From contig CAZBAG010000003.1 of the NCBI GenBank assembly GCA_964490365.1, positions 18,116 to 82,115 of the forward strand: a stretch of 64,000 bases of DNA, given 5' to 3'. The position numbers and the translations under genes were made by a program. Below the pieces are notes generated by a model. It saw only the letters and a list, made by a program, of their open reading frames with translations. It was not told the DNA's origin and ran no database searches. The DNA comes from an uncultured Candidatus Saccharibacteria bacterium (GTDB lineage Bacteria > Patescibacteriota > Minisyncoccia > Phycocordibacterales > CSBR16-119). Positions 1 through 64,000 of the stretch are shown piece after piece. Each line of letters starts with the position of its first letter. Within the stretch, counting starts at the first letter, position 1.

Positions 1-1142
1 CTTCCTCAAAAATTCTTGAAGGATATGTTGCCGTTTACAATGCAAAAGTTATTGAAGACTTAAAGAACGAAGGTGCGGTTATTTTAGGTCGCACTAACAT
101 GGATGAATTCGCGATGGGTTCTTCAACAGAAACATCTGCATATGGAATTACAAAAAATCCAGTGAACACAGAAACCGTGGCTGGTGGTTCATCCGGAGGT
201 TCTGCTGCTGCAGTTGCTATGAGTGGCGCACTCTTTGCTCTTGGATCAGATACTGGCGGATCAATCAGACAGCCGGCAGGGTTTTGTGGTGTTGTTGGGC
301 TCAAACCAACCTATGGAACTATTTCCCGAAGTGGACTTATGGCAATGGGATCGTCTCTTGATATTATCGGTCCATTCACAAAAACAGTAGAAGATTCTGA
401 AATTATTTTTACCACACTTGCCAAAGAAGATGTAAAAGATAGTACGTGTGTTAAAGAATCTGAAAGAGTTTGTATAAAAAAAGAAGTGAAAAAGATTGGT
501 GTTCCGCGAGGGTTTCTACAGGGAGATGGAATTCATAAAGAGACTCTTCTTAATTTTGAAAAAAGCCTAGAAAAGTTAAAGAGTCTCGGCTATGAAATTG
601 TTGATATTGAAGTTCCTTTTATGGAATATTCACTTGCCGTGTATTACGTGTTGATGCCAGCTGAAGTCTCTACAAACCTTTCTCGTTTTGATGGTATTCG
701 GTTTGGACTTTCTGTTTCTGGAAAAGACGTGGCGGATTCATACAAAAAAACAAAAGAAGCTGGATTTGGAGCAGAAGCAAAACGAAGAATCTTACTCGGT
801 ACATACGTACTTTCTCATGGTTACTATGACGCCTACTACAACAAGGCAATAAAAATGCGACACAAAATTACAGAAGAAATGAACAAGGTATTCGAACATG
901 TTGATCTTATTGTTACGCCAACAACGCCGAGTCCTGCGTTTAAACCGGGCGCTAAAGCAAGTCCACTTGAAATGTATATGTCAGATGTGTTTACCGTGCC
1001 AGCAAACATTACTGGTGTTCCAGCGATTTCATTACCTGCAGGATTTTCAAGTGACGGACTTCCGCTCGACATTCAACTCATGGCGCCACACTTCGGAGAA
1101 CAGTTACTCTTTGAAGTGGGTAAAAAATTTGAGGTACAATAG
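1..1142 (+). CDS. gatA: Glutamyl-tRNA(Gln) amidotransferase subunit A, 5'-truncated by the window edge (reading frame runs from nt 3)
   Basis: The open frame runs from the window start. It contains the GRTNMDEFAMGSS motif and the amidase signature GGSSGGSAAAVA. It ends with TAG at 1140-1142. Confidence 0.9.
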   Translation, partial: SSKILEGYVAVYNAKVIEDLKNEGAVILGRTNMDEFAMGSSTETSAYGITKNPVNTETVAGGSSGGSAAAVAMSGALFALGSDTGGSIRQPAGFCGVVGLKPTYGTISRSGLMAMGSSLDIIGPFTKTVEDSEIIFTTLAKEDVKDSTCVKESERVCIKKEVKKIGVPRGFLQGDGIHKETLLNFEKSLEKLKSLGYEIVDIEVPFMEYSLAVYYVLMPAEVSTNLSRFDGIRFGLSVSGKDVADSYKKTKEAGFGAEAKRRILLGTYVLSHGYYDAYYNKAIKMRHKITEEMNKVFEHVDLIVTPTTPSPAFKPGAKASPLEMYMSDVFTVPANITGVPAISLPAGFSSDGLPLDIQLMAPHFGEQLLFEVGKKFEVQ

Positions 1143-1148
1143 GTCTAT

Positions 1149-1706
1149 ATGCAATCAATCAATATAGAATTTATCTTTCAAAAAATGTATAAGCTGATTA
1201 CCGGAGGACTTTCTGTCGATGGTAGTGGTTTTTTGAGAACGGTTGATAGTGTTGTCACGTTTATATTTTCGGTTGTTGCACTGATCGCTATTACGGTTAT
1301 TTTGTATGTGATTGTGCGAAAAAGTGAAATGCGAGAAAGGAAAGCTAAAAAGCTGAGTAGACCTCTTGAGGCAGAAATTGAAGTGTATAAAAAGAATGAT
1401 CGATGGCAAACAGTGCTCGATCACGTGCATTCAACCAACTCCTCTGATTGGCGACTTGCTATTATCGAAGCCGATAATATTTTAGACGAAATGATGACTC
1501 GGATGGGATACAGAGGAGATAATTTGGGAGAAAAACTTAAATCAGTCGAAGCATCAGATTTTGATACACTTCAAGAAGCATGGGAGGCACATAAAGTGAG
1601 AAATAAAATTGCTCATGAAGGTCTTAATTTCCAAATTGATCATCGAGAAGCAAAACGAGTGATCGCTCAATTTGAAAAAGTTTTCAAAGAATTTGAATTC
1701 ATTTAA
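1149..1706 (+). CDS. Hypothetical membrane-anchored protein (one transmembrane segment, helical C-terminal domain)
   Basis: A 185-aa ORF lies directly downstream of gatA with a hydrophobic segment VVTFIFSVVALIAITVILYVIV. No family was recognised. Confidence 0.45.
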   Translation: MQSINIEFIFQKMYKLITGGLSVDGSGFLRTVDSVVTFIFSVVALIAITVILYVIVRKSEMRERKAKKLSRPLEAEIEVYKKNDRWQTVLDHVHSTNSSDWRLAIIEADNILDEMMTRMGYRGDNLGEKLKSVEASDFDTLQEAWEAHKVRNKIAHEGLNFQIDHREAKRVIAQFEKVFKEFEFI

Positions 1707-1767
1707 GATTGTTTTAAAATCTTGCAAAAAGCTAAAAAGTATGTAGAATTAAACCACTGAAGTATAT

Positions 1768-1830
1768 CGCGGGTACCGCAGTGGTAGTTCCAAAAGGAAC
1801 TTATAGTGCGAATAACCTGAGGTTATGATG
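1768..1830 (+). pseudogene. Degenerate tRNA-fMet-like partial copy with a hairpin insertion
   Basis: It shares the CGCGGG 5' end, the GCAGTGGTAG D-arm and an ATAACCTGA(G)G anticodon-arm segment with the genuine tRNA-fMet 100 nt downstream. A GTTCCAAAAGGAAC hairpin is inserted in the D-loop. The T-arm and acceptor 3' end are missing. Confidence 0.35.
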
Positions 1831-1866
1831 TAAAAGTTGTTGTAGTTAGGTTTAAACAAAATAGAT

Positions 1867-1937
1867 CGCGGGGTAGAGCAGTGGTAGCTCATCAGGCTCA
1901 TAACCTGAAGGCGGCCGTTCGAGTCGGCCCCCCGCAA
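1867..1937 (+). tRNA. Initiator tRNA-fMet (anticodon CAT)
   Basis: Manual fold: acceptor CGCGGGG/CCCCGCA with a C1-A72 mismatch (bacterial initiator hallmark). D-arm GAGC..GCTC, anticodon loop CTCATAA, T-arm GGCCG-TTCGAGT-CGGCC. CCA is not encoded. A hairpin plus T-run terminator follows at 1947-1976. Confidence 0.8.
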
Positions 1938-2023
1938 CATGTAAAACAAAAGCGTCCTCTGGGCGCTTTTGTTTTAGCTCACAAAGCTTGACTTTATTTA
2001 AAATATATAGTATATTAAAAGCC

Positions 2024-2365
2024 AACGAACTTTCAACCATTCCAAACCAAACACTGAATCGCCATGGGACACTCTGAAGAGAATGAAGCTCGCTATGTTG
2101 CTGAGACTGATATCAAAGCTGAAATGAGCAGAGCTGAGGGCGAGGATCCGTCATTCCTGCCCGGAGAACTGGACGGCGCGATAAAAGCGATATGCGGAGC
2201 ATCTGATCGAGCACCCTTGGAGGATGTTGCCACTGATCAGTTCAAAGGCTTTCCCTCGGGCGATCACATGATGGGTAAGCTTTTCGACCGTTGCGCAACA
2301 AGCGGGCACGCTGCATTCTATTGATGTTGGTGCGCTGATAAAGGACCTTCTCAAACCGAGAAGGT
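2024..2365 (+). other. GC-rich promoter-to-terminator transcription unit embedded in the tRNA cluster: candidate structured ncRNA or foreign small ORF (2064-2324, 86 aa)
   Basis: A near-consensus sigma70 promoter, TTGACT-17 nt-TATATT, sits at 1988-2016. A strong intrinsic terminator GGACCTTCTC-AAACC-GAGAAGGTCC plus T-run sits at 2341-2375. GC is about 50% against about 38% in the flanks. The 86-aa ORF is low-complexity and its codon usage is unlike the neighbours. Confidence 0.3.
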
Positions 2366-2420
2366 CCTTTGTGCTTTTTATCTTGAAAATTACTTCATTC
2401 TATGTTACTTTGTATCCATT

Positions 2421-2494
2421 GTCGGGGTAGCTCAGATGGTTAGAGCGTAGCACTCATAACGCTAAGGTCGTGGGTTCGACTCCCACCCTCGACA
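2421..2494 (+). tRNA. tRNA-Met (anticodon CAT; elongator type, could be lysidine tRNA-Ile2)
   Basis: Manual fold: acceptor GTCGGGG/CCTCGAC, D-arm GCTC-AGATGGTTA-GAGC, anticodon loop CTCATAA, T-arm GTGGG-TTCGACT-CCCAC. Confidence 0.75.
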
Positions 2495-2559
2495 CAATTT
2501 TCAAGCGTTGGCAAACGTATCTCTTTGTGATAAACTTGCGACGTTGGAAGTTAATATTT

Positions 2560-2633
2560 GCGGTCGTAGCTCAACTGGTTAGAGCACCCGCCTGTCACGT
2601 GGGAGGTTACGGGTTCAAGTCCCGCCGATCGCG
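2560..2633 (+). tRNA. tRNA-Asp (anticodon GTC)
   Basis: Manual fold: acceptor GCGGTCG/CGATCGC, D-arm GCTC-AACTGGTTA-GAGC, anticodon loop CTGTCAC, T-arm ACGGG-TTCAAGT-CCCGC. A terminator hairpin follows at 2641-2672. Confidence 0.8.
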
Positions 2634-2787
2634 CAAATTAAGAAAAGCCTGACATGTAAAGTCAGGTTTTTCTTATGGTAGGAGGGGAGTAATGTTTGGG
2701 AAACATTACGTTCGGGACTTGAAAACCTTTTGAGCTTAAAACTCCGCTTGTGAAGTTTTAACCAAAAGGTGTACTGAAGCTGTAAGC

Positions 2788-2814
2788 TTCAAGTCCTAGC
2801 AATCGCGCAAATAC
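2788..2814 (+). repeat. Direct repeat of the 3' end of tRNA-Asp (T-loop plus acceptor 3' strand), about 155 bp downstream of the gene
   Basis: TTCAAGTCCTAGCAATCGCGCAAAT matches the tRNA-Asp 3' end TTCAAGTCCCGCCGATCGCGCAAAT at 22 of 25 positions. Confidence 0.55.
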
Positions 2815-2863
2815 AAAAAGAGTCTTTGTAAAAAGGCTCTTTTTGTTTTAATATGTTCTCATT

Positions 2864-2936
2864 GCCGTTGTAGCTCAGTTGGTAGAGCACACCCATGGTA
2901 AGGGTGAGGTCTCGGGTTCGATTCCCGACAATGGCT
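2864..2936 (+). tRNA. tRNA-Thr (anticodon GGT)
   Basis: Manual fold: acceptor GCCGTTG/CAATGGC, D-arm GCTC-AGTTGGTA-GAGC, anticodon stem CACCC/GGGTG with loop ATGGTAA, T-arm TCGGG-TTCGATT-CCCGA. Confidence 0.8.
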
Positions 2937-3065
2937 CCTTTGGAGACATTGAGCAGGCTTTTGCCTGCGATCGGAATCGAAAGGCGGAGGTATATTTTTG
3001 TTTGAGCTTTGCTCAAGGCAAAAATACCGAGCCGGGGTCGCGAAATTTTTCCGTCAGGAAAAATA

Positions 3066-3084
3066 TTTGTGACCGATTCCCGAC
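3066..3084 (+). repeat. Direct repeat of the 3' end of tRNA-Thr, about 130 bp downstream of the gene
   Basis: GATTCCCGACAATGGCTC is identical to the last 18 nt of the tRNA-Thr gene at 2920-2937. Confidence 0.6.
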
Positions 3085-3143
3085 AATGGCTCACATATTT
3101 ACTTTTTCTTGTTTTTGTTGTATTGTCAGCAAAAACAAAGTTC

Positions 3144-3644
3144 ATGCAACTTCAACCCACAAAAAAGGCTTTGAAAGCCCTTAGTCTTTTGACCTCTGCG
3201 CTGGCAGAAGATGCTCTGACCGATAAACAAAGGGCTCACATTGCTGAAGTTTTAGAAGCTCTAGCTGAAAACCCTAAAAGTGTATCTATCAACAGATCTC
3301 AACTTGAGCTTGTTTGGCCAGATTCAGAAAGGTATCTTGGTGCGGATCACGGTGGTAGACTTGCAGTCCTAATTTCTCCTGCTTTTGACCGTCAAAAGAA
3401 GAAGTTGCAGGCCATGCTTGTGTCTTGTGGTATTCAACCAACAAGAATTACAATATTATGTTCAAGTGAGCGTAATGTCGAGGCAATGCTCGGTTCTCAT
3501 CATTGTAGGGCGGTAATTTTCATGAACAGTATCCCTAAAAGGCTTATTGACGGTCTACCCGTGGAAACATCTGCACCCCTAAAAGGTCTCAGGAGTGAGC
3601 AGGTTCGTCAGGCAGTTGACAACCTCAGGAAATTGCTAAGCTGA
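3144..3644 (+). CDS. Hypothetical protein, GC-rich relative to the flanks, immediately after the tRNA-Thr 3' repeat
   Basis: The ORF starts at ATG 3144 (the upstream part of the track ORF overlaps the tRNA repeat). It ends with TGA at 3642-3644. GC is about 45%. No family was recognised. Confidence 0.4.
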   Translation: MQLQPTKKALKALSLLTSALAEDALTDKQRAHIAEVLEALAENPKSVSINRSQLELVWPDSERYLGADHGGRLAVLISPAFDRQKKKLQAMLVSCGIQPTRITILCSSERNVEAMLGSHHCRAVIFMNSIPKRLIDGLPVETSAPLKGLRSEQVRQAVDNLRKLLS

Positions 3645-3721
3645 GCTCTAACATTCATCAAAAAGTCCTGTCTATGACAGGGCTTTTTTCTTTCTATCTT
3701 ATTTGATATAGTGGCGTTACT

Positions 3722-4600
3722 ATGACAAATGAAGAAATAACTTCACAGATTCAATCTCTTGAAGCAGAGATGGCTCGGCCAGATTTTTGAACAAATAAAG
3801 TAGAAGCTCAATCTACAATAAAAAAAATCCAAGAACTAAAAGATAAACTAGAAGGGTTAGCAAAGTACGATAAAAAATCAGCCATTCTTAATATTTTTGC
3901 TGGGGCAGGTGGTGATGATGCCGAAGACTTTGTAAGAATTTTATACGAAATGTATTCACGTTTTTGTGATGCGCATAATTTTTCACAAAAAATTACGAGT
4001 GCTCACACAAACGAACGAAATGGCTATCGAGCGATTTCTATCGAGATTACCGGGAAAAATGTATACGGACTTTTAAAGAGAGAATCGGGCGTACACAGGC
4101 TTGTAAGAATTTCTCCTTTTAATGCAAATGCAAAGCGCCATACTTCGTTTGCTATGGTTGAATTTATTCCTCTGATTGAGCATGTTGATGATTTTATTCT
4201 TCCAAAAGATGACGTAGAGGTTTCTTTTGCTCGAAGTTCTGGTCCTGGTGGACAAAACGTGAACAAACGCGATACTGCTGTTCGTCTGGTCCATGTGCCA
4301 ACAGGTATTGCCGTGCATGTTGAGTCAGAGCGTAGTCAAGAAGCGAATCGAGAAAAAGCAGAGCACATGTTACGAGGGAAACTCATAAAAATTCTTGAAG
4401 AAAAGCAGAAAGAAACACTCGGAGAGCTTGCTATTTCAAAGGTTGTCGACAATGAATGGGGTAGTCAAATACGTTCATATGTCTTCCATCCGTATCAAAT
4501 GGTGAAAGACCATCGGACTGGTGTGGAGATTCGTGATATTGAAAAAGTGCTAAAATCTGGGGAAATCGACGAATTTATTGAGGCAGAACGCTCATTATAG
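3722..4600 (+). CDS. prfB: Peptide chain release factor 2 with an in-frame UGA at codon 23 (3788-3790), the canonical prfB recoding position
   Basis: Downstream of the UGA the same frame stays open and encodes [28 protein letters not shown], the RF2-specific SPF motif ([16 protein letters not shown]) and GGQ (GPGGQNVNK). An N-terminal [28 protein letters not shown], ends at the UGA. The +1 frame hits TAG after four codons. Confidence 0.75.
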
Positions 4601-4639
4601 CTATTCTGTGGATTTGAAAATTTTGCTATACTATATTCC

Positions 4640-5323
4640 ATGATACGTTTTGAAAATGTAACAAAAATCTACCCAAACGCGGCTGAAGCATCTGTTGAAG
4701 GACTAAATTTTGAAATAAAATCAGGGGAATTTGTCTCTATTGTGGGGCACTCTGGAGCTGGAAAAACAACTATTGTTAAACTTTTGCTCGGCGAAGAAAA
4801 GCCATCCGATGGGAATATTTTTTTTGATGAGATAGAAGTAAACACACTTCGTTCATCAAAATTAACAAACCTACGAAGAAGAATTGGTACTGTCTTCCAA
4901 GATTTTCGTCTGTTGCCGAATAAAACTGCTTATGAAAATATTGCCTTTGCGATGGAATCTGCGGGTAAAACAGACGAAGAGATCGAATCGGATGTTCCAC
5001 ACGTTCTTGATCTTGTTGATCTAGGGTCAAAAGCTTTTCATTTCCCACACCAAATGTCTGGTGGAGAAAAACAGCGTCTTTCTATTGCGCGAGCAATTAT
5101 TAACAATCCAGAAGTTGTTGTCGCTGATGAACCAACGGGTAATCTTGATCCAGTAAATACTTACGAGGTTGTTCATATTTTGAAAAAAATTAATAGTTTA
5201 GGAACCACGGTTATTCTTACTACTCACAACAAAGGTGTGGTTGATGCGATTCATAAACGAGTGATTACGCTTGAAGATGGAAAGATGGTTCGTGATGATG
5301 AGAAAGGAAAATATATCATTTAG
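4640..5323 (+). CDS. ftsE: Cell division ABC transporter ATP-binding protein FtsE
   Basis: Walker [13 protein letters not shown] signature [14 protein letters not shown] and Walker [12 protein letters not shown]. It is followed by an FtsX-like permease gene. Confidence 0.85.
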
Positions 5324-5338
5324 AGCAGTAGGATATGA

Positions 5339-5456
5339 ATCCCGATAGTGACCGCGGTCGCTAAGGGTAGTAGAATAGAAATTAAGTTTATTATTATCAG
5401 ATTTTTTAAGAATAACGATAGGAAGCATTAAGACCGCGACCTGTCACTATCGGGAT
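5339..5456. repeat. Long imperfect inverted repeat (about 21/25-bp arms, about 70-nt loop) filling the ftsE-ftsX intergenic region and overlapping the ftsX start codon
   Basis: The left arm is ATCCCGATAGTGAC-CGCGGTC (5339-5359). The right arm GACCGCGACCTGTCACTATCGGGAT (5432-5456) is its reverse complement with a 4-nt bulge. The right arm contains the ftsX ATG at 5455. Confidence 0.6.
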
Positions 5457-6378
5457 GAAAGTATTAGATATAAAAAGAGTTGTACGAGGAGGGTTTCTAA
5501 ATTTCGTTCGAAACGGTTTTGTGTCTTTGTCTTCTGTGCTTGTGATGACTATTACGCTTTCTGTTATTACGCTCATTATTCTTTCTCAGGCAGTTCTTAA
5601 TTTTTCGTTGAGTCAACTCCAAGACAAAGTAGACGTTACTGTTTTCTTTACTGTTGGTGCTTCCGAATCTGAAATTTTGGGTATTAAAGGTCAGCTTGAA
5701 CAGTTGCCTGAAGTTGCAAGTGTTGAATATATTTCTGCAGAACAAGCACTAGCAAATTTCAGAGAGCGACATTCTACCGACTATCTTACTTTACAAGCTC
5801 TTGAAGAGCTCGATGAAAATCCTTTGGGCGCAACACTAAATATTGAAGCAATAGAAGCCTCTGAATATGAACAAATTGCAAACTTCTTAGAGTCGGGCGA
5901 CGCCCTTCAAAGCAACCAACAAGTTATTATTGATAAGGTAAACTATTTCCAAAACAAACTGGTCATTGACCGTCTTATTTCTATCACCGAAGGTGCAAAG
6001 AAGCTTGGCTTGGGTATTACGCTCGTTCTTGTGTGTATTTCTGTCATTATTACTTTTAACACGCTACGACTTAATATTTATATCGTGCGAGAAGAAATTG
6101 GCGTTATGCGTGTTGTGGGTGCTGAAAACCACTATATTCGAGGTCCATTTATGGTTGAGGGAATGTTGTATGGACTTGTCTCTGCGTTTATTACTATGCT
6201 CATCTTCTATCCGATCTCACTGTGGCTTGGTGCAAACATGACAGACTTTTTGGGAATCAATCTTAACACCTACTACTTTGCGAACTTTTTCCAACTCTTT
6301 GTGATCACTGCAGTGTTCGGAATGTTGCTCGGTATGATTTCTAGTTTCCTTGCAACAAGAGCATATCTTAAAAAATAA
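5455..6378 (+). CDS. ftsX: Cell division permease FtsX
   Basis: A 307-aa protein with an N-terminal transmembrane segment, a large extracytoplasmic loop and three C-terminal transmembrane segments. It lies immediately after ftsE. Confidence 0.8.
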   Translation: MKVLDIKRVVRGGFLNFVRNGFVSLSSVLVMTITLSVITLIILSQAVLNFSLSQLQDKVDVTVFFTVGASESEILGIKGQLEQLPEVASVEYISAEQALANFRERHSTDYLTLQALEELDENPLGATLNIEAIEASEYEQIANFLESGDALQSNQQVIIDKVNYFQNKLVIDRLISITEGAKKLGLGITLVLVCISVIITFNTLRLNIYIVREEIGVMRVVGAENHYIRGPFMVEGMLYGLVSAFITMLIFYPISLWLGANMTDFLGINLNTYYFANFFQLFVITAVFGMLLGMISSFLATRAYLKK

Positions 6379-6398
6379 CAATACAAACATCACTTCAT

Positions 6399-8060
6399 AT
6401 GTCAGAAAAAAGATCAAAAACAAAATATATCTTTGTGGTCGGGGGAGTGATGTCTGGCGTTGGTAAGGGAATCACAACAGCTTCAATCGGTACTATTATA
6501 AAAAGTAAAGGCTTAAGGGTCAGCTTGATAAAAGCCGACCCTTATTTAAATGTGGATGCTGGTACGATGAACCCAACAGAACATGGAGAAGTGTTTGTGA
6601 TGGATTCTGGTCTTGAAACTGATCAAGATATGGGTAACTACGAGCGCTTTTTGAATCAAACCCTTCCAAAGGAAAACTATATGACGAACGGCATGGTCTT
6701 TAAGTATGTGATTGATAAAGAGCGCGCGCTTGGATACAAAGGTAAATGTGTTGAACCAACATATCATATTACCGAAGAAATTATTCGGCGTATTCATGAA
6801 TCGGTAAAGAAAACAGATGCAGAAGTTGTGGTTGTAGAAGTTGGTGGTACTGTGGGTGAATACCAAAATGCTATTTTTCTAGAAGCCGCACGTCAACTTA
6901 AACTAAAAAACCCAAAGGATGTTATGTTTGTGATGGTGTCATATTTGCCGACTCCTTCTTCGATTGGTGAAATGAAAACAAAGCCAACTCAAAATGCCGT
7001 TATACAAATGAACTCGTATGGAGTAAGTCCAAATATTATTATTGCCCGGGCCGAGCTTCCTATTGATAAAAAAAGAAAAGAAAAAATTGCCAACATGACA
7101 GGGCTTCTTTCTGCGGATGATGTTATTGCCGCTCCAAATGTAAAAAGTATTTACGAGGTGCCTATTAATTTTGAAAATGATGGGCTAGGAACAAGAATTC
7201 TCAGTCATTTTGGTTTGAAGTCTCGAAAAAATAATCTTAAAGAGTGGAGAAGTGTGGTGATGAAAAAGACTCAGAAAGAAGTGAATATTGCAGTTGTCGG
7301 TAAATATTTTGATACGGGGGACTTTGTACTCTCTGACGCATATATCTCAATTATTGAAGCATTGAAAATTTCAGGAATACACCTGGGGGTCAAAACAAAC
7401 CTTCACTGGCTTGATGCAAAAAAGTTCGAAACTAATGGGAAAAAAGAATTGGCAAAACTTGTAAAATATGACGGTATTTTAGTGCCAGGAGGATTTGGCG
7501 AAACAGGCATTGAAGGAAAGATAAAAGTTATTGAATATGCCAGAGTCAACAAGATTCCATATTTCGGAATTTGTTATGGTATGCAGCTTATGGTTGTTGA
7601 GTACGCAAGAAATGTCCTGGGTCTTAAGAACGCTCATACTGTAGAGATTAATGAAAAGACCGAACATCCAGTGGTGGATATTATGCCGGAGCAAAGAAAA
7701 AAGCTTGAAGTGAAAGAATATGGAGCTTCAATGCGTCTTGGTACATACGAAGCGATCTTGAAGAAAAATACGATTGCTTTTGATGCTTATAAAAAATCAA
7801 AGATTCTTGAGCGCCATCGTCATCGCTATGAAGTGAATCCTGATTATGTGGACATGCTTGAAAAAGCAGGACTTGTATTTTCTGGTAAATCTCCAAATGG
7901 TGTACTCATGGAAATAGCAGAACTTCCGACAACACAGCATCCATTTTTCTTAGGAACACAATTCCACCCAGAATTCCTTGCACGAGTATTAGAACCACAT
8001 CCATTGTTTACAGAGTTTGTAAAAGTTTGCACAAGTAAGGGTAATAAAAAATCTCTTTGA
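6399..8060 (+). CDS. pyrG: CTP synthase
   Basis: N-terminal KYIFVVGGVMSGVGKGITTASIG and a C-terminal glutamine amidotransferase domain with GICYGMQ. The protein is 553 aa. Confidence 0.95.
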   Translation: MSEKRSKTKYIFVVGGVMSGVGKGITTASIGTIIKSKGLRVSLIKADPYLNVDAGTMNPTEHGEVFVMDSGLETDQDMGNYERFLNQTLPKENYMTNGMVFKYVIDKERALGYKGKCVEPTYHITEEIIRRIHESVKKTDAEVVVVEVGGTVGEYQNAIFLEAARQLKLKNPKDVMFVMVSYLPTPSSIGEMKTKPTQNAVIQMNSYGVSPNIIIARAELPIDKKRKEKIANMTGLLSADDVIAAPNVKSIYEVPINFENDGLGTRILSHFGLKSRKNNLKEWRSVVMKKTQKEVNIAVVGKYFDTGDFVLSDAYISIIEALKISGIHLGVKTNLHWLDAKKFETNGKKELAKLVKYDGILVPGGFGETGIEGKIKVIEYARVNKIPYFGICYGMQLMVVEYARNVLGLKNAHTVEINEKTEHPVVDIMPEQRKKLEVKEYGASMRLGTYEAILKKNTIAFDAYKKSKILERHRHRYEVNPDYVDMLEKAGLVFSGKSPNGVLMEIAELPTTQHPFFLGTQFHPEFLARVLEPHPLFTEFVKVCTSKGNKKSL

Positions 8061-8061
8061 A

Positions 8062-8928
8062 CTATATAGTCGTTGAAAGTATAATTGCTGATAGAATTGC
8101 GACAAGAAGACCAATGTATTGGTGCTTGAGTAATTTCTCTTTTGTAATAAAAATTCCGAGAAGTACAGCAATAATGATGTAACTTTCAGAGATTGCAACC
8201 GCAATGCCAATAGGAGTAGAAACCATCGCGATTGCAAACGCTATCCATGCGATGTTGTCTAAGATCATCATGGGCGCAAGCACTTTCGGATATTCTATAA
8301 GATGAATCAAAGTATCTTTTATTTTTCTTTGTCTGGCAATAAAAATAAAAGATCCCACTAAAGAAACACTATTAATAACAAAGTTAATCATAAGTGGATT
8401 TGTTTCTCGTGCACCCCATCCAACAAAAAAATTTGTAATACCCATAAGTAGCGCAGATAAGAAAGCGATTTTTATTCCTTTTTCAAAAATAATTCGTTTA
8501 CTTACTGTGATATCTTTGTATGAAATCAAGAAAAGACCGATCATCAGAATTAGAATAAGTATGATTTGTAGAGTGGAAAGAGGTTCTCGAAGGATAAAAA
8601 AAGCAAAGATACTTGAAACCACTATTTCAAATGACCAAATAGGTTCAACTATAGAAAGCTTTCCTTTCTTGAGTGCCTCAAATTCAAAAAGTGCAGCCAC
8701 GAAAAGTAATATAGCCGCTGTAAATATAATATAGACAATGTTTGATGGTAGTAGTACAATCTTGCCAATATCTGACCATACAAAAGGTAAAACCATTACT
8801 GTTCCAAAAAGAGCAATGAGGAACAAGGTTTGCCAGTCACCAATTTTTCTTGTTGATTTTTGTATAAAAAAATCACCAACACCCCACGCTATCATTGCTA
8901 TAAAAGCCGAGATAATTCCTGTTGTCAT
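8062..8928 (-). CDS. EamA/DMT-family membrane transporter (about 10 transmembrane segments)
   Basis: A polytopic 288-aa membrane protein with two similar halves typical of EamA-like transporters. Confidence 0.55.
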   Translation of the reverse strand: MTTGIISAFIAMIAWGVGDFFIQKSTRKIGDWQTLFLIALFGTVMVLPFVWSDIGKIVLLPSNIVYIIFTAAILLFVAALFEFEALKKGKLSIVEPIWSFEIVVSSIFAFFILREPLSTLQIILILILMIGLFLISYKDITVSKRIIFEKGIKIAFLSALLMGITNFFVGWGARETNPLMINFVINSVSLVGSFIFIARQRKIKDTLIHLIEYPKVLAPMMILDNIAWIAFAIAMVSTPIGIAVAISESYIIIAVLLGIFITKEKLLKHQYIGLLVAILSAIILSTTI

Positions 8929-8931
8929 ACA

Positions 8932-9651
8932 TTATTCTTCTCGCATCGGTGCATTTTTTACAATTCGCACAATCTCATCCTCATCATCGGTAATTGTGTA
9001 GAGATTAAGATCTTCTGGGGATATAGTTTCAAATTCTTTGAGCATCGTTTCGCGTATCATCCTATCAAGTGGTTCCCAGAATTTTTTACCAACTAATATT
9101 ATTGGCACTTTTGAAATTTTACCTGTTTGAACGAGCGTTAAAATTTCAAAGAGTTCATCAAAGGTTCCAAATCCACCAGGGAAGTAAAGATACGCTTCAG
9201 CAGAATATGCCATGAGAACCTTTCGTGTAAAAAAGAAATAGAACGGTATTTCGTCAGTAACATACCTATTTGTATACTGTTCCATTGGAAGCTTAATTGT
9301 TAAACCAAAAGATGGTTTTCCCATTTCGTAAGCGCCACGGTTTCCAGCTTCCATAATACCTGGTCCACCACCAGTAACGATTGAATAGCCAAGCTCTCCA
9401 GCGATACGTCGAGACAGTCTAAGTGCTCGTTGATAGTCTTCATGGCCTTCAGCTAAACGGGCAGAGCCCCAAAAAGTTACCGATTTGTTATGATCTTTGC
9501 TACTTTTGATAATATCAAAACCTTGGCGAAATTCTTCATTGATAACACAAATACGAGTTTCTGTTTCGTCTCCATCTGTGACATAGATACATCCGCTTTT
9601 AATTTCATCAAGAGTGAGGCGTTTTGGTCGAAATGGTTTTTGCTCTTTCAT
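8932..9651 (-). CDS. LOG-family (TIGR00730) Rossmann-fold nucleotide phosphoribohydrolase
   Basis: Motifs VTGGGPGIMEAGNRGA and PGGFGTFDELFE. Confidence 0.75.
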   Translation of the reverse strand: MKEQKPFRPKRLTLDEIKSGCIYVTDGDETETRICVINEEFRQGFDIIKSSKDHNKSVTFWGSARLAEGHEDYQRALRLSRRIAGELGYSIVTGGGPGIMEAGNRGAYEMGKPSFGLTIKLPMEQYTNRYVTDEIPFYFFFTRKVLMAYSAEAYLYFPGGFGTFDELFEILTLVQTGKISKVPIILVGKKFWEPLDRMIRETMLKEFETISPEDLNLYTITDDEDEIVRIVKNAPMREE

Positions 9652-9724
9652 ACGTCATCTATTGTATCTTATTTTGAGAAAAATGATGAGTTCTGGTATA
9701 ACTGAGATGTGTGAAAACACTCAT

Positions 9725-9795
9725 TGCCAGATCGTCTAATGGTAGGACAACGGTTTCTGGTACCGTTTATCTTGGTTCGAGCCCAAGTCTGGCAG
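9725..9795 (+). tRNA. tRNA-Gln (anticodon CTG)
   Basis: Manual fold: acceptor TGCCAGA/TCTGGCA with U1-A72 as in bacterial tRNA-Gln. D-arm GTCT-AATGGTA-GGAC, anticodon stem ACGGT/ACCGT with loop TTCTGGT, T-arm CTTGG-TTCGAGC-CCAAG. Confidence 0.8.
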
Positions 9796-9812
9796 CAGTA
9801 AAGTATATTTCA

Positions 9813-10325
9813 CTATCTTCTTCTCTCAAAAAGATGGGTTACTGCGCAACCTAAAATACCGCCCATAATAAGTGCATCAAAAGGGAATTCAGTGTGTTCT
9901 TCTGATTCAGCATGGTGAGTTTCTTCCGAAGTTTCTACATGTTTATGATTACCTAAAAGAAGAAGCGACAGGAGTCCAACTAATATACCAGCAAGAATTG
10001 CTTTTAAGGCGTTGTGTGAATGACGTTTAAATTCGCTTACAAGAAACACGATATCAAACAGCGCGTGTATTCCGTGAAAGATTAATTCGCCAGTTGTATA
10101 TGACAAGCCAACACTAACATGTTGAGACCACTCAATAGTCATATGCACTGCAAGTAGCAGGATTGTCACAAAGCCTTTTCTTGCATGCGCAAAATAGGCA
10201 AGGAGGACACCAGACAGTAGGGCAATGCCACTGAGTACTGTCCAATCAATATTCTTTGCATGAATGCCAAGTACGACAATGTACAAGACAAGAAATATTT
10301 TAAATAGAATTTCTTTCGTTCGCAT
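9813..10325 (-). CDS. His-rich polytopic membrane protein, possibly a HupE/UreJ-like metal transporter
   Basis: A 170-aa protein with about five transmembrane segments and His clusters (HKHVETSEETHHAESEEHTEF; HMTIEWSQH). It is divergent from a Fur-family regulator across a palindromic operator. Confidence 0.4.
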   Translation of the reverse strand: MRTKEILFKIFLVLYIVVLGIHAKNIDWTVLSGIALLSGVLLAYFAHARKGFVTILLLAVHMTIEWSQHVSVGLSYTTGELIFHGIHALFDIVFLVSEFKRHSHNALKAILAGILVGLLSLLLLGNHKHVETSEETHHAESEEHTEFPFDALIMGGILGCAVTHLFERRR

Positions 10326-10335
10326 AGTACTTCAA

Positions 10336-10380
10336 CAAGTATATTCTATTTGCAAGTAACTTGCAAATAGAATATACTTG
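10336..10380. promoter_or_regulatory. Perfect 22-bp-arm palindrome (candidate Fur-family operator) between divergent genes
   Basis: CAAGTATATTCTATTTGCAAGT-A-ACTTGCAAATAGAATATACTTG. It ends 4 bp before the fur ATG and lies 10 bp upstream of the start of the divergent membrane-protein gene. Confidence 0.6.
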
Positions 10381-10384
10381 TCCC

Positions 10385-10714
10385 ATGAAGAACTCACTCT
10401 ACAAAGATGAAATTTTAGAAATCCTGTCTCAAGAACATTTACTGTCTATTGCTGATATTCAAAAAAAAGTATCAGCAGATTTTTCTACCGTGTTTCGCAA
10501 TCTTGAAAGTTTGGTAAAGGATAATATTGTAAAAAAAGTTCTTATTTCAAAAGATGTTGTTATGTATGAAATAAAAACAGAAGCATCACACGACCATTTT
10601 GTGTGTGATGACTGTGGAAGTGTTGCATCGGTAACTCTTCCGTATAAAAAAAAGCAGGGAGTGGGATACATTCATGACATTGTTATGCGGGGTACATGTA
10701 AAGCGTGTCTCTAA
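10385..10714 (+). CDS. Fur-family metal-responsive transcriptional regulator (Fur/Zur/Nur-like)
   Basis: N-terminal wHTH (ILEILSQEHLLSIADIQKK...VFRNLESL), HDHFVCDDCGSV metal site and C-terminal CKAC. Start taken at ATG 10385 rather than the TTG of the track ORF. Confidence 0.75.
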   Translation: MKNSLYKDEILEILSQEHLLSIADIQKKVSADFSTVFRNLESLVKDNIVKKVLISKDVVMYEIKTEASHDHFVCDDCGSVASVTLPYKKKQGVGYIHDIVMRGTCKACL

Positions 10715-10757
10715 TTGTCCACACGTATTTTTAATAGTTCTATTCTATAATAACCAT

Positions 10758-11051
10758 ATGGAAACTCTTGTGCAGGCAAATATCTTTTTCTTTATTACCT
10801 CGATCGCGGTTCTTGTTATTTCTTTTTTTGTTATTGTACTCTTGATCAAGCTCCGAAGATTGGTTTCTTCAGTGAATGCACTTGTCGAAAAGCTTAAAAA
10901 CACCAGTGATTACATGGGAGAAGAGGCAAAAGACCTTATCGATGACATTAAACAAAGTCCAATTTTTAGATTTATGTTTCCTCGGCGAAAGAAAAGAGTT
11001 GCTTCTGATGCTGTCAAAACAGTCCCTCCTAAAATAAGAAGAAAAGTCTAG
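10758..11051 (+). CDS. Small membrane protein (N-terminal transmembrane segment, coiled C-terminus)
   Basis: ORF from ATG 10758. Transmembrane segment FFFITSIAVLVISFFVIVLLI. Confidence 0.4.
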   Translation: METLVQANIFFFITSIAVLVISFFVIVLLIKLRRLVSSVNALVEKLKNTSDYMGEEAKDLIDDIKQSPIFRFMFPRRKKRVASDAVKTVPPKIRRKV

Positions 11052-11120
11052 TATAGAAATAGTAAAAGGAGTATAATATATCTGTCGCCTATTATCATTA
11101 TTTTTTAAGTAAAAAATCCG

Positions 11121-11501
11121 ATGAAAAAAGTTGCAAAAAAGACAGAAGGAAAAAAAAGTAATGTCGGCAAAGCAGTGGCTGTAGGTGCAGCAGCTGTGGT
11201 TGCTGGTGCAGCAGCGTATGCGCTACTTGGTCCAAACGGTAAAAAGAATCGAGCAAAAGTTGTAAAAGCTGTTGGTGTTGTGAAAAAGAAAGTTGCAGCA
11301 AATAAAGACGTGAAAGCTGCAGCCGCTACTATCAAAAAAGTTATGACTGGTGCTAAAAAAGATGCAAAAGTTATTGCGTCAAAAACAAAAACAGCCGTTA
11401 AAAAGGCTACAGGAAGTGCTAAAAAGGTTGTGAAGAAAGTTGTAACAACTACAAAAGCTGTCGTAAAGAAGGTTGCTAAAAAAGTTCCAGGAAAGAAATA
11501 A
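11121..11501 (+). CDS. Lys/Ala/Val-rich histone H1-like basic protein
   Basis: A 126-aa protein made almost entirely of KK(A/V)xK repeats with a short hydrophobic stretch near the N-terminus. Confidence 0.55.
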   Translation: MKKVAKKTEGKKSNVGKAVAVGAAAVVAGAAAYALLGPNGKKNRAKVVKAVGVVKKKVAANKDVKAAAATIKKVMTGAKKDAKVIASKTKTAVKKATGSAKKVVKKVVTTTKAVVKKVAKKVPGKK

Positions 11502-11524
11502 TTATCCATTAATTAATACGTTCT

Positions 11525-11707
11525 ATGGAAGGTCAAAATAATGGAAGTGGGGTAAATACTATTTTGATTGTCATTGTTATCTTGATACTTGGTTTTTTCG
11601 GGTATCGATATATAACTGACAGACAACAAAATAGTGCAGAAGAGCAAGAGGGAATTAATATTGATTTTTCTCTTGGTGAAGAAAACGGAGAAAGTTTGCC
11701 ACAATAG
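11525..11707 (+). CDS. Small membrane protein, hypothetical
   Basis: A 60-aa protein with one transmembrane segment (ILIVIVILILGFFGY) and an acidic tail. Confidence 0.3.
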   Translation: MEGQNNGSGVNTILIVIVILILGFFGYRYITDRQQNSAEEQEGINIDFSLGEENGESLPQ

Positions 11708-11760
11708 ATATTAGGTTACACAAAGAGGTCGTTTTATAAATATTAAGAATTACAATATTT

Positions 11761-11913
11761 ATGCTTACAACAATCGCTTTCGTACTACTCATATTATGGA
11801 TCCTTGGTGTCGTAGGTGCGTACACTATAGGTTGGTTTATTCACATTCTGTTGGTTGCCGCCGTTATCATGTTTCTCATTCGAATCATTAGGGGTCAAAA
11901 TCCAATAGAATAG
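11761..11913 (+). CDS. lmo0937-family small membrane protein (50 aa; absent from the ORF track because it is under 60 aa)
   Basis: MLTTIAFVLLILWILGVVGAYTIGWFIHILLVAAVIMFLIRIIRGQNPIE matches the LWILG...HILLV...RGR pattern of this family. A terminator AAGCAGCCCTTCGGGGCTGTTTT follows. Confidence 0.55.
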   Translation: MLTTIAFVLLILWILGVVGAYTIGWFIHILLVAAVIMFLIRIIRGQNPIE

Positions 11914-12058
11914 CATCTCAAAGCAGCCCTTCGGGGCTGTTTTGGTTTGGGGGTTATTAGCTTCACAAGTCTTTCTCTACATGGTATAGTAAACGTCCAA
12001 CTATCTCCTTTAAAGGAGGCCCCGACTATTCGGGGTAAATTTTTTAAGTTAATTTTGT

Positions 12059-13846
12059 ATGGAAATCAGAAATATCGCAATTATTGCTCACGTGGACCAC
12101 GGTAAGACAACGCTTACTGACGCTATTTTACGTCAAAATGAAATGGCAGATGAAACAGTATCTATGGATTCAAACGATCTTGAAAAAGAGCGAGGAATCA
12201 CTATTTACGCAAAAAACACTTCGGTGTATTACAAAGGTACAAAAATTAATATTGTAGACACTCCTGGCCACGCCGACTTTGGTTCAGAAGTTGAACGAGT
12301 ATTAAAAGCTGTTGACTCAGTGCTTTTGATCGTTGATGCTGCGGAAGGACCAATGCCTCAAACAAAATTCGTACTTAAAAAATCTCTTGAACTTGGACTT
12401 AAACCTATTTTAGTGCTTAATAAAATTGATAAACCTGCAGCAGACGTGAATGCTGCCCATGATGCGGTATATGAACTCTTTTTTGAGCTTGGTGCATCTG
12501 ATGAACAACTCGATTTCAAAACAGTATACGCAATTGGCCGAGCTGGTACTGCAAAGCTTGCTATGCAAGATGAAATGAAAGATCTAACCCCGCTCCTTGA
12601 TCTTGTGCTTCAAGAAGTACCTTCAGTTTCTGGTGAAGATAAAATTGTAGGACCACTCAAGGCTCAAGTATTTAACCTGGCGTATGACAACTTCCTAGGA
12701 AGAATGGGTGTGTGTCGAATGTATCAAGGTGTTATTAAAGACGGACAAAAAGTATTTGCAAAAGATACTAGCGGAGCACTCCATAGTGGTAAAATCACGA
12801 AACTTTTTACTTTTGAAGGTATGCAACGAAAATCCGTTGAAGGAGCTGTTGCTGGTGACATTATTATGATTTCAGGTCTTCCAGATATTTTCATCGGTCA
12901 AACAATTGTTGATATTGAAACAACTGACCCAATGCCTGAAATTAAAGTTGACGAACCAACCGTTTCCTTCAACATGATGGTGAACGATTCTCCGTTTGTT
13001 GGGCGAGCAGGTAAATTGCTTACGTCACGACAAATCCGAGAGCGACTCGAAAAAGAACTTGAGGTAAACGTGGGTCTTCGAGTTGATTTTGGTGATCAAG
13101 GTAAATTTAAGGTTTATGGACGAGGTGAACTTCACTTGGCAATTCTCATTGAAAATATGCGACGCGAAGGGTTTGAGCTCGCTGTGTCACAACCTGAAGT
13201 AATCATTAAAGATATTGATGGAGAAAAGAGTGAACCTTTCGAAGAGGCAACGATCGTTGTTCCAGAAGAATTTTCTGGTGCCGTTATCGAGAAAATGGGC
13301 AAACGAAAAGGTTTGATGCAAAACATGGAACACGATGGAAACAACGTGAAGATGATCTTCGTTGTTCCGACTCGTGGTCTTCTTGGGTATAGAAATGAAT
13401 TCGTTGTCGATACTCGAGGTGAAGGAATTCTTACAACAATTTTCCACGGCTTCATGCCATATGCTGGTACAGTAACAAAAACAGAATTTGGATCAATGGT
13501 GTCTATGGAAAACGGCAAGGCACTCGCCTTTGCTCTCGATAACCTACAAGAGCGTGGAGTGCTGTATATTCCTGTGAACACAGAAGTATACGAAGGTATG
13601 GTGATTGGATACACCGTGAAGGGCGAAGACATGGTGGTAAATCCAACAAAAGGAAAACAGCTTACCAACATGCGTGCTTCTGGTTCTGATGAGGCTGTGA
13701 AGGTTGTTCCGCCGTTACTTCTTACACTTGAGCTTGCGATGAGTATGATTCGAGGAGATGAACTTCTCGAAGTTACACCAGATGCAGTTCGTCTTCGAAA
13801 GATTTTCTTAAAGGAAGGTGAGAGAAAGAGAGGTTCTAAAAATTAA
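12059..13846 (+). CDS. typA: Translational GTPase TypA/BipA
   Basis: [10 protein letters not shown]1, DTPGHADF G3, NKIDK G4. Overall 595-aa EF-G-like architecture. Confidence 0.95.
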
Positions 13847-13854
13847 AACTATAA

Positions 13855-13886
13855 AAAATCCGCCATTCTCTGGCGGATTTTTTATA
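13855..13886. terminator. Bidirectional intrinsic terminator between convergent typA and the pseudouridine synthase gene
   Basis: AAAAATCCGCCATTCTCTGGCGGATTTTTTAT. Confidence 0.7.
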
Positions 13887-14589
13887 AAACTTCTTTTAAA
13901 AATTCTTCTAATTCTTTACCTTTAATTTCTCTATAAGTGTTTGGTCGTAGTTTGCCAAGCAAAATGTTCATGATACGAACTCTTTGAAGTGACTTCACCT
14001 GATAGTTGAGTGAAGCACACATGCGACGAATTTGTCTATTTTTCCCTTCAGTGATAATAATTTCAAATGTATGACTGTCGAGTTTTCGCACCTTTGCTTT
14101 TTTTGTCATTTCTTTTCCAAGACGAACACCATCACGAAGTTTAACCATAAACATGTGTTCTATGGCGTGATTAACGGTCACCACATATTCTTTCTCATGG
14201 TTATATACACCACTTAAAAGTTTTTCTGTAATACGTCCATCGTTGGTGATAATTAAAAGACCGCTTGAGTCTTTGTCGAGGCGCCCTAGTGGAAAGACTC
14301 TAAAAGGGAATTGAATAATATCTTTAATTTCTTCTTCACCTTCTTGTTTGCCGACCGTGGTAACACCAACAGGTTTGTTGTATGCATAATACACAAGTTT
14401 TTCTTCTTTTGTGTTTTTGAGTGTCACTGTGTCGCTTGACTCGACAGTGTCACCAAGCTTTGCTCGTTTTCCATTAATCAGAACTTTACCAAGGGAAATA
14501 AGCTTGTCGGCGCCGCGACGTGTTGCAATACCTTGATCAGCTAAGTATTTGTTGATTCGTGTTCCGTTGTTTTTGTTATCTGGTGTCAT
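13882..14589 (-). CDS. rRNA pseudouridine synthase, RsuA/RluB family (S4 domain plus catalytic domain)
   Basis: N-terminal S4 RNA-binding domain (RINKYLADQGIATRRGADKLI) and catalytic core with KDSSGLLIITNDG. Confidence 0.85.
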   Translation of the reverse strand: MTPDNKNNGTRINKYLADQGIATRRGADKLISLGKVLINGKRAKLGDTVESSDTVTLKNTKEEKLVYYAYNKPVGVTTVGKQEGEEEIKDIIQFPFRVFPLGRLDKDSSGLLIITNDGRITEKLLSGVYNHEKEYVVTVNHAIEHMFMVKLRDGVRLGKEMTKKAKVRKLDSHTFEIIITEGKNRQIRRMCASLNYQVKSLQRVRIMNILLGKLRPNTYREIKGKELEEFLKEVL

Positions 14590-15748
14590 GAAGGCCGTAC
14601 GTTGGTATAAGTGCCAATAAAACGATAAGTCCTAAGATAATAAACAAATTTTGAATATTTGCAAAGGATAGGGCAATGGTTGCAATAATTGGACTTATAA
14701 GAAATGCGACAGAGGAAGTGTTGCGGAAAACAGAGATTGTTCGAGTATCTTCCTTGTCAATTTTTTTAAAAAAGTAACTTTCTGTTGTTACTTGTATGAG
14801 GCTCGCACCAATACGAGTTAGAGCAAGTCCACAAGCCCAAATCCAAACCTCCTTTCCGGTGATAAATCCAAGTGCAATAGTACACAAGCTGACAATAATA
14901 ATACCCGCGACCATCATTTCTTTTTCACCAAGAATTTTATCGGCAATAGTGCCCCAGGGAATATCAAAGAGGACATAGGGTATGTGCATGACTGCAAACA
15001 CTACACCAATTTCTTGCCACGATAGACCAACGTACTCAGACAGGTACAGAGGGGTGTAGATAGTCATCCATGCGAAGAAGAAGTTAAGTGTTAACGATAC
15101 AAGATATACATTTTTAAGATCAGTTCGCTTGAAAAGATTTTTCACCCCTAAAAAGAAGTTCATTTTTTTATCTTCGGGAAAAATATGCACATCTTTAAAC
15201 TGATGTACAAAGTAATAGAGCATACAGGCAATAAGGAGACCCGATGTTAAATATACACCTTTGAAGTAGACAGTATTTACCAGAATACCGGCAAGAAATG
15301 GTCCAATGAGAAATGCGAAGTTGTACACAGTCAGGTAAATACCCCGAGTATTTCCAGCCGAGGTGTTTTTTGAATAGTGCGACAGAAGTACATCGACAGA
15401 TAAAAACATTGCTATGGCAGAAACCCAGTAGGTTATGAAGAAGAGTTGTAATATTAGTTGATTTTTACAAGCAACAAGAGCAACAACAGATAAGACATAC
15501 AACGCGCCAACACTACTGAGTGTCTTCACTAATCCATACCGATGGAAAATTTTTGGTGTGTAGGATATATAGATAAGCGAAGCAAGTGATGCCGCGGCAA
15601 AAAGTAACCCAACAAGATGAGGAGACGTAAAACTTTCAACAAAGCTCGAGTCTACATAGGACGTCAGAGCTACACTTATCGTTAAGATAAAGCTTACACC
15701 GAAAATAGATTTTAAGTTACTATGTGAGAGCTTCTGCACCATACACAT
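14576..15748 (-). CDS. MFS-family transporter
   Basis: A 390-aa protein with 12 predicted transmembrane segments in two six-helix halves. Confidence 0.65.
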   Translation of the reverse strand: MCMVQKLSHSNLKSIFGVSFILTISVALTSYVDSSFVESFTSPHLVGLLFAAASLASLIYISYTPKIFHRYGLVKTLSSVGALYVLSVVALVACKNQLILQLFFITYWVSAIAMFLSVDVLLSHYSKNTSAGNTRGIYLTVYNFAFLIGPFLAGILVNTVYFKGVYLTSGLLIACMLYYFVHQFKDVHIFPEDKKMNFFLGVKNLFKRTDLKNVYLVSLTLNFFFAWMTIYTPLYLSEYVGLSWQEIGVVFAVMHIPYVLFDIPWGTIADKILGEKEMMVAGIIIVSLCTIALGFITGKEVWIWACGLALTRIGASLIQVTTESYFFKKIDKEDTRTISVFRNTSSVAFLISPIIATIALSFANIQNLFIILGLIVLLALIPTYGLHDTR

Positions 15749-15759
15749 AGTCTAACAAA

Positions 15760-17706
15760 CTATGAGCTGAGAATAACGGGGATAACCACAGGTCGTTTTC
15801 CAGTAGCTTGGAATAGGAACTTTGTTACCTTACGTGTGATCGTATCTTTTACATAGTCAAAATCAACCGGATCCATACCAGCAATTGTTTCTTCAGTTGT
15901 TTTCTTAATCATGTTTCGTGCTTTCTTAAGAAGTTCTTGATTTTCTTTTAAGTAGACAAAACCCCGAGAAATAAGATCAGGAGATTTTTTTACTTGCTTC
16001 GTTTTCATATTGATCATGACAACCATAACGAAGATACCGTCTTGAGCGAGTGCTTTTCGGTCTCGGATCACAAGATGTTGTGTATCCGATACAGAAAGCC
16101 CATCGATAATAACCGCTTCGCCTGGAACTTTTTCTTTTCGCTTAACGATTTCTTTACCTTCATTTACAATTTCAATAATACTTCCGTTATCAGGAACGAC
16201 AATATTAGTTTTTGGGCATCCCAGAGTTTCTGCAAGTTCTGCGTGCATCTTGAGACGGTGGTGGTGTCCGTGTACCGGCATAAAGAATTTGTAGTTAATT
16301 TGCTTGTGAAGCCATTCAAGTTCACCTCGTTTTCCGTGACCAGATGCGTGAACAACATTGTCCATATACGTGATTACTTTTGCATCGCCTCGGTAGAGGT
16401 TGTCTTTCAAACTATCAACAGCAGCTTCGTTTCCTGGAATAACTGACGAAGAAAGCACAATCGTGTCTGTTGCACCAAGCTTGATTTGCTTGTGAGTTCC
16501 GTTCGCCATTCTCATCAGCGCGGCAAATTCTTCACCTTGTGCGCCAGTAGCAATAAGTACAATCTTATGAGGTGGATAATCATCCATGTCCTCAATACCG
16601 ATGACATGTTTGAAGTCAGTCAGTTTAAGTTCTTTGGCAATACCAACGTTTGTTTTCATTGAACGTCCTTCAACAACAACATACTTGCCATATCTCGTTG
16701 CTGAATTGATAAATTCAAGAATTCGTTCTACTTGAGAAGCGAATGTACCAATGATTAATCTACCCGGAGCATTTTTAATAATAGTATCAATATTACTAAT
16801 TACTTCAGCTTCAGAACCAGACCAGCCAGGACTTGTAATACCTGTCGAGTCCATGGTCATAAGAAGTACGTTTCTGTCTTTAAACATTTTGTATTGTTCA
16901 AATTCTTTTGGTAGAGGAACGCCATCTTTGTTATCAACACGAACGTCTCCTGTTGAAACAATATCACCAAATGGTGTTTCAATAATTACTCCTGTTGAAT
17001 CTGGGATTGAGTGAGTAAGCCCAAAAAATCGAACTTTAAAGTCAGGAGAAATTGGAAGCGCACCGTCTGCAGCTTCAACAACTTTAATGTTGAGTTTTAG
17101 ACCTGGAAAATCTTCAGCTTTTGCTTTTACAAGCAATGCCCCGAATTCCCGTGTGTAGATAGGTGGATTACCAATTCGTTCAATAAGATAGGGAATACCT
17201 CCAATGTGATCAAGGTGGCCGTGGGTGATCACCATCGCTTTAATCTTGTGCTTGTTTGCCTCAAGATATTTTGTGTTTGGAATCATGTAGTCAATTCCTG
17301 GATTTTCTTCATCGGCAAAACCAATACCAGCATCTATAACGATAATCTGGTCGTTGAGTTCTACCATGGTCATATTTCTTCCGATTTCTTCAACTCCACC
17401 GAGTGGAATAACTCGAATTACATTTTTTTCTGGAGGCTGAATAGAACTAAGCTCTCGTCGCCCGTGTGGTGCACCGCTTTTGTTTCGATCTCTGACAGGT
17501 GCGCCAGTTCTCATTTGAGAAGGAGCAGGGCGTCGTGGACGCACCCCAGTGTTGGCCGTGGTTTCTGGTCGAGAAGAATTTTTATTATTAAATCTTCTTC
17601 CTCCTCCACGAGAGCTGTGTTGGTTTCGCGTACCAGTATAGGGGGTACGATTTCTATTGTTTTGACCGCTATGTGAAGGTCCTGTGTTGTTTGATTTTTG
17701 ATCCAT
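15760..17706 (-). CDS. rnj: Ribonuclease J with an approximately 95-aa Arg/Gly/Asn-rich N-terminal extension
   Basis: Metallo-beta-lactamase HGHLDHIGG motif, beta-CASP domain and a C-terminal domain. The first roughly 95 residues are low-complexity (RGGGRRFNNKNSSRP...). Confidence 0.9.
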   Translation of the reverse strand: MDQKSNNTGPSHSGQNNRNRTPYTGTRNQHSSRGGGRRFNNKNSSRPETTANTGVRPRRPAPSQMRTGAPVRDRNKSGAPHGRRELSSIQPPEKNVIRVIPLGGVEEIGRNMTMVELNDQIIVIDAGIGFADEENPGIDYMIPNTKYLEANKHKIKAMVITHGHLDHIGGIPYLIERIGNPPIYTREFGALLVKAKAEDFPGLKLNIKVVEAADGALPISPDFKVRFFGLTHSIPDSTGVIIETPFGDIVSTGDVRVDNKDGVPLPKEFEQYKMFKDRNVLLMTMDSTGITSPGWSGSEAEVISNIDTIIKNAPGRLIIGTFASQVERILEFINSATRYGKYVVVEGRSMKTNVGIAKELKLTDFKHVIGIEDMDDYPPHKIVLIATGAQGEEFAALMRMANGTHKQIKLGATDTIVLSSSVIPGNEAAVDSLKDNLYRGDAKVITYMDNVVHASGHGKRGELEWLHKQINYKFFMPVHGHHHRLKMHAELAETLGCPKTNIVVPDNGSIIEIVNEGKEIVKRKEKVPGEAVIIDGLSVSDTQHLVIRDRKALAQDGIFVMVVMINMKTKQVKKSPDLISRGFVYLKENQELLKKARNMIKKTTEETIAGMDPVDFDYVKDTITRKVTKFLFQATGKRPVVIPVILSS

Positions 17707-17738
17707 GTTTATCAGTAGTTATAAATAATAATGTTTTA

Positions 17739-19454
17739 TTAATGAATGAAGTTCCACACTTTCTCAGTTCTGACATACCAGGTATTGACGTGACTCAATC
17801 GTTCAGAAGGGAGTGTGATATTAGTAATGTTAATATTGTGAATCTTGTCGTCCATCAGATAAATGAAATCTGGGGCGTATATAAATAGTGCGGGTAAATC
17901 TTTTTTAATCTCACTATCGATATCGGTAAAATATTTATGCTTCTCATCTTCATTTTGTGAGGTGAGGATTTTTTCAAGTAAACCATCTACCTTACTATTG
18001 GTGTAGCTTGCAATATTGAGTCCTGGGTCATTACGCTGACTTGAATGCCAGAATGCGAACAAATCTGATTCACTACTAATGATTTGTCCAAAGAACAGTG
18101 ATTCATAATCGCGTGGACGTATAACGCTTTGGTTAAGGTTGCCGATTTCAAAAACTTTTACATCAACAGCAATACCTACGCGTTTCAAATCTTCTTTGAT
18201 TAAGTTCGTGGTTGCTTGAAGTTCTGGGGCGTCGCCCGTAGAAATTGAAAATTTAAGAGCAGTTCCATTTTTTGTTCGCATGCCATCACTTCCGAGCACC
18301 CAACCTTCTCGATCAAGAAGTGAATTTGCTTGTGCAATTTCTTCTGTCTGAGTGCTCATTGTGGTTGAACCAGCCCCCTCATGCATCATTTTTGGAATAG
18401 GACCATCAATAACTTGTCCGTATCCTCCAAGTACTGTGGTTACGATAGTGTCTTTATCAATTGCTAAATGAATAGCTTGTACAATATTTTTATTTCTAAA
18501 AATCTCTTGTTTATTGCTATTGAAAAATAGACCAAAAATCCTTGAAAGATTTACATGGGTAATTGTTTCTCCTTCAGATTCAAGCGCTCGTGCTTGCGTG
18601 CCACTGATTGCGTTTATTTGATCAATCTTATGTTTGCGAAATGCTTTGGTTAGGTCTTCTTCGTTTCGATAGAAGACAAATGTTATTTTATGAATATAGG
18701 CTGGCGCACCAGTGTAGTTTTTAAATGCAACAAGAGAGATGCTCTCGATGAGGCCATTCTTCTTCTTTTCAATATGAGAAATTTTATATGGTCCAGATCC
18801 AATCGCACTAATATTACTATCAGAGAATGTAAAATCTTCAGTATCTAAATCTCTCCATAGATGTGCTGGTAAAATTCCGATAGAGGCATTTTCAAGAAAA
18901 TTGCCATATGATGCCGCAAGTTTAAATTCCACCGTTCGTTCATCAATTTTGGTAACAGACACGTTTTGCCAGTTTGCTTGATGTGGACTCTTGAGTGAGC
19001 CATTTTGTATTTGAGTGATCGTAAACACAACATCGTCAGCCGTAACCCTTGTATTGTCGTGAAAAACAGCAGAAGGTTTTAGTATAAAAGTATACAAAGT
19101 TTTTTCATTGTTTACTGTGTAGCTTTCTGCCAAATCATATTCCATAACTCCATCAGAGCTTTTTTTCATGAGTCCTGAAAAAAGAATCGTCGTAAGATCT
19201 TTATCTGTACTTGTACTTGCAAGAACAGGATTGATAAATCGTGGCGATCCAATCACTCCTTCTTTAATAGAGCCACCAGCAAGCGGTCTCTCGACAAGGT
19301 ATTTTTCATTGAGAGTATCTAAAATAAGAAAACCACTTACAAAAAATATGGTAAGTAAGAGTAAAAAGAGAAGCATTTGGCCATACGTAAACGCGTGAAT
19401 AGCCTGATTAATTTTAATTTTTGAGGAGAACGTATTCCCCGAATCTTTGTTCAT
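17739..19454 (-). CDS. ABC transporter substrate-binding protein, family 5 (peptide/nickel type), N-terminally anchored
   Basis: A 571-aa protein with an N-terminal transmembrane anchor and an OppA/DppA-like fold pattern. Confidence 0.7.
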   Translation of the reverse strand: MNKDSGNTFSSKIKINQAIHAFTYGQMLLFLLLLTIFFVSGFLILDTLNEKYLVERPLAGGSIKEGVIGSPRFINPVLASTSTDKDLTTILFSGLMKKSSDGVMEYDLAESYTVNNEKTLYTFILKPSAVFHDNTRVTADDVVFTITQIQNGSLKSPHQANWQNVSVTKIDERTVEFKLAASYGNFLENASIGILPAHLWRDLDTEDFTFSDSNISAIGSGPYKISHIEKKKNGLIESISLVAFKNYTGAPAYIHKITFVFYRNEEDLTKAFRKHKIDQINAISGTQARALESEGETITHVNLSRIFGLFFNSNKQEIFRNKNIVQAIHLAIDKDTIVTTVLGGYGQVIDGPIPKMMHEGAGSTTMSTQTEEIAQANSLLDREGWVLGSDGMRTKNGTALKFSISTGDAPELQATTNLIKEDLKRVGIAVDVKVFEIGNLNQSVIRPRDYESLFFGQIISSESDLFAFWHSSQRNDPGLNIASYTNSKVDGLLEKILTSQNEDEKHKYFTDIDSEIKKDLPALFIYAPDFIYLMDDKIHNINITNITLPSERLSHVNTWYVRTEKVWNFIH

Positions 19455-19470
19455 AGATAAATTGACCCGT

Positions 19471-19692
19471 TTAGATCACGGCCAAGATAGAAGAAACAAC
19501 AAGAAGGACAGCTAACACAATAGTTAGTCTAAATAGGAACTTTTCAAAACCTCTTCTTGTATGGTAGGTGCTACCACTGTCGTTTCCACTACCAAACGCA
19601 CCGCCTAAGCTGGCTTCAGATTTTTGTAGTAAAACACTTATTATTAATAGAATGGATAGTATAATCTGTACCCAAGGTAATATACTGTTCAT
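19471..19692 (-). CDS. secG: Preprotein translocase subunit SecG
   Basis: A 73-aa protein from the second ATG: MNSILPWVQIILSILLIISVLLQKSEASLGGAFGSGN...RRGFEKFLFRLTIVLAVLLVV. Two transmembrane segments and a Gly-rich loop are typical of SecG. Confidence 0.65.
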   Translation of the reverse strand: MNSILPWVQIILSILLIISVLLQKSEASLGGAFGSGNDSGSTYHTRRGFEKFLFRLTIVLAVLLVVSSILAVI

Positions 19693-19838
19693 GCTCCCTA
19701 TACTATCAGATTTAAAAACTAAGGCAAGTCGGCAAAAATATGCACTTTTTGAATAGAATGATGTACTTTTCAAAAAAACTCTGTTTGGTATGATTAAGGT
19801 ATAGACTTATTACTAATATAAGTTTTCATAGTAACGTT

Positions 19839-20360
19839 ATGTTTTTCGAAACCCTTAAAGCAAATCTTCTCATTATTATATTTTTCGGCATAGTTCTTTT
19901 ACTCGGTTATTGGGCTGTTATTTCTTTGCAGGTTAACCCCGAAGAATTTACTGCGCAAACAACAGACGTTCGTCCTATTATTGAAAACGAACCAACTGGA
20001 TATGGCACTGTTGTTGATTCAAATCCAGAAACATCTGTAACGCCAGCACCTCCTTCATCCACACCATCTAGTCAGACACCATCCACGACATCTGGTGAGC
20101 ATGAAAATCTTATTGCAGACTTGCAAGAGCTTGTTGATGACAATGTGCTTATGAAAAAGGGAAGTCGTGGCACGCGAGTAGGAACAGTGCAAGAATTTTT
20201 AAATATCTACAACGGCACTGATTCAAAAATTGATAATGACTACGGAGCAACAACTGAAAATCAAATAAAAGCATTTCAAAAAGCAGAAGGACTTACATCA
20301 GATGGACAAGCAGGGCCAGGAACCTATACAAAAATGATTGAGTGGTTACGCAAACAATAA
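19839..20360 (+). CDS. Membrane-anchored protein with a Pro/Ser/Thr linker and a C-terminal peptidoglycan-binding-like domain
   Basis: N-terminal transmembrane segment, a PAPPSSTPSSQTPSTTSG linker and a C-terminal ...TRVGTVQEFL...LTSDGQAGPGTY segment resembling PG_binding_1. Confidence 0.55.
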   Translation: MFFETLKANLLIIIFFGIVLLLGYWAVISLQVNPEEFTAQTTDVRPIIENEPTGYGTVVDSNPETSVTPAPPSSTPSSQTPSTTSGEHENLIADLQELVDDNVLMKKGSRGTRVGTVQEFLNIYNGTDSKIDNDYGATTENQIKAFQKAEGLTSDGQAGPGTYTKMIEWLRKQ

Positions 20361-20574
20361 ACAAAAAAATTTCACACACTCGTGTGAATTTTTTTTATAA
20401 TTATTTTTGAAAAATATTTTTGTAAAGTTTTCCACAAAAGTTTTTCTTTTTTATTGTTTTATTTTTTGTATAAGAGATAATTATCTATGTAAGTGTAATA
20501 GTTTTCATAAGTTAGAAAATAATTTATGTATGTCGGAACTGTTACTTTTATTATTTAGTTGTTAAATAACTATC

Positions 20575-20679
20575 ATGGCTGCAAAAAAGAAAGCAAAGAA
20601 AGTAGCAAAGAAAAAAGTTGCTAAAAAGAAAGTAGCAAAAAAGACAGCGAAGAAGAAATCTTCTCGCCGCCGAAGATAA
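20575..20679 (+). CDS. 34-aa Lys-rich basic peptide (MAAKKKAKKVAKKKVAKKKVAKKTAKKKSSRRRR)
   Basis: The ATG lies in an AT-rich leader. A strong terminator AACCCCGTAACAGGGGTTCTTATTTTT follows at 20703-20735. Below the ORF-track threshold. Confidence 0.4.
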   Translation: MAAKKKAKKVAKKKVAKKKVAKKTAKKKSSRRRR

Positions 20680-20786
20680 TTCTCAGTTGTCTGCCTTGTA
20701 AATAAGAACCCCGTAACAGGGGTTCTTATTTTTATGGTTTCTGTCGCTCCTTTTATAACACCCCCAAAAATGCTACTATCTTTAGT

Positions 20787-23318
20787 ATGTCATTTTTAAC
20801 GAATATAAAGGCTCTTTTTGGTGATCAAAACCAGTCTTTTCTTAACCAATCAAAGAAAATAGTAGAAAAAATCAATAGTCTGGAATCTGAAATTTCAGCA
20901 CTTTCTGATGAAGATTTTCCTCGAAAAACAGCAGAATTAAAAGAACGTCTCCAACAAGGAGAAAGTCTCGACGATATTTTACCTGAAGCTTTTGCACTTG
21001 TTCGAGAAGTGTCTGTTCGAACTCGCGGACAAAGACATTACGATGTACAGCTCATCGGTGGTATTGCCATACATAAAGGTAATATTGCTGAAATGAGAAC
21101 AGGAGAAGGAAAAACTCTCGTGGCAACGCTACCAGCATATTTAAATGCACTAACAGGCGAAGGTGTGCATGTGGTAACTGTGAACGACTTCTTGGCGCGA
21201 CGTGATGCAACATGGATGGGGCAAGTGTACAGCAAGCTCGGCCTTTCTGTCGGAATTGTTAACTCACAAGGCGTGTCATATTTGTATGATGCAACAATCA
21301 CTGGAGAAAAAGACGAAGAACGAGATGAAGTTGGTTCATTTAAAGTGGTGTATGAATTTCTGAAGCCATGTACACGCAAAGAAGCCTATGCCGCAGATAT
21401 TACCTATGGAACAAATAATGAATTTGGTTTCGACTATTTGCGCGACAATTTAGCGATCATGAAAGACGGAATTGTTGGTAGACCATATAATTTTGCAATT
21501 GTTGATGAAATCGACTCTATTCTTATCGACGAAGCGCGAACCCCACTCATCATCTCGGCTCCAGCAGAAGATTCAGAAAGTTTGTATACAAAATTTGCTG
21601 ATATCGCAAAGATACTTAACAAAACAGAACACTACGAAGTTGATGAGAAATTACGAGCAATTACCCTAAACGACGCAGGTATTCAAAAAGCAGAAAGCAT
21701 GCTCGGTATTGAAAATATTTATACAGAAAAGGGAATTAAGCTAGTTCACCATCTTGAAACTGCTGTCCGTGCACAAGCTTTGTTTTCTCGTGATAAAGAG
21801 TATGTAGTGAATAATGGTGAAGTTATTATTATTGACCAATCTACTGGCCGTATGATGCCGGGCCGACGTTTCAACCAAGGACTCCACCAAGCACTCGAAG
21901 CAAAAGAAGGAGTAAAAATTCAAAAAGAAACAAAGACTGTTGCTTCAATTACGTATCAAAACTACTTTAAGTTTTATAAAAAACTTTCAGGTATGACAGG
22001 TACGGCAAAAACTTCAAGTGAAGAATTTTTTGGTGTGTATGGTCTCGATGTAATCACGATTCCAACGCATAAAAATATTGCGAGAGTTGATCTCAACGAC
22101 CAAATCTACCAAACAGAGATAGGTAAATTTAAGGCGATTGCAAAGAAAATAAAAGAAGTTCACCAAACTGGTCAGCCAATACTTATTGGTACTATTTCTA
22201 TTGAACGAAACGAAATGCTTTCTAATTTCTTGAATCAAGAAGGTGTTCCTCACACGATCTTGAATGCTAAAAAGCATGAAAGTGAAGGAGAGGTGATCGC
22301 CGGAGCAGGAAGACTGGGTGCAGTGACCATTGCAACCAACATGGCTGGAAGAGGTATCGACATTAAACTTGGTGGCGAACTCGCAACAGAAGAAGAGTCA
22401 AAAAAGATTAAAGATCTTGGTGGATTGTTTGTGCTTGGTACTGAACGACACGAATCAAGAAGAATCGACAATCAGCTTCGAGGTCGTGCAGGACGACAAG
22501 GTGATCCAGGAACAACTCAGTTCTTTGTATCACTCGACGATGATTTGATGCGAGTATTCGGAGGCGATCGAATTAAAACAATGATGGGACGATTTGGTAT
22601 TGCTGAAGATCAGCCAATAGAAAACAACATGATTACCGGAGCTCTTGAAAGTGCTCAGAAAAAGATTGAAGGGTTTAACTATGATGCACGTAAACGTACT
22701 CTTGAGTACGATAATGTACTTAGTACTCAACGGAAAGCCGTCTATGAGCGAAGACGAAAGATGCTTTTCGCAGACGACGTCGAAATTAAAAACCATCTTG
22801 TTTCTCTTGCTTCTGATACTGCTCGTATCGACCAAGTTATTACAGAAAAAATCGCTCTTGTTGGCGAGGAGGCTTTCTGGAAAACAGTTCGAAGAATCAT
22901 TCTCCATGTTACTGATGTGTTGTGGACTGAACACCTCGAAACCATGGATTATGTACGTTCATCAGTAAACTTGCGAGCGTACGGACAACGAGAGCCGCTT
23001 ATTGAATACACAAAAGAAGGTTTGAATCTGTATCGAGTTATGGAATCAATGCTCGGAGAACAAGTGCTTTCACTTGTTGAAACAATTAGGCCAACTGAGG
23101 CTCAGCAAGAAGTGCGAGAAGCACCAAAACAATATATTGAAAATTCTGGAAAAGATGAAGAAGTTAAAGGGAAAACTATTACAAACACTGATGCAGATAA
23201 GATTGGTAGGAATGATATAGTGATTATCGAAAAAGATGGAAAGATAGAAGAAATGAAATTTAAAAAAGCAGAGAGTTTGCTTGCTGAAGGTTGGGTGTTG
23301 AAAGGGAAGAAGGATTAA
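20787..23318 (+). CDS. secA: Preprotein translocase ATPase SecA
   Basis: DEAD-like motor motifs (MRTGEGKTLVATL, VDEIDSILIDEARTPLIIS) and 843-aa length. A terminator follows at 23325-23362. Confidence 0.95.
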   Translation: MSFLTNIKALFGDQNQSFLNQSKKIVEKINSLESEISALSDEDFPRKTAELKERLQQGESLDDILPEAFALVREVSVRTRGQRHYDVQLIGGIAIHKGNIAEMRTGEGKTLVATLPAYLNALTGEGVHVVTVNDFLARRDATWMGQVYSKLGLSVGIVNSQGVSYLYDATITGEKDEERDEVGSFKVVYEFLKPCTRKEAYAADITYGTNNEFGFDYLRDNLAIMKDGIVGRPYNFAIVDEIDSILIDEARTPLIISAPAEDSESLYTKFADIAKILNKTEHYEVDEKLRAITLNDAGIQKAESMLGIENIYTEKGIKLVHHLETAVRAQALFSRDKEYVVNNGEVIIIDQSTGRMMPGRRFNQGLHQALEAKEGVKIQKETKTVASITYQNYFKFYKKLSGMTGTAKTSSEEFFGVYGLDVITIPTHKNIARVDLNDQIYQTEIGKFKAIAKKIKEVHQTGQPILIGTISIERNEMLSNFLNQEGVPHTILNAKKHESEGEVIAGAGRLGAVTIATNMAGRGIDIKLGGELATEEESKKIKDLGGLFVLGTERHESRRIDNQLRGRAGRQGDPGTTQFFVSLDDDLMRVFGGDRIKTMMGRFGIAEDQPIENNMITGALESAQKKIEGFNYDARKRTLEYDNVLSTQRKAVYERRRKMLFADDVEIKNHLVSLASDTARIDQVITEKIALVGEEAFWKTVRRIILHVTDVLWTEHLETMDYVRSSVNLRAYGQREPLIEYTKEGLNLYRVMESMLGEQVLSLVETIRPTEAQQEVREAPKQYIENSGKDEEVKGKTITNTDADKIGRNDIVIIEKDGKIEEMKFKKAESLLAEGWVLKGKKD

Positions 23319-23373
23319 TAAAAAAGAAAAAGCCCTGAGCGCGTCGCGTCAGGGCTTTTTTATATGTAGAGAA

Positions 23374-23802
23374 TCATTGATTTTTGAAATCAAGACCATA
23401 TCCTTCAAGTAGTTGTTCCAGTTCTTCAATGGTTTTCTTACCCATGTTGTGCATCTGTAGTAACCTGCTCCTGCTATAAAGTACAAGGTCTCCTAGTGTT
23501 TCAATTTTAAGATATTGGAGTATCTTCTGAGCTCTGACAGACAGGTTACAGTCAACAATCTTTTTGTTTAGCACGTGATCAGGCGGGAGTCTGAGTTTGT
23601 CGATTGCTCTTGAGAGTAGTACCCACTCATCTTCACGCGTGTCAGTGTTGGGTCGAAAAACAAATTCAATAGAGTCTTTAACTTTTCCTCTTTTGATTGT
23701 TACTGATTCTCTGAGTTGTTCAGGAATGCCTGGAAATACTTTGCTTGTCAGATCACTCTTGTTAAGTTCTATTGAAATGCTCCCGAGCTTTATGATTGCC
23801 AT
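23374..23802 (-). CDS. Stand-alone protein with an RNA polymerase alpha-subunit C-terminal-domain-like helix-hairpin-helix fold
   Basis: The C-terminal 60 aa (LSVRAQKILQYLKIETLGDLVLYSRSRLLQMHNMGKKTIEELEQLL) resembles the alpha-CTD helix-hairpin-helix. The N-terminal 80 aa are unassigned. Confidence 0.45.
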   Translation of the reverse strand: MAIIKLGSISIELNKSDLTSKVFPGIPEQLRESVTIKRGKVKDSIEFVFRPNTDTREDEWVLLSRAIDKLRLPPDHVLNKKIVDCNLSVRAQKILQYLKIETLGDLVLYSRSRLLQMHNMGKKTIEELEQLLEGYGLDFKNQ

Positions 23803-24143
23803 GTTCGATGGTTCTTGTTGTTCAGTTCATTGTTATTTTTTACATAATTTTACATTTTTGTCAATTTTTTAACCCTTTAAAATAAGGATTTTGGGTCAAA
23901 ATGAGCCAAAATATTGAGAAAAAACTTTTAGGTTGCAGAAGGGAAAATACTCAAAAACTCATATTTTAAAGCGTTTATAGGACTTGACAGACTAAAATTT
24001 TAGGGTATTGACAAAAAAAATAGGGCATGCTAAGATATGGACGTAAGTCCCGTCGGGGGCTTTTTTGTTTGCCTAAGGGTGAACAACGACCATTTATAAC
24101 TACATAGTAGTTTCAAAAGACTTGTTTAAGTCTTTTTCTATGA

Positions 24144-24830
24144 GTGGTCTTCTGTCATGGTGTTGTCGGAGCGAAACCGTCACATATGAATAAAATATAT
24201 AAGAGTTTCAGCAATTCATTGCACTCGTTTATCCTCTTACCTTTACTGGTAACGAATATTTCTGGAGGTGTCGATAGTAAGATCGATCTTTCTGGGCTCG
24301 AGGATAGCATTAAGTCTGGTTTCGGAGTAACCGAAATGATAGATGAGCAAACAGCTCTTTTAAATGAACAAAAGGTAAAAGCTGCTAAAATCGACGCATA
24401 CTTCGGTAAATATAATTTACCAGCCGAAGGGCATGGTATGGCGATGGTTGTTGCGGCTGAAAAATATGGCCTCGACTGGAGATTACTTCCTGCTCTTGCA
24501 AAACTTGAGACAACAGGAGGAAAGCATACGTGTAAAAATCCAAAAGGTGTAAACAACTGGTTTGGATGGGGTTCTTGTAAGATTGGATTCGATTCCGTTG
24601 AAGAATCATTCGATGTTATCGCAAAGAACCTAACAGGAAATAATCCTAAGACTGCACATTACTATAAAGGTAAGAGTGTAGAAAAAATTCTAGAAGTATA
24701 TAACCCACCAGCAACTCCAGGTATTACTCCTAACTACCACAAACTTGCGTTTAAGATTATGGGCGAGATTGAAGGTATGGATGTAAACCAAGAGGCCCTT
24801 AAACAAGACATGCTTGTCTTGAATAAGTAA
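24144..24830 (+). CDS. Secreted hypothetical protein (the start may be the internal ATG at 24186)
   Basis: Signal-like N-terminus. A -35/-10 pair (TTGACA-17-TAAGAT) lies at 24011-24039. No family was recognised. Confidence 0.45.
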   Translation: MVFCHGVVGAKPSHMNKIYKSFSNSLHSFILLPLLVTNISGGVDSKIDLSGLEDSIKSGFGVTEMIDEQTALLNEQKVKAAKIDAYFGKYNLPAEGHGMAMVVAAEKYGLDWRLLPALAKLETTGGKHTCKNPKGVNNWFGWGSCKIGFDSVEESFDVIAKNLTGNNPKTAHYYKGKSVEKILEVYNPPATPGITPNYHKLAFKIMGEIEGMDVNQEALKQDMLVLNK

Positions 24831-24932
24831 AAATAAGTAAACAAAAATCCGCGCAGAAATGCGCGGCTTTTTGTTGTGTGAGTTGTGTAAAAAGACAAGA
24901 CCGCGAAATATTCGCGGTCGAGCTTGTCTTAC

Positions 24933-25148
24933 TTAGTAGTCTTCTTGCAGGATTAACCTGTCATTTCTTTCATTGGCCTTAGCTTCACGCCAGACTCCAT
25001 GAAAGAATTCACGGACCTGCCTTTTTGAAGTTGTTAGTAAGTTGTTAAAGTGTGCGTTTAGTGCCTTGAGGAACAGAAAGCTTTCCTCTTTAGACAACTC
25101 ATGTTCGGCTATACGGATAGCCTCTGTTTGTCCATCTGTTGTCCACAT
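24933..25148 (-). CDS. Small hypothetical protein (71 aa)
   Basis: An ORF between dnaE and two terminator hairpins at 24838-24931. Confidence 0.25.
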   Translation of the reverse strand: MWTTDGQTEAIRIAEHELSKEESFLFLKALNAHFNNLLTTSKRQVREFFHGVWREAKANERNDRLILQEDY

Positions 25149-25200
25149 GATGTATTGTACTGGTTTATTTTATTTTACTGATTCAGTAATATTTAGTCAA

Positions 25201-28200
25201 TTAAATCTCCTTCAAAGATTCAATCATAATACTTTTTTCTCCATCACGAATGGTGAGTTTACCTTTCACTGCAATACACTTATTTTCGATAAGAAGTGTT
25301 GCGTATTCACGAAATGTTTCTGGGAAGGCGACAGCCTCTATGGTTCCTGTAAGATCAGCAAGTTTTATAAATGCCATTTGTCCACCTTTCTTTGTAATCA
25401 CTTTTCGGATACTTTCAATCATTGCTGCACAGACAACGTTCATATTTTGGTAACCAATTTCAGCTAACTTTTTAAAATCCATACCACTTTTATCTATTTT
25501 TTCTTTGACACGCTCAAGAGGGTGTCCAGAAATATAGAGGCCCAATAGCTCTTTTTCCCATACAAGTTTTTCTTCTTTTGTTGCAATGCCACCATCCTTA
25601 ATGGTTAGTTTTGATTTTGGTGTCATGTCAGCTCCAAACAGAGATCCTTGATTCTTATCAACTTTCGAAAATGATTTATTAAAAGCCAAGAGCTCTTCCA
25701 TACTTTGTAGAAATGTTCCTCTATCGCCAAAATCATCCATGGCTCCAGCTTTGATAAGTGCCTCGAGTGATTTCTTTGTGAGGTTTTTGTGTTGTACTCG
25801 CTCAAGGAAATCTTCCATTGAATTAAATTTACCTCTCACCTTTCTTTCTTCAATAATTGCATCAGAAATATCGTACCCCAAGTTTTTAATGGTGTAGAAT
25901 CCAAAGCGAATTTTATCAAGCTGTTCTCCTTCAACGCGCCTAATCACCGTGAAGTTTCCAAAACATTCATTAATGTTTGGTGGAAGTACTTCAATATTCA
26001 TCTTTTTACATTCGTGAATAATTTCAGAGACTCGCTCCACATCTCCCGACTCGGCGGTGAGGATGGCTGTCATATAGGGTACAGGGAAGTTTGCTTTCAT
26101 GTATGCAGTCTGGTACGCCAAACGTCCGTAACTCGCAGCGTGAGCTTTGTTAAAGCCGTAGGCAGCAAATGGTTCGATAAGAGCCCAAAGTTCTTCAGCT
26201 TTCTTTTCAGTCATACCGTTTTTCAAAAGACCTTCCATAAGTTTTTCTTTTTCAGCCATCATAACTTCAGGAATTTTCTTTCCCATTGCTTTTCGAAGTT
26301 TGTCGGCTTCAAGCCAAGAATATCCAGCAAGTTTAATAGAAATCATCATCACGTCATCTTGGTAGGTGATCACACCATAGGAAAGATCAAGAATATCTTT
26401 CATACGAGGATCAAGAAAACGAATAAGGGCGTGATTGTGTTTTCGTTTGATATATTCTGGAATCATTTCCATTGGTCCAGGCCGATAGAGTGCCACCATG
26501 GCGTTGATATCGTCAATAACTGATGGCGCAAGCTCCTTTAAATACCGTGTCATACCAGATGAAGATAGCTGGAATACACCCATTGTTTTTCCTTCAGCAA
26601 GCATTTTAAATGTTTTGGGATCATCCATGGGGATGTTTTCAACTTCAATTTTTACACCCTCTATTTTATCCACGAGCGTCACCGAGTCAGCAAGGATGGC
26701 TAAGTTTCGAAGTCCTAGGAAGTCGAATTTAATAAGCCCAGCAGCTTCAACAGCGTGCATGTCGTATTGAGTGATAATTTTTCCACCCTTAGGATCGAGT
26801 TGTACAGGAGCATAGTCATCGACACTTGTTGGAGAAATCACCACGCCCGCGGCATGTACAGAAATGTGTCGTGCACAGCCTTCAATTTTCTTTGCCATGT
26901 CAATTACTTCTTTGACGACTTTGTCATTTTCATACATTTCTTTAAGTTCTGGTTCAATACCAATAGCAATATCAATCGTCATAGGAAAGCCCTGTTTTCC
27001 AAGGGGAATGAGTTTTGAAATTTTATCACCAACATCATATGGGTACCCAAGTGCTCGTGCTACATCACGCACTGCTCCACGAGCTTGCATGGTTCCAAAG
27101 GTACCAATTTGCGCTACTGCACGTTCACCATATTTTCGCTTTGCGTACTCAATCACTTCATCACGTCGATTATCGGCAAAGTCCATATCAATATCGGGAG
27201 CTGATGGACGTTCAGGGTTAAGAAATCGTTCAAAGGGAAGTTTAAAACGAAATGGATCAACGTTCGTGATACCAAGGAGATAGGTGGTGATTGAACCAGC
27301 AACAGAACCTCGAATGTTCGTTAGAATACCATTTTCGTTGGCAAAGCGAATAAGGTCACCCACAATAAGGAGGTAAATAGAAAATCCTTTATTTTTAATA
27401 ATTTCAAGTTCATAGTCTATTCTTTTGATAATTTCTGCAGATTCTTGTCCGTATCGTTTTGGAATTCCTTCAAGAACATATTTTCTAAGTTGTGTTTCTG
27501 GGGTGTGCCCATCTTCAAGACCAAACTTTGGAAATACCCATGAACCAAGTTCAAGGTTAATGTCTACCATGTCAGCGACTTTTACTGTGTTCTCAACGGC
27601 TTCTGGGATATCTTTAAAATATGTTAAAGCACCTTCAGGATTTATGAAGTGGTAGTCACCGGTGAATTTAAAGTTTGTACTGTTGGTGTTGATAGCGAGA
27701 AGGGTATTGTGAGCTTCGTTGTCATGTTCATGCAGGTAGTGTGAATCCCACGTTGCGACAATAGGAATATCATATTTTTTTGAAAGTGTTTGAAGACCCT
27801 CTTTCACAAGTTCAGTTCCTTCAACTTCACTGTGGTTCATGAATTCAAGAAAGAAATTTTCCTTGCCGAAAATGCTGATATATTTTTCAATAATCTGTTC
27901 TGCGCGTTCTTGGTTTTTAGCACGAAGTGCATGAGCAAGTTCTCCAGCAGGGCATCCTGAAAGACAAATAATACCTTCAGAGTATGTTCTTAAAATCTCT
28001 TCATCCATACGGGGTTTGTAGTAGTAGCCTTCAAGAAATGAAAGTGAAACAAGCTTCATTAAGTTTCGATATCCTGTGTTATTTTTTGCAAGAAGAGTAA
28101 GGTGATATCTTTTACTATCGACACCAGACTCTTTATCGTGTCGTGTTCGCTCGGCAATATATGCCTCTACACCAATAATTGGTTTAATCCCAGCATCTTT

Positions 28201-28368
28201 ACATTCTTTGTAAAATTCAATTGCTCCATACATTGCGCCGTGATCGGTAATTGCAAGTGCGGGCATATTAAATTCTTTTGCTTTTGCTACAAGATCCTCA
28301 ATTTTAGAAAGCCCATCCAGGAGGGAATAGTGAGAATGAGTGTGGAGATGGACAAACTTTGCTGACAT
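25201..28368 (-). CDS. dnaE: DNA polymerase III alpha subunit
   Basis: PHP domain [13 protein letters not shown], polymerase core, and an OB fold near the C-terminus. The protein is 1055 aa. Confidence 0.95.
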
Positions 28369-28394
28369 AAGTGGCTATATTTTAGCATAAAACC

Positions 28395-29015
28395 ATGTGG
28401 TACTATAGGCAGATGGAATACCCTTATTTTATAGGAGTAGACGAGGTGGGGCGTGGTCCGGTGGCTGGTCCTGTCTATGTTTGCGCGTTGTTTATTTCAG
28501 CAGAAAATCTACAAACCTTACTTACGGAGGCAGGAAAATTGCCACTTCGAGATTCCAAAAAGCTCACAGAGAACATGCGTAAAAAGTGGTTTACCAAAAT
28601 CACAGAGTATGCCGATAAAGGTTTTTTGAAATATGTTGTTTCAAAGGCTTCAGCAAAAGAAATTGATGACAAGGGAATTGCCGTCTGCATTAAAGCGAGC
28701 GTGAAAAACTCTGTTATAAAAATTGATGCTGACAAAGAAACCACAAAAGTATTTTTAGATGGAGGACTTTCGGTCGGAGAACATTTTATTGAAGAATCTG
28801 TTATTAAGGGTGATGAAACGATTCCGGCTATCTCTCTTGCTTCTATCGTTGCAAAAGTGCTCAGAGATCAAGAAATGGTTGAGTTAGGTATTCAGTATCC
28901 TGAATACCAATTTGAGAAGCATAAGGGATATGGTACAAAAGCTCATCTCGATGCAATTAGTCGACATGGTTTAACCGAGATACACAGGACAACTTTTTTA
29001 AAGAACTATATTTAA
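28395..29015 (+). CDS. rnhB: Ribonuclease HII
   Basis: GVDEVGRGPVAGPVYV catalytic motif. Confidence 0.9.
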   Translation: MWYYRQMEYPYFIGVDEVGRGPVAGPVYVCALFISAENLQTLLTEAGKLPLRDSKKLTENMRKKWFTKITEYADKGFLKYVVSKASAKEIDDKGIAVCIKASVKNSVIKIDADKETTKVFLDGGLSVGEHFIEESVIKGDETIPAISLASIVAKVLRDQEMVELGIQYPEYQFEKHKGYGTKAHLDAISRHGLTEIHRTTFLKNYI

Positions 29016-29019
29016 TAAT

Positions 29020-29664
29020 ATGAAAAAACCAGACGATATTCTACTCATAGACAAACCAAAAGGAATTTCTTCTTTTGACGTTATTCGCATACTCAGAAAG
29101 AAATTAGGTATCAGAAAAATGGGACACGCTGGTACGCTTGATCCACTTGCAACTGGACTTATGATCATTGGTGTTGAATCTGGAACAAAAAAATTAAATG
29201 ACTATATAAAACTTGATAAAAGTTATACGGCAGATATTTTGTTTGGGAGAAAAACAACAACAGGGGACATGGAGGGGGAAATCGTGGAAGAAACACAGAT
29301 AGCTTTTGTTGAAGATGATTACTTGAAAGAACTCATGCATGCTTTTCACGGTGAATTTTTATTGTTGCCTCCAATCTATTCTGCAATTAAAAAAGATGGA
29401 AAGCCTTTGTATGCCTACGCAAGAAATGGGGAAGAGGTGAAAGTCGAACCAAGAAAAATGATTGTATATAAAAGTAAATTTTTAGGAAGTGAAAAAGTGC
29501 CAGAAGGATTTATTGCACGGGTCTCGTTCGATGTTGCGTCGGGCGTATACATACGATCTTTAGTAGAAAAAATAGGGGAACTTGTAGGTGTTCCCGCAAC
29601 TCTTTATGATCTCCGGAGAACAAAAATAGGGAAGTTTAGTGTGACAAAAGCCGAGAAACTATAG
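29020..29664 (+). CDS. truB: tRNA pseudouridine(55) synthase
   Basis: GHAGTLDPLATGLMIIG motif with the catalytic Asp. Confidence 0.9.
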   Translation: MKKPDDILLIDKPKGISSFDVIRILRKKLGIRKMGHAGTLDPLATGLMIIGVESGTKKLNDYIKLDKSYTADILFGRKTTTGDMEGEIVEETQIAFVEDDYLKELMHAFHGEFLLLPPIYSAIKKDGKPLYAYARNGEEVKVEPRKMIVYKSKFLGSEKVPEGFIARVSFDVASGVYIRSLVEKIGELVGVPATLYDLRRTKIGKFSVTKAEKL

Positions 29665-29780
29665 CCCAACATAAGGGTTTTTCAGCATGTTCGTGGCGTG
29701 CTCAAGATGCTTGACTTTTAAGTTATTTTATGCTATAAATAAAGAGAGGATAAACAAGTACCTTAACACCCCTACATACC

Positions 29781-30716
29781 ATGAAGAACCTCACACTCCT
29801 TGTTGTGATGCTTCTGTCATTTCTCTCTGGAGACGTGGCACAAGCACAGAATTACGAAGTTCGTTGGATAGACCGCATTGGTTCTAACAACGTAACGGTT
29901 GTTGCGGACTACGATAGCTTCAATGATCCAGTCTACCGTCGAGTATATCGAAACAACAGCACTGTCTTCTATCAACCCATCTGGGTTGCAATTGCAGAAG
30001 ATGTGTTGACTGGAAATGGTGTCGATACCATTGTTCTCAGTACTGGCGGCGATCTCTTGATCAAGATCCTTGATCAGAACTACATTGAGATGGAAGAATT
30101 TACCCATCGATTCCAGGAATCTGTGATCGCTGTACCAACAATGACCGTGCATGATGCGATCTATGGACAAGCACCCATGGTGAGCTTCCGCACTGACATA
30201 CATGCACCATATGGTTTGGGTCGCCCCTCTCAATATGTAACAAAGTTGCACTGCGAGCTGGAACGCACAAGCCCGGCTGGATACATGCAAACGGTTACGT
30301 TCACTTACCCTGTCAACATTGCACCCATTGCACATTTCGAACTCCCATTCCAATTCTTCGGTGATTACTGCTTCAGGTGGTATATCACTGATGAGCATGT
30401 GAGTTTGAATGAAGTACATTTCGGTGAGATTGAAGTTTGGAGTTCTGATCTCTATTGCTTCTCATACGGAAGTACTGGATTCCAGAGTGAAGGACTCAAG
30501 GCCGAGTTTGGCTCATTCCCAAATCCGTTTACCGATATCGTGACGATCACGTCACCATCTGAAACGGAGTACCGGGTTTCGAATCTCTCTGGGCAAACAG
30601 TGGCTTTCGGAAAGCTCTTCGTCGGCGACAATCGTATCGACGCGCTCTCCGGACTCACTCCTGGTATGTACATTCTTGAAACCAGCCTTGGTTCTACCAA
30701 GCTGATCAAGCAATAA
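29781..30716 (+). CDS. Secreted protein with a type IX secretion system (T9SS) type-A C-terminal sorting domain
   Basis: Signal peptide MKNLTLLVVMLLSFLSGDVAQAQ. The C-terminal 65 aa, FPNPFTDIVTITSPSETEYRVSNLSGQTVAFGKLFVGDNRIDALSGLTPGMYILETSLGSTKLIKQ, follows the Por-secretion CTD pattern. The gene has higher GC than the flanks. A strong terminator follows at 30722-30766. Confidence 0.7.
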   Translation: MKNLTLLVVMLLSFLSGDVAQAQNYEVRWIDRIGSNNVTVVADYDSFNDPVYRRVYRNNSTVFYQPIWVAIAEDVLTGNGVDTIVLSTGGDLLIKILDQNYIEMEEFTHRFQESVIAVPTMTVHDAIYGQAPMVSFRTDIHAPYGLGRPSQYVTKLHCELERTSPAGYMQTVTFTYPVNIAPIAHFELPFQFFGDYCFRWYITDEHVSLNEVHFGEIEVWSSDLYCFSYGSTGFQSEGLKAEFGSFPNPFTDIVTITSPSETEYRVSNLSGQTVAFGKLFVGDNRIDALSGLTPGMYILETSLGSTKLIKQ

Positions 30717-30809
30717 ACCCTTCTTCATGGGAGACCCCGCGACGCAATGCGTTCGCGGGGTTTTTCGTTGTATACTTATAAGCAGATGAACCTTTAAAAA
30801 CCTTGGAAT

Positions 30810-31613
30810 ATGAACACCAGATTTGTGCTTGCGCTCTCGTGTGTCGTTTTTTCAACGACTGTTCTTGCCCAAGATGTTCTCAATATGAGGACAGGTTTTG
30901 TGCCAAATGTCTTGGATAGTAACAACTTTTACTATTCTGTAAGCTTTTCGTACATTGTCCCCAAAAAGGAGGCAACAACGTTTCAGAAAAGTCGTTTGCG
31001 TGAAGATGCAATACAAGGAAATCGTCTGACAAAGGCAAAGATGGAAATGGTTTTGTTTCCTCTCACGAAATACAAACAAGACATTCACCCGCACTTATTT
31101 GTGCGCCTCGACATGATTCCTTCGAGTTATCTGTCGTCTCGATTTGGCGCTGGGGTATCGAGTAAAAAGCTTCAATCCAGCCTTGGCGTGTTTTACGGAA
31201 CGTATTATCGTAGGGTTCCGTATGAATCAAATTTCATCACAAGGCGAAAGCGGTCATTCGAGAACTACAACCTTACAGGAGTATACCTTCAATCTTCAAG
31301 TGTCGATGCAAACTTTTTCTTTGCTCTCGCTCTTGAAAAGACGCACACCTTTATCTCAGCACGTGTTGGGATTGTGGCAGGAAATTTCTTATGTCTTGGT
31401 GAAGCTGGTTCGCGACTTCGCACCCTTGAAGGCGTTATGCACTACGAAACACTTTCTGGTTTCGGTCTTGGCGCAGCGGTTGCACCATTTGATGGAATGA
31501 GATTTGAAACACTCTGGGTGGTACCAGATCCTCGTGATGTTGAGGAGCAGGCACGGCTTCAAACCAAACTTACCAGAGGAGTTTTGGTAAGTGTGTCATA
31601 TTTCGTGAACTGA
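30810..31613 (+). CDS. Secreted hypothetical protein with a Gram-negative-style signal peptide (MNTRFVLALSCVVFSTTVLAQ)
   Basis: A 267-aa protein in the same higher-GC block as the T9SS-CTD gene. A terminator follows at 31617-31652. Confidence 0.5.
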   Translation: MNTRFVLALSCVVFSTTVLAQDVLNMRTGFVPNVLDSNNFYYSVSFSYIVPKKEATTFQKSRLREDAIQGNRLTKAKMEMVLFPLTKYKQDIHPHLFVRLDMIPSSYLSSRFGAGVSSKKLQSSLGVFYGTYYRRVPYESNFITRRKRSFENYNLTGVYLQSSSVDANFFFALALEKTHTFISARVGIVAGNFLCLGEAGSRLRTLEGVMHYETLSGFGLGAAVAPFDGMRFETLWVVPDPRDVEEQARLQTKLTRGVLVSVSYFVN

Positions 31614-31647
31614 TTCATCAGATCGAAGGCTTCGCCTTCGATCTTTT

Positions 31648-33207
31648 TTATAATCCAAGATTTCTTCGTATTTTTCGGATAGTAAGTGCTCTTGTTATGA
31701 TGATGATAAGTCCGATAATCAAGAGTGCTCCAAGCGCTATTATTTCTACTCCAAGAGAATCAATGATCGAATCAAAAGGAATGATACTATTGCTTTTTAT
31801 TTTCACTTCTACTGGCACAGACCACTCACTTTGAGCACCTCGTCCATCTGATACTCTAAATGATACAAATACTGTACCTTTTCTTAGGTCTTTTTGTTCA
31901 AACGTAAATTTACCACTGGCACTTTGGAATTCATCTTGGATGAGGAAATTGTTTTTCTTGCTGGTTAATTTTGCTTCGACATTACCATTCGGAATAGTTT
32001 CTCCTTTAATAATAAGTGTGTCCCCAACCATAATTTCCGCAGGGTATGAAGTTACTTTTGGTACTTCTAGAGCTTCTACGATAATAGGTAGGAACGTTTC
32101 ATTTTTATTACCAGCTCGGTCGTATGCCGTGATAACAAGCTCGTGTTCCCCTGGATTAATAGTTTCAAGTTTCAGATCACCAGACGGCAACGTTTCGTAA
32201 TCTAATTTTTCGTTGTTTATTGAAAGTTCAAAATTCTTTACACATGAAGTCGTGTCTTTCACGCTAAGAGAAATAACTGGTTTTGGATCGGTGAGATCTG
32301 ACCTCTTTATTTCCCGTGCCTCTATACTTGGCGGCGTGTGATCAATTTTGATCTTGAAATGTTCTGTTTCTGTCCATCCTGAGTTGTTTTGCAGAGACAA
32401 GTGGAAATACCATGTTCCATCTTCTACATTTTCATATCGTTTCTCTACAATTGCAGGACTGTTGATTGTTGTGGGTTCTGTTGTCGGATTTTTGTCAAAA
32501 GCTATCTTACTTGCAAGAATATCTTGGCCTATATCCCATGAAAAGGCGGCCGTGTTTTCTCTTCGCCAGACAACACCTGGGTGCGTGCTCGATGTAATAA
32601 TTGAATCTGCTTCACACACTTCTTCTTGTGTCACAATGGTTTCTTCTGAAGGTTTTAATTCTTCCAGATCAATGACTTCTGGTTCTTGCTTTGTAACTTC
32701 CGTGATCGTGAACGATGCATCACTGACACTTGTGAGAACATTGGTGCCGACACCATCATTTGCAAGAACTGAAGATGAAGCAATTTTCACTTGTGCAAGC
32801 CCAGTAGCTTTACCTTTAAATGTAACAGTAGCGAGTCTACCAGAAGCCCCCTTGTATCCTGGAGTTAGTACGACGCCCTCAAGTTTAATTTCTCCTGTAC
32901 TGTTTGAAAATGTCGGTTCTTGAGCCCAGAAGTCTACGATAGAACCGGTTTTTGAAATAGATACTACTTGAAGTGTAGTGGTAGGAAAGGTGATACGAAG
33001 AGCTGCGGCATTCATTGCTTGCTCTGTGCTCGATACGTTGATATTTACAGAGAAGTTGCTGTTTTGGGCATATGAACCACTCGACGGCGAAAGGTTAAGT
33101 GTTGCAGCGAACACCCCAAATGGATAGGTAAGTATTGTTATGGCGATAAAAATACCTAAGAAACCCGTTCTTTGATTTTTCTGAATTCTTTTGACTGTTT
33201 TCTCCAT
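31648..33207 (-). CDS. Cohesin-domain cell-surface protein with a C-terminal membrane anchor
   Basis: Probable start MEKTV at 33207. The N-terminal domain NSNFSVNINVSS...AALRITFPTTTLQVVSISKTGSIV...GRLATVTFKGKATGLAQVKI reads as a cohesin module. Ig-like repeats follow. The C-terminal transmembrane segment is IIALGALLIIGLIIIIT with a basic tail. Confidence 0.6.
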   Translation of the reverse strand: MEKTVKRIQKNQRTGFLGIFIAITILTYPFGVFAATLNLSPSSGSYAQNSNFSVNINVSSTEQAMNAAALRITFPTTTLQVVSISKTGSIVDFWAQEPTFSNSTGEIKLEGVVLTPGYKGASGRLATVTFKGKATGLAQVKIASSSVLANDGVGTNVLTSVSDASFTITEVTKQEPEVIDLEELKPSEETIVTQEEVCEADSIITSSTHPGVVWRRENTAAFSWDIGQDILASKIAFDKNPTTEPTTINSPAIVEKRYENVEDGTWYFHLSLQNNSGWTETEHFKIKIDHTPPSIEAREIKRSDLTDPKPVISLSVKDTTSCVKNFELSINNEKLDYETLPSGDLKLETINPGEHELVITAYDRAGNKNETFLPIIVEALEVPKVTSYPAEIMVGDTLIIKGETIPNGNVEAKLTSKKNNFLIQDEFQSASGKFTFEQKDLRKGTVFVSFRVSDGRGAQSEWSVPVEVKIKSNSIIPFDSIIDSLGVEIIALGALLIIGLIIIITRALTIRKIRRNLGL

Positions 33208-34049
33208 ATAACTAAGAAGAGTACAAAAATGAGCGCTAATGTTACGATAAGAATTTTTTGGTTTACACATTGTGCGCCAAAGCATGCGCTATTTGGAATA
33301 TCTACTCGAACTACTCGCTCATTTCCATAGTAGTCTTTTGCTTTAACATATATTTTCTCATTAATTTTTTGGTTTTTCAATATATATGGACTCTCTGCCT
33401 GTTCAAAAAGTTTTTTACCTTCTAACACAGAATAGCTTCGTATGCCAGAGCCCTTATCAATTGCTTCAAAGACAAGTACATACTTGTTATTTGCAATGGT
33501 TGGATCTTTTACTAACAGTGCGTCAAATTGTTCGGGTGGAGTAGTATCTGTCCATGTTAGTTTACTTGGTACTTCGCCGGGCAACAGGCTTCTTACTGGG
33601 ATTTCTTTGTCTTGTGTGTTCAGCGTCTCTTCTGTGCCAAGTCCATTATTTTTAAATATTGATATATTTTTCAGCTCGACAGGGAAGACGCCCGCTTCTT
33701 TTGGAACGATAACAAGTTCAAAAAGAGTACCACTGCCTTGTAATCCACCAGCAATAATTCCTGCAAATGAGATAGTGTTTGTTTTTGATTTGCTCGGATT
33801 TTCAATCCATGCAGAGATCACAGAATTCCTAGTGATGATCTGTATGATCTCAAAAGATGGATCAACAGAAAGTGTTCCGGATACAGCATTGTACGACTCC
33901 AATTCTGTTTGAAAGTTTATTTCGAGAAGTAACTCGTCTCCAACTTTTTGATTGGCAGGTCCAGAGTTTTTTTGCTGTAGCGTAAGAGAACCCGCCAAGG
34001 CTGTGTTGGTTGTGAGTAGAAAAATAAGAATGTAAATGAAATATTTCAT
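33156..34049 (-). CDS. Second cohesin-domain protein with a signal peptide and C-terminal membrane anchor
   Basis: VGDELLLEINFQTELESYNAVSGTLSVDPSFEIIQI...GSGTLFELVIVPKEAGVFPVELKNISIF follows the cohesin pattern. C-terminal transmembrane segment ILIVTLALIFVLFLVIW. Confidence 0.6.
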   Translation of the reverse strand: MKYFIYILIFLLTTNTALAGSLTLQQKNSGPANQKVGDELLLEINFQTELESYNAVSGTLSVDPSFEIIQIITRNSVISAWIENPSKSKTNTISFAGIIAGGLQGSGTLFELVIVPKEAGVFPVELKNISIFKNNGLGTEETLNTQDKEIPVRSLLPGEVPSKLTWTDTTPPEQFDALLVKDPTIANNKYVLVFEAIDKGSGIRSYSVLEGKKLFEQAESPYILKNQKINEKIYVKAKDYYGNERVVRVDIPNSACFGAQCVNQKILIVTLALIFVLFLVIWRKQSKEFRKIKERVS

Positions 34050-34055
34050 ATGTGA

Positions 34056-35090
34056 TTATCCTGTCCAATGGAAAGCAAGAATACTAAAATCAACCAAGTT
34101 TATTTTTCCATCACCGTTGAGGCATGAAGTTTCTTTGATAATAATTTCTCCAGATAATGGTTTGTTAAACCAAAAGGCTGCGATAGAGAAGTCGATCAAA
34201 TCGATTCGACTATCATCGTTGAGGTCTGCTGTGCAGGATGAGGCTCCTGGAACTTTGAGAATATTTTGATCTCCCACTTGAAAGGCAACTCGTTTTCCGA
34301 ATCCACTCGATTCTCCTGTGGTCAGGTTTGTTTTTGATCGACCGCTGTGTGAACCTTCTTCAAGTGGAGCAGAGTTAAAATTGTACAGATACACACCATC
34401 TTCATCTGATGTTGCGTTGACGAATACCTGTGTCTCTGAGTTTACTTCAATCGTAACGTTACTTTCTGGAACGGTCTGTCCAAAAATCACAATATCATCC
34501 CCTCTCTTTACTTCAGATTTATCAACATCGATAGTTGGCGAGAGAAAGATTCCCGTAACATCGGTGGTTGAACCCTGGGTGATAAATACAGGGAAGGAGA
34601 ATGGATTTGACTCCACATTATTTTCATCACGACTTTTAACGGTGAAGTTATAGTTTCCAGGATTGAGGTCAAGAAGGTTTACTCGGAAACGAGCGTCCGG
34701 GCCAGCAATTGTTTCAACTGCAATAACACCATCTTTTAAAATCGTGACTCTGGAAAGAGGGTAGGCACGACCAGAAAAGGTAACACCTGTGTCTGGCGGG
34801 CGTGATCCTCCACCACCTCCGCCTCCACCACCACTCGAAGAATTTGATTCGCTATCATCGGTATATGAAGAGCAACCTGGGTCGTTAGGAAAGTCTATGA
34901 GTGTATCAGAGTCATTGTCTTGCCCGTCGAAACATTGTGGGGCGGGAACGATTGTGATCGTAAAGTTCGATGTTTCATCAGATTGTAGTTGTGTCGCCTG
35001 TATAAAGAAAAAGTATACGAAGCCACCAACCAATAGAGTCGCTAGTAGATAGAGTAATTTTTTTGCTAAAACTGTCATATTAACTTGCAA
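34056..35090 (-). CDS. Dockerin-domain protein (N-terminal anchor, poly-Gly linker, Ig-like domain, C-terminal dockerin)
   Basis: Two calcium-binding dockerin repeats: DLNDDSRIDLIDFSIAAF and NGDGKINLVDFSILAF. A GGGGGGGGG linker is present. Confidence 0.65.
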   Translation of the reverse strand: MQVNMTVLAKKLLYLLATLLVGGFVYFFFIQATQLQSDETSNFTITIVPAPQCFDGQDNDSDTLIDFPNDPGCSSYTDDSESNSSSGGGGGGGGGSRPPDTGVTFSGRAYPLSRVTILKDGVIAVETIAGPDARFRVNLLDLNPGNYNFTVKSRDENNVESNPFSFPVFITQGSTTDVTGIFLSPTIDVDKSEVKRGDDIVIFGQTVPESNVTIEVNSETQVFVNATSDEDGVYLYNFNSAPLEEGSHSGRSKTNLTTGESSGFGKRVAFQVGDQNILKVPGASSCTADLNDDSRIDLIDFSIAAFWFNKPLSGEIIIKETSCLNGDGKINLVDFSILAFHWTG

Positions 35091-37467
35091 TGATTGAAAG
35101 TGTCATGTTAATAGAGTAACTATCAGCAGGTTGCTCAGCTGGAATTGTCTGAGATATTCCAATACCTGTAATATCCCAATAACAGTTTGTATCTGCACCA
35201 CTTGCTGCGCTCGCTAAGGTGATCGCATCTGTTACTCCTTCGCTATATGAACTACTACTTCCGCTAGAAATATTAGTGAGTGTACATCCACCTTCTGGAG
35301 TAATCGTGCTTGCCCCAGGGTTGAGTGTCATACGTCCACCGAGTGAATCCGCGTCACCACCATCTCCAGCGTTTGCTGTGGGGTCATTGAAATCATAGTC
35401 TGTGGTTCCATTCCAAAAAGCAGTTGCACCAGCGTCTGCAGCGAGTGATAGTGTCCATGTGGCTGTCCCTGTTCCATTATCAACTCTTACTTTCTGAGAA
35501 GTTGTTCCAAAAGTACCCGTGGCAGTTTGATGCACAAAAGATACGTTTGCCCCGTTCATGCCAACAGAAGGTGATCCAACCGTAGTGCCACCAGCATCAA
35601 CAATGTCGACAGACAAAGCTCCTCCTGCAGATGTTGTTATTTCAGGAATAACAGAATATGTATCAAGTAATGTTCCACCTGACTCTACAACTCGAAAACA
35701 ATACGAGGTGTTTGCGGGCGCACCATTATCGATAAGTGAAAAATCCCATTTTCCGTCTTGTCCGGTGTTAATTGTAGAGACGGAGTTAGTGAAGTTGTTT
35801 AATTCTTCGTAGTCTTGATTAACAATCGTGTCTGCGCTGTGTGTTGGATCATTTGCGTTTGAGGTAAGGTTGTCTCCATCAGTAGGAGATGCGTTATTGT
35901 TATATGCTATAGCGGTGGCGCCCGTTACATCTGCATAGGTTTCTCCAGAAAATCCAGTGTCACATGTTCCAGATTTTTGTGCAAACTGTAACTTAAAATT
36001 TTTACCACTTGTTGTTAGGTTTGCATTTGAAATATGAAGGAGGAGTCGTAATCGAAAAGCTCCACCAGTTACGCTGATGGTTCCTGCAGTATCTTGTGAT
36101 GCAAGAGCAGTTCCTACGTCAGTTGAGTCGTTGTTTGCAAAAAATCGATAGGCGGATTGTTCTGTAGCGCTCGCTGGTAGTGTAAACAGAAATGTCGTAG
36201 CGTTATATGTTACGTTACCCGTACCCGTCCCCCCAGCAGTAACAAGACTTCTAATGGCAATTGTGTCAGTACTCGTTATTGTGTCAGTGTTTGTCGTGTC
36301 TTGAAACCATCCTGTTGTACCCTGGAGATTGGTAATATCGTTATTTCCATTTGTACCACTAATACGCATACGGATACTCATATCTCGGTTAGATGCATTG
36401 GCAGATACATAGATACCAAACTTTGATACTTCCCCTACTGAACCGATAAACATTTTCTGTTGTGTTTCTGTTGATGTGTTTGTGCCCAAACCACCAATCG
36501 GCGATATCCATATAGATGATGCTGTTGAGGAACGAGTGAAAGCAGATGCACCTAAGAACGTTATTTGTTGTGGGTTATCTGAAACCAAAGTGATTTGAAA
36601 GTTTCTAATGTTAATATTTCCACCAGATCCAAGGGTGGAAAAAGAGAAGTTTACTAAATCACCCGCTGTTATTGAGTCAGTATTGCTCGTGTCTCGTAAA
36701 AGTCCCGAGACGCCGCTCCCAAATACGACCGACTGGTTTCCATTTCCAGCGTTTTTACGAAAACGAAACGTTGTGTTTGTTGTTCTGGCATTAGCGGAAA
36801 CATACGCTCCAAAGTTTGAAGCCACCGAACCATGATTAATCATATTTTGCACGATAGGCTCTGTTGTTGATGAAAGAAGGTTTCCAACAGGGTATGTGTA
36901 TCGTGTGGTATTGTTGGTTGCAAAACTCGCAAGAGCAGAAGCAGCCATCAAGAATTGTGTTGTACTTCCATCGCTTGCTTCAAAGAAAATTGTTACCGAG
37001 TTTAATGTAATAGTACCAGCTGTATAGGTGATTTGCATATTAATCAAATCACCCGCCGAAACACTATCAGAGTTTGTCGTATCTTGAAAAAGACCTGTTA
37101 GGGTTGAACCAATGGTGACAGTATTATTTCCATCTGCTCCATTTTTGCGAAACTTTACGGTTGTGTCTCCTGTTGCATTTGCCGCAGCAACAAGGACGGA
37201 TAGTCCTGTAAACGTACCAGCTTTCGGTACATAGAACTGAACCTCTGCTTCTGTTGCTGTTGCAGTGGCACGAGCATGTACAATAGGGTAGTAGTTAGCA
37301 CCTATCGTACTAGCCCCGTTAAATGATACGACATGAGGAACTTTGTATCCTCCTGTAGCCTTGACCTCTTTTGGAATTATAAGAAGAGGGTAAAATATTA
37401 ATACAATAGTTAAAAAAATAACTTGAATTTTTTTTAAAGAAAATAACTTTTTCAATTTAGTAGTCAT
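35080..37467 (-). CDS. Large Thr/Asn/Gly-rich surface protein with about 60-aa internal repeats and a C-terminal domain shared with the 39416-40117 protein
   Basis: N-terminal anchor. At least three repeats of the form (F/I)R(F/M)RKNG.(N/D)GN..V..G....GL(F/L).DT.N.D..(S/T)AGDL.N. The C-terminal 150 aa ends ...QTIPAEQPADSYSINMTLSIIAS. Confidence 0.6.
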   Translation of the reverse strand: MTTKLKKLFSLKKIQVIFLTIVLIFYPLLIIPKEVKATGGYKVPHVVSFNGASTIGANYYPIVHARATATATEAEVQFYVPKAGTFTGLSVLVAAANATGDTTVKFRKNGADGNNTVTIGSTLTGLFQDTTNSDSVSAGDLINMQITYTAGTITLNSVTIFFEASDGSTTQFLMAASALASFATNNTTRYTYPVGNLLSSTTEPIVQNMINHGSVASNFGAYVSANARTTNTTFRFRKNAGNGNQSVVFGSGVSGLLRDTSNTDSITAGDLVNFSFSTLGSGGNINIRNFQITLVSDNPQQITFLGASAFTRSSTASSIWISPIGGLGTNTSTETQQKMFIGSVGEVSKFGIYVSANASNRDMSIRMRISGTNGNNDITNLQGTTGWFQDTTNTDTITSTDTIAIRSLVTAGGTGTGNVTYNATTFLFTLPASATEQSAYRFFANNDSTDVGTALASQDTAGTISVTGGAFRLRLLLHISNANLTTSGKNFKLQFAQKSGTCDTGFSGETYADVTGATAIAYNNNASPTDGDNLTSNANDPTHSADTIVNQDYEELNNFTNSVSTINTGQDGKWDFSLIDNGAPANTSYCFRVVESGGTLLDTYSVIPEITTSAGGALSVDIVDAGGTTVGSPSVGMNGANVSFVHQTATGTFGTTSQKVRVDNGTGTATWTLSLAADAGATAFWNGTTDYDFNDPTANAGDGGDADSLGGRMTLNPGASTITPEGGCTLTNISSGSSSSYSEGVTDAITLASAASGADTNCYWDITGIGISQTIPAEQPADSYSINMTLSIIAS

Positions 37468-38159
37468 TAGTTAACAATGTTTATTTGACAGATTGCAGTA
37501 GAGGTTTTTTCTGGATTTTTTAAAGTATATAGAATTGGTATGTTAAAAGAACCTTGTTGTGCACCATTTTGCTTGGACACCAAAACCAATACAGAAGATT
37601 CTTTCTGTTCAATTGTTTTTGTGTATGATCCAGTAGCAACTATTTTTACATTAATACCATCTGGGAGACTTCCAATTTCTAAGTTCTCAACACCTGGCTG
37701 GTTTGCCTTGGTAAGCATAATACTCACTTGCGTTGTACCGTTTCCAAGATCTGTAGAAAAGTCAGAAAGTGTGCATGAGTGTGTTGCGTTCGGATCAATA
37801 ACTATTTTTCTTGTAACTTGTCTTTCAGATAGATTTGGTATTGTAGCTGGTCGCCAAATAACCTTAGGTTCTTCTATAATTGGCTCAACAATAGCATCTC
37901 CCAGGGCCTCAAGTTCTCTATCTGTCGGTAATTCCTCAACCCCTTCGTTGGTTGACTCAGGTTGACTTTCGTCTGTGTTACTAGAAGTTTCAACACTATT
38001 TTCTATCTGTTCTCTTGGCACAAGAATTTCAGAAGATGGTTCATTCTCTGAAGTCTCAACCTCGTTATTTGGCACTTCTTGAGAATATGAAATATGCGTT
38101 GTCAGTATGAACATTGTCACTATACCTATTTTAAACAAGTGATTTTTCATGTTATGCAT
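37467..38159 (-). CDS. Secreted acidic protein, hypothetical
   Basis: Signal peptide and a Glu/Ser-rich linker. No family was recognised. Confidence 0.45.
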   Translation of the reverse strand: MHNMKNHLFKIGIVTMFILTTHISYSQEVPNNEVETSENEPSSEILVPREQIENSVETSSNTDESQPESTNEGVEELPTDRELEALGDAIVEPIIEEPKVIWRPATIPNLSERQVTRKIVIDPNATHSCTLSDFSTDLGNGTTQVSIMLTKANQPGVENLEIGSLPDGINVKIVATGSYTKTIEQKESSVLVLVSKQNGAQQGSFNIPILYTLKNPEKTSTAICQINIVN

Positions 38160-38190
38160 AGTATATCAATAATAATAAACGAAAATATAG

Positions 38191-39387
38191 TTATTTTTGA
38201 GGGGAATTGGGCGTATTTTTTCTTGGTGGTAACTTAATGATCTGACCATTATTAATACTGTACGGTGGACGTATATTATTTACCTCTGCAATAATTTCCC
38301 AATGTACTTTGTATTTTTTTGACAAGCTTTCCAGAGTATCGTTTTTCTCTACTCGATAGGTTGTCCATTTTTGTATCCATTTTTTCTTTTTCTTATGCAA
38401 TCTCCAGAGTGCAAATATGCAAATAAGTCCGAGCAGGATTACAATTTCTGAAATGAGCCCAAGGAGTGTTGGGGCAGATACAAACCATTTCGTTGCAGAT
38501 TTTACTTGTACAAGCTGACTACCACTTTTCACACCAATACTTGCACCAGAGTCTTCGTCATATTCAAATGTTGCTTTCGCAAAATAAAGCCCTCCCCAAA
38601 ATGGTTTTTTGAGTTCAAAGTTAAAATCGTACACTTCGTCGCGAAGGACAGGAAATTCTCCACCAAATTTCTCATGTGAAAGGCCAAAGAAATATCTGAC
38701 ATTGATTATTACATTGGTGTCGATAGATACATTACCAGTGTTTTTGACAGATGGCTTTAAATAGACAGATTTATTCTTCTTTTCAATACTAAAATCGTTG
38801 AATTCCAGTTTTCGAATCACCTCTCCCGGAACACTAATCGCCACTCGTACACCACTACGCAGGCTGAGTGACACCCCAACATCATCAGATGTTTTTTCTT
38901 TTATTTCTTGTATAAGTACGCAACCGTTATGTTCTCCAACGGAAGCTTGTGCTGGAACTTTTATACTAAAAGGTATGAGAATTTCTGTTCCCGCAGGAAT
39001 AGTGAGTTCGACAGTACTAGGGATACTGCCATTTTTTACTGTTTCAATGTCTTCTTCAAGATCTTGAATGTTAAATTGTATCCAATTTCCAACACCTACT
39101 GGTTCTTCTGATATTTGTGTACAAGCAAAACCGCCACCACTTGAGCGTAGTGAGTCTCTCGCATACAAAAGCAGGTTTTTAGGAGTATTAGTGCTATTAA
39201 TAACTTTTACACCTTCACCTACAGATTCACCAGGCTTGATGGTTTGAACAAAAATAGATTCAGTGCGAGGATTATCCGCTCTTGGATATGCTGGCTTTAC
39301 TCCAAAACTTACTGCCGAGCTCGTGCTAGGAAAAAAGATAACAAAGAAAAAAGTAAGGAAAGAAATCCTTAAAAAGGTGGATATCAT
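38191..39387 (-). CDS. Cell-surface protein with a signal peptide, an approximately 300-aa ectodomain, a transmembrane anchor, a KKKKK stop-transfer and a C-terminal LysM domain (DUF916/DUF3324-like architecture)
   Basis: Ectodomain start FGVKPAYPRADNPRTESIFVQTIKPGESVGEGVKVINSTNTPKN. Transmembrane segment LLGLISEIVILLGLICIFALW. LysM-like segment YRVEKNDTLESLSKKYKVHWEIIAEVNNIRPPYSINNGQIIKLP. Confidence 0.5.
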   Translation of the reverse strand: MISTFLRISFLTFFFVIFFPSTSSAVSFGVKPAYPRADNPRTESIFVQTIKPGESVGEGVKVINSTNTPKNLLLYARDSLRSSGGGFACTQISEEPVGVGNWIQFNIQDLEEDIETVKNGSIPSTVELTIPAGTEILIPFSIKVPAQASVGEHNGCVLIQEIKEKTSDDVGVSLSLRSGVRVAISVPGEVIRKLEFNDFSIEKKNKSVYLKPSVKNTGNVSIDTNVIINVRYFFGLSHEKFGGEFPVLRDEVYDFNFELKKPFWGGLYFAKATFEYDEDSGASIGVKSGSQLVQVKSATKWFVSAPTLLGLISEIVILLGLICIFALWRLHKKKKKWIQKWTTYRVEKNDTLESLSKKYKVHWEIIAEVNNIRPPYSINNGQIIKLPPRKNTPNSPQK

Positions 39388-39415
39388 ACTTTATAGTATA
39401 TCAAATAAACTTATT

Positions 39416-40117
39416 TTAAGAAGCGAGAATCGACAGTGTCATGTTGATGTCGTAGTCGTTTGCAGCTGGTTGTTCTGCTGGGATTGTTTGAGCAATATCA
39501 ATGTCTTGTACCGTCCAATCTCCCACGTCGTTTGCTCCTGCCGCCGCCGTTACAAGAGTAATTGAATCAGTGGTTCCTTGATTGAATGCGTTTGAAGATC
39601 CAAGAGTTACGTTTGATGTGGTACATGTGTCACACGCTCCAACCGTGAGCGTTCCCCCAGAAGCATCAACCGTCATTTGTCCACCAAGTGAATCTGCATC
39701 GCCGCCGTCGGTACATCCAGCTGATGTTGGATCGTTAAAATCGAAATCAGTACCCGCTGAATCCCAAACCGCTGTTGGGCCAGATGCTGCCAAAGATACG
39801 GTAAAACCGTTATCAGCGGCGTCAGGGTTTTGAATATAAATTTGTTGACTTGTAGTACCAAATGTACCGTTTGTTGTTTGACACGAAAAGCTAAAAGCAG
39901 TTGAACCGAGTGCTACGGAAGGGGAGCCAACGGTAACGTAACTTGCATTGGTGATATCTACAGAAAGGGTTCCCGCCGTAATTGTTTGTTGGAAATTTGA
40001 AGTACTTGCCGCCAGAACAATACCTGTTACGGTGAGAGAAAAGAGAAAAATAAATCCTACTACTAATAGTTTAGAAAACGGGATTCTTGAAATAAAAAAT
40101 GTACCTAGTTTTTCCAT
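39416..40117 (-). CDS. Small surface protein paralogous to the C-terminal domain of the 795-aa protein
   Basis: The conserved blocks GTFGTTSQ, DFDFNDPT, DGGDADSLGG and the tail QTIPAEQPAANDYDINMTLSILAS align with the C-terminus of the 35080-37467 protein. Confidence 0.6.
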   Translation of the reverse strand: MEKLGTFFISRIPFSKLLVVGFIFLFSLTVTGIVLAASTSNFQQTITAGTLSVDITNASYVTVGSPSVALGSTAFSFSCQTTNGTFGTTSQQIYIQNPDAADNGFTVSLAASGPTAVWDSAGTDFDFNDPTSAGCTDGGDADSLGGQMTVDASGGTLTVGACDTCTTSNVTLGSSNAFNQGTTDSITLVTAAAGANDVGDWTVQDIDIAQTIPAEQPAANDYDINMTLSILAS

Positions 40118-40209
40118 TGAATATGAAATACTCTAACAAGCACATAATACCATCAATTCACTATTACGCCACAAGAGTCACCCTGTGGAAAGTGTGAATA
40201 ACTTAGTGT

Positions 40210-41331
40210 ATGATGGTTGTAATGTTGAAAAATCTCGTTACTGGAAAAATAGAGAAGGTAAAAATATTTTCACAAAAATATAAGGTGTATGTTATGCCAG
40301 TGGTCCTTATCATTGGTTTTTTAATTGACTTTATTACTTTGCGACGGGTTGATGGCCTGTTTGATAATATTCTGCTTTCTAGTCATATTTTTATTGTGGG
40401 TCTATCAATCACACTACTCTTTTCGAAGGACACCGCACTCGGTGCACGGCTAAGAATTTTGCAACATGCTCAGAAGATAGAGTATCTCATGCTTTTTTCT
40501 TTTGGTGCGCTTTTTTCTGGTTCGATTATTTTCTTTTCTAAAAGTGCTTCATTATCAGCATCGTGGCCATTTTTTCTCTTACTCCTTATTCTTATGCTAG
40601 GGACTGAGTTTCAAAAGAAATATTTCCAAAGATTGATTTTCCAAATCAATTTTTACTATGTTGCGTTGTTCTCATATTTGATTGTACTTGTGCCGGTGCT
40701 CAAGCGAGATATGGGTCCAGATATTTTTGTGGCAAGCGGTATCTTGAGTTTAATTTTGATTGGCCTTTTCTTTCTGTTTCTTGGAGCAATTGATCATAAA
40801 AAGATGAAGCTCTATGCTCGAAAAATGATTTCCGGCATTCTGGCTATTTTCGTGTTTTTTAATTTCTTATATTTTGCAAATATTATTCCACCTATTCCAC
40901 TTTCGCTGAAGTTTACGGGTGTCTATCATTCGGTATATCGAGTGTCGGCAAATAATTATGTCGGAACATACGAGGGAGCGCCACCAGTATATTTTTGGAA
41001 AAAACGAAGCACTACAGTTCATCGAGATCCAAATGGCTCGGTCTATGTGTTTAGTTCAGTGTTTGCTCCAACAAATTTAGATACAAATATTTACCACCAG
41101 TGGCAATATTTTGATCCAGTAAAAAAAGAATGGATTGATTCAACAAAGATTAAACTGGGAGTTTCGGGAGGTAGGGAAGAAGGTTTCCGGGGATATTCGT
41201 TTAAGAGAAGTCTAACGAATGGTGTATGGCGAGTGATTGTTGAAACAGAGCGAGGACAAAAACTTGGTCAGATTAAGTTTGAGATTGCACCCAAACAAGG
41301 AGATATTATTCTAAAAGAAGAATTACTGTAA
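40210..41331 (+). CDS. Polytopic membrane protein with a C-terminal soluble domain, hypothetical
   Basis: A 373-aa protein with about seven N-terminal transmembrane segments. A terminator follows at 41340-41375. Confidence 0.45.
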   Translation: MMVVMLKNLVTGKIEKVKIFSQKYKVYVMPVVLIIGFLIDFITLRRVDGLFDNILLSSHIFIVGLSITLLFSKDTALGARLRILQHAQKIEYLMLFSFGALFSGSIIFFSKSASLSASWPFFLLLLILMLGTEFQKKYFQRLIFQINFYYVALFSYLIVLVPVLKRDMGPDIFVASGILSLILIGLFFLFLGAIDHKKMKLYARKMISGILAIFVFFNFLYFANIIPPIPLSLKFTGVYHSVYRVSANNYVGTYEGAPPVYFWKKRSTTVHRDPNGSVYVFSSVFAPTNLDTNIYHQWQYFDPVKKEWIDSTKIKLGVSGGREEGFRGYSFKRSLTNGVWRVIVETERGQKLGQIKFEIAPKQGDIILKEELL

Positions 41332-41378
41332 AAGCTAAATAAAGAAAAAACCCCTCAAGAGGGGTTTTTCTTTGTGAA

Positions 41379-41582
41379 TTAGATTCGGCTCACGTTAACG
41401 GCGTTAGGACCTTTTGGACCTTGTTCCATTTCGAATTGAACTTTATCTCCTTCTCGCAGACTATTGAATTCTACACCAACAAGATTTGTTGCGTGGAAAA
41501 ATAGGTCTTTTGCTGATTCTTGATCTGGCTTAATAAAACCAAAACCTTTATCAGTAACTCTTGCGATTGTGCCTGTTTGCAT
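41379..41582 (-). CDS. cspA: Cold-shock protein (CspA family)
   Basis: GTIARVTDKGFGFIKP and VQFEMEQGPKGPNAVNV are the RNP motifs of the cold-shock domain. Confidence 0.9.
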   Translation of the reverse strand: MQTGTIARVTDKGFGFIKPDQESAKDLFFHATNLVGVEFNSLREGDKVQFEMEQGPKGPNAVNVSRI

Positions 41583-41705
41583 GCTCTATAAGAGAAACTA
41601 CTTCTAAAATATCAAACCGATGGCTGTAGTTTTAAACCCGACTTCGTTTCTCTTACAGGTCAAATTTGATACGTCTATTAAAGCACGTTTCTTTACAGGG
41701 GTCAA

Positions 41706-42476
41706 TTATATGAGAAAAAAGAGTATGCCAGCTCCCGCAATAATTCGGTATACGCCAAATACCATAAACGAATGATGCTGTATAAACCGCATAAGAAATC
41801 TGATGGCGATATAGGCAGAAACAAACGCTACAACGAAGCCAAGAACGAGCTCGAACAGGTGCTCCTTATTTATGAGAACTTCTGATTGCAATATATCGTA
41901 TCCTGAAGCCGCAACGATGGTCGGGATGGCAAGGAGAAACGAGAATTCTATAATTGCTGTTCGTGATATGCCAAGCCCCATACCACCAAGAATGGTTGCA
42001 CCTGACCTTGATACTCCAGGAATGATCGCCAGTGTCTGTATCAGTCCAACCAAAAAGCTTTTCTTGTAGGAAATATCTTCTACCATCTCCACCCCTTTTT
42101 TCTTGTCAGTAGAGAAGTATTCAAAAAGTATAATCACAATACCTCCTACGATCATTGCAAGGGCGATAGTGGAGAGATTTTCAAGAAGAACGTCTTTGAC
42201 AAGTTGGTAGAGTAAAAAGCCAATACCAGCAGTTGGTATCCATGCTACAAGTACTTTTTTCCACAACGTACGACTTTTGAATATTTTTTGAGCGTACAAG
42301 TAAAGCACTGCTAAGATTGCACCAAGCTGAATAATAATTATGAACGATTTAAAGAAATCCGTTTCTGGAATTCCTAAAAGCTTTCCCGTAATAATAAGAT
42401 GTGCAGTTGATGATATGGGTAAAAATTCTGTAAGCCCTTCAACAATACCAAGCACAACGCTATCAAATGGAGTCAT
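41706..42476 (-). CDS. uppP: Undecaprenyl-diphosphatase
   Basis: VLGIVEGLTEFLPISSTAHL N-terminal motif. A 256-aa polytopic protein. Confidence 0.9.
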   Translation of the reverse strand: MTPFDSVVLGIVEGLTEFLPISSTAHLIITGKLLGIPETDFFKSFIIIIQLGAILAVLYLYAQKIFKSRTLWKKVLVAWIPTAGIGFLLYQLVKDVLLENLSTIALAMIVGGIVIILFEYFSTDKKKGVEMVEDISYKKSFLVGLIQTLAIIPGVSRSGATILGGMGLGISRTAIIEFSFLLAIPTIVAASGYDILQSEVLINKEHLFELVLGFVVAFVSAYIAIRFLMRFIQHHSFMVFGVYRIIAGAGILFFLI

Positions 42477-42538
42477 GGTAGTAGTATATCAAAAATACAC
42501 GACTATGAGGGTTTCTCTATGATTGCTATAATCGAGGC

Positions 42539-43177
42539 ATGAAAATAATTGCGTTATCGTGTTCTCCTTCTCGCGGGAGAAATTCTGACACCATGCTGGA
42601 CAGTTTTATCGAGGGTATCCGAGAAGTGCCATTGCTCTCGGTTGAAAAAATTTATCTTCAAGATATTCCGATCGATTACTATACATTTGAAAACAGTAAA
42701 GGAGTCTTGCCACACGAAAGTAAGTTTAAAGAACTAACCAATAGTCTTCGTAATGATGCTATCGGTCTTGTTATTGCAACTCCAACATATAACTTTTCGG
42801 TTCCAGCTCACTTAAAGAATTTCATTGACCGACTTCGATTTATAGCACTCGATATGAATGCAAAGAATAGTTTGGGGCAGCCTGTTGGACAGCTTCGTCA
42901 TCTGAAAACATATTTCTTAGTTTCCGGTGGTACGCCTTCGTGGGCAGAAAAAATATTATTTTTTGCCTTTCCTCCATTTTGGTTACGAGGAGTATTTCTC
43001 TATTTTGGTGCACGAGTAATGGGCGCAACCTATACAGGAGATATTCGTGCATTTGAAAATAAAAAGTTACTTGCCAAGTGTAAACAAAAAGGAAAACAAT
43101 ATGGGCAGCAAATCTCTTCCGGTGCTCGTCAGGGTATTCTCGAACATATCTTTTGGCGACCCCCTCAGAGTAAATAA
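42539..43177 (+). CDS. Flavodoxin-like fold NAD(P)H-dependent FMN reductase-type protein
   Basis: Motifs LSCSPSRGRNSDT and ATPTYNFSVPAHLKNFIDRL. Confidence 0.55.
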   Translation: MKIIALSCSPSRGRNSDTMLDSFIEGIREVPLLSVEKIYLQDIPIDYYTFENSKGVLPHESKFKELTNSLRNDAIGLVIATPTYNFSVPAHLKNFIDRLRFIALDMNAKNSLGQPVGQLRHLKTYFLVSGGTPSWAEKILFFAFPPFWLRGVFLYFGARVMGATYTGDIRAFENKKLLAKCKQKGKQYGQQISSGARQGILEHIFWRPPQSK

Positions 43178-43218
43178 CCCTCTATTTTTGAGGTAATTTT
43201 GTGATATACTCTTGTACT

Positions 43219-44628
43219 ATGAAAACAAAGTATACAAAGATTGTTGCAACGCTCGGTCCCGCTTCGGCCAAAGAAGATATTCTCAAAAAAATGTTTGAGG
43301 CTGGTTTAAATGTTGTTCGAATGAACTTTAGTCATGGAGACCATGCTACTCATCAAAAAAACCTTAACCTTGTAAGAAGGGTTGCAAAGAAGATTGGCGT
43401 AAGGGTTGTCATTTTGCAGGATTTGTCAGGGCCAAAAATTCGTATTGGTGAATTTAAAGAGGGATCAATTTCTCTCGTAGCTGGACAAGAATTTACACTC
43501 ACAACAGAAAAGGTGTTAGGTGACAACAGTATGGTTCATGTGAACTACGCCAAGCTCCCAGAAGAAGTTTCTGTTGGCGGAGATATTATGATCTTCGATG
43601 GAAAAATTCGTCTGAAAGTAAAAAATATCAAAGGGAAACATGTTGTCTGCACGGTGGTGAGCGGCGGAGAAATCTCAAATAAAAAAGGTGTAAATATTCC
43701 AGGTGCACATTTGTCTATAAAATCTCTCACAGAAAAAGACAAACAAGATGTGGCCTTTGGTATAAAAAATAAAGTCGAGTTTATTGCGTTCTCGTTTGTG
43801 CGGACAGGTGACGACGTGACTGAGCTCCGTTCTATTTTGCAAAAAGCAAAATCAAAAAGCTTGATCATTTCTAAAATAGAAACAACAGAGGCGGTAGAAC
43901 ATTTTGACGCTATTTTAGCGGCAACAGACGGTGTGATGGTTGCCCGAGGTGACCTTGCCGTTGAAATTGGTGCAGAATATGTTCCGGGTGTTCAAAAAGC
44001 AATTATTTCAAAATGTAACAATGCTGGTAAACCAGTGATTACCGCTACACAAATGCTTGATTCAATGGAGCACGCACCAGTGCCAACACGAGCTGAAGTC
44101 TCGGACGTGGCAAATGCAATTTTCGACGGCACCGATGCAGTGATGCTTTCAGGTGAAACAGCAACAGGTGAATATCCCGTTGAAGCAATTGCGGTGATGA
44201 ATCGTGTTGCGCTCGCAACTGAAGCAACTCTGCCAAAAAGAAAATTCATTGATCTTACTGACGCTCACAATACGATTAATGCAGTAACACTCTCAGTAGT
44301 TCGAGTCGCTGAAGATGTTGATGCAAAGGCAATTATCGCCCTGACAGAATCTGGTCTTACGGCGAAAATGGTTTCTCGTTTTCGAGCGCCATTTCCTATT
44401 TTCAGTATTAGTCCTAACGACTTCTCCTGTAGTCAGCTCATGCTTTCGTACGGTGTTATGCCAGTGAAAATGACATGCTCAAAGCACGTTGATACCTTCA
44501 CTAAGCAAATACAGAAATTTGTTCTTGATAACAAGATTGCGAAAAAGGGTGAAAAGATTGTTCTGTCTGCTGGTATGCCGTTTGGTAAGGTTGGTAGCAC
44601 GAATACGCTCTTTGTATTAGCTATTTAA
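43219..44628 (+). CDS. pyk: Pyruvate kinase
   Basis: KTKIVATLGPAS, MNFSHGDH and MVARGDLAVEIG motifs. Start taken at the internal ATG (MKTKYTKIVATLGPAS). Confidence 0.9.
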   Translation: MKTKYTKIVATLGPASAKEDILKKMFEAGLNVVRMNFSHGDHATHQKNLNLVRRVAKKIGVRVVILQDLSGPKIRIGEFKEGSISLVAGQEFTLTTEKVLGDNSMVHVNYAKLPEEVSVGGDIMIFDGKIRLKVKNIKGKHVVCTVVSGGEISNKKGVNIPGAHLSIKSLTEKDKQDVAFGIKNKVEFIAFSFVRTGDDVTELRSILQKAKSKSLIISKIETTEAVEHFDAILAATDGVMVARGDLAVEIGAEYVPGVQKAIISKCNNAGKPVITATQMLDSMEHAPVPTRAEVSDVANAIFDGTDAVMLSGETATGEYPVEAIAVMNRVALATEATLPKRKFIDLTDAHNTINAVTLSVVRVAEDVDAKAIIALTESGLTAKMVSRFRAPFPIFSISPNDFSCSQLMLSYGVMPVKMTCSKHVDTFTKQIQKFVLDNKIAKKGEKIVLSAGMPFGKVGSTNTLFVLAI

Positions 44629-44721
44629 CAATGCCTAAAACGGGTGTATACTATAGGTAAGACTATTGTGAAATAGTTAAGGAACGATAGTTTATTATAA
44701 AAATAACATCTAGTTTATTCT

Positions 44722-44973
44722 ATGAATACGAAAACCGCCTTGATCATTTTGGGTGCCGCCGTGCTTATCATTGCTATTATTGCGATTGCTCGTCCAAAGT
44801 CAGATTCTACAGGAGACGAGCCAAAAATTGATCCGGTAACAGGTGAAGTGATTCTTGGAACTGGTGGACCAGAAGATGGAACAGGAGAAGGTGCAGTGCC
44901 TGCTGATCCAAAAGATCCAAACGCTCCAGCAAACCCAACATTTCCTAAAACAGGATTTAAACCAGTTAAATAA
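44722..44973 (+). CDS. Small Pro/Gly-rich membrane-anchored protein, hypothetical
   Basis: An 83-aa protein with an N-terminal transmembrane segment and a PxP-rich tail. A terminator follows at 44975-45006. Confidence 0.35.
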   Translation: MNTKTALIILGAAVLIIAIIAIARPKSDSTGDEPKIDPVTGEVILGTGGPEDGTGEGAVPADPKDPNAPANPTFPKTGFKPVK

Positions 44974-45002
44974 AAAATAAAAATGCCGTAGTTACGGCAT
45001 TT

Positions 45003-45572
45003 TTATTTGTTCAATTTTTCTGTGAAAATAACAAGTCGCGATTCATGAGTGTTCAACCAATCGTTCCAGGTTCCGTCACAGGTGATTAGGTTGAGTCTCG
45101 ATATACCATCAGATGATGTAAAAATTTCTGACGTGTCGGCATAGAGGGGAAATTCTTTTATTTTGGTAACTCTAAAATGAGTTATTTCTCCATAATTATT
45201 TGTTACTGATACAACATCATCAAGGGCTATATTTTTTAGTTCTGTGAATACTGCATCTTCTCCGTTCATCCAGTTTACATGTCCGGCAAATACAGCACTC
45301 CCCGAGTCTCCTGGTTTTGTGCCAAACCGATACCAACCAACGTTTGTTCCAAGTGTTGGCACAGCCATGGCGCCATCGAGCATGCCCACTAGCTCAACAG
45401 GTGCATTCACGTTAATACTAGGAATCGTTATCTTTACTGGATAGGTTTCTTTCTGGGGAGTGACGTGCTCTATAGCAGGGACTACTTCAACGTCTTGTGT
45501 GGGTCTTAAAAAGGCAACAACACAAAGGGCCGTAAAGCTTGTAAAAGCAAGAATAGACGGTAGATTTTTCAT
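45003..45572 (-). CDS. Sortase-family transpeptidase
   Basis: Start at the internal MKNLPSILAFTSFTALCVVAFL transmembrane anchor. Catalytic His (VFAGHVNW) and LITCDG Cys motif. Confidence 0.7.
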   Translation of the reverse strand: MKNLPSILAFTSFTALCVVAFLRPTQDVEVVPAIEHVTPQKETYPVKITIPSINVNAPVELVGMLDGAMAVPTLGTNVGWYRFGTKPGDSGSAVFAGHVNWMNGEDAVFTELKNIALDDVVSVTNNYGEITHFRVTKIKEFPLYADTSEIFTSSDGISRLNLITCDGTWNDWLNTHESRLVIFTEKLNK

Positions 45573-45637
45573 GTCGATAGTATAGTATATATCATTGTGT
45601 GAAGATAGCTTGTCTTTATGGTATATAATGACATTAT

Positions 45638-45964
45638 ATGTTGCATAAAAAAGAAATTTCCAACAGCATTGCACATAAATTGCCTGATGATTTGCGAAAG
45701 GCACTCATGTCTTCAAACAAAGCACTTTTGGCGTGGGAAGATATTACACCACTTGCTCGTAATGAATGGATTTGTTGGACAATTTCAGTGAAACAACAAG
45801 TAACAAGAAACGAACATGTAAAAAGAGTTGTTTCTGAACTTGTAGAAGGTAAACGTCGACCATGTTGTTGGATGGGGTGTAGTCATCGAAAAGATAAACC
45901 AGTGGGCTCTTCACAAAAATTTGTTTTAAGTAGGCAATCTAAAAAGAGAACAAAACAACACTAA
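45638..45964 (+). CDS. YdeI/OmpD-associated family protein (DUF1905-like)
   Basis: DLRKALMSSNKALLAWEDITPLARNEWICWTISVKQQVTRNEHVKRVV pattern. Confidence 0.45.
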   Translation: MLHKKEISNSIAHKLPDDLRKALMSSNKALLAWEDITPLARNEWICWTISVKQQVTRNEHVKRVVSELVEGKRRPCCWMGCSHRKDKPVGSSQKFVLSRQSKKRTKQH

Positions 45965-45966
45965 TT

Positions 45967-46434
45967 ATGAAGCATTTTATGAAAAATACCCTCACATTGA
46001 TTTCCCAGATTATTCTCGCGCTTATCGGCATTGTTGCGCTCATTCTGATGATCAAACTTCCATTAACAGAAGGAAGGGCTGCATACTTAGATCTTCTAAG
46101 TATCTACACTGATCCGCTCATCACCCACGCCTACATAGCATCTATTCCTTTCTTTATTGGGCTCTATCAAGCGTGTGTTTTGCTCGGGTGCATACGCCAG
46201 AACAAACTATTTTCACCGAGTTCAGTGAAAGCCCTGAAAGTAATAAAGTTGTGCGCAGTAGTAACAAGTTTTTTTGTTATATTGGCAGGAGTATACATTG
46301 CACTATTTCACGCAGAAGGTGATGATCCAGCTGGTTTTCTTGCTTTATGCATAATGATCATCTTTGTTTCTACTATTGTTGCAATTTGTGCAAATATGTT
46401 TGAGAGGAAGTTACAAAGAGCTCTTCAAAGATAA
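45967..46434 (+). CDS. Membrane protein, hypothetical (4 transmembrane segments)
   Basis: A 155-aa polytopic protein. Confidence 0.4.
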   Translation: MKHFMKNTLTLISQIILALIGIVALILMIKLPLTEGRAAYLDLLSIYTDPLITHAYIASIPFFIGLYQACVLLGCIRQNKLFSPSSVKALKVIKLCAVVTSFFVILAGVYIALFHAEGDDPAGFLALCIMIIFVSTIVAICANMFERKLQRALQR

Positions 46435-46490
46435 AAAACTTCAATTTTCAAATAATCGTTTTTTATATCCAACTTTGATAAAATTATCCT

Positions 46491-46892
46491 ATGGATTTAA
46501 TCAGTATTACACCCAAAGATTCAATTATTTTTCAAGACAACAAAGTTTTAGTCGCCTTGGCATTTGAACCAATTACGCATGGTCACGCTATTGTTATTTG
46601 GAAAAATGGCAACCAAGACATTAATCAACTCCAAACAGAAGATTATGAATATTTGATGGATGTTGTGGGGGTTATAAGAGAAACTCTTAAAAGTTTTTAT
46701 AATCTCGAAAAGGTATACCTGATGTATCTTGATGAAATAAACTGGGTACACTGGCATCTTGTTCCTCGATATGATGAAAAAGGTTTTAATGTGCTCACTC
46801 ATAAACCCGAAAGAATTTATGATTTTCAAGACGTGAAAGAATTGGCTGATATATTCAAAAAACTTCACCAGAAGATGATTATTGAAAATTAG
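46491..46892 (+). CDS. HIT-family hydrolase-like protein
   Basis: Histidine-triad-like VHWHLVPR near the C-terminus. Confidence 0.5.
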   Translation: MDLISITPKDSIIFQDNKVLVALAFEPITHGHAIVIWKNGNQDINQLQTEDYEYLMDVVGVIRETLKSFYNLEKVYLMYLDEINWVHWHLVPRYDEKGFNVLTHKPERIYDFQDVKELADIFKKLHQKMIIEN

Positions 46893-47006
46893 TTTTTCTT
46901 CTGTTCTCGCAGTAAAAAGAGGATTTTAAGTATATCTGTGCAACTTTCATGTAAAAAGAAAACACCCCGAAAGGTATTTCCTTTTGGGGTGTTTGATGGG
47001 ATTCTC

Positions 47007-47603
47007 TTAATCCTGCTCGGCAATTGCAACTTCTTCTGCGAACCATTTCGAAATCATGGTGTCATATTTCGCAGTTGAAGCGAATGCTTCACTCGCCAAG
47101 AACTGGCGTGTGCCAACACTGGTGTTTCCAAGCTCAGCCAGCTCCTTGATCACGTTGTCATACTGAGCTGGGTTGGTCAGAACGCTCACGTGTTTCTAGT
47201 TCTTGGATCCTGCGCGGATGAGTGATGGCCCACCGATGTCGATTTGTTCAATCGATGGGTTTCCTTCAAAGTCGTAAAGATTCACGACAACGATGTCAAA
47301 CGCATACTGGATGCCGACTTGGCGCGCTTCCAGTATGTGTTGCTCATTGTCCCTGTCGTACAATATTCCACCGAAGATCTTGGAGTTCAGAGTCTTCAGT
47401 CTTCCATCCATAATGGAAGGGAACTCTGTAATCTCAGATGCATCCAAGACATGAAGTCCTGCTCTTCGGATGATATCGGCTGTGCCACCAGTCGACACAA
47501 GATCCAGTCCGGTTGTAGATATTGCTTGTGCGATTTCGACAATGATACTCTTATCCGTAACAGACAAGAGTGCCGCCCTTCGTAATTTGTTGCTCATGAT
47601 CAT
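47007..47603 (-). pseudogene. purH: Relic of the bifunctional purine biosynthesis gene purH: the MGS-like domain is intact, then a frameshift, then about 60 aa of the AICARFT linker, then nothing
   Basis: 47196-47603 encodes MIMSNKLRRAALLSVTDKSIIVEIAQAI...VVVNLYDFEGNPSIEQIDIGGPSLIRAGSKN, matching the PurH N-terminus. 47007-47189 is in another frame and encodes ...TSVGTRQFLASEAFASTAKYDTMISKWF. The remaining roughly 300 aa of the catalytic domain are absent. GC is about 47%. Confidence 0.7.
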
Positions 47604-47671
47604 GCCATTTTTTTATATTTTACATAGATTTATATAAAAAGAAACCCCAAGAGTTTTTAACTCTTGGGGTG

Positions 47672-48062
47672 GATAAGGTTGGTGTACCTCACGTTCCGTT
47701 TCAGTTAAGCAGCTAACGGTTTCGTTAAACTTTCTCGTGGACTCACGTCTAGACGTAATGGATTAATAGGGCTCGTCGACTACTAATGTGATCTGATCCC
47801 GGTCACGACCAGATCCGTCGAGGCAATGTTAACATAGCTGCCCAACCACGGGGTTCTTTGTTGAGATGCTCTAGAACATCTAGAAGGTGCTTTCAAGTGA
47901 CTTAGTAAGAACCATTCAAAAATTGCCACTCATCCCCAAGCGTTAACTCTCCTTGGAGAACCAGAGATAGAGGGGTTATGTATTTTTTGGTACACCGGTC
48001 AACCTTTCAATATGAGTTTATATGAAAGCGATTGATGAGTAAAGAAGGGAACAACTAATTAA
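47672..48062. other. Unassigned 390-nt GC-rich region bracketed by two bidirectional terminator hairpins: candidate structured ncRNA or further decayed gene remnant
   Basis: Hairpins at 47641-47672 (AAACCCCAAGAGTTTTTAACTCTTGGGGT) and 48061-48092 (AAAAAGTCCGGTATTACCGGACTTTTT). A long-range 8-bp complement pairs GGTGTACC at 47684 with GGTACACC at 47987. No ORF longer than 40 codons. Confidence 0.3.
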
Positions 48063-48288
48063 AAAGTCCGGTATTACCGGACTTTTTCTTTGCTCGACTT
48101 AGTCCACGAGGTTGTAACCTTTTGGCAATCATATTTAACTGCCAATAAAGAGCACATTTATATCCCGAATTATAGGGACGGGTTGTTTAAGATTGAGCGG
48201 CCGACGGCTGAGGAAATGGCTGCAGCTTTGTAGAAGGTAGAGATATTCACAGTTGACTTGAATACCCCCTAGGGGGTATCATGTTGAT

Positions 48289-48552
48289 ATGAATACAAAC
48301 AAAGAAAAGATGGCTCGTCGCCTAAAAATCATTGAAGGTCAGGTTCGAGGTTTAAGAGAGATGGTCGAAAAAGGGACTTACTGCATTGATGTGATTACCC
48401 AAAGCTCTGCAATCAAGCAAGGACTTTCGAATGTCGAGGATATGCTCATGGAGCATCACCTTTCGCATTGTGTAGTGAACCAAATAAAAGGCGGTACTCC
48501 TGATAAGGCTGTCGGTGAAGTTCTTAAGGTTTATAAGTTAAAGCGCAAATAA
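48289..48552 (+). CDS. csoR: CsoR/RcnR-family metal-sensing transcriptional repressor
   Basis: An 87-aa four-helix-bundle family with YCIDV...HLSHC (Cys-His-Cys ligand set). Confidence 0.8.
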   Translation: MNTNKEKMARRLKIIEGQVRGLREMVEKGTYCIDVITQSSAIKQGLSNVEDMLMEHHLSHCVVNQIKGGTPDKAVGEVLKVYKLKRK

Positions 48553-48555
48553 ACT

Positions 48556-50880
48556 ATGACCACTGCTAAAACCTACAGAGTAAAAGGAATGCACTGCGCG
48601 TCATGCGCCGGCATTATTGAGAAGACTTTCAAAAAGACTGAGGGTGTCCAGTCTGCAGAGGTTAACTATGGGACCGAAACGGCAAAAATTTCATATGACG
48701 AATCAAAAACAAACCCTCATCATCTTTCACAAAAAATAGAAAAGTTCGGATACTCTCTCGCTCTGGATCAAGACAATCCTCATAATCATGCAGGTCCCAC
48801 AGCCGAAGAAATGGGTATGTCTCCGAGCGAACATGCAGCACATCTTGGTCTAAATCAAACCAAGAAAGAAAAATTGGCTGAAGTTGCAGCTCAGAGAATA
48901 CTTGTACTTTCAGCTTTGCCTCTTGCTGTCATTGCAGCCTTTGTTATGGGTTGGGATATTTTTGCTCAGTACGGCCTGGTAGCTGAAATGAGCTATATCA
49001 TCAAAGAGTTTTTTCATCACCTTCTGCCTCTCCTTGCAACATATACGCTCTTTGTTGTTGGTAAGCCTTATCTCCAGGGTTTTTATCGATTCCTTCGCTA
49101 TGGCAAAGCGAATATGGATACACTTATCGGTATAGGAACAGTCGCTGCATTTTTATACAGTTTTGCGGTGACCGCTTTTGAAGATGTCCTCAGACCTTTT
49201 ATAAACGTTGATTATCAATACTACGACGTAACCATAGTTGTCATCACCTTTATTGCTCTTGGCAAATATTTAGAGGCTTGGTCCAAAATAAAAACTGGTG
49301 ATGCAATTGAGAAGCTTCTTAACCTTCAGGCAAAAACTGCTCTTGTGGTCCGAGACGGAAAAGAAATTGAGATTTCAGTAAATGATGTAAAGCATAACGA
49401 TCTCATAATTGTTAAACCAGGAGCAAAGATTCCGGTGGATGGTGTGATAACCGAAGGATCATCTTTTGTAGACGAATCAATGGTTACCGGTGAACCAATG
49501 CCAGCCCAAAAGAAAATCGGAGACTCAGTCGTAGCGGGAACAATCAACACAAACGGATCATTTACATTTAAAGCTACGAAAGTTGGTTCAGAAACTCTAC
49601 TCGCACAAATAATCAAAATGGTTGAAGACGCTCAAGGTAGCAAGGCACCTATTCAAGCATTGGCCGATAAAATTTCATCCGTCTTTGTACCAATTGTCCT
49701 CGTTATCGCATTCCTTACCCTTGGCGCTTGGTTATTCTTCGGATCGCAATATCTTGGTTTTTCTCAAGCGCTTTCATTCGGTCTTGTGTCGTTTGTCGGC
49801 ATACTCGTGATCGCTTGCCCTTGTGCACTTGGTCTCGCAACTCCTACGGCAATTATCGTCGGCGTTGGAAAGGGTGCTAAAGAAGGTATCCTCATTAAAG
49901 ATGCGGCAACACTAGAGAAACTCCACAAGGTAAATACAGTGGTGGTTGATAAGACAGGTACGATCACGAAAGGAAAGCCAGCTCTTGTGGATATTCAAAA
50001 TCTTTCAGATAAAAAGGATGACGAACTTGTATCCATCCTTGCATCGCTTGAAAAGAAATCAGAACACCCGATCGCCCATGCGATCGTAAGCTATGCGCAA
50101 GAGAAAAACATTCGGGTATCTAATATTTCAAATTTCGAGGGCATACAAGGTAAAGGACTTAAGGGAACAATTAGTGGAACTGAATACTTTGTTGGCAATG
50201 CCAAACTCATTAAAGACCTGAGTATTTCATTCGATTCGTCAAAAGTTGAGCAGTTCACAGCTCAAGGAAAAACTCCGGTCATTCTCGCAACTAAAGAAAA
50301 GGTTCTCGGTTTTGTCATGGTGGCCGATGAAATAAAAGCGGAATCGATTGAAGCAGTAAAAAATCTCCACTCGCTTGGTATCAAAGTAGTGATGCTCACC
50401 GGCGATGATGAAAAGGCAGCAAAATACATTGCCTCATTGGTTGGTATTGATGATGTGGTTGCGCACGTACTTCCTGAAGACAAATTGAAAAAGATTGAGG
50501 AGCTGCAGTCACAAGGTCGAGTGGTTGCCATGGCAGGTGATGGTGTAAACGACGCTCCTGCACTCGCTCAAGCTGATGTGGGTATTGCCATGGGGACCGG
50601 AACTGATGTGGCTATCGAATCGGCCGGCATTACACTTCTCGGGGGTGATATTTCAAAGCTCGTAAAAGCTATCAAACTTTCAAAAATGACCATGCGCGGC
50701 ATCAAACAGAATCTCTTCTGGGCTTTCATCTACAATATTGTCGGTATTCCTCTTGCAGCTGGGGCGTTATATCCAGTCTTCGGTTGGCTCCTTAATCCCG
50801 TCTTTGCCGGATTTGCCATGGCGATGTCTTCGGTATCGGTCGTATCAAACTCACTTAGGATTAAAGCTCAAAAACTATAA
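48556..50880 (+). CDS. copA: Copper-translocating P1B-type ATPase
   Basis: N-terminal HMA domain GMHCASCAG, transmembrane CPC motif, DKTGTIT phosphorylation site and GDGVNDAP. Confidence 0.95.
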
Positions 50881-50885
50881 TTATC

Positions 50886-51917
50886 ATGTCTACACAAACA
50901 CAGAAATACACCTTTCACGTTCATGGCATGCACTGCAACTCCTGTGTACTTATGACTGAAAGTGAGATCGGCGATCTGCCGAACGTCACTCATGTTAAAT
51001 CGAGCTTGAAAAATCATTCAGTTCAAGTAATTGGCGACTTTAGAAATAAGACATTGGAACAGATCGCAGAAGAACTTACCGTCCCCCTCAAGCCTCATGG
51101 CTATACTGTGTCAGTTGAAAAACAAAAACATAATGCCAAATGGGGAGACTTTAAAATTGCGATCCCAATCGCACTAAGTTTTGCTGTCCTCTTTGTAGTC
51201 CTGCAGAAACTGGGAATTGTTAACCTAGTGAGCGCAGGCAATGTCACATACGGCACTGCTTTCGTGATCGGTATCATTGCTTCACTTTCAACATGCATGG
51301 CAGTTGTCGGCGGGCTAGTTCTATCAATGTCAGCAACTTTTGCTAAAGAGGGCGACAAGATAAAACCTCAGCTTATGTTCCATGCTGGACGAATAGCCTC
51401 ATTCTTTGTACTCGGTGGAGTAATTGGTGCGATCGGGTCAGCATTTACACTCAATACTTCTGCGACGTTTATCCTGAGTTTGATAATTGGCATAGTCATG
51501 CTCATCCTCGGTATCAATCTTCTCGATACATTCCATTGGGCAAAAAAGTTGCAGCCGTCAATGCCGAAGTTTATTGCTAAGCATGCTCATAGCGTATCAA
51601 AGTTCAATCATACACTTACGCCGCTTCTTGTAGGTATTGTTACTTTTTTCCTGCCATGCGGATTCACACAGTCAATGCAACTTTATACGCTTACCACTGG
51701 TAATTTCCTTCATGGCGGACTGACTATGCTCGCGTTTGCACTTGGAACATTGCCAGTTCTCGCGCTCATTAGTTTTAGCTCATTCAGTATTCAAAAAAGT
51801 TCAAAGGCAGGAGTGTTCTTTAAGACTGCAGGGCTTATTGTGATTATGTTCGCATTATTCAATCTCATTAATAGTCTGGTAGTGATCGGAGTCATACCGC
51901 CAATATTTAACTTCTAG
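50886..51917 (+). CDS. HMA-domain protein fused to a CcdA/DsbD-type thiol-disulfide membrane domain
   Basis: N-terminal GMHCNSCV metal-binding domain. The membrane part has Cys in transmembrane segment 1 (LSTCMAV) and in a later segment (FLPCGF), as in CcdA/DsbD/MerT-like proteins. Confidence 0.6.
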   Translation: MSTQTQKYTFHVHGMHCNSCVLMTESEIGDLPNVTHVKSSLKNHSVQVIGDFRNKTLEQIAEELTVPLKPHGYTVSVEKQKHNAKWGDFKIAIPIALSFAVLFVVLQKLGIVNLVSAGNVTYGTAFVIGIIASLSTCMAVVGGLVLSMSATFAKEGDKIKPQLMFHAGRIASFFVLGGVIGAIGSAFTLNTSATFILSLIIGIVMLILGINLLDTFHWAKKLQPSMPKFIAKHAHSVSKFNHTLTPLLVGIVTFFLPCGFTQSMQLYTLTTGNFLHGGLTMLAFALGTLPVLALISFSSFSIQKSSKAGVFFKTAGLIVIMFALFNLINSLVVIGVIPPIFNF

Positions 51918-51930
51918 TATAATTCTAATC

Positions 51931-52320
51931 ATGAAAGCAACTATTATTTCAGTCATTGTGGCGGTGTCCCTCATCGGGGGAGCTTTCTTGCTTAGCCGAG
52001 GAAGTTCTAGCGATGATAATTCTATTCCCGCAAACAATGTCAGCATCGTGGATGGAAAACAAATAATCGAGATACGAGCAAAAGGCGGATACCGGCCACG
52101 AAAGAGTATTGCGAAAGCCGGCATGCCTACAGTGTTGCGATTCAATACCGCAGGCACATTCGACTGCTCATCCTCGGTACGCATTCCAAGTCTCAATATC
52201 AGCAAAGGTCTGCTACAGTCAGGTTCTACTGACATAGATATTGGTACCGGAAAGCTGGGAACACTTCAGGGTTCATGCGGAATGGGCATGTATCCGTTTG
52301 AAGTTGAGTTTCAAAGTTAA
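51931..52320 (+). CDS. Small secreted cupredoxin-like protein
   Basis: Signal anchor followed by a beta-rich domain with Cys and Met ligand candidates (FDCSSS...GSCGMGMYPFEVEF). Confidence 0.45.
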   Translation: MKATIISVIVAVSLIGGAFLLSRGSSSDDNSIPANNVSIVDGKQIIEIRAKGGYRPRKSIAKAGMPTVLRFNTAGTFDCSSSVRIPSLNISKGLLQSGSTDIDIGTGKLGTLQGSCGMGMYPFEVEFQS

Positions 52321-52346
52321 TTATTATTAATGTAAATTAAAAATAT

Positions 52347-52715
52347 ATGACAACAAATAAAAAATTAGAATGGATATTGAGGATTGGTGTAGCCGGTGAA
52401 TTTTTGGGGCATGGTATTTTCGCACTTCAAGGTAAAGCTGATTGGATAAAGTGGACACAGCAGCTTTCAGGTATGGAAGCCTCAACTGCTACAACTTTTA
52501 TTTTTATCGTCGGTCTCGTCGATGTTCTCTTGGCTATTCTGGTTCTAGTAAAACCGGTCCGTCCCATCCTACTTTGGATGGCATTTTGGGGGTTTTGGAC
52601 AGCGCTTGTTCGCCCGCTAGTCGGAATGCCTATATGGGATTTCATCGAGCGTTTCGCTAACTGGGCAGCACCGTTGGCTCTCTACTACGTTTATAGAGTG
52701 AACAAGGATAAGTAG
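52347..52715 (+). CDS. DoxX-like small membrane protein
   Basis: A 122-aa protein with 3-4 transmembrane segments. Confidence 0.35.
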   Translation: MTTNKKLEWILRIGVAGEFLGHGIFALQGKADWIKWTQQLSGMEASTATTFIFIVGLVDVLLAILVLVKPVRPILLWMAFWGFWTALVRPLVGMPIWDFIERFANWAAPLALYYVYRVNKDK

Positions 52716-52720
52716 CTTGT

Positions 52721-52960
52721 TTAAGGTACAAAGTTTGCAGCCTTCTCAGTTGCAGCATCTTTAGCAGGTTGGACTTGTTCGTGCCAACAAACGTCTATAT
52801 CCCATCTGATTGGCCATTCAAATACACAATTAGTTACAAATCGATAAGCAAATATGCAAATAAAGCTGACAGCGAAAATACTTATAAAAAGTATCCACTG
52901 GAACTTTTCAAATTCAGTCATTTTCTTTTCTCTGTGTCTGTGAAATCTGCGACGACTCAT
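52721..52960 (-). CDS. Small membrane protein, hypothetical (79 aa), last gene of the minus-strand operon headed by the RelA/SpoT-fusion gene
   Basis: Overlaps the upstream ORF by 4 nt (operon-like). One transmembrane segment. Confidence 0.3.
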   Translation of the reverse strand: MSRRRFHRHREKKMTEFEKFQWILFISIFAVSFICIFAYRFVTNCVFEWPIRWDIDVCWHEQVQPAKDAATEKAANFVP

Positions 52961-53271
52961 AGTATTGGATTATTATTTTCGTCCACTCGATGATATTTTT
53001 CTTTAAGAATTTTCGTGAATTCATCAAGTTCAGTTTTACTAACCCACTTAGCATTGTAGAATTTTACAAACGCAAACCACTCTTCAGTTGTTGGAGTAAA
53101 GAAGTGAACCATATTGTTTGCGTACTGATCATCCCATGTCCGAATATCAACTCTGCCGTAGGCCCAGTCTCTGATTTTAGGATTTATCAGGGTCGGATCA
53201 GTCCAACCTTGTTCCACAAATATCAGTTGGAATTTGTCTTTGTATTCAGCTGGAGTTTCTTGATCGTTCAT
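52957..53271 (-). CDS. Hypothetical 104-aa protein immediately downstream of the RelA/SpoT-fusion gene
   Basis: Same strand, 77-bp gap to the 974-aa gene. Trp/acidic-rich. No family was recognised. Confidence 0.35.
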   Translation of the reverse strand: MNDQETPAEYKDKFQLIFVEQGWTDPTLINPKIRDWAYGRVDIRTWDDQYANNMVHFFTPTTEEWFAFVKFYNAKWVSKTELDEFTKILKEKYHRVDENNNPIL

Positions 53272-53348
53272 GTCCGCATTTTAACTTCAAACAAAAGATT
53301 AGTGAATGAATGGTAAAAATAGGGTTCCATTCACTGGTTTTATTGAAA

Positions 53349-56273
53349 TTAAGGGCCAAACTCTCGTTTTCGAATCTCAACACCCTCCTCGGCTCGTTTT
53401 CGTTCGTGCATGATTCTTACGTTAAGGTATTTTTCGTATTCCACAGCAAAATTCTTTACGGCGGTATGAGGATCGGTCTTAAGTTTCTGTGCATCCGCTT
53501 TCTTTGCTTCGTAGGCTGTTACAAAACCGTCTTCTCCCATGACTACACCTGTTTGAGAAAGACTACCGAATAGCGAACCCCGAATCTCATCATATTTGGC
53601 ATGGTCATGGTATTTTTTAGCGATTGCTTTTACTACGCCAAATAGAAAATCCTCCCCTTGGCGTTTATTAATTATGGATAAAACTATATCCAGTTCTTCT
53701 TTTCCACCATTATTTACAAGATCAACCAGGGACTGCTCAAAGGTGGGGCTGAAACTTGAAAAGATTTCTTCCAAAAGATGGCTAGCTTCCCATCGAAACA
53801 ACCATTTGTTTTTCTTGCCACCTTTACTGAACCATGCCAAAAGCATAGGTATAATTTTTGTCTCATTTTTCTTTAAGGCAGCATTGAGTTTGTGAAAATT
53901 AAAGGGAACAGCATCGTATCTGTCATATATGTTTCTCTCACGTTTTGATTTAAGTTCGACTCTTTTGTAGAAAAAATCAATTATCTTTTCAGGATACTTT
54001 TCAGCAAGCGGCATCAGAACCTCCTCGATATGATAGTCGATGTGTGGGAACATCAATAAGTTTTCAACAAGTACGTCAAAGTCTTTTTCAGAAAAATCCT
54101 TTAAAATAGATTCTCCTCGAAACCAGACGTTCTGAATCCACCAGTAGTTTTTATTTTTTGTAAGCTCTTTAAGTGTCTTTATAAATAAAGCTCTCGTGTT
54201 TTTATATTTTGGGTAGTTTCTGACTATTGAACCTGTGATGTTGTTAAGGGCTTGCAAATCCTTCTTTGCTTTTGCCTTAGTGAATATTTTATTCAAGATT
54301 TTTCCATCAATTTCTTCCACATAGTCAAATAGGCGTGCTGAAACCGCTAAATGCTTATCATCCATGGTCCATTCACTGACAATCTGTTTTGCCTTCTTCT
54401 TTTGAGGGCCTGACCAAATTCCAGCTATAAGGTGAATGAGAAACGGATCAAGCTCTGGAGTATCGATGAGTTGCAGAGCAAGGTTGGTTTTTTGCTTTCC
54501 AAGCTCATAAAGGAATTTGTTGAAATATTGAAATTCGCCTGGCTCGACGCTGGAGTAGTTTTTAATAATTTTTAGAATTTTAAGTTTCCATTCAGGAATA
54601 TTTTCCTGGGTAATATCCTGCACATATTGAGATACCTGATTGTTTCTTGTTTTTGCTGCTTTACCCCAATCCATTTCCTCGTCAAAACGTCCATCATAGC
54701 CAACAAGCACTCTGTACATTTGGTAATCCTGATTTGAGTGGATTATGGCATCTAAATCTCCAATACGAGCAAAAGACTCTCTCTTAAATCTCCTTATAAG
54801 CCAGTATGACTGCTCCTCAATTTCTTTCATGATCTCATTTTCAGCAGATGGGAGTATAGAAATATAAAAATCAATTAGCTCATTAGTGTTTTCGATAATG
54901 ACCTTCTCCATTTCTTCGTTCTTTTCTCCTCGATCTGAAGTGTAAGATGCTTGCTGTAGTCTTTTCAGCACTTTCTCTTTTAGACTGACGCTGGGAGCAA
55001 GGAAGTAGAGCTTTTTACCAAGTGCCAGCGTTCTTTTTCTGACCTCGAGAAGTGGTTTGTCGGGGTGTAAGGCTCCGAAATGAAAAGTGAATGTTTTATA
55101 ATCAGTCATCTCATGACCCTCAAAAGAAGGGTCGAGAAGGTGACCAACTGCTTCGGCAGCAAGATCAAATCGTTTTAATGTCTCAGCTTCACTCCACGCT
55201 TCAATTTTTTCCAAAAGAAGAATTTGCATTTGATATCCTATCTGTTTCAATGCCCTAAGATCGTACTGTGCAAAATGCTCGAATACTTTCAATACCTTTG
55301 CTTTAATATCCTTGTCTGTATCTTCAGCAATCTCTGCTAACAAATCAAAAGCTTCTATTGGTCTATGAAATCTAAGTTTTTCGATTATATCGAGACACAC
55401 GATTGCCACATCTTTATATGAATGACCGGCAAGCTTACCAAAAGGGGTCTCCATTGGCTCAGTTTTGGTATTTTTTGCTTTGGCGATTACAGCTTTAATT
55501 ATCGTTGCCGCATTAAGGTGTTCTGGAGTCTTGTCTCCAAATTCTTCGATGTATTTTAAAAGGAGCTTTAAATTTTCGTGCAATTCATTATTTGATTTTG
55601 AATCAAGTACGCTCTTAAGAAAGGACTCGTCAAAGATTTTTTTACCTTCCTTTACCTTTTGAATCTCTTTTGCAATGAAGTCAAAAGTATACTGGGCTTC
55701 CTTGATATGATTCTTCATCGTATCTGCCAGGCGTTTTTGTAGAGATTCAAAGGTATGTGAATCAAAGTTTTTGATTTCATCATCAGGTTTATAGGTAGAA
55801 TCATGAGCCATTTCTGACCATGCATGATAAAGGACTGTGGTGAGCTGAATTTCGCATTTTAGTCCATTGAATCTTTGATACTTTGCTGATTTCAAAAGGT
55901 CGTCTTTTAATTTAACAATCAAATGTGATGCATTGTAACCATCTGTAGAAAATCTAAGGTTATGTTTGACAACCTCGAATTCTTTGAATAACAGGTTTGC
56001 AAATCTATCAATATTATCTGTATAAAAAATAACTCTGCAGCCAGAAAGATCATCTATTTCAAGTAAATCTTTAACATTTACCTTGCCACTCTCCAGCTTT
56101 CTTTTTAAGTGATCAGGGTCTTTTTCTCTACTTGCAACCATTTGGTATCCAAATGATTCATTTTTTAATATACTCTCCAAAATTGATTTTACTTCGAGAG
56201 CAAAATCATGAAAGTCCTCCTTTCTCTTTTTATAGCTTTCAATTAAGGTTTTAATATTTTCTTCTTTTGACAT
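53349..56273 (-). CDS. 974-aa protein with an N-terminal RelA/SpoT-type nucleotidyltransferase (alarmone-synthetase-like) domain fused to an approximately 800-aa all-helical C-terminal region
   Basis: RelA/SpoT synthetase-fold motifs are present: DDLSGCRVIFY (compare DxxGxRVI), YNASHLIVKL (compare YRSLHTAV) and CEIQLTTVLYHAWSEMAHDSTYK (compare EIQIRTxxMHxxAExGxAAHWxYK). The remainder is helical with no recognised domain. Confidence 0.75.
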   Translation of the reverse strand: MSKEENIKTLIESYKKRKEDFHDFALEVKSILESILKNESFGYQMVASREKDPDHLKRKLESGKVNVKDLLEIDDLSGCRVIFYTDNIDRFANLLFKEFEVVKHNLRFSTDGYNASHLIVKLKDDLLKSAKYQRFNGLKCEIQLTTVLYHAWSEMAHDSTYKPDDEIKNFDSHTFESLQKRLADTMKNHIKEAQYTFDFIAKEIQKVKEGKKIFDESFLKSVLDSKSNNELHENLKLLLKYIEEFGDKTPEHLNAATIIKAVIAKAKNTKTEPMETPFGKLAGHSYKDVAIVCLDIIEKLRFHRPIEAFDLLAEIAEDTDKDIKAKVLKVFEHFAQYDLRALKQIGYQMQILLLEKIEAWSEAETLKRFDLAAEAVGHLLDPSFEGHEMTDYKTFTFHFGALHPDKPLLEVRKRTLALGKKLYFLAPSVSLKEKVLKRLQQASYTSDRGEKNEEMEKVIIENTNELIDFYISILPSAENEIMKEIEEQSYWLIRRFKRESFARIGDLDAIIHSNQDYQMYRVLVGYDGRFDEEMDWGKAAKTRNNQVSQYVQDITQENIPEWKLKILKIIKNYSSVEPGEFQYFNKFLYELGKQKTNLALQLIDTPELDPFLIHLIAGIWSGPQKKKAKQIVSEWTMDDKHLAVSARLFDYVEEIDGKILNKIFTKAKAKKDLQALNNITGSIVRNYPKYKNTRALFIKTLKELTKNKNYWWIQNVWFRGESILKDFSEKDFDVLVENLLMFPHIDYHIEEVLMPLAEKYPEKIIDFFYKRVELKSKRERNIYDRYDAVPFNFHKLNAALKKNETKIIPMLLAWFSKGGKKNKWLFRWEASHLLEEIFSSFSPTFEQSLVDLVNNGGKEELDIVLSIINKRQGEDFLFGVVKAIAKKYHDHAKYDEIRGSLFGSLSQTGVVMGEDGFVTAYEAKKADAQKLKTDPHTAVKNFAVEYEKYLNVRIMHERKRAEEGVEIRKREFGP

Positions 56274-56289
56274 GAATATTTGTTTACGT

Positions 56290-56308
56290 GTTGATAACTG
56301 GGGTTGAT
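56290..56308. promoter_or_regulatory. Direct repeat GTTGAT-N7-GTTGAT in the 65-bp divergent promoter region, just upstream of a TATAAT box (56327-56332): candidate operator for the LexA-fusion protein
   Basis: GTTGATAACTGGGGTTGAT. It lies between the RelA/SpoT-fusion start (56273, minus strand) and the LexA-methylase start (56339). Confidence 0.35.
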
Positions 56309-56338
56309 GACTTTCTATTTATTTTCTATAATATCACC

Positions 56339-57799
56339 ATGATTACAAAGAAGCAAAAAAGTGTCCTAGATTTCATCACTGATTATCAAAAGAGTAAGGG
56401 GTATGCTCCCGCTCTTGAGGAGATAAGGAAGAAATTTAAACTTGCTTCTGTTTCAACTGCTCATCATCATGTGACAAAGCTTCGTGATTTGGGATATCTT
56501 GAGAAAGAAGAGAACAAACCTAGAGCAATTGATATCGTGGATAGAGAGATGATGGTAAAAATCCCTCTTCTTGGAACTATTGCAGCAGGACAACCCATTG
56601 AAGCTATACAAAATAAAGAGACTATTGCTGTGGCTAAAAGCAAAATACCTTCCTCTTCTGAGGTCTATGCTTTACGTGTTGTCGGAAATAGTATGATTGA
56701 GGAAAATATTAATGATGGAGACATTATTTTAGTAAAAAATCAGCAGACAGCAGAGAATGGACAGAAAGTTGTAGCTCTTATAGATAATCAAGAAACAACA
56801 CTAAAGAAATTTTATAAAGAAAAAGGACATATTCGACTCCAGCCAGCAAATAAGGATATGGAACCTCTTATTTTTAAGAGTACTAAAGATGTATCTGTTC
56901 AAGGCGTAGTGCTTGATGTGATAAAAGAACAAAGGTCCCTTCCTCTAGAGTTACCAGAACAAAAAGAATTAGAAAAATTTAAGGAACTTCCTTTAAATAA
57001 ATTTATATGTGGTGACGCGATACATTATCTTCGAAGACTACCAGATAGGTCAGTAGATCTAATTGTCGCAGATCCTCCTTACAATCTTTCTAAGGGAAGT
57101 AATATCCGTTTTGATAACCAAGTTAATAAACTTAAGGGTTTTGGTGGTACCTGGAATAAAGTTATGGAGCAATGGGATAGCATGCCAATGGCGGATTATT
57201 TTGAATTTACTATTAAGTGGGTACAGGAAGCAAAAAGAGTTTTAAAACCTACAGGTTCTATATGGGTATTTGGAACTTACCACAATATTGGAATTATTAA
57301 CTTTATTTTCCAAACTCTCGGCATCGAAATTATCAATGAAGTAGTTTGGTATAAACGTAATGCTTTTCCAAATCTAGCAGGGCGAAGATTTACAGCAAGT
57401 CACGAGACATTATTGTGGGGTCATGTTGGAAATGAAAAGAGACAATATTACTTTGACTATAAACAATCTAAAAGTTATGCAGACCCTTCTGATTTATTAA
57501 AGGCGGGAGGAAAACAGATGCGTACTGTTTGGGATATTCCAAACAACAAAGGAGCCGGGGAGATTAGCTTTGGTAAGCACCCAACCCAAAAACCATTGAG
57601 TGTTTGTAAAAGGATAATCTCTTTAACTTCTAAACCAGGTGATGTTGTCGTAGCTCCTTTTGGAGGTGCTGGAAGTGAGTGTGTTGCAGCAAAAGAATTA
57701 GGTAGAAATTATTTAGGGTTTGAGCTTGATCAGCAGTATGTGGATATAGCACAGAAACGACTTTCAGCTGTTCGTAATCAAGATACACTTTTCTCATAA
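56339..57799 (+). CDS. Fusion of a complete LexA-type repressor (wHTH plus S24 autopeptidase) to an N6-adenine/N4-cytosine DNA methyltransferase (beta class, DPPY)
   Basis: LexA half: wHTH (LEEIRKKFKLASVSTAHHHVTKLRDLGYLE), cleavage site LLGTIAAGQP, Ser motif LRVVGNSM and Lys motif QKVVALIDNQETTLKKF. Methylase half: DLIVADPPYN (motif IV), a VVVAPFGGAGSE C-terminal AdoMet motif, beta-class order. Start taken at ATG 56339. Confidence 0.85.
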   Translation: MITKKQKSVLDFITDYQKSKGYAPALEEIRKKFKLASVSTAHHHVTKLRDLGYLEKEENKPRAIDIVDREMMVKIPLLGTIAAGQPIEAIQNKETIAVAKSKIPSSSEVYALRVVGNSMIEENINDGDIILVKNQQTAENGQKVVALIDNQETTLKKFYKEKGHIRLQPANKDMEPLIFKSTKDVSVQGVVLDVIKEQRSLPLELPEQKELEKFKELPLNKFICGDAIHYLRRLPDRSVDLIVADPPYNLSKGSNIRFDNQVNKLKGFGGTWNKVMEQWDSMPMADYFEFTIKWVQEAKRVLKPTGSIWVFGTYHNIGIINFIFQTLGIEIINEVVWYKRNAFPNLAGRRFTASHETLLWGHVGNEKRQYYFDYKQSKSYADPSDLLKAGGKQMRTVWDIPNNKGAGEISFGKHPTQKPLSVCKRIISLTSKPGDVVVAPFGGAGSECVAAKELGRNYLGFELDQQYVDIAQKRLSAVRNQDTLFS

Positions 57800-57803
57800 T
57801 GTC

Positions 57804-58610
57804 ATGATTCTAAAACCCTTTATAAAATGGACCGGAAGTAAACGGTCCCAAGCTGAAGAAATAACCTCTTATTTTCCTAAAGAGATTGATACTTACTACG
57901 AACCGTTTTTAGGTAGTGGTGCAATTTTAGGACATCTGAAACCAAAAAAGGCTGTAGGTGGAGATGTAAATAAACCCCTCATTGAGCTTTGGAAAATATT
58001 GAAGGAAGATCCAGAAAAAGTTGCAAAGGAGTATACAAAACATTGGCAATCATTACAGGATGAGGGTCACTTATATTTCTATAAAATAAGAGAACGGTTC
58101 AATAAAAAGCAATCACCAATAGACTTTCTTTTTCTAACCAGGACATGTGTAAATGGTCTTATTCGCTATAACAAAAATGGAGAATTTAATAATTCACTAC
58201 ACCATACACGTAAGGGAATGAATCCTGAGCAACTAAGAAAGATCATTCTTCAGTGGGCTATTCTTATTAAAAGCTACAGATTTTCAGATCAATCTTACGA
58301 GATAACAACAAAAGACGCTGGTAAAAATGATTTTGTGTATCTGGACCCTCCTTATGCAAACACTGGGACTAGATATTTTGGAGGAATCGATTATGACAAT
58401 TTCATTAGTTACCTTGAACAGTTAAATAAGAAGGGTATAAAATTCGCTCTTTCATTTGACGGTACCAGAGGAGATAAATCCTTTGTCGTTGAGATTCCAA
58501 AACATTTATACAAACGGCACATTCTCGTTCACTCGGGAAACTCTGCTTTTAATAAGGTCCAGAACGGAAAGGTGGAGAAAGTTCACGAATCTCTTTACCT
58601 GAATTATTGA
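57804..58610 (+). CDS. Dam-family (D12 class) N6-adenine DNA methyltransferase
   Basis: FIKWTGSKRS, YYEPFLGSGAI (AdoMet site) and LDPPYANTG motifs in alpha-class order. Confidence 0.85.
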   Translation: MILKPFIKWTGSKRSQAEEITSYFPKEIDTYYEPFLGSGAILGHLKPKKAVGGDVNKPLIELWKILKEDPEKVAKEYTKHWQSLQDEGHLYFYKIRERFNKKQSPIDFLFLTRTCVNGLIRYNKNGEFNNSLHHTRKGMNPEQLRKIILQWAILIKSYRFSDQSYEITTKDAGKNDFVYLDPPYANTGTRYFGGIDYDNFISYLEQLNKKGIKFALSFDGTRGDKSFVVEIPKHLYKRHILVHSGNSAFNKVQNGKVEKVHESLYLNY

Positions 58611-60625
58611 TGCAGCACTAAACTAATAATTCCCTTAAATCTATCAGCAAGTTTTTGAAGGGTCGGAATAAGTATAAGCCCAGTCTCTTTTGCTGTTATA
58701 TGTATTATGGTCACCTTATTATCGGTGTTAAATTCTACACCCAGAGCAATATCAGATTTGCTTACCTTTAAGGTTGATTTCAGATCTTTTTCATTTTGAT
58801 AGCGAAAAGCAACACCAGATAAACCAGCCAGGTCGTTAGTATATTCATCTACAGTTCTTAACCAATCGTCTTTACTATACTCACGAAAAGCTATTGGTTT
58901 TTTACTTAAAAGCGCGTGTACATATTTTATCAATCGCGGCCCAATACTTTTCTCTAATGTAAAAGATGTATCTTTCGATTCCATCGAGAGTAAAATCTTA
59001 TCGTTTATGAATTGTATGATGTGGTCTGGCCGTTTAGAAGATTTACCAGATACTCTTGGAAGCGAAGTCCATCGCAATTCTAGTTTCTTGGTAGGTTCGT
59101 AAATGCTTATGCCACTCCAATCGCCACCTGGCGGATTACACAATGATTCATATACTCCTTGCGTTAACGCATTTGAGAAAAGTAGATGCAATACAGCATC
59201 AACATCATGTTCACCAAAATTAGGTATTTCTTTTGATGCAGGTAGAGCCTTCTTTTCAAACACCTTATCGTTTGGACTAACTAAAAGGCCATAATTTTTC
59301 AGTGAACTACTTGTACTACTATCCACTAGTATTCCATTACTAAGATTAACGATTGCTTCCCAAAGTCCATTAATTGAAGCAAGTTTTCTCATATCTTTTT
59401 CAAGCAAGGTCCAAGTAGATTGTTTGGCAGGACCATATACTACAGTAAGCAAATCTACATCTTCAATTCCAAATATCATTCGAGCTAAGGGAACTAGTCC
59501 TCGATCAGGTCGAGAGTCGTCACCTCGAGGTTTAAAGCCGGCTACCCAGACACAGACTAAAGGTTTTTCAGATTTTGAAACCCATTGAATGAACTCTGCA
59601 CCAGCCTTTTCGCCATAGATTCTAGTGATTTCTTTGCCAAATTCTGCCCGTTTATCGGTGGGGATAATACATATTGGCATTTCTCTAGAACCTATCGCTC
59701 TGGCCCCATTCTTTATAGTTGTTTCGAGTAGATTCTTAAAAGTGGGCGTTAGAGTTTTGATACCAGTTTTCTTATTCCATGGCATTGCTTTTTTAATCAA
59801 CCAGTTTAACTTTTCTGCACCAGTTTTTTGAGAATAAAGTTCGGTCCATTCAGTTGCAGTCAGAACATCTGATCTTTTACGCTGTGTGGTAAGTATCTCT
59901 AAAATTTTAAGAACCTTTGTCTCGACTTGAGTGTGCGCTTCCTTAAAATCAGTCGAAAGCAAAATTCCTCTCACTATTTCAATTGATTCCTTTGTTCCAA
60001 AGCAATCTTTAAAAATCTCAATGATTTTCTGATCGCTAGATGGACTTGGTATATAAACGGGTAGTGACACCGAATTCCTACTTGCACCTAATACTGCATA
60101 CGCAAATGGAACTAGTGGGTTTGGAAATCGTGCAGCCTTAATTTTTCGATCCGAATCGAGCTCCTGGCCACCTAATTCAGTAAAATACAAATAAGGGATA
60201 CCAGCATATGCCAAAGCAAGAGCTCGCCCTGTTCTTTGCCACGCATTATTGCCTGCAGGGAGTGCCCCACTGAATTCTAGAGCTAGAATAGGAACCTCAC
60301 ACTCTTCTCCTCCACTTATTTCTAATTTTGTAATAATTGCATCAGGAGCTTCTCGCAAGCTTCCGCCAAGAGATGCGATATGATCTGTAAGCGCAAAATT
60401 CCAACGACCATAACCCGCAAAAAACTGTACTGTAAAATCCTCACCGTTTCCGGCAATGAATTTGTATTTTGGAGCGAAGGCCGGTCCAGATATTAATTCT
60501 GGCTGGCTACCACCTAAAGAATTTACTATAAGCTTTAATGCGCTCTCACATTCTAAAATATTGTCTCCATGGATACGCAACTGGTGCTGGGTCATTGAAA
60601 TGTATTGAAAAATATTGTATTTCAA
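58604..60625 (-). CDS. Putative restriction endonuclease partner of the two methyltransferases (673 aa, family not recognised)
   Basis: Convergent with, and overlapping by 7 nt, the Dam-like gene. Large enough for an enzyme cleaving outside its site or a fused specificity domain. The call rests on position only. Confidence 0.4.
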   Translation of the reverse strand: MKYNIFQYISMTQHQLRIHGDNILECESALKLIVNSLGGSQPELISGPAFAPKYKFIAGNGEDFTVQFFAGYGRWNFALTDHIASLGGSLREAPDAIITKLEISGGEECEVPILALEFSGALPAGNNAWQRTGRALALAYAGIPYLYFTELGGQELDSDRKIKAARFPNPLVPFAYAVLGASRNSVSLPVYIPSPSSDQKIIEIFKDCFGTKESIEIVRGILLSTDFKEAHTQVETKVLKILEILTTQRKRSDVLTATEWTELYSQKTGAEKLNWLIKKAMPWNKKTGIKTLTPTFKNLLETTIKNGARAIGSREMPICIIPTDKRAEFGKEITRIYGEKAGAEFIQWVSKSEKPLVCVWVAGFKPRGDDSRPDRGLVPLARMIFGIEDVDLLTVVYGPAKQSTWTLLEKDMRKLASINGLWEAIVNLSNGILVDSSTSSSLKNYGLLVSPNDKVFEKKALPASKEIPNFGEHDVDAVLHLLFSNALTQGVYESLCNPPGGDWSGISIYEPTKKLELRWTSLPRVSGKSSKRPDHIIQFINDKILLSMESKDTSFTLEKSIGPRLIKYVHALLSKKPIAFREYSKDDWLRTVDEYTNDLAGLSGVAFRYQNEKDLKSTLKVSKSDIALGVEFNTDNKVTIIHITAKETGLILIPTLQKLADRFKGIISLVLHQ

Positions 60626-60788
60626 TTCTACTTCAATTTCTTCATTTTTCCTATCTGGATCAAAGCGCCGCCGAATTAGCCCCTAAATTGCCCTGTGTAC
60701 GCTTTTCGCAGCATGTTCAGGGCTTTTTACGTTCCTGGACCAATACCCTCAAATTTGCACATATTCGGACCTACACTTAAAAGGTCCT

Positions 60789-61060
60789 AAAAGTAATGCA
60801 CACCGATTTGCATATTTTATGGCATTAGGATTACAGCAGTCCTTTAGGGCAAAAGTAATGCACCATTTTTTGCTCTTTTGGGACAGTACGATTACAGCAA
60901 TCCTTTAAGGTAAAAGTAATTCCTATATTTAGACACTTTTGCATCTATAGGATTAAGTAGTTCTTTGGTCCAAGTAATTCCTGCAGTTAGAAAATTATAG
61001 GACCTTAGAATAAACAAATCGGCGATCCAAAAGTAATGCACGCAATTTTGCACGAAATTG
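60789..61060. repeat. Iteron-like array: 4-5 degenerate tandem units of about 60 bp, each containing AAAAGTAATGCAC and (C)GATTACAGCARTCCTTTARGG
   Basis: AAAAGTAATGCAC occurs at 60789, 60851 and 61029, with variants AAAAGTAATTCC at 60912 and AAGTAATTCC at 60972. GATTACAGCAGTCCTTTAGGG is at 60830 and GATTACAGCAATCCTTTAAGG at 60891. An interlocking hairpin lies at 61088-61136. Confidence 0.55.
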
Positions 61061-61326
61061 GATCTACGATACATAACACTTCCAGTTGCGCGGAAAGAGC
61101 TGAGTCACTCGCAACTGGGACTCAGCTCTTTCTGTTTTCAGGAAGTCTGATACAAGGTCGAACACCCTCATGCTAAGCAAACAAGCCCTAGAAGAATATA
61201 AGGAAATTCATAAGCAGGAAACCAATACGATCCTAGCTGATGAAGTCTTGCTTGATGAGGCAATTAATCTCCTCACGCTTTTTGATCGCGTCTATCGGCC
61301 GATCAAGAAAGTGTGGCTACAAGAAT

Positions 61327-62238
61327 ATGGAAGGAATCACACTCGATCCAGAATGGGAACTACCAAACAGAAAAGAAGAGATTGCGCATCAGTATCATCT
61401 GAAGAAAATACAAGAACTTCAACAGATGGTAGATCGGTCCAAGTTGCGGGGTAAACGCAGGGTCACACGATTTTTTGTCGATAATGAATATGTGGAGAAC
61501 GGCTATATGGAAAAATTGCCGAAGCTCTGTACCTTGGTGTATCAAGGACTCTTATATCATGGCAATACCGAAACGCAGACAGCGTGGCCGAGTTTTAAGA
61601 AACTCACCGGACACACTGGAGAAAAGAATCGAAACTACATATCAAATGCTCTTCGGTTGCTCAAAGAGTGCGGCATCATTGGTGTGGTCCAGTGCAAGAA
61701 AGGATTTAAAACCTTAAACCTTTACTATTTTCAGTCGACCGAATATTGGATTAGTCTCGAACATACTACTAAACGTCTTAAGCTTACCGATAGCCTTGCG
61801 CAGTATCCAAACGTGACCCTCCGTAGTATCAAAAGACGTGGTGTCCGTAGGAAGAACGTTGATACTCTAACTAACCAAATAAATAACAATCCGAATTCTG
61901 TAACTAGCATCGGAGATGTCTTAGCAAGGAGAATGCAGAAATGGCAGAAAAGCCCAGAGGTTGCTATTCCAGAGGGTTCTCGCAATACTGTCGTTCGCAC
62001 AGCATATGAGGGAGATGTAGAGGTAAGTACCATACACTTAGATAGCCCAGATATACCCGAGGAAAATGGTGAAAAAACGGTACTCCGTAGTGTTCCAGAA
62101 GATACCACGCAGGTTCCCGTAATAACGGGAAATTTACGGGAAAAAATCGCTGAATTGGATACCACGCAAACACACCATGAATTAGCCCTAGAAGACATAA
62201 CCAAAGAAGATATTGGACCAGGTAGCGCAACATTATAA
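61327..62238 (+). CDS. Winged-helix replication-initiator-like protein (HTH_36/RepA-like)
   Basis: LVYQGLLYHGNTETQTAWPSFKKLTGHTGEKNRNYISNALRLLKECGIIGV reads as a Rep-type winged helix. Start taken at ATG 61327. An overlapping upstream ORF 61170-61454 lies in another frame. Confidence 0.45.
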   Translation: MEGITLDPEWELPNRKEEIAHQYHLKKIQELQQMVDRSKLRGKRRVTRFFVDNEYVENGYMEKLPKLCTLVYQGLLYHGNTETQTAWPSFKKLTGHTGEKNRNYISNALRLLKECGIIGVVQCKKGFKTLNLYYFQSTEYWISLEHTTKRLKLTDSLAQYPNVTLRSIKRRGVRRKNVDTLTNQINNNPNSVTSIGDVLARRMQKWQKSPEVAIPEGSRNTVVRTAYEGDVEVSTIHLDSPDIPEENGEKTVLRSVPEDTTQVPVITGNLREKIAELDTTQTHHELALEDITKEDIGPGSATL

Positions 62239-63874
62239 AACCATGAATAAAACACAACCAATCAAATACTTTCTCTATGCCCGTAAATCGAGCGAGGCAG
62301 AAGATCGACAAGCAGCATCCATCGATGCTCAAAAGGACGAACTCTTAAAGATCGCTAAAGAACAAGGGCTGGTTATCGTTGATATCTTGGAAGAATCACA
62401 ATCAGCCAAGAAGCCAGGAAGACCAGTATTCAACAAAATGCTTGAGAGAATCTATAAAAGCGAAGCCAACGGTATTGTATGTTGGAAATTGGACCGACTA
62501 GCCCGTAATCCAGTAGACGGTGGACAGATAAGTTGGATGTTGCAGCAGAGTGTGATAGCTCAGATTGTTACCTTCGGCCGAACGTATTATCCAACTGACA
62601 ACGTTCTCATGATGCAGGTTGAGCTTGGAATGGCCAACCAATACATCCGAGATCTTTCAGTAAACGTAAAGAGAGGACTCGCTAAGAAGGTCAGAGAAGG
62701 TTGGCTTCCAAGCGGGGCACCGATTGGGTACATGAGCACACCCGATAGAGATAAAGGATTTAAAACAATCAGTATCGATCCAAACCGATTCCCAGTGGTC
62801 CGCAGACTCTTTGACCTTATGCTTACCGGCACTTACACTGTGGCTCAAATTTGGAATATATCCCGTAAGGAGTTGAATTTGAAAACATATCAGCGAAGAA
62901 ATATTGGTGGTAAGCATCTTTCAAAAAGTGCAGTGTATGCAATTTTAAGCAATCACTTTTACTACGGATGGTTTGAGTACCCATATAAAAGCGGAGAATG
63001 GCATAAGGGCGCACATGAGCCGATGATTACCGAAGATGAGTTTAATAAGGTTCAAGTACTTATGGGGCGCAAGACAACTCCTCGGCTTGAGAAGAATTTA
63101 AGTTTTGCTTTTACAGGGCTTATGAAGTGCGGCACCTGTGGTTGTAGTATTACGGCTCAAGCCAAAGTTAAGCGATGTAAGAATGGCAACGTCCACCATT
63201 ATGTCTACTACAACTGCACCAAGAAGAAAGTCGATACCAACTGTCCAGAGCGATGTGTCGAACTAAAGGATCTGACACTCGATATCAAAGAAAAAATAAG
63301 TGAGATCACTATTTCAGAAAAGTTTAAGAACTGGGCTATCAAGCATCTCCATGTAATGAGAAAGAATGAAGCTGACAGTGATACGTTGGTCCTTAAAGGA
63401 AAGCATAAAGAACTTGAAGAAGTTACTAAGAATTTGCAGTCACTTACGCTTAATTTCACCTCACCAAAGAACCAAGACCGATTATTGATATCTGATGATG
63501 AATACCAGAACCTCAAAGCCGGAATGGTTAAACGAAAGCTAATTCTTGAAGATGAGCTCAAGGTCCAAAAGAAACAGGTCCTTGAGTGGGTGGAACTTAC
63601 CGAGCGAACCTTTGATTTTGCATGTTATGCCCATATTTGGTTTGAAAAAGGAGACGATAAGACGAGGAGGGCGATACTTTCATGTTTAGGCTCGAACCTC
63701 ACCCTAAAAGGCAAAAAACTCTTTGTTAATTACCATTCTTTCATCAAGACGATGATGAAAAGTCGTCAGGCGGTTGAAGAAGAATTAGAGAAGGTTAGAA
63801 CCTCTGAAAAGCGAGTCTATAAAAGACAAAACCCCACAAATCGTGAGGTTTCGTCACTAGGGCTCCCCGAGTAG
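62213..63874 (+). CDS. Large serine recombinase (resolvase catalytic domain, recombinase domain and zinc ribbon)
   Basis: N-terminal YARKSSEAEDRQAASIDAQ...CWKLDRLARN with the catalytic Ser, a recombinase domain and a CGTCGC...YYNC zinc ribbon. The protein is 553 aa. The last five codons are templated by a tRNA 3'-end-like sequence. Confidence 0.9.
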   Translation: MDQVAQHYKTMNKTQPIKYFLYARKSSEAEDRQAASIDAQKDELLKIAKEQGLVIVDILEESQSAKKPGRPVFNKMLERIYKSEANGIVCWKLDRLARNPVDGGQISWMLQQSVIAQIVTFGRTYYPTDNVLMMQVELGMANQYIRDLSVNVKRGLAKKVREGWLPSGAPIGYMSTPDRDKGFKTISIDPNRFPVVRRLFDLMLTGTYTVAQIWNISRKELNLKTYQRRNIGGKHLSKSAVYAILSNHFYYGWFEYPYKSGEWHKGAHEPMITEDEFNKVQVLMGRKTTPRLEKNLSFAFTGLMKCGTCGCSITAQAKVKRCKNGNVHHYVYYNCTKKKVDTNCPERCVELKDLTLDIKEKISEITISEKFKNWAIKHLHVMRKNEADSDTLVLKGKHKELEEVTKNLQSLTLNFTSPKNQDRLLISDDEYQNLKAGMVKRKLILEDELKVQKKQVLEWVELTERTFDFACYAHIWFEKGDDKTRRAILSCLGSNLTLKGKKLFVNYHSFIKTMMKSRQAVEEELEKVRTSEKRVYKRQNPTNREVSSLGLPE

Positions 63875-63895
63875 GATTCGAACCTACGGCCAATC
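63866..63895 (-). repeat. Truncated tRNA 3' end (T-arm plus acceptor 3' strand) on the minus strand, abutting the recombinase stop: probable attachment-site core
   Basis: The reverse complement reads GTAGG-TTCGAAT-CCTAC-TCGGGGA-G. No compatible 5' half was found in the remaining 105 nt of the window. Confidence 0.45.
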
Positions 63896-64000
63896 GATTA
63901 CATGTATCCTAAAATTACTTAAAGGCATGGACTATATCATCACCATGTTCCAAATGGAATTTAGGTGCAAGGCGCTTCGATTTTGAATTTCAAAACCTAC

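What the first reader, a model, noticed from the sequence alone, without database searches (positions are those of the whole stretch)
52721..63895. About 11-kb integrative island: defence cargo, iteron/Rep replication module, large serine recombinase and a tRNA 3'-end scar
From the end of the copper operon onward, gene orientation and content change abruptly. The island carries the RelA/SpoT-fusion operon and the LexA-methylase/Dam/endonuclease module. It also carries a 540-bp non-coding stretch with four or five roughly 60-bp tandem repeat units and an interlocking hairpin, a winged-helix Rep-like gene and a 553-aa serine recombinase. The final codons of the recombinase are templated by a truncated tRNA 3' end on the opposite strand. 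Together this reads as an integrative, possibly also autonomously replicating (plasmid-like), element whose right boundary is the tRNA fragment. The left boundary and the cognate intact tRNA were not found in the window.
Basis: partly seen in the sequence, partly recalled or inferred. Interest (0 to 1): 0.6.

Follow-up and report, generated by a model that had tools for sequence, protein, structure and literature searches.

The report
Serine-recombinase island at intron-split tRNA-Asn
This is a real mobile genomic island in a Patescibacteria (CPR) genome, but it is about 15.8 kb rather than 11 kb and includes the copper operon. It is inserted by a large serine recombinase just past the end of an intact, intron-containing tRNA-Asn gene, and the insertion splits off the last 45 codons of the recombinase gene itself.

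Summary
Two of the conclusions are wrong.

1. **The "tRNA 3'-end scar" is not a scar.** It is the 3' exon of an intact tRNA-Asn(GUU) split at position 35/36 by a group I intron that runs off the window.
2. **The left boundary is 48,092, not 52,721.**
   - The island spans 48,092-63,865 (15,770 bp). attL and attR share only a 4-bp core, GCTC.
   - attR is the recombinase 3' end plus an element-borne terminator, joined to tRNA nt 74-71.
   - attL is the orphaned native tRNA terminator (48,061-48,087) joined to a 47-codon ORF, which is the detached 3' end of the recombinase gene.
   - Three other contigs and several database proteins carry the same recombinase fused in frame to this tail (attP-type junction).

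**Family evidence.** At least 10 close relatives (82-97% recombinase identity) sit at tRNA-Asn in hosts whose flanking housekeeping proteins are only about 30-59% identical. Each carries a different cargo. More distant relatives abut other tRNAs.

**Cargo here.** A copper operon, an alarmone-synthetase fusion and a type II restriction-modification system with a LexA-methylase fusion.

**The "Rep/iteron" module.** It is conserved, but replication is unproven. The interlocking hairpin is a covariation-supported leader RNA.

The parts
48061..48087 (-). Orphaned native terminator of tRNA-Asn (the B arm of attL). It is a minus-strand hairpin plus T-run with no minus-strand gene feeding it.
   Evidence: One of the three best terminator-like sites in 47.5-64 kb (12 pairs). 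The same terminator-then-GCTC layout is seen at attL of L128, L231 and L152, and at the unoccupied attB-like site of L131.
48092..48095 (+). attL core GCTC, the left end of the island.
   Evidence: Four-way att table. GCTC is the only sequence shared by the attL, attR, attP-type and attB-like junctions.
48093..48233 (+). Detached 3' end of the recombinase gene (45-aa tail LDLVHEVVTFW...IPN...RPTAEEM; listed as a 47-aa ORF from TTG 48090). It also forms the P' arm of attP.
   Evidence: It is fused in frame to the recombinase in L231, L233 and L234 and in proteins P0011, P0024, P0316 and P0320. Homologous tails lie at the far-left end of islands L128, L134, L152 and L231. Joining the two pieces reconstructs a 596-aa ORF.
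48253..52715 (+). Cargo slot 1: copper module. It comprises a promoter with a CsoR-type palindrome (48262-48279), csoR (48289-48552), copA P-type ATPase (48556-50880), an HMA-DsbD_2 protein (50886-51917), a cupredoxin (51931-52320) and a DoxX-like protein (52347-52715).
   Evidence: Pfam hits and promoter scan. The module lies between attL and attR.
52721..53271 (-). Two small ORFs (79 aa and 104 aa) with no family match. They lie inside the island.
   Evidence: They are contiguous with both neighbours in every contig of this population.
53301..53335 (.). Conserved hairpin AGTGAATG...CCATTCACT flanked by A and T runs. It separates the two cargo slots and is probably a bidirectional terminator.
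   Evidence: nhmmer E about 1e-14 in window, L128, L130 and L135, and 2e-4 in L134. It directly follows the tail ORF in L128.
53349..56273 (-). 974-aa protein with an N-terminal RelA/SpoT-type small-alarmone-synthetase domain and a long C-terminal extension. It is a candidate toxSAS-type defence or toxin gene.
   Evidence: PDB RelQ/RelP E 7e-6 to 5e-5, PADLOC PDC-S33 2.7e-10 and phrog_9640 2.9e-25.
56288..60625 (.). Type II restriction-modification module. It comprises a LexA(wHTH+S24)-N6/N4 methylase fusion (likely start 56339, to 57799, +), a Dam-class methylase (57804-58610, +) and a restriction enzyme (58604-60625, -).
   Evidence: Pfam. PADLOC MTase_II 5.6e-107 and 1e-72, REase_II 1.7e-123. 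NCBIfam lexA 3.5e-54.
60670..61069 (+). Start of the conserved backbone. It holds a terminator-like hairpin (about 60690-60727) and five AAGTAAT(GCAC/TTCCT) repeats spaced 58-62 bp, which are candidate binding sites for the HTH_36 protein.
   Evidence: Homology to L130 starts exactly at 60670 (89% over 3.28 kb). The motif is present in 1-5 copies at the same place in all 11 elements examined and is enriched against shuffles.
61082..61132 (+). Leader RNA with two interlocked helices (A 9 bp, B 14 bp followed by a U-run). It is a likely terminator/antiterminator switch ahead of the recombination operon.
   Evidence: Across 9 distinct sequences, 100% of 207 cells are paired. 9 of 23 pairs carry compensatory double changes, against at most 1 in the slid controls. 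G-U pairs place the structure on the + strand RNA. There is no Rfam match.
61170..61454 (+). Small conserved protein (94-aa ORF with a conserved core of about 55 aa). It is a candidate regulator or recombination directionality factor.
   Evidence: tblastn hits in 29 related loci. No family match.
61327..62238 (+). HTH_36 winged-helix protein (303 aa), the "Rep-like" gene. Its DNA-binding domain spans about residues 53-136 and its C-terminal half is disordered.
   Evidence: PF13730 hits in 13/13 family members. AlphaFold pLDDT 84-91 for the wHTH. Foldseek best matches include RTP, RepA_N initiators, DnaD-N and Orc1, but all have E >= 0.014.
62213..63874 (+). Large serine recombinase, integrated-state allele (553 aa). 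Its last 3 codons and stop are read from tRNA sequence.
   Evidence: Pfam. PDB A118 integrase and SPbeta SprA about 3e-9 for the close homologue P0011. The AlphaFold model of P0011 shows catalytic, recombinase and zinc-ribbon domains plus a coiled coil.
63825..63865 (.). P arm of attR. It carries the element-borne minus-strand terminator (63855-63825) that now terminates the tRNA, followed by the attR core GCTC (63862-63865, tRNA nt 74-71). This is the right end of the island.
   Evidence: Best terminator in the region (14 pairs). The 43 nt are 93% identical among elements, against 76% for the adjoining tRNA 20 nt. att table.
63861..63900 (-). 3' exon of tRNA-Asn(GUU), covering U36 to the encoded CC. 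This is host DNA and forms the B' arm.
   Evidence: In 7 intron-less relatives the tRNA keeps 7/7 acceptor pairs and 5/5 T-stem pairs.
63901..64000 (-). 3' part of a 561-nt group I intron at tRNA position 35/36. It continues beyond the window and carries a 111-aa HNH ORF there.
   Evidence: Rfam RF00028 scores 17.8 bits when truncated in the window and 72.7 bits, E 2e-18, in L001. HNH PF01844. This matches Nakagawa et al. 2026.

Best explanation
Window 48,092-63,865 is one 15,770-bp integrative island of a Patescibacteria (CPR) bacterium.

- Strand exchange happened inside a 4-bp core, GCTC (tRNA nt 71-74).
- The tRNA therefore stays entirely host-encoded and functional.
- It only exchanges its native terminator, now stranded at 48,061-48,087, for a terminator carried on the island's right end (63,825-63,855).

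**Split recombinase gene.** attP lies inside the recombinase gene.
- In the free (or head-to-tail) form the gene encodes about 596 aa.
- Integration cuts off the last 45 codons and leaves them at the far-left end of the island (48,093-48,233).
- The resident allele ends after three tRNA-templated codons.
- Excision would rejoin the gene and restore tRNA plus native terminator.

**Layout.**
- The right 3.2 kb is a conserved backbone. It holds an insulating hairpin, five spaced binding-site repeats, a structured leader RNA, a small protein, an HTH_36 winged-helix protein and the recombinase.
- The rest is exchangeable cargo in two slots. Here slot 1 is the copper operon plus two small ORFs. Slot 2 is an alarmone-synthetase fusion plus a type II restriction-modification system.

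**Shown versus inferred.**
- Shown: the junction architecture, the split gene, horizontal spread with cargo turnover, and the intact tRNA.
- Inferred: current mobility, the role of the tail, whether the HTH_36/repeat module replicates the excised circle or only regulates it, and the route of cell-to-cell transfer.
For: **Intact target tRNA.** L001 is identical to the window. The intron scores 72.7 bits. The spliced product is tRNA-Asn. The 35/36 site matches published, experimentally spliced Patescibacteria introns.

**Family at the same site.** The close relatives examined (L128-L136) place the recombinase 3' end against tRNA-Asn. Cargo differs entirely between them.

**Horizontal spread.** Recombinases are 82-92% identical. 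The flanking host proteins are far less so: Def 46-59%, Fmt 42-50%, PriA 30-44%, S30AE 34-47%.

**Crossover position.**
- The last 43 nt of the element are 93% identical across 9 elements.
- The next 20 nt (the tRNA 3' end) are only 76% identical, yet always pair perfectly with the host 5' half.

**Split gene.**
- L231, L233 and L234 join ...GTCACTAGG|GCTC|GAC... in frame to the tail.
- Within one 90%-identity cluster, the tailed forms (P0011, P0316, P0320) and the tRNA-read-through forms (P0314, P0315) coexist.
- Detached tails lie at the far-left, same-strand end of L128, L134, L152, L231 and the window.
- Six weaker tail hits in clades that target other tRNAs are all on the same strand as the recombinase and to its left.

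**Other junction features.**
- attP has the inverted-repeat layout TCGTG-N7-GTC-N10-GAC-N6-CACGA around the core.
- An orphan minus-strand terminator abuts the attL core.
- L131 carries an unoccupied terminator-GCTC-tRNA junction of the same form as the attB reconstructed for the window.

**Breadth.** 42 of 81 related loci have an intact tRNA abutting the recombinase end, and 12 more have a T-arm motif there.
Against: - No empty-site allele was found for this genome. All 7 contigs of this population carry the island's left junction.
- No contig with circular overlap was found.
  - At least one attP-type junction sits on a 148-kb contig (P0320).
  - L231 carries two diverged tail copies.
  - So these junctions may come from tandem arrays rather than free circles.
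- A tandem P-core-P' junction is not what canonical attP x attB recombination yields.
- Base composition does not set the island apart: 39.7% against 39.2% GC.
- The copper block could have entered an older island separately.
- The window itself shows only the last 100 nt of the intron. The tRNA 5' exon comes from another assembly of the same population and lacks its first 4 nt.
Confidence: 0.78

Rival explanations
1. An 11-kb island spans 52,721-63,895. Its right boundary is a displaced, truncated tRNA 3' fragment, and the intact tRNA and the matching direct repeat lie elsewhere in the genome.
For: Gene orientation changes at 52,716-52,721. ARAGORN finds no tRNA at the right end of the window.
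Against: The fragment is the 3' exon of an intact intron-split tRNA-Asn. No repeat of it exists in 64 kb; the best match has 7/20 mismatches. Nothing conserved marks 52,721. The detached recombinase tail and the orphan terminator lie at 48,061-48,233.
Confidence: 0.03
2. Composite of two accreted elements. An older island (tail + copper operon + small ORFs) lost its backbone. A younger 10.6-kb island begins at the conserved hairpin (53,301). Only the outer att sites survive.
For: The hairpin follows the tail directly in L128, but lies 1.4 kb after it in L134 and 5.1 kb after it in the window. Tandem arrays do exist in this family (L231 with two tails; P0320 on a 148-kb contig). The copper block has higher GC (42.2%) than the defence cargo (36.9%).
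Against: There is no internal att core, P arm or second tail between 48,233 and 63,825. The hairpin is not joined to a P arm in any locus. A two-slot cargo layout explains the same facts without a deletion.
Confidence: 0.12
3. Crossover in the tRNA T-loop with a ~20-nt direct repeat, as in Dehalococcoides ssrA islands. On this model the tRNA 3' end at 63,861-63,880 is element-derived.
For: There is a perfect 20-nt repeat GGCTCCGGAGACAGGATTCG in L128 (4416 and 11655) and a 16-nt repeat in L167. The published precedent is PMC3146451.
Against: In L131 the same 20-nt repeat flanks a 172-nt insertion that lies between the island and the tRNA. The repeat therefore belongs to that small T-loop insertion, not to the island. 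The tRNA 3' 20 nt co-vary with the host 5' half in 7/7 relatives. No such repeat occurs in the window or in five other loci.
Confidence: 0.03
4. The boundaries are as in the best explanation, but the element is a fixed, no-longer-mobile remnant. The truncated 553-aa recombinase would be inactive or domesticated.
For: The island is present in every contig of this population. The resident recombinase lacks its conserved tail.
Against: All catalytic and DNA-binding domains, both att arms, the tail ORF and the leader RNA are intact. Near-identical recombinases occur in both junction states elsewhere.
Confidence: 0.25
5. The HTH_36 gene plus repeats is a true iteron replicon, so the excised island persists as a plasmid.
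For: The gene and the repeats are conserved together in all relatives. The fold resembles RepA_N, DnaD-N and Orc1 winged helices. One source annotates a homologue as a DnaB/DnaD-type replication initiation protein.
Against: There is no match to any plasmid or phage protein or to any solved Rep sequence. The protein has a single wHTH with no helicase, primase or nuclease domain. The 58-62-bp spacing with an 11-nt core is unlike classic iterons. There are no DnaA boxes and no AT-rich unwinding element. No circular contig was found. An operator array for a repressor fits equally well.
Confidence: 0.35

Closest known systems
Dehalococcoides ssrA-specific genomic islands (DsiB recombinase; McMurdie et al. 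2011, PMC3146451)
   Same: A CcrB-like large serine recombinase sits at the island end next to a tRNA-like gene. Its ORF always runs into the target on the opposite strand, giving variable C-termini. The authors suspected the gene is complete only on the circle. Islands accrete in tandem and carry variable cargo with no conjugation genes.
   Different: There the target is tmRNA, the crossover is in the T-loop with a 20-bp direct repeat, and a second small serine recombinase (DsiA) is present. Here the target is a true tRNA, the crossover lies past the acceptor end with a 4-bp core and no tDNA repeat, there is no second recombinase, and a conserved 45-aa tail is demonstrably split off.
Streptococcal ICEs with a single serine integrase targeting rumA (Ambroset et al. 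2016, PMC4701971)
   Same: The attachment site lies in the 3' end of the serine integrase gene. Integration swaps the 3' ends of the integrase and the target gene, and the repeats are very short.
   Different: Those are conjugative elements inserted in a protein-coding gene, whose C-terminus changes. Here the target is a tRNA that stays unaltered, and the element has no conjugation genes.
Classical tRNA-gene genomic islands (Islander/TIGER type, tyrosine integrases)
   Same: Insertion at the 3' side of a tRNA gene, the integrase gene next to the tRNA, and accessory cargo.
   Different: Those use tyrosine integrases and leave a displaced tRNA fragment as a direct repeat. [quoted passage not shown] Here the enzyme is a serine recombinase and there is no displaced fragment.
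SSV1-type archaeal integrases (from my own knowledge, not checked here)
   Same: attP lies within the integrase gene, so integration partitions the gene.
   Different: Those are tyrosine recombinases of archaeal viruses, and the split separates large N- and C-terminal parts.
Integrative elements carrying their own replicon (PICIs, actinomycete AICEs such as pSAM2; from my own knowledge)
   Same: An integrase next to a DNA-binding initiator-like gene and a repeat array, with cargo beyond.
   Different: Replication is unproven here. The HTH_36 protein has no primase, helicase or rolling-circle domain, and there are no packaging or transfer genes.
Patescibacteria tRNA-Asn group I introns at position 35/36 (Nakagawa et al. 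2026, PMC13011429)
   Same: The same tRNA, the same insertion site and the same failure of standard tRNA finders.
   Different: That paper reports that most such introns lack homing endonuclease genes. This one carries an HNH ORF. No link to integrative islands appears in the paper's abstract or section headings, and its full text was not searched.

Membership tests
Large serine recombinase (serine integrase) | N-terminal resolvase catalytic domain with the conserved Ser/Arg residues | tested here: met
   PF00239 E 4.6e-22. R24, S26, S27, D94, R95 and R98 are invariant in 30 homologues.
Large serine recombinase (serine integrase) | Recombinase domain, zinc ribbon and embedded coiled coil | tested here: met
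   PF07508 3e-9 and PF13408 7.9e-6. A118 and SprA PDB hits for homologue P0011. The AlphaFold model of P0011 has long paired helices at 359-469 flanked by beta-ribbon.
Large serine recombinase (serine integrase) | Short att sites with an inverted-repeat attP and a minimal shared core, with no long direct repeats | tested here: met
   A 4-bp shared core GCTC. The attP inverted repeat is TCGTG-N7-GTC-N10-GAC-N6-CACGA.
Large serine recombinase (serine integrase) | Catalysis of attP x attB integration and factor-dependent excision | not testable with these tools
   Needs biochemistry or junction reads.
Tyrosine-integrase tRNA islands (Islander signature) | Tyrosine recombinase integrase | tested here: not met
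   The only recombinase on the island is of the serine family.
Tyrosine-integrase tRNA islands (Islander signature) | Displaced tRNA fragment as a direct repeat at the distal end | tested here: not met
   The best match in 64 kb has 7/20 mismatches.
Dehalococcoides-type ssrA islands | T-loop crossover with a 20-bp repeat, plus a second small serine recombinase | tested here: not met
   No second resolvase-domain ORF.
Dehalococcoides-type ssrA islands | Recombinase ORF reads through the junction into the tRNA-like target | tested here: met
   C-termini such as ...QDSNL are T-arm read-through.
Iteron-type theta replicon | Initiator belonging to a recognised Rep family | tested here: inconclusive
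   Only PF13730 HTH_36. Foldseek E >= 0.014, with both initiators and plain regulators among the hits. No plasmid, phage or PDB sequence match.
Iteron-type theta replicon | Closely spaced 17-22-bp iterons next to an AT-rich unwinding element and DnaA boxes | tested here: not met
   An 11-nt core every 58-62 bp. No DnaA box. The highest AT content over 40 nt is 72%.
Iteron-type theta replicon | Existence as an extrachromosomal circle | tested here: inconclusive
   attP-type junctions exist, but no contig has terminal overlap and some junctions are chromosomal.
tRNA-Asn with group I intron at 35/36 (Patescibacteria) | Group I core, U before the 5' splice site, G at the intron end, and canonical tRNA after splicing | tested here: met
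   Splicing itself was not tested.
Type II restriction-modification system | Methyltransferase(s) plus cognate endonuclease | tested here: met
   PADLOC MTase_II 5.6e-107 and 1e-72, REase_II 1.7e-123.
Toxic small alarmone synthetase (toxSAS/CapRel-like) defence | RelA/SpoT synthetase fold with a fused or adjacent neutralising domain | tested here: inconclusive
   Weak synthetase matches only. The remaining roughly 720 residues have no match. No Pfam hit at 0.01.

The most novel reading that the evidence does not exclude
The split recombinase gene could be a built-in state sensor that sets directionality.
- The free circle makes the full 596-aa enzyme with the conserved 45-aa tail, which would be integration-competent.
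- The integrated copy makes a tail-less 553-aa enzyme ending in tRNA-templated residues, which would have different activity. It might be competent for excision or for accretion, or it might be silent.
- The covarying leader RNA would gate expression.

If so, a whole clade of serine integrases specialised on tRNA 3' ends would control integration against excision by gene topology rather than, or in addition to, a separate directionality factor. This clade would be the main vehicle of defence and metal-resistance genes in Patescibacteria.
Probability: 0.2. Interest if true: 0.8.

Novelty: new variant of a known kind. Interest (0 to 1): 0.62.

Why it matters
**A new target class for serine integrases.** Serine integrases are textbook users of protein-coding or intergenic targets. 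[quoted passage not shown]
- Here a large clade abuts tRNA 3' ends: Asn, Ser, Trp, Gln, Glu, His, Leu, Arg, Gly and Val.
- 5,295 homologues scored E <= 1e-20, but only about 80 were inspected.
- In the islands with mapped junctions, all at tRNA-Asn, the tRNA stays intact and only its terminator is replaced.

**A view of gene exchange in Patescibacteria.** This gives a concrete, widely distributed vehicle for horizontal gene flow in a phylum with tiny genomes and few described mobile elements. The cargo seen includes restriction-modification systems, Fic proteins, an alarmone-synthetase fusion and metal resistance.

**Testable predictions.** The analysis supplies exact attB, attP, attL and attR sequences and a natural full-length/truncated enzyme pair. 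These can be tested directly and could be of use as new orthogonal integrases.

**A caution for annotation.** Intron-split tRNAs are invisible to tRNA finders and can be mistaken for scars.

Tried and rejected
1. **Search for a direct repeat of the tRNA 3' end.** None was found in the window.
3. **Empty-site search by exact-protein look-ups of left-flank genes.** All contigs carry the island.
4. **Empty-site search via homologues of the purH-like gene left of the island.** The relatives (65-78% identical) share no synteny.
5. **Hypothesis that the conserved hairpin at 53,301 is the left end (P' arm), because TCACTAG/CTAGTGA form a palindrome with the right end.**
   - I held this view through.
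   - I rejected it when L231 showed the recombinase end joined to the 47-codon ORF instead.
6. **T-loop crossover hypothesis from the 20-nt repeat in L128.** L131 and tRNA covariation rejected it.
7. **Viral contig scan.** Only one relative at 44% identity, so the family is not phage-borne in IMG/VR.
8. **Plasmid and phage tblastn, and PDB sequence and profile searches, for the HTH_36 protein.** No matches.
9. **Circularity test of four 9-12-kb contigs.** None has terminal overlap.
10. **AlphaFold of the full-length recombinase, to see where the tail docks.** The tail has pLDDT < 50, so the model is uninformative.
11. **Rfam on 47,550-48,350 for the structured region left of the island.** Only chance-level hits.
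12. **Base composition.** It does not distinguish the island.

Full report
**What is in the sequence.**
  - a 974-aa protein (53349-56273, minus strand);
  - a LexA-DNA-binding + S24 peptidase + N6/N4 methylase fusion (56288-57799);
  - a Dam-class methylase (57804-58610);
  - a 673-aa ORF (58604-60625, minus strand) that PADLOC recognises as a type II restriction enzyme, E 1.7e-123;
  - a 544-bp non-coding stretch;
  - an HTH_36 winged-helix gene;
  - a 553-aa large serine recombinase with Resolvase, Recombinase and zinc-ribbon domains.
- The N-terminus of the 974-aa protein matches small alarmone synthetases only weakly.
- The repeats are real.
  - AAGTAAT(GCAC/TTCCT) occurs five times at 58-62-bp spacing.
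  - The 11-mer occurs four times in 64 kb, all here, against 0.41 expected.

**The "tRNA scar" is an intact tRNA.**
- ARAGORN finds no tRNA at the right end of the window.
- Rfam gives a weak group I intron hit cut off by the window end (17.8 bits).
- A public contig carrying the identical recombinase (L001) matches the window at 11,788 of 11,788 overlapping bases and runs 490 nt further.
- On that contig the intron scores 72.7 bits, E 2e-18.
- The 5' exon ...CGAUAGCUCAGCGGUAGAGCAAUCGACUGU precedes it.
- Removing the 561-nt intron gives a canonical tRNA-Asn(GUU), once the four 5' nucleotides missing from the contig are supplied.
- The intron sits between positions 35 and 36 and carries a 111-aa HNH ORF.
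- Exactly this kind of intron, in exactly this tRNA, has been described and shown to self-splice in Patescibacteria. That paper notes that standard tRNA finders miss such genes (Nakagawa et al. 2026).
- So 63,861-63,900 is the 3' exon of the target gene, not a displaced fragment.

**The island is one of a family.**
- The recombinase has thousands of homologues (5,295 at E <= 1e-20).
- Context look-ups and a metagenome scan gave about 85 loci.
- The closest relatives examined (82-97% identity) have the same three-gene backbone: a small protein, the HTH_36 protein and the recombinase.
- In the close relatives L128-L136 the recombinase 3' end lies against tRNA-Asn on the opposite strand. The tRNA is either intron-less or intron-split.
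- Homology with the window starts abruptly at 60,670 and ends inside the tRNA.
- Everything to the left differs from locus to locus:
  - MvaI/BcnI-type restriction-modification (L128);
  - Fic plus type I or IIG restriction-modification (L129, L130);
  - an AAA ATPase, a large 763-aa protein and a restriction-modification system (L134);
  - a helicase, PIN and Eco57I-like genes (L231);
  - metabolic genes (L232, L233).
- The chromosomal genes on the other side of the tRNA (S30AE, fmt, def, priA) are syntenic in seven hosts, but only about 30-59% identical in protein sequence. The recombinases are 82-92% identical.
- The elements have therefore moved between quite different hosts.
- Across 81 evaluable loci:
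  - 42 have an intact tRNA abutting the recombinase end: 22 Asn, and others Ser, Trp, Gln, Glu, His, Leu, Arg, Gly and Val;
  - 12 more have a T-arm motif there.

**Where the junctions are.** I went through two wrong ideas first.

*Wrong idea 1: a T-loop crossover.*
- L128 has a perfect 20-nt repeat of the tRNA 3' end 7.2 kb upstream, as in classical tRNA islands and in Dehalococcoides ssrA islands.
- In L131 the same 20-nt repeat flanks a 172-nt insertion lying between the island and the tRNA. The repeat therefore belongs to a small T-loop insertion, not to the island.
- Independently, the last 43 nt of the element are 93% identical among nine elements. The adjoining 20 nt of tRNA are only 76% identical, yet pair perfectly with each host's own 5' half: 7/7 acceptor and 5/5 T-stem pairs in all seven intron-less cases.
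- The tRNA is thus host DNA, and the crossover lies at its very end.

*Wrong idea 2: the hairpin at 53,301 as the left end.*
- A 35-nt hairpin at 53,301-53,335 is conserved at the cargo-distal side of five elements. I took it for the left end.
- Contig L231 disproved this. There the recombinase end ...GGTTTCGTCACTAGG is joined to GCTCGACATTG..., which is a small ORF I had already noticed at window 48,090-48,233 and at the far-left of L128 and L134.
- The join is in frame: ...SSLG|LDIAREIGTFWKTNKAHIWIPN...

*What this shows.*
- Two more contigs (L233, L234) show the same fusion. So do database proteins P0011, P0024, P0316 and P0320.
- Within one 90%-identity cluster, the tailed forms coexist with forms that read into tRNA...SSLGLRG and ...SSLGLRRQGSNL.
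- The small ORF is therefore the detached 3' end of the recombinase gene, and attP lies inside that gene.
- Lining up all junctions gives a clean four-way table:

| Junction | Layout |
|---|---|
| attR | P arm - GCTC - tRNA |
| attL | terminator - GCTC - tail |
| attP-type | P arm - GCTC - tail |
| attB-like (L131) | terminator - GCTC - tRNA |

- attP carries the inverted repeat TCGTG-N7-GTC-N10-GAC-N6-CACGA centred on the core, as expected for a serine-integrase site.
- Detached tails lie on the same strand at the far-left of five islands: window 15,770 bp, L128 7,060 bp, L134 11,490 bp, L231 11,851 bp and L152 about 6.1 kb.
- A tail profile finds six weaker examples in clades that use other tRNAs. 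All are on the recombinase strand and to its left.

**Boundaries and content in the window.**
- The attL core is 48,092-48,095 and the attR core is 63,862-63,865.
- Immediately left of attL is a strong minus-strand terminator (48,087-48,061) with no minus-strand gene to terminate. The right end of the element carries another (63,855-63,825) that now follows the tRNA. These are two of the three best terminators in the region.
- The reconstructed empty site reads ...GGUUCGAAUCCUACUCGGGGAGC-AAAGAAAAAG-hairpin-UUUUU, a normal tRNA gene end.
- The reconstructed recombinase is 596 aa.
- The island therefore includes the copper module (csoR with its operator palindrome, copA, the HMA-DsbD_2 protein, the cupredoxin and the DoxX-like protein). 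It also includes the two small ORFs, the hairpin, the alarmone-synthetase fusion, the restriction-modification module and the backbone.
- Composition does not mark it: 39.7% against 39.2% GC.

**The backbone and the replication claim.**
- The HTH_36 protein belongs to a small family. Only 72 homologues were found, all single-domain, and the few named sources are Patescibacteria.
- The AlphaFold model has one confident winged helix and a disordered C-terminal half.
- Foldseek's best matches include replication proteins (RTP, RepA_N initiators, DnaD-N, Orc1) but also ordinary repressors, all at E >= 0.014.
- There is no sequence match to plasmid, phage or solved proteins.
- The repeat motif is conserved in all 11 elements, in 1-5 copies. 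However, the 58-62-bp spacing, the lack of DnaA boxes and the lack of an AT-rich stretch do not look like a classical iteron origin.
- I rate replication of the excised circle at about one in three. An operator array for a repressor is equally consistent.
- The "interlocking hairpin" is a conserved RNA.
  - In nine distinct sequences every one of 207 base-pair cells is paired.
  - 9 of 23 pairs show compensatory double changes, against at most 1 in the shifted controls.
  - G-U pairs place the structure on the + strand transcript.
  - Helix B is followed by a U-run. With no linker between A2 and B2, the two helices can hardly coexist.
  - I read it as a terminator/antiterminator leader for the small-protein/HTH_36/recombinase operon. 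That step is inference.

**Likely mechanism.**
- The circular form expresses the full-length recombinase.
- The enzyme pairs attP (inside its own gene) with the tRNA-Asn end and exchanges strands within GCTC.
- The tRNA keeps all its nucleotides and receives the element's terminator.
- The recombinase loses its tail.
- Excision reverses this.
- Which protein provides directionality is unknown. The 94-aa protein and the tail itself are candidates.
- Tandem junctions (L231, and P0320 on a 148-kb contig) show that islands can stack. This requires either recombination of attP with an occupied site or integration of multimers, and I could not decide which.

**Comparison with known systems.** The closest analogues are two.
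- The Dehalococcoides ssrA islands share the recombinase-runs-into-target feature and the accretion. They differ in target (tmRNA), crossover (T-loop), a 20-bp repeat and a second recombinase.
- The rumA-targeting serine-integrase ICEs of streptococci swap the 3' ends of the integrase and target genes on integration.

A standard reference on tRNA islands says serine integrases are not known to use tRNA genes. My literature searches found no counter-example, but large island databases may contain some.

I therefore file this as a new variant of a known kind.

**Caveats.**
- No empty site or circle was found for this genome.
- The tRNA 5' exon comes from a sister assembly and lacks four nucleotides.
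- The copper block may have joined an older island.
- All functional statements beyond domain content are inferred.

Noticed in passing
window 47672-48055 (minus strand): A roughly 380-nt non-coding transcription unit lies between two strong minus-strand terminators. It has a long closing stem (GGUUGACCGGUGUACC...GGUACACCAACC) and folds at z = -1.95. It has no Rfam match. In relatives at 65% identity, the equivalent position upstream of the purH-like gene holds tmRNA, yet ARAGORN finds no tmRNA anywhere in this window. It could be a divergent structured RNA or a decayed one.
   Followed up: partly
window 47007-47603 (minus strand): The IMP-cyclohydrolase-like (MGS domain) gene is split. 47196-47603 encodes the first 135 aa. 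The continuation, homologous to residues beyond that in the ~195-aa relatives, is in a separate ORF at 47007-47189. This is a frameshift, a premature stop or a sequencing error.
   Followed up: partly
L128 4416-4584; L131 9797-9990: A small insertion (about 150-170 nt) sits in the T-loop of tRNA-Asn, flanked by a perfect 19-20-nt repeat of the tRNA 3' end. It consists of a GC-rich segment, an inverted copy of the T-arm and its own terminator. It lies distal to the recombinase island in L128 and proximal to it in L131, and it regenerates an attB-like site. It may be a miniature or decayed element of another kind.
   Followed up: partly
L001 11890-12225 (minus strand; about 100-440 nt beyond the window end): The tRNA-Asn group I intron carries a 111-aa HNH endonuclease ORF (PF01844, E 2.5e-4). 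[quoted passage not shown]
   Followed up: partly
window 56288-57799: A full-length LexA (DNA-binding domain plus S24 self-cleaving peptidase) is fused to the first methylase of the restriction-modification system. This suggests RecA-triggered cleavage could control the system. A stand-alone LexA-like gene is cargo in another island (L178).
   Followed up: no
window 61327-61454: The small conserved ORF (61170-61454) and the HTH_36 gene (start 61327) overlap by 128 nt. The second gene is in the +1 frame, and the same arrangement occurs in L134. This is either overlapping genes or a programmed frameshift fusion.
   Followed up: no
L135 480-680: Just left of the conserved hairpin there is an array of at least five inverted-repeat units (GCGAAAAATACCTTTTTTGC-like). 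It resembles a second binding-site array inside that island's cargo.
   Followed up: no
window 48262-48279: A perfect 18-bp palindrome ATACCCCCTAGGGGGTAT overlaps the -10 region of the best promoter match in the region. It lies directly upstream of csoR and is a textbook-like CsoR operator.
   Followed up: no
database proteins P0032, P0066, P0070, P0077, P0106, P0107: Many recombinase homologues end in ...QDSNL..., which is the translation of the reverse complement of a tRNA T-arm (CAGGATTCGAACCTG). This peptide is a simple marker of the integrated state and could be used to screen protein databases for tRNA-integrated serine-recombinase islands.
   Followed up: partly

Follow-up and report, generated by a model that had tools for sequence, protein, structure and literature searches.

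The locus analysed here raises the question of what a single protein does for its host when it begins as a RelA/SpoT homologue (RSH) and continues as a very long helical chain. The gene lies in a 64,000-nucleotide stretch of DNA from an uncultured Candidatus Saccharibacteria bacterium; this whole stretch is called the window. The initial annotation, made from the sequence without database searches, had presented the gene as a candidate abortive-infection or defence effector. The open reading frame is intact and starts with ATG, and its 974-aa product matches database protein P0001 with 100% identity. An AlphaFold2 model of this protein has a mean pLDDT of 89.6. Judged from its sequence, the protein is a RelA/SpoT-type pyrophosphate-transferring enzyme joined to a long helical-repeat tail (Table 1).

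Table 1. Features of the locus, with positions numbered in the window
Feature	Position	Strand	Basis
RSH-head and alpha-solenoid gene, complete, stop included	53349..56273	(-)	ORF list and translation
Head, residues 1-215: predicted RelA/SpoT-homologue (toxSYNTH-like) pyrophosphotransferase domain, then long connecting helix	55629..56273	(-)	
PF04607 RelA_SpoT match, residues 48-164, with donor-site, Mg2+ and G-loop residues	55782..56132	(-)	Pfam and conservation
Tail, residues 216-974: HEAT/ARM/TOG-like alpha-solenoid, proposed common scaffold of the superfamily	53352..55628	(-)	
Loop between helices, residues 906-921, SQTGVVMGEDGFVTAY, best-kept element of the tail	53511..53558	(-)	Alignments and model
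Stem-loop and U-rich tract, terminator-like, just past the stop codon	53301..53335	(-)	RNA fold
Divergent intergenic region, 65 bp, common to the RSH and LexA-methylase genes	56274..56338	.	Sequence, promoter scan, repeat search
LexA (wHTH and S24 self-cleaving peptidase) fused to N6_N4 DNA methylase	56339..57799	(+)	Pfam, NCBIfam, PADLOC
Large serine recombinase	62213-63874		

An RSH head with intact catalytic residues

The first ~170 residues had been assigned to the RelA/SpoT catalytic core, and this assignment was confirmed. All three motifs on which it was based are present, DDLSGCRVIFY (residues 74-84), YNASHLIVKL (113-122) and EIQLTT...HAWSEMAHDSTYK (141-162), and they line up with their counterparts in B. 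subtilis SAS2/YwaC. One term had to be corrected: DDLSGCR, described as G-loop-like, is the Mg2+ and donor-site motif D-x-x-G-x-R, and the G-loop is the GYNASH loop that contains Y113. A Pfam scan of the full-length 974-aa protein reported no family. When the first 225 aa were scanned alone, PF04607 (RelA_SpoT) was matched over profile positions 1-111 of 113 with E=7.7e-10; this search had been named beforehand as one that could refute the assignment, and it returned 39.5 bits for a gathering cutoff of 27. The blank full-length scan was not counted against an RSH identity, because the head alone exceeds the cutoff and both structure and residues agree with it. Most homologues carry a precomputed PF04607 match.

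The head has the nucleotidyltransferase-like alpha/beta fold of the synthetase domain, followed by a connecting helix (residues 172-213), and it carries the catalytic and donor-site set R-x-K...S...K, D-x-x-G-x-R, G-loop Tyr and E-x-Q, with H at the position of the serine. Residue roles in the RSH active site were taken from the FaRel2 structure paper (PMC11782079) and transferred by motif spacing, with the YwaC alignment as a further guide. They place R49, K51 and K59 in the donor site, D75-x-x-G78-x-R80 in the Mg2+ site and donor motif, Y113 in the G-loop and E141-x-Q143 in the last motif. In an alignment of 52 homologues, K51, D75, R80, Y113, E141 and Q143 are present in all 52, R49 in 51, G78 in 48 and S55 in 47; position 59 is K in 44 and R in 5. 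YwaC has arginines at the position following the G-loop tyrosine and in EIQIRT, whereas the query has N and T there, and both arginines are replaced family-wide. These observations support an RSH-fold pyrophosphokinase with its catalytic residues intact and a predicted activity.

The top matches of the head, in sequence as well as in structure, were RelP and RelQ (SAS1/SAS2), with which it has the donor-site and catalytic residues in common. These enzymes are housekeeping tetramers of 200-250 aa that have no tail, whereas the query has a long one. The family profile matched RelP and RelQ better than CapRel, to which the likeness was weak (E=4.6e-4). The domains of long RSH enzymes (Rel/RelA/SpoT), HD and TGS/helical/ZFD/ACT, were not found in the query; HD, TGS and ACT are lacking. 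The best library matches for the head were PDC-S33, a PADLOC candidate, and PHROG 9640, both of which are models of ~350 aa that cover the head and the first helices, without the solenoid. The match to PDC-S33 was partial and restricted to the head (E=2.7e-10, residues 28-216, profile 51-244/349), and protein P0119 matched the same model with E=8.4e-13. PHROG 9640 was matched with E=2.9e-25 (residues 7-249, profile 4-250/365), a similarity that was again confined to the head.

A solenoid tail shared with other toxic heads

The long helical C terminus had been described as devoid of known domains, and this description holds. The model predicts a tail that is nearly all helical, interrupted by two small beta-hairpins at residues 274-281 and 383-401, and no Pfam, NCBIfam or PADLOC family was matched by it (757 aa scanned, from about residue 218). 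The conservation profile of the tail peaks at residues 901-925. The model has a non-helical segment there (906-915), and G913 and G916 are invariant across every head class in two alignments. Conservation is otherwise even along the length of the tail, substitution hotspots are absent, and no diversifying hotspot was found between 84-88%-identical homologues. An arms-race sensor would not usually leave so even a pattern, and the phage-sensing role suggested for the tail is putative.

The same solenoid was found elsewhere in three other arrangements: in one it is fused to a DUF4365 (PD-(D/E)xK) nuclease, in another it is a protein of its own beside a split DUF4365 gene, and in the third it neighbours a PIN-domain gene. 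At locus L089, for example, the split DUF4365 head is encoded at 5053-5997 and its solenoid at 6001-8250. The homology extends from end to end, since a profile of the tail matched DUF4365-headed, PIN-associated and stand-alone solenoids with E values of 1e-125 to 1e-246 over ~680-750 profile positions. A Legionella solenoid aligned with residues 284-973 of the query (E=8e-79). Five stand-alone solenoid loci were inspected; the partner was DUF4365, a PIN-like or another nuclease-like protein, and no split pair of RSH head and solenoid was observed among them. Because the same solenoid pairs with DUF4365 or PIN, it looks like a shared regulatory scaffold on which toxic heads are exchangeable, and a new superfamily, made of this scaffold and its exchangeable heads, is proposed.

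A family with a patchy, cross-domain distribution

The protein had been regarded as impossible to place in a family. It belongs to a coherent one, with at least 142 full-length homologues of ~970 aa (range ~963 to 1015 aa), which databases name 'RelA/SpoT domain-containing protein'. The family, with 119 species hits, is carried by ~0.06% of species genomes and is patchily distributed across domains, in Firmicutes, Proteobacteria, CPR bacteria and several archaeal phyla; Legionella, the Bacillus cereus group, plant-associated rhizobia and Asgard archaea are among its hosts.

Homologues are found on plasmids and in integrase-rich or restriction-rich islands. Their neighbours on plasmids and integrative elements include integrases, ParAB, resolvases and classical toxin-antitoxin pairs, and restriction, pAgo, DISARM and Gabija genes are frequent near members of the family or superfamily. 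A defence rather than a housekeeping setting had been anticipated, and the sampled loci are indeed rich in mobile-element and defence genes and without linkage to ribosomal or stringent-response genes. Some loci are embedded amid housekeeping genes, and a homologue on a Sphingobium plasmid adjoins an imuA-imuB-dnaE2 SOS mutagenesis cassette. When 973 neighbouring ORFs from 82 loci were clustered all against all, no conserved partner gene emerged; the biggest cluster was present at 7 of the 82 loci and was integrase-sized.

The idea of a phage-borne family was rejected: tblastn against 50,697 phage records gave one match, restricted to the head, and a scan of IMG/VR gave none. No description of the RSH and solenoid architecture was found in open-access papers searched with exact terms, which is weak evidence. 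The family is uncharacterised and horizontally spread, and probably constitutes an anti-phage or conflict module.

Genes flanking the locus in the window

The neighbours listed in the initial annotation, a divergent LexA-methylase, a Dam-type methylase, a restriction enzyme and a serine recombinase, were all recovered by profile searches. The LexA-S24-N6_N4 methylase gene is the first of a type IIS-like restriction-modification module, which further comprises a D12 Dam-type methylase and a 673-aa type II restriction enzyme. The LexA part of the fusion retains an intact AAG cleavage site together with the GNSM serine and LKK lysine. At one other locus, L008, a LexA-D12 methylase fusion that also retains the cleavage site and the Ser/Lys dyad is divergent from an RSH homologue 88% identical to the query. 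The pairing with restriction-modification is thus real in the window and specific to the lineage, as the LexA-methylase neighbour is present only in the window and at L008 (2 of 88 loci); a family-wide linkage was rejected. In the shared intergenic region, a sigma-70-like promoter for the methylase was detected by promoter scan (TTGATG-17-TATAAT), and a direct repeat, GTTGATAACT/GTTGATGACT (56290-56312), overlaps the -35 region. The intergenic region may serve the LexA-type domain as an operator, and the LexA-methylase might regulate the divergent promoter locally. At L008 the repeat is not conserved, and no canonical Cheo/LexA box was recognised by eye in the intergenic region.

On the other side of the RSH gene, the terminator-like stem-loop has a folding energy of -17.5 kcal/mol (z=-3.9, 0 of 200 shuffles as stable), and a promoter-like site (53306..53278) was detected ahead of orf104. 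Since the hairpin and its U-tract intervene, the RSH gene would form its own transcription unit, which suggests that it is transcribed separately from orf104 and orf79. These two small downstream ORFs (104 and 79 aa) do exist on the same strand, with a mutual overlap of 4 bp, whereas the immunity or antitoxin role envisaged for them was rejected on comparative evidence. Homologues of either were absent from 87 other loci (tblastn), including L008, where convergent tail genes directly follow the RSH gene, and neither ORF matched Pfam, NCBIfam, PADLOC or PHROGs. As both ORFs are missing from the other loci and no partner is conserved, the antitoxin idea is unsupported.

Comparison with known RSH and solenoid systems

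CapRel (e.g. CapRel-SJ46, PDB 7ZTB) is a fused toxSAS toxin-antitoxin of ~370 aa, far shorter than the query, with which it aligned over 174 of 344 CapRel residues, in the toxSYNTH part only. CapRel ends in a small pseudo-Zn-finger antitoxin domain that folds back on the toxSYNTH donor site; the query has no such domain and ends in the ~760-aa alpha-solenoid. The substrate of CapRel is tRNA, whereas that of the query is a prediction. The toxSAS modules FaRel, FaRel2, PhRel and PhRel2 (Jimmy et al. 2020) are single-domain toxins of ~200-400 aa whose bi- or tricistronic operon holds a conserved antitoxin gene next to that of the toxin, whereas the query has 974 aa and no such gene. In PANGU (GRel/Pag1B), an alarmone-producing toxSAS acts as the phage-defence effector and is switched on by a separate sensor protein. 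That sensor is nucleoid-associated and comes with a DNA-mimic domain, whereas the solenoid of the query is fused.

Two systems resemble the query by their solenoid. DSR2 (PMC11263360, PMC11850899) is, like the query, a single-gene system with the same overall design, a chain of ~1000 aa in which a toxic enzyme of ~250 aa occupies the N terminus and precedes a long alpha-solenoid/HEAT-like sensor region. The SIR2 NADase that forms the N terminus of DSR2 is absent from the query, whose head is RSH, and no specific likeness was found between the solenoid of the query and DSR2 MID/CTD. Olokun combines an adaptin-like solenoid, OloA, with a PD-(D/E)xK nuclease, OloB (bioRxiv 10.1101/2025.07.10.664194). 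It shares with the query the association of a solenoid with a toxic enzyme, and relatives of the query pair with a DUF4365 PD-(D/E)xK nuclease, fused or in an adjacent gene; the Olokun effector is a separate nuclease, whereas that of the query is a fused RSH enzyme. The PADLOC model of OloA matched 4 of 48 class B/C/D solenoid relatives (best E=5.3e-9). No match was obtained at E<=10 for the tail of the query or those of six other class-A proteins, or at E<=0.01 for the two full-length class-A proteins scanned. No OloB nuclease gene is adjacent, class-A loci being without a conserved neighbour; the DUF4365/PIN partners of the split relatives did not match OloB, and the nuclease heads of the relatives matched the Argonaute-associated REase model instead. 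An OloA match of the query tail was therefore rejected, and homology between the two is a weak, transitive lead, because the class-A tails are unmatched, the nuclease heads are not OloB and the effector is a fused RSH.

Proposed mode of action

We propose, with a probability of about 0.6, that the gene encodes an abortive-infection-type conflict or defence module, complete in one polypeptide, in which a solenoid controls an RSH head. The N-terminal toxSYNTH-like domain would be an ATP-dependent pyrophosphotransferase that poisons the cell in one of two ways, pyrophosphorylation of tRNA 3' ends or synthesis of (pp)pApp or (p)ppGpp-type nucleotides; our preference leans slightly to tRNA or another non-(p)ppGpp acceptor. 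The ~760-residue HEAT/ARM-like solenoid would be a regulatory or sensor scaffold that holds the head silent. An infection-associated cue, or the loss of a cellular partner, would change the conformation or oligomeric state of the solenoid and release the head, and the module may confer an anti-phage phenotype. Since the same scaffold would also control other toxic heads, a DUF4365 PD-(D/E)xK nuclease in a fused or adjacent gene and a PIN-domain protein in an adjacent gene, the RSH head is one of several effectors that can be exchanged on it.

RSH (toxSAS) enzymes are emerging as a class of effectors in immunity, for which two experimentally supported architectures were found, the small fused antitoxin domain of CapRel and the separate nucleoid-protein sensor of PANGU. 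The RSH-solenoid family would be a third, a giant single chain whose enzyme is under the control of a HEAT/ARM-like solenoid. The solenoid would be a portable chassis, used also with nucleases and a PIN-domain protein, and could offer a way into how alpha-solenoids sense infection or stress and gate different toxins, with a link to Olokun, a system of unresolved mechanism. The wide spread of the family makes it relevant to the defence catalogues PADLOC and DefenseFinder, which do not currently call it as a system. A bolder version is speculative and, in our view, unlikely to hold in full: the solenoid would be an ancient infection- or stress-sensing scaffold common to bacteria, CPR, Asgard and other archaea, gating at least three unrelated toxin classes (RSH, PD-(D/E)xK nuclease and PIN), and an unrecognised immune receptor family distantly related to OloA. 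The RSH head, devoid of the two acceptor-side arginines of YwaC, would then catalyse a pyrophosphorylation unlike (p)ppGpp synthesis or tRNA-CCA modification, possibly with a new acceptor or product. If the chemistry of the head does depart from known RSH reactions, the biochemistry of the enzyme family would be extended.

Alternative explanations

The module could instead serve addiction to, or stabilisation of, mobile elements, or be a general stress toxin, with no dedicated anti-phage role; the head would arrest growth upon loss of the element or stress, and the solenoid would be an intramolecular antitoxin. The plasmid-borne and integrative settings, with their integrases, ParAB, resolvases and toxin-antitoxin pairs, are consistent with this explanation, as are a single gene without partner and a tail devoid of an arms-race signature. 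We consider it improbable, as one stable polypeptide lacks the logic of differential stability and as immune systems typically have such alternative heads (PIN, and the Argonaute-system nuclease DUF4365/DREN) and such neighbours as the restriction, pAgo, DISARM and Gabija genes that are frequent here; addiction and defence can coexist and are not mutually exclusive. A housekeeping role, that of a new 'long' RSH whose tail senses a cellular cue and whose product, (p)ppGpp or a related molecule, governs normal stress physiology, appears very unlikely. The head resembles the (p)ppGpp synthetases RelP and RelQ more than it does CapRel or Tas1, by sequence as well as by structure, its active site is conserved, and some loci lie amid housekeeping genes. 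However, the family is rare and patchy across domains, lacks HD, TGS and ACT, shows no link to ribosomal or stringent-response genes at any locus sampled and has replaced two arginines of the (p)ppGpp synthetase YwaC, and the use of the same tail with nucleases or PIN would make no sense for a metabolic regulator.

Two further explanations concern the immediate neighbours of the gene. In the lineage of the window, the LexA-type domain of the divergent methylase might repress the shared promoter, and DNA damage caused by phage or restriction would then bring about RecA-stimulated self-cleavage, derepression of the RSH gene and growth arrest through simple overproduction, the solenoid being a scaffold and not a sensor. 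The recurrence of a divergent LexA-S24-methylase with different methylases (N6_N4 and D12), the cleavage site and Ser/Lys dyad kept in both modules, the direct repeat over the -35 region and the SOS cassette next to the Sphingobium homologue argue for such control, which is compatible with the conflict or defence module proposed above. Nevertheless, LexA binding is putative, a canonical box was not recognised, the repeat differs between the two loci, and an arrangement present at 2 of 88 loci cannot account for the family; as the main explanation it is quite unlikely. A classical two- or three-gene toxin-antitoxin system, in which orf104 and orf79 neutralise the RSH toxin, was suggested by their position immediately downstream and by the frequent neutralisation of toxSAS toxins by small neighbouring proteins (PMC7229694). 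It is extremely unlikely and already largely refuted by the comparative data, which place neither ORF at any of the 87 other loci and give the family no conserved neighbour; the ORFs match no Pfam, NCBIfam, PADLOC or PHROGs family, and a hairpin and a promoter-like site separate orf104 from the RSH gene.

With respect to base composition, the GC content of the gene and of the restriction-modification core is 0.35-0.37, at the low end of the window, and that of the flanks is 0.42-0.43; because other regions of the window are equally low, this is only a weak sign of foreign origin.

An intact RSH head with a conserved active site

The ORF list and translation show that the big gene is intact, starts with ATG and encodes a 974-residue protein, in which an RSH head (residues 1-215) is followed by an alpha-solenoid tail (residues 216-974). 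All the RelA/SpoT motifs ascribed to the N-terminus by the initial annotation are present; in an alignment with YwaC, the B. subtilis small alarmone synthetase used as reference, they correspond to its D-x-x-G-x-R, G-Y-x-S-x-H and E-I-Q...W...Y-K motifs. With the full-length query, hmmscan returned no Pfam family at E<=0.01; nevertheless, residues 1-225 alone matched nearly the full RelA_SpoT profile (PF04607, E=7.7e-10, 39.5 bits, gathering cutoff 27), so that the predicted HMM hit is obtained with the isolated head despite the empty full-length scan. A short catalytic domain can thus be masked by a long helical tail in routine annotation. A precomputed Pfam match is also missing for P0001-P0004, the nearest relatives in the database. 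The query also matched YjbM (NCBIfam, weakly), PHROGs family 9640 (E=2.9e-25), whose function is unassigned in PHROGs, and PDC-S33, the best PADLOC match of the head (E=2.7e-10); PDC-S33 belongs to a set of 145 'guilt-by-embedding' candidates, all untested (bioRxiv 10.1101/2024.01.29.577857).

In the toxSAS enzyme FaRel2, R64, K66, S70 and K74 form the donor ATP site, D90, G93 and R95 provide the Mg2+ site and contacts to the donor adenine, and Y128 is the acceptor G-loop tyrosine; E145 and Q147 are also listed (PMC11782079). The spacing of these residues recurs in the query head. Among 52 homologues (33-88% identity to the query), K51, D75, R80, Y113, E141 and Q143 are invariant, R49 is found in 51 and G78 in 48, position 59 is K or R in 49, and position 55, a histidine in the query, is a serine in 47. 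Because of this conservation, the head is very probably an active enzyme under purifying selection.

Two arginines of YwaC, a (p)ppGpp synthetase, are replaced in the family: the one that follows the G-loop tyrosine (GYRSLH) is N in 50 of the 52 members, and that of EIQIRT is T in 51. A reduced positive acceptor patch has been linked to tRNA-targeting toxSAS (PMC11782079). From these two replacements and that association we infer, with a slight lean only, that classical (p)ppGpp synthesis is disfavoured; the RSH chemistry of the head is possibly unusual.

The solenoid tail is combined with several effector heads

The tail had no match in any library searched, including Pfam, NCBIfam and PADLOC. 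A tail-only profile retrieved 1453 of 1.84 billion representative proteins, 743 of them at E<=1e-30, with several architectures. The best 150 of the 1453 were sorted with local HMMs into class A, with an RSH head (60 proteins, one partial; median 977 aa over the 59 complete ones), class B, with a different fused head (28; median 1034 aa), class C, whose N-terminus is short (about 100 aa) and of another kind (35; median 798 aa), class D, the stand-alone solenoid (16; median about 770 aa), and 11 fragments.

DUF4365 in Pfam, a PD-(D/E)xK nuclease-fold domain, was matched by each of the six class B heads tested, in five cases above the gathering cutoff. In a PADLOC batch of 48 solenoid relatives (26 class B, 12 class C and 10 class D), 16 matched the Argonaute-associated REase model, the domain that serves SPARDA systems as their collateral nuclease (PMC10810196, PMC12205087). 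Heads also occur as separate genes. Upstream of the solenoid P0134, at 3 bp, a 314-aa gene corresponds end to end to the fused nuclease head (E=2.7e-106), and upstream of the solenoid P0143 lies a DUF4365 gene, on an element with ParAB and a serine recombinase. The class C solenoid of Legionella adelaidensis (26% identity to query residues 284-973, E=8e-79) lies beside an integrase and 2 bp downstream of a RefSeq 'PIN domain-containing protein', whose C-terminal 85 residues are common to the upstream gene, overlapping by 4 bp, of another class C solenoid. The gene upstream of a class D solenoid at locus L098 did not match the local DUF4365 head HMM; its product contains GKDGGID...FQYKW, a motif typical of PD-(D/E)xK nucleases, and possibly represents a fourth type of effector on this scaffold.

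Proteins of classes A, B and D are interspersed in solenoid sequence space (mean identity 0.28 for A-A and 0.29 for A-B pairs; the nearest neighbour of 16 of 57 class A tails is a non-A protein), which suggests repeated head exchange on the solenoid, the tree being poorly resolved at such distances. Our key result is that the tail, judged from sequence comparison, is a scaffold common to several effector heads. A constant large module with exchangeable toxic heads, fused and split, is a hallmark organisation of prokaryotic immune sensors. Conservation along the tail is even across domains of life and no substitution hotspot was found in it between close homologues, which tempers its reading as a phage-protein sensor. 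The most conserved tail element, the loop S-x-T-G-V-V-x-G-E-x-G-F (residues 906-921), is invariant in all head classes and could well be a site where the head docks or a ligand binds.

A rare family spread across bacteria and archaea

A search of 5.8 billion proteins yielded at least 142 relatives of the query, nearly all of 963-1015 aa, aligning end to end with 33-49% identity, and most with a precomputed PF04607 match; the named ones are labelled solely 'RelA/SpoT domain-containing protein'. The architecture, first regarded as unplaceable, thus belongs to a family already in databases, although uncharacterised. With one genome scanned for each species, 119 matches were found among about 185,579 species. 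Bacterial matches are scattered (Bacillus and relatives, Legionella, Paraburkholderia, Mesorhizobium), many come from MAGs of Nitrospirota, Desulfobacterota and CPR/Patescibacteria, and archaeal ones are from Asgard, Thermoplasmata, Methanosarcinales, Bathyarchaeia and Micrarchaeota. Plasmids that carry a member include a conjugative one of Sphingobium and one of Rhizobium rhizogenes. Among 50,697 phage records none held a full-length copy, and 2.9 million viral contigs yielded no relative of any kind. Rarity and patchiness across domains indicate that the family spread by horizontal transfer.

Six archaeal MAG loci, assigned as assembled (L010, L016, L017, L026, L029 and L032), hold full-length RSH-solenoid genes; copies in archaeal assemblies, including Asgard (Promethearchaeota) and a Helarchaeota protein (P0072), are at most 48% identical to the bacterial protein. 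To our knowledge, archaea seldom have RSH synthetase domains. The 1310-aa member on the R. rhizogenes plasmid pC6.5d, annotated as 'poly-gamma-glutamate hydrolase family protein', extends beyond the solenoid by an additional C-terminal domain of about 240 aa; around its gene are VapC/Phd, a large SIR2 protein, IS elements and an integrase.

Genomic context

Each of the neighbours named in the initial annotation was found by annotation of the window.

Positions of features in the window and, where a locus is named, in homologue loci
Feature	Position	Strand	Remarks
Big gene (RSH-solenoid)	53349..56273	-	974 aa
LexA-S24 peptidase fused to N6_N4 methylase	56339-57799	+	divergent from big gene
D12 (Dam-type) methylase	57804-58610	+	
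Type II restriction enzyme	58604-60625	-	673 aa
HTH protein and large serine recombinase			further right of restriction module
Copper-resistance cluster	48289-52715	+	directly left of island
orf104	52957-53271	-	4-bp overlap with orf79
orf79	52721-52960	-	4-bp overlap with orf104
10-bp stem-loop, then U-rich tract	53301-53335	-	right after big-gene stop; -17.5 kcal/mol, z=-3.9
Direct repeat GTTGATAACT / GTTGATGACT	56290-56312		13-bp spacing
795-aa ORF	35080-37467	-	
L008, LexA fused to D12	6924-8429	-	
L098, 292-aa gene	272-1150		directly upstream of class D solenoid
L094, 1310-aa member	5785-9717		plasmid pC6.5d

Elsewhere, the gene was found with GIY-YIG genes, a resolvase and an integrase (B. 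mycoides), with a PLD-SNF2 helicase, VapBC, an Eco57I-type methylase-endonuclease, AlbA_2 and PemK (Thermodesulfobacteriota), with ABC-three-component-type conflict genes (Sutcliffiella), with McrBC, Replic_Relax and an integrase at one further locus, and as a bare insertion between mutL and manC at another. The 147 nearest flanking ORFs of 82 loci, read qualitatively, matched integrases, restriction enzymes of types I, II and III, methylases, pAgo with SIR2-APAZ, DrmD, GajB, a DRT reverse transcriptase, HipA, AlbA_2 and McrB-like AAA_5, and also some housekeeping genes. The gene stands alone: when the 973 ORFs within 6 kb were clustered, no family occurred in more than 7 of the 82 loci.

The copper cluster comprises genes for the P-type ATPase CopA, a repressor of the CsoR type, an HMA/DsbD_2 protein and two further proteins, one cupredoxin-like and one a DoxX-like membrane protein. 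Heavy-metal efflux genes and an imuA-imuB-dnaE2 cassette adjoin the homologue on the Sphingobium plasmid. Around the 795-aa ORF, which has no Pfam match at E<=0.001, the chromosomal sequence is otherwise ordinary, with SecA, DnaE and pyruvate kinase among its genes.

The two small downstream ORFs had been proposed as immunity or antitoxin partners. They have no homologue in 87 other loci, nor in Pfam, NCBIfam, PADLOC or PHROGs, and at L008, the locus of the 88%-identical homologue, convergent phage-tail-like genes directly follow the big gene. Moreover, the 77-nt spacer before orf104 contains a significant hairpin with a U-tract, missed by a simple terminator scan, and a promoter-like site. 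The antitoxin proposal is therefore unsupported; orf104 and orf79 possibly form a small unit of their own on the island's left edge, if they are genes at all. A hydrophobic, membrane-like stretch is present in orf79.

Comparison with known systems and proposed mode of action

The feature is real and coherent. Its size and the missing partner gene rule out a classical toxSAS toxin-antitoxin module, and the lack of HD, TGS and ACT domains rules out a long RSH. It resembles CapRel as a fused RSH effector with a regulator in cis, and DSR2 as an enzyme head on a long solenoid; however, it has neither the CapRel pseudo-Zn-finger nor the DSR2 SIR2 domain, and no specific similarity of the tail to either was found, which places it outside both. 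The nearest organisational relative is Olokun, in which adaptin-like OloA is bound to the PD-(D/E)xK nuclease OloB (bioRxiv 10.1101/2025.07.10.664194). The PADLOC OloA model was matched weakly by 4 of the 48 solenoid relatives (best E=5.3e-9; for example residues 660-936 of the class B protein P0142) and by none of nine class A sequences tested, so that homology of the tail to OloA is a lead rather than a result. A few relatives (3 plus 1 of 48) matched PDC-M02A, an untested PADLOC candidate. A broader 'adaptin-like' superfamily of defence proteins may include this scaffold.

The proposal that an RSH head with a large helical tail is a candidate defence effector is supported by genomic context, and more strongly by the modular head swap. 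The tail would act as a regulatory or sensor scaffold that keeps the RSH head inactive; a trigger linked to infection or mobile-element conflict would relieve this autoinhibition, and the released, toxic head would pyrophosphorylate an acceptor substrate in an ATP-dependent manner, with cell arrest as the phenotype. What the analysis shows is the fold, the catalytic residues, the family and its modularity, together with the stand-alone status of the gene and its context; that the head is toxic, what restrains it and sets it off, its acceptor and the effect on the cell are inferred. In kind, it is akin to single-chain or two-gene sensor-effector immune modules and to toxSAS effectors, and the design principle is familiar. 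An exact-term search of the open-access literature found no published description of an RSH-solenoid fusion; the family offers a clean candidate that lends itself to testing, its solenoid being a portable chassis.

A LexA-methylase fusion heads the restriction-modification module

The LexA part of the divergent gene is complete (wHTH, AAG cleavage site, GNSM serine, LKK lysine; TIGR00498, 183 bits, cutoff 111), and the fusion is the first gene of the restriction-modification module. The same LexA module (49.5% identity) is fused at L008 to a D12 instead of an N6_N4 methylase; only these two of 88 loci have a LexA fusion divergent from the RSH-solenoid gene. The fusion of a LexA repressor to a methylase at both suggests that the restriction-modification system is under SOS-responsive control. 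The big gene and the LexA-methylase gene share a 65-bp divergent promoter region and the LexA self-cleavage motifs are intact; in the window and L008 lineage, this may add a layer of transcriptional control to the big gene. The direct repeat overlaps the -35 hexamer of the methylase promoter and may be an operator; it is not kept in L008, where an inverted repeat (TATCATAT/ATATGATA) is found instead. The endonuclease matches REase_II PDLC03434 (E=1.7e-123), and the two methylases correspond to the two halves (8-263 and 362-626) of the 626-aa PADLOC type II methylase model PDLC03302; the module resembles a type IIS-like system whose two methylases are strand-specific and, in other organisms, fused.

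What the first reader, a model, noticed from the sequence alone, without database searches (positions are those of the whole stretch)
56339..57799. Complete LexA repressor fused in-frame to a DNA methyltransferase
The N-terminal 205 aa align motif-for-motif with LexA. These are the wHTH, the Ala-Gly autocleavage site (IAAGQP), the Ser nucleophile (GNSM) and the Lys general base. The C-terminal 290 aa are a beta-class DPPY methyltransferase. Methylases fused to small C-protein-like HTH domains are known. I do not recall a fusion to a full autocleavable SOS repressor. Such an architecture would let RecA-stimulated self-cleavage uncouple DNA binding from the methylase. That would tie expression of the restriction-modification module, and possibly of the divergent RelA/SpoT-fusion gene, to DNA damage or phage attack. 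A GTTGAT-N7-GTTGAT direct repeat overlapping the -35 region of the shared 65-bp promoter region is a candidate operator.
Basis: partly seen in the sequence, partly recalled or inferred. Interest (0 to 1): 0.75.

Follow-up and report, generated by a model that had tools for sequence, protein, structure and literature searches.

The report
SOS repressor LexA fused to restriction-system methylase
A complete, apparently self-cleaving LexA DNA-damage repressor is fused to the first methylase of a BsmI-type restriction-modification cassette; hundreds of such LexA-methylase fusions exist in Patescibacteria (CPR bacteria), which suggests these bacteria link self-protective DNA methylation to the DNA-damage response.

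Summary
ORF 56339-57799 is an uninterrupted 486-aa protein: a LexA wHTH, an S24 autoprotease (Ala83-Gly84, Ser118, Lys156) and a beta-class DPPY N6/N4 DNA methyltransferase. The LexA half passes NCBI's LexA equivalog cut-off.

It is the first gene of a mobile Type IIS restriction-modification cassette: LexA-M1, a Dam-like M2, and a convergent BsmI-like endonuclease with both catalytic motifs.

The architecture is not unique. Over 110 clusters share it, and the same LexA module is fused to C5, D12, gamma-N6 and other N6_N4 methylases, nearly always followed by a convergent ORF, several of which are recognisable restriction enzymes. All named sources are Patescibacteria. The cleavage residues are invariant in every sequence examined.

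The conserved operator is the direct repeat TTTCTAT-N4-TTTCTAT (56312-56329) overlapping the -10 box. His first GTTGAT lies in a degenerate DnaA-box-like element and his second overlaps the -35. Co-regulation of the divergent RelA/SpoT-like gene is not conserved.

Most likely the protein is an autorepressing methylase whose operon is derepressed by RecA-stimulated self-cleavage, raising methylation after DNA damage. Cleavage and regulation are inferred, not shown. I found no published description.

The parts
56289..56297 (-). Degenerate DnaA-box-like element (TTATCAACA, one mismatch to TTATCCACA).
   Evidence: A perfect TTATCCACA/TGTGGATAA lies upstream of 29/52 fusion genes (0.1 expected by shuffling). 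It is about 110-fold denser there than elsewhere in the same loci and sits at discrete spacings from the LexA box. The 88%-identical relatives have a perfect box at the aligned position. Binding by DnaA is inferred only.
56304..56332 (+). Promoter of the methylase operon: -35 TTGATG (56304-56309), 17-nt spacer, -10 TATAAT (56327-56332).
   Evidence: Best sigma-70-like match in 56000-61300, 10 of 12 positions. It is a consensus match only.
56310..56331 (+). LexA operator: direct repeat TTTCTAT (56312-56318), N4, TTTCTAT (56323-56329). It fills the promoter spacer and overlaps the -10 box.
   Evidence: The pattern [T/G]TTC-N7-[T/G]TTC is upstream of 42/52 fusion genes, against 1.3 in shuffles with a maximum of 5. 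A PWM built without the window scores this site 25.0 bits, the top hit in 64 kb; the next is 16.9 and shuffled-window maxima are 9.7-19.5. The site is identical in the 88% relatives.
56339..57799 (+). LexA-M1 fusion gene, 486 aa. wHTH residues 2-63 (56342-56527); Ala83-Gly84 codons 56585-56590; S24 residues 76-191 (56564-56911); Ser118 56690-56692; Lys156 56804-56806; disordered linker about residues 198-222; N6_N4 MTase residues 239-473 (57053-57757); DPPY 57071-57082.
57804..58610 (+). M2: D12/Dam-class N6-adenine methyltransferase (268 aa), co-directional and starting 4 nt after the fusion's stop codon.
   Evidence: Pfam MethyltransfD12 1.9e-41 and TIGR00571 4.2e-52. It matches the C-terminal half (positions 362-626) of PADLOC MTase_II profile PDLC03302, whose N-terminal half (8-263) is matched by the fusion's MTase domain.
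58604..60595 (-). BsmI-like Type IIS restriction endonuclease (663 aa from the ATG at 60595; the mechanical ORF starts at 60625). It is convergent with M2 and overlaps it by 7 nt.
   Evidence: PDB BsmI 9f38, E=5e-90 over the full length. PADLOC REase_II PDLC03434, 1.7e-123. Both BsmI catalytic motifs are conserved in the alignment (motifs from PMC11889245). The 663-aa length matches the called genes in the 88% relatives.
61240..63874 (+). HTH_36 protein (61240-62238) and large serine recombinase (62213-63874): the probable mobility module of the island.
   Evidence: Pfam hits. A serine recombinase or integrase also sits beside the same cassette in L001, L164, L165 and L166, and beside other fusions.

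Best explanation
The gene encodes the first methylase (M1) of a mobile BsmI/Mva1269I-type Type IIS restriction-modification cassette. The cassette is LexA-M1, a Dam-like M2 for the other strand, and a convergent two-active-site endonuclease. M1 carries a complete LexA as its N-terminal regulatory module.

Proposed mechanism:
1. LexA-M1 dimerises through its S24 domain.
2. It binds the direct-repeat operator TTTCTAT-N4-TTTCTAT, which lies in the spacer and -10 of its own promoter, and so represses the M1-M2 operon. This is the same logic as the known autorepressing HTH-methylases (SsoII, EcoRII, ScrFI).
3. In a naive cell with no repressor the operon fires fully, so methylation is established first.
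4. In an established cell, DNA damage generates RecA-ssDNA filaments. This includes breaks made by the cassette's own endonuclease at under-methylated sites.
5. The filaments stimulate self-cleavage at Ala83-Gly84. The wHTH is severed from the S24-MTase fragment and repression is lost.
6. Methylase synthesis rises. Because M and R are tail to tail with no spacer, read-through may also antagonise endonuclease expression.

The net effect would be an SOS-triggered feedback that limits self-restriction, a Type II counterpart of restriction alleviation.

Shown here: the domain content, conservation of the catalytic residues, the identity of the R-M cassette, the operator and its position, and the recurrence of the design.

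Inferred: DNA binding, cleavage, the direction of regulation and the physiological purpose.
For: - Domains and motifs.
- Ala-Gly, Ser and Lys are invariant in 113/113 family members and in 83/83 LexA modules across all partner classes and stand-alone relatives.
- R-M identity: BsmI homologue with both catalytic motifs. The two methylases together cover one two-domain Type II MTase profile. The trio is conserved at 55-88% identity in L001, L092 and L247-249.
- Operator: enrichment 42/52 against 1.3 expected. The window site is the top PWM hit. In 716 kb of related loci there are 47 own-promoter sites against 3 marginal others. The site lies in the spacer and -10. Its geometry matches the known alphaproteobacterial direct-repeat LexA box GTTC-N7-GTTC (PMC8565304).
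- A regulatory rather than catalytic role for the LexA module: the same module is fused to four structurally unrelated MTase classes, with discordant module histories. 35/37 fusions are followed by a convergent ORF; 4 of 10 sampled are recognisable REases of unrelated families. L109 is a split lexA + MTase operon.
- Natural S24-less variants of the same cassette keep the operator.
- Precedent for autorepressing HTH-methylases, and for SOS induction by unbalanced R-M activity: PMC3874152.
Against: - There is no experimental evidence for binding, cleavage or SOS induction, and the organisms are uncultivated.
- Raising methylase levels during phage-induced SOS could protect phage DNA, which would be counter-productive.
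- The S24-less variants show the cassette works without cleavage.
- The fate of the S24-MTase fragment after cleavage is unknown. In E. coli both LexA fragments are degraded (my own knowledge), which could lower rather than raise methylase protein.
- The C-terminal fusion might interfere with LexA dimerisation; this was not testable with a monomer model.
- The specificity is unknown, and GAATGC is not depleted in the window (20 observed, 22 expected).
- No LexA box lies upstream of the endonuclease gene, so any effect on R rests only on inferred convergent interference.
Confidence: 0.6

Rival explanations
1. The fusion is the cell's principal, global SOS LexA. The methylase domain is an accessory, and the protein controls recA, uvr and other repair genes throughout the genome rather than acting as a local R-M regulator.
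For: The LexA half passes the TIGR00498 equivalog cut-off. It uses the same operator type as genuine stand-alone LexA genes of related organisms such as L123, L111 and L112. Among the 51 best-scoring 50%-identity representatives for this LexA module, 38 are fusions of at least 378 aa and very few are about 200 aa. Fused modules dominate their clade.
Against: The gene sits in a mobile cassette next to a serine recombinase, with different flanks in each genome. No other significant LexA box was found in the 64-kb window or in 716 kb of flanks. The modules are shuffled among methylase classes. True stand-alone LexA genes exist within the same clade. This reading does not exclude the best explanation: a cassette-borne LexA could also bind host SOS boxes.
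Confidence: 0.15
2. The LexA module is only a DNA-binding and dimerisation device, equivalent to a controller protein or an SsoII-type HTH. It autoregulates the operon and times establishment in a new host, but is not cleaved in vivo, so there is no DNA-damage input.
For: S24-less wHTH-MTase variants of the same cassette keep the operator and both partner genes. An MTase-only homologue exists (P0102). Autorepressing methylases without a protease domain are well documented (PMC3874152).
Against: If cleavage were irrelevant, the scissile Ala-Gly and the Ser/Lys dyad should drift. They are invariant in 113/113 and 83/83 sequences, down to about 41% identity and across independent fusions.
Confidence: 0.15
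3. It is a suicide switch. After cleavage the S24-MTase fragment is degraded, the antitoxin-like methylase is lost, and the endonuclease then kills the damaged or infected cell (abortive infection or post-segregational logic).
For: R-M systems behave as toxin-antitoxin pairs (PMC3874152). The cleaved N-terminal fragment would end in ...IAA, and the positions I81 and A83 are invariant, resembling the ClpX-recognised end of cleaved E. coli LexA (my own knowledge). The cassette lies among defence-type genes.
Against: Existing methyl groups persist on the DNA, so killing would need replication. Derepression would simultaneously increase synthesis of M1 and of the unfused M2. Nothing here bears on the stability of the fragment.
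Confidence: 0.07
4. The fusion is an artefact: a sequencing frameshift or misassembly has joined two separate genes.
For: None, beyond the general possibility in metagenome-derived sequence.
Against: The frame is continuous. More than 110 clusters with this MTase, and at least 120 with a C5 MTase, show the same in-frame architecture in independent assemblies from NCBI, JGI, ENA and Logan. The linkers are variable but always in frame.
Confidence: 0.01

Closest known systems
LexA, the SOS repressor (TIGR00498; PDB 1jhh, 3k2z)
   Same: Full-length collinear match: wHTH, Ala-Gly scissile bond, Ser/Lys dyad and S24 fold. It has an autoregulatory operator overlapping its own promoter. The direct-repeat operator geometry resembles the alphaproteobacterial GTTC-N7-GTTC box.
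   Different: It carries a roughly 290-aa DNA methyltransferase at its C-terminus, and it is encoded in a mobile R-M cassette rather than at a housekeeping locus. No wider regulon was detected. RecA-dependent cleavage is untested.
Autorepressing Type II methylases with an N-terminal HTH (M.SsoII, M.Ecl18kI, M.EcoRII, M.ScrFIA), and R-M controller (C) proteins
   Same: The methylase is itself the repressor of its own gene, through an N-terminal DNA-binding domain that binds an operator overlapping the promoter. This controls the M/R balance and establishment in a new host.
   Different: Those regulatory domains are small HTH units with no protease or dimerisation domain and no signal input. Here the module is a complete, apparently self-cleaving LexA, which would add a DNA-damage input.
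BsmI / Mva1269I Type IIS restriction-modification systems (GAATGC)
   Same: The endonuclease is homologous over its full length and keeps both catalytic motifs. There are two adenine-methylase activities, one N6_N4-type and one D12-type.
   Different: M1 and M2 are separate genes here, whereas one PADLOC profile covers both as a single protein. M1 has the LexA extension. Sequence specificity is undetermined, and GAATGC is not avoided in the window.
Damage-induced restriction alleviation of Type I systems (EcoKI), and LexA-repressed toxin-antitoxin loci (symE, tisB, dinJ-yafQ, yafNO)
   Same: Both couple a potentially self-toxic nuclease or toxin system to the DNA-damage response so as to limit autoimmunity.
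   Different: Those work by ClpXP proteolysis of the restriction subunit, or by host LexA acting in trans. Here the sensor/repressor is covalently part of the protective enzyme.
CcrM-family beta-class N6-adenine methyltransferases (PDB 6pbd)
   Same: CcrM is the closest solved structure to the MTase half (E=1.5e-53). It shares DPPY and the beta-class motif order.
   Different: The NCBIfam CcrM equivalog score of 227 is far below its cut-off of 830. This enzyme is R-M-associated rather than an orphan cell-cycle methylase, and it lacks the CcrM C-terminal domain.

Membership tests
LexA (SOS repressor, TIGR00498 / MEROPS S24) | N-terminal winged-helix DNA-binding domain of the LexA type | tested here: met
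   Pfam LexA_DNA_bind residues 2-63, E=1.9e-15. The AF2 helices have pLDDT 85-89.
LexA (SOS repressor, TIGR00498 / MEROPS S24) | S24 C-terminal domain with a Ser nucleophile, a Lys general base and an Ala-Gly scissile bond | tested here: met
   Peptidase_S24 1e-30. A83-G84, S118 and K156 are present and invariant in 113/113 and 83/83 relatives.
LexA (SOS repressor, TIGR00498 / MEROPS S24) | Whole-protein score above the curated equivalog cut-off | tested here: met
   183.2 bits against a cut-off of 110.95.
LexA (SOS repressor, TIGR00498 / MEROPS S24) | Autoregulation: an operator in its own promoter | tested here: met
   This is comparative evidence only. The conserved direct repeat overlaps the -10 box, is the top PWM hit in the window, and occurs in 42/52 relatives. 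Binding was not tested.
LexA (SOS repressor, TIGR00498 / MEROPS S24) | RecA-nucleoprotein-stimulated self-cleavage | not testable with these tools
   This needs a biochemical assay.
LexA (SOS repressor, TIGR00498 / MEROPS S24) | Control of a regulon of DNA-repair genes | tested here: inconclusive
   No further significant box was found in the 64-kb window or in 716 kb of flanking loci. No typical SOS genes were identified among the window ORFs that were annotated, and whole genomes could not be scanned.
Beta-class N6/N4 DNA methyltransferase (PF01555) | Catalytic motif IV (D/S)PP(Y/F) preceding the AdoMet-binding motif I FxGxG | tested here: met
   DPPY at 245-248 and FGGAGS at 441-446. DPPY is invariant in 113/113. 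PF01555 matches at full length, 1.1e-50.
CcrM (NF050803 equivalog) | Score above the equivalog cut-off; an orphan, cell-cycle methylase | tested here: not met
   227 bits against a cut-off of 830. The gene is accompanied by a cognate endonuclease.
BsmI/Mva1269I-type Type IIS R-M system | A monomeric endonuclease with two catalytic sites (PD..E-X12-QR and PD..E-X-K) | tested here: met
   E=5e-90 to BsmI over residues 6-636, with both motifs aligned and conserved (motif definition from PMC11889245).
BsmI/Mva1269I-type Type IIS R-M system | Two methylase activities for the two strands of an asymmetric site | tested here: met
   The N6_N4 domain and the D12 protein match the two halves of PADLOC MTase_II PDLC03302. 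Activity was not tested.
BsmI/Mva1269I-type Type IIS R-M system | Recognition of GAATGC | tested here: inconclusive
   GAATGC is not under-represented (20 observed, 22.3 expected). The specificity cannot be read from the sequence.
Autorepressing HTH-methylases (SsoII type) | An N-terminal DNA-binding domain on the methylase, with its operator overlapping the methylase promoter | tested here: met
   Architecture; operator position. This is a functional analogy only: the DNA-binding domain is a LexA wHTH plus S24, not the SsoII-type HTH, so it is not a homologous member.

The most novel reading that the evidence does not exclude
In Patescibacteria, restriction-modification systems of many unrelated types have repeatedly captured the host's own LexA as a covalent N-terminal module of their methylase. 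Each cassette would then be both a member of the SOS regulon and a contributor of LexA repressor to it. In some reduced genomes the cassette-borne fusion may be the only LexA. The paired DnaA-box and LexA-box promoter would couple protective methylation to both replication status and DNA damage. Together this would be a dedicated anti-autoimmunity circuit for Type II R-M that has not been described.
Probability: 0.25. Interest if true: 0.82.

Novelty: new variant of a known kind. Interest (0 to 1): 0.68.

Why it matters
R-M systems are the main known defence of CPR/Patescibacteria. How Type II systems avoid cutting their own chromosome when repair or recombination creates unmethylated sites is poorly understood. 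The only well-studied alleviation mechanism is proteolytic and specific to Type I systems.

A methylase that is covalently its own SOS-responsive repressor would be a simple, directly testable solution. Its repeated assembly with four unrelated methylase folds argues that the linkage is selected.

There are practical consequences too. Automated annotation names these proteins simply 'LexA' or 'methyltransferase', so surveys of SOS regulons and of R-M content in CPR genomes will miscount both. The module could also serve as a compact damage-inducible switch for engineering.

Tried and rejected
1. The genome-contig scan with the full-length family alignment chose patterns in the MTase half and was swamped by CcrM-like stand-alone methylases. 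Only L004 was a fusion.
2. A search for a wider regulon found nothing beyond the genes' own promoters (PWM scans of the window and of 716 kb of loci).
3. A test for GAATGC avoidance, as a clue to specificity, showed no depletion.
5. The shared-promoter idea for the divergent 974-aa gene is rejected because that neighbour is never conserved. No minus-strand promoter match was found in the 65-bp gap either.
6. A phage origin is unlikely: only one close relative appeared in 2.9 million viral contigs.
7. Literature: five full-text searches found no description of LexA-methylase fusions. The most relevant paper, Sanchez-Osuna, Barbe and Erill 2017 (Environ Microbiol 19:3465, on the Patescibacteria SOS network), is not held. 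It may already report the direct-repeat LexA box and could mention these proteins.
8. I looked for a LexA or DnaA box upstream of the endonuclease gene and found none.
Full report
**1. The observation**

The ORF at 56339-57799 (+) is uninterrupted and encodes 486 aa.
- Pfam finds LexA_DNA_bind (residues 2-63, 1.9e-15), Peptidase_S24 (76-191, 1e-30) and N6_N4_Mtase (239-473, 1.1e-50).
- The N-terminal 197 residues score 183 bits on NCBI's LexA equivalog model, whose cut-off is 111. They align end to end with solved LexA structures.
- The C-terminal half is closest to CcrM, 6pbd, but falls far below the CcrM equivalog cut-off (227 against 830).
- AF2 with a 30-sequence alignment gives three confidently folded units, and a disordered linker at residues 198-207.

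**2. What the gene belongs to**

- Four nucleotides downstream lies a 268-aa D12/Dam-class methylase (57804-58610).
- Convergent with it, and overlapping it by 7 nt, is a 663-aa protein (58604-60595). This protein is homologous over its full length to the Type IIS endonuclease BsmI (PDB 9f38, E=5e-90; PADLOC REase_II 1.7e-123).
- Both catalytic motifs described for BsmI are conserved in the alignment (PD..E-X12-QR and PD..E-X-K; PMC11889245; alignment).
- One 626-position PADLOC Type II methylase profile is covered in its first half by the fusion's MTase domain and in its second half by the Dam-like protein. The two genes therefore correspond to the two strand-specific methylase activities of a BsmI/Mva1269I-type system.
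- The specificity itself is unknown. GAATGC is not depleted in the window.
- An HTH_36 protein and a large serine recombinase follow at 61240-63874.
- The rest of the window is ordinary chromosome: TypA, RNase J, SecA, DnaE, pyruvate kinase, CTP synthase and copper-resistance genes.
- The trio LexA-M1, M2 and R recurs at 55-88% identity in other contigs with different left-hand neighbours, and often with a recombinase or integrase. It behaves as a mobile cassette whose left edge is its promoter.

**3. The architecture is common, and general**

- A search of 5.8 billion proteins returned 113 full-length cluster representatives with the same three domains, down to 48% identity. Where named, they come from Paceibacterota, Parcubacteria, Kerfeldbacteria, Woesebacteria and Roizmanbacteria.
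- In all 113 the Ala-Gly bond, the Ser, the Lys and DPPY are invariant.
- I scanned metagenomes with only the LexA half and classified the hits. Nearly every close relative of this LexA module (47% identity or more) is the N-terminus of a 430-890-aa protein, but the partner varies.
- Pfam shows that the partner is always a DNA methyltransferase, from structurally unrelated classes: several N6_N4 subfamilies, C5-cytosine (PF00145), D12/Dam, and gamma N6_Mtase/Eco57I/TaqI-like.
- A search seeded with a LexA-C5 fusion returned 120 of 120 listed clusters with the fused architecture, at 66% identity or more. The named ones are again Patescibacteria, and NCBI often labels them only 'transcriptional repressor LexA'.
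- In an exhaustive HMMER search of 1.84 billion 50%-identity representatives, 38 of the 51 best hits to the LexA-half profile are proteins of at least 378 aa with the module at residues 1 to about 198. Ordinary LexA proteins of about 200 aa take over only at lower scores.
- The cleavage residues are invariant in 83/83 modules across all classes.
- Module histories are discordant. The window's LexA half is 80% identical to that of L086, whose methylase is not detectably similar by tblastn. It is only 61-63% identical to the LexA halves of L001 and L092, whose methylases are 70-77% identical to the window's.
- In a rough NJ tree the methylase classes are interspersed within one fused clade.
- 35 of 37 complete fusions with enough downstream sequence are followed by a convergent ORF. 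In 28 it follows directly and in 7 it follows a second co-directional ORF. The median gap is -4 nt.
- Four of ten sampled convergent ORFs are recognisable restriction enzymes of unrelated families: Bsp6I-like, EcoRV-like, MvaI/BcnI-like and PDLC03445.
- One nested 'stand-alone' lexA (L109) is in fact a split version, with an 839-aa two-domain methylase starting 4 nt after its stop codon.
- L123 is a true stand-alone LexA with unrelated neighbours and the same operator type.
- Natural variants of the BsmI-type cassette have lost the S24 domain cleanly (wHTH joined directly to M1), or lack the whole module.

**4. The operator**

- Aligning the upstream regions by eye and then by pattern shows a direct repeat, [T/G]TTC-N7-[T/G]TTC. 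The consensus is ACTTTCGGTTTACTTTCGGTTA.
- It occurs upstream of 42 of 52 fusion genes, against 1.3 in shuffles (maximum 5). It also occurs upstream of many stand-alone relatives.
- In the window it is TTTCTAT (56312-56318), N4, TTTCTAT (56323-56329). It lies inside the best promoter match of the region (TTGATG-17-TATAAT, 56304-56332) and overlaps the -10 box.
- A PWM trained without the window scores it 25.0 bits. That is the best site in the 64 kb; the next scores 16.9, and shuffled-window maxima are 9.7-19.5.
- Across 716 kb of related loci there are 47 such sites at the genes' own promoters, against 3 marginal sites elsewhere.
- The S24-less variants L165 and L166 keep it, at 23.8 and 22.1 bits.
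- The geometry matches the known direct-repeat LexA box of Alphaproteobacteria, GTTC-N7-GTTC (PMC8565304).
In relatives that are 88% identical, the aligned sequence is TGTGGATAAC...TTTGTATAC, while the TTTCTAT repeat is identical.
- His first hexamer lies in a one-mismatch copy of a second conserved element, the perfect DnaA-box consensus TTATCCACA. That element is found upstream of 29/52 fusion genes (0.1 expected). It is about 110-fold denser there than elsewhere in the same loci, and it sits at discrete spacings from the LexA box.
- His second hexamer overlaps the -35.

**5. Mechanism**

I consider it most likely (about 0.6) that LexA-M1 is an autorepressor of the M1-M2 operon and that RecA-stimulated self-cleavage relieves the repression.
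- The logic of a methylase repressing its own promoter through an N-terminal DNA-binding domain is established for SsoII, Ecl18kI, EcoRII and ScrFI. Unbalanced R-M activity is known to induce SOS (PMC3874152).
- The new element here is the signal-responsive protease domain. Its catalytic apparatus is strictly conserved through many independent fusions, which is hard to explain if cleavage is irrelevant.
- A damage-triggered rise in methylase would limit self-restriction. The tail-to-tail, spacer-less gene arrangement might add antisense interference against the endonuclease gene.

Binding, cleavage, the direction of the effect and its purpose are all inferred. Rivals are: a global SOS regulator (0.15, not exclusive of the main reading), a non-cleaved controller-like module (0.15), a suicide switch through loss of methylase (0.07), and an artefact (0.01).

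**6. The divergent gene**

The 974-aa gene at 53349-56273 has a weak RelA/SpoT-like N-terminus (NCBIfam YjbM 5e-6; PADLOC candidate PDC-S33 2.7e-10). It is found next to none of the relatives. No minus-strand promoter match lies in the 65-bp gap. Co-regulation cannot be excluded for this one locus, but nothing supports it.

**7. Novelty**

Five full-text searches found no description of LexA-methylase fusions. The sequences are in public databases under partial names. The 2017 paper on the Patescibacteria SOS network could not be read, and subscription literature is not searched, so prior mention cannot be ruled out.

I rate this a new variant of a known kind: an autoregulatory methylase of a Type II R-M system that uses a complete LexA as its regulatory module. 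It is not categorically new. Interest is 0.68. The single gene is one member of a large family, but the family-level pattern is unexpected and directly testable with recombinant protein. That pattern comprises four methylase folds, invariant cleavage residues, and a paired LexA-box and DnaA-box promoter.

Noticed in passing
window 56289-56297; loci L003, L086, L088, L091, L096, L099, L113, L115-L118, L122, L128, L131, L132, L135, L138, L142, L150, L151, L160, L165, L247-249 (upstream of the lexA-type gene): A perfect DnaA-box consensus (TTATCCACA / TGTGGATAA) accompanies the LexA box in most of these promoters. It either abuts the box or lies 12-17 nt away. It is about 110-fold enriched over the rest of the same loci, and it is also present at some stand-alone lexA genes (L109, L123, L154). 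This suggests dual control of lexA-type genes by DnaA and LexA in these bacteria. The window has a one-mismatch copy.
   Followed up: partly
window 60789-61052: Five copies of a roughly 60-nt tandem unit containing AAAGTAAT[G/T]C lie between the endonuclease gene and the HTH_36 gene, 170-440 nt upstream of the endonuclease start. The array is absent from the syntenic cassettes (L001, L092, L164-166). Its function is unknown; iterons, a recombinase site or a regulatory array are possibilities.
   Followed up: partly
window 53349-56273 (-): A 974-aa protein has a weak RelA/SpoT-like nucleotidyltransferase N-terminus (NCBIfam YjbM 5e-6; PADLOC candidate defence family PDC-S33 2.7e-10) and a long C-terminal region with no family. 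It is not conserved next to the cassette elsewhere. It may be a separate defence gene in the same island.
   Followed up: partly
loci L093, L095, L097, L100, L103, L106-L108, L110, L114, L122, L128, L131, L132, L151, L153, L167 (5-15 nt before the ATG): Many of these genes have a conserved GTCAA(T/G) just upstream of the start codon, where a Shine-Dalgarno sequence would be expected. In some of them a second LexA box in inverted orientation lies between the -10 box and this element. The window lacks it.
   Followed up: no
L164, L165, L166 (proteins P0094, P0110, P0071); P0102: The same BsmI-type cassette exists in three regulatory grades: full LexA-M1, wHTH-M1 with the S24 domain cleanly deleted, and M1 alone. 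These are natural controls for the role of self-cleavage.
   Followed up: partly
L109 689-5079: This is a split version of the design. A lexA gene is followed 4 nt later by an 839-aa methylase that combines a C5 domain and a gamma-N6 (Eco57I-like) domain, and then by a convergent 395-aa ORF.
   Followed up: partly
window 61240-63874; L001 14829-16412; L165 1183-2547; L166 5493-6495; L164 125-1282: Large serine recombinases or tyrosine integrases repeatedly flank these cassettes. L164 also carries a Shedu SduA gene, and L247/L249 carry HicAB. The cassettes therefore sit in mobile defence islands. In the window, GC drops to 0.35-0.37 across 54-60 kb.
   Followed up: partly
public annotation of P0011, P0024, P0056, P0127, P0158, P0186, P0190, P0196: NCBI names these 470-530-aa fusions simply 'transcriptional repressor LexA', while JGI names the same family 'site-specific DNA-methyltransferase'. 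Either label hides half of the protein and will bias censuses of SOS regulators and of R-M systems in CPR genomes.
   Followed up: no
window 48556-52320: A copper-handling cluster (P-type ATPase with an HMA domain, an HMA-DsbD_2 membrane protein, and a cupredoxin-like protein) lies immediately upstream of the island.
   Followed up: no
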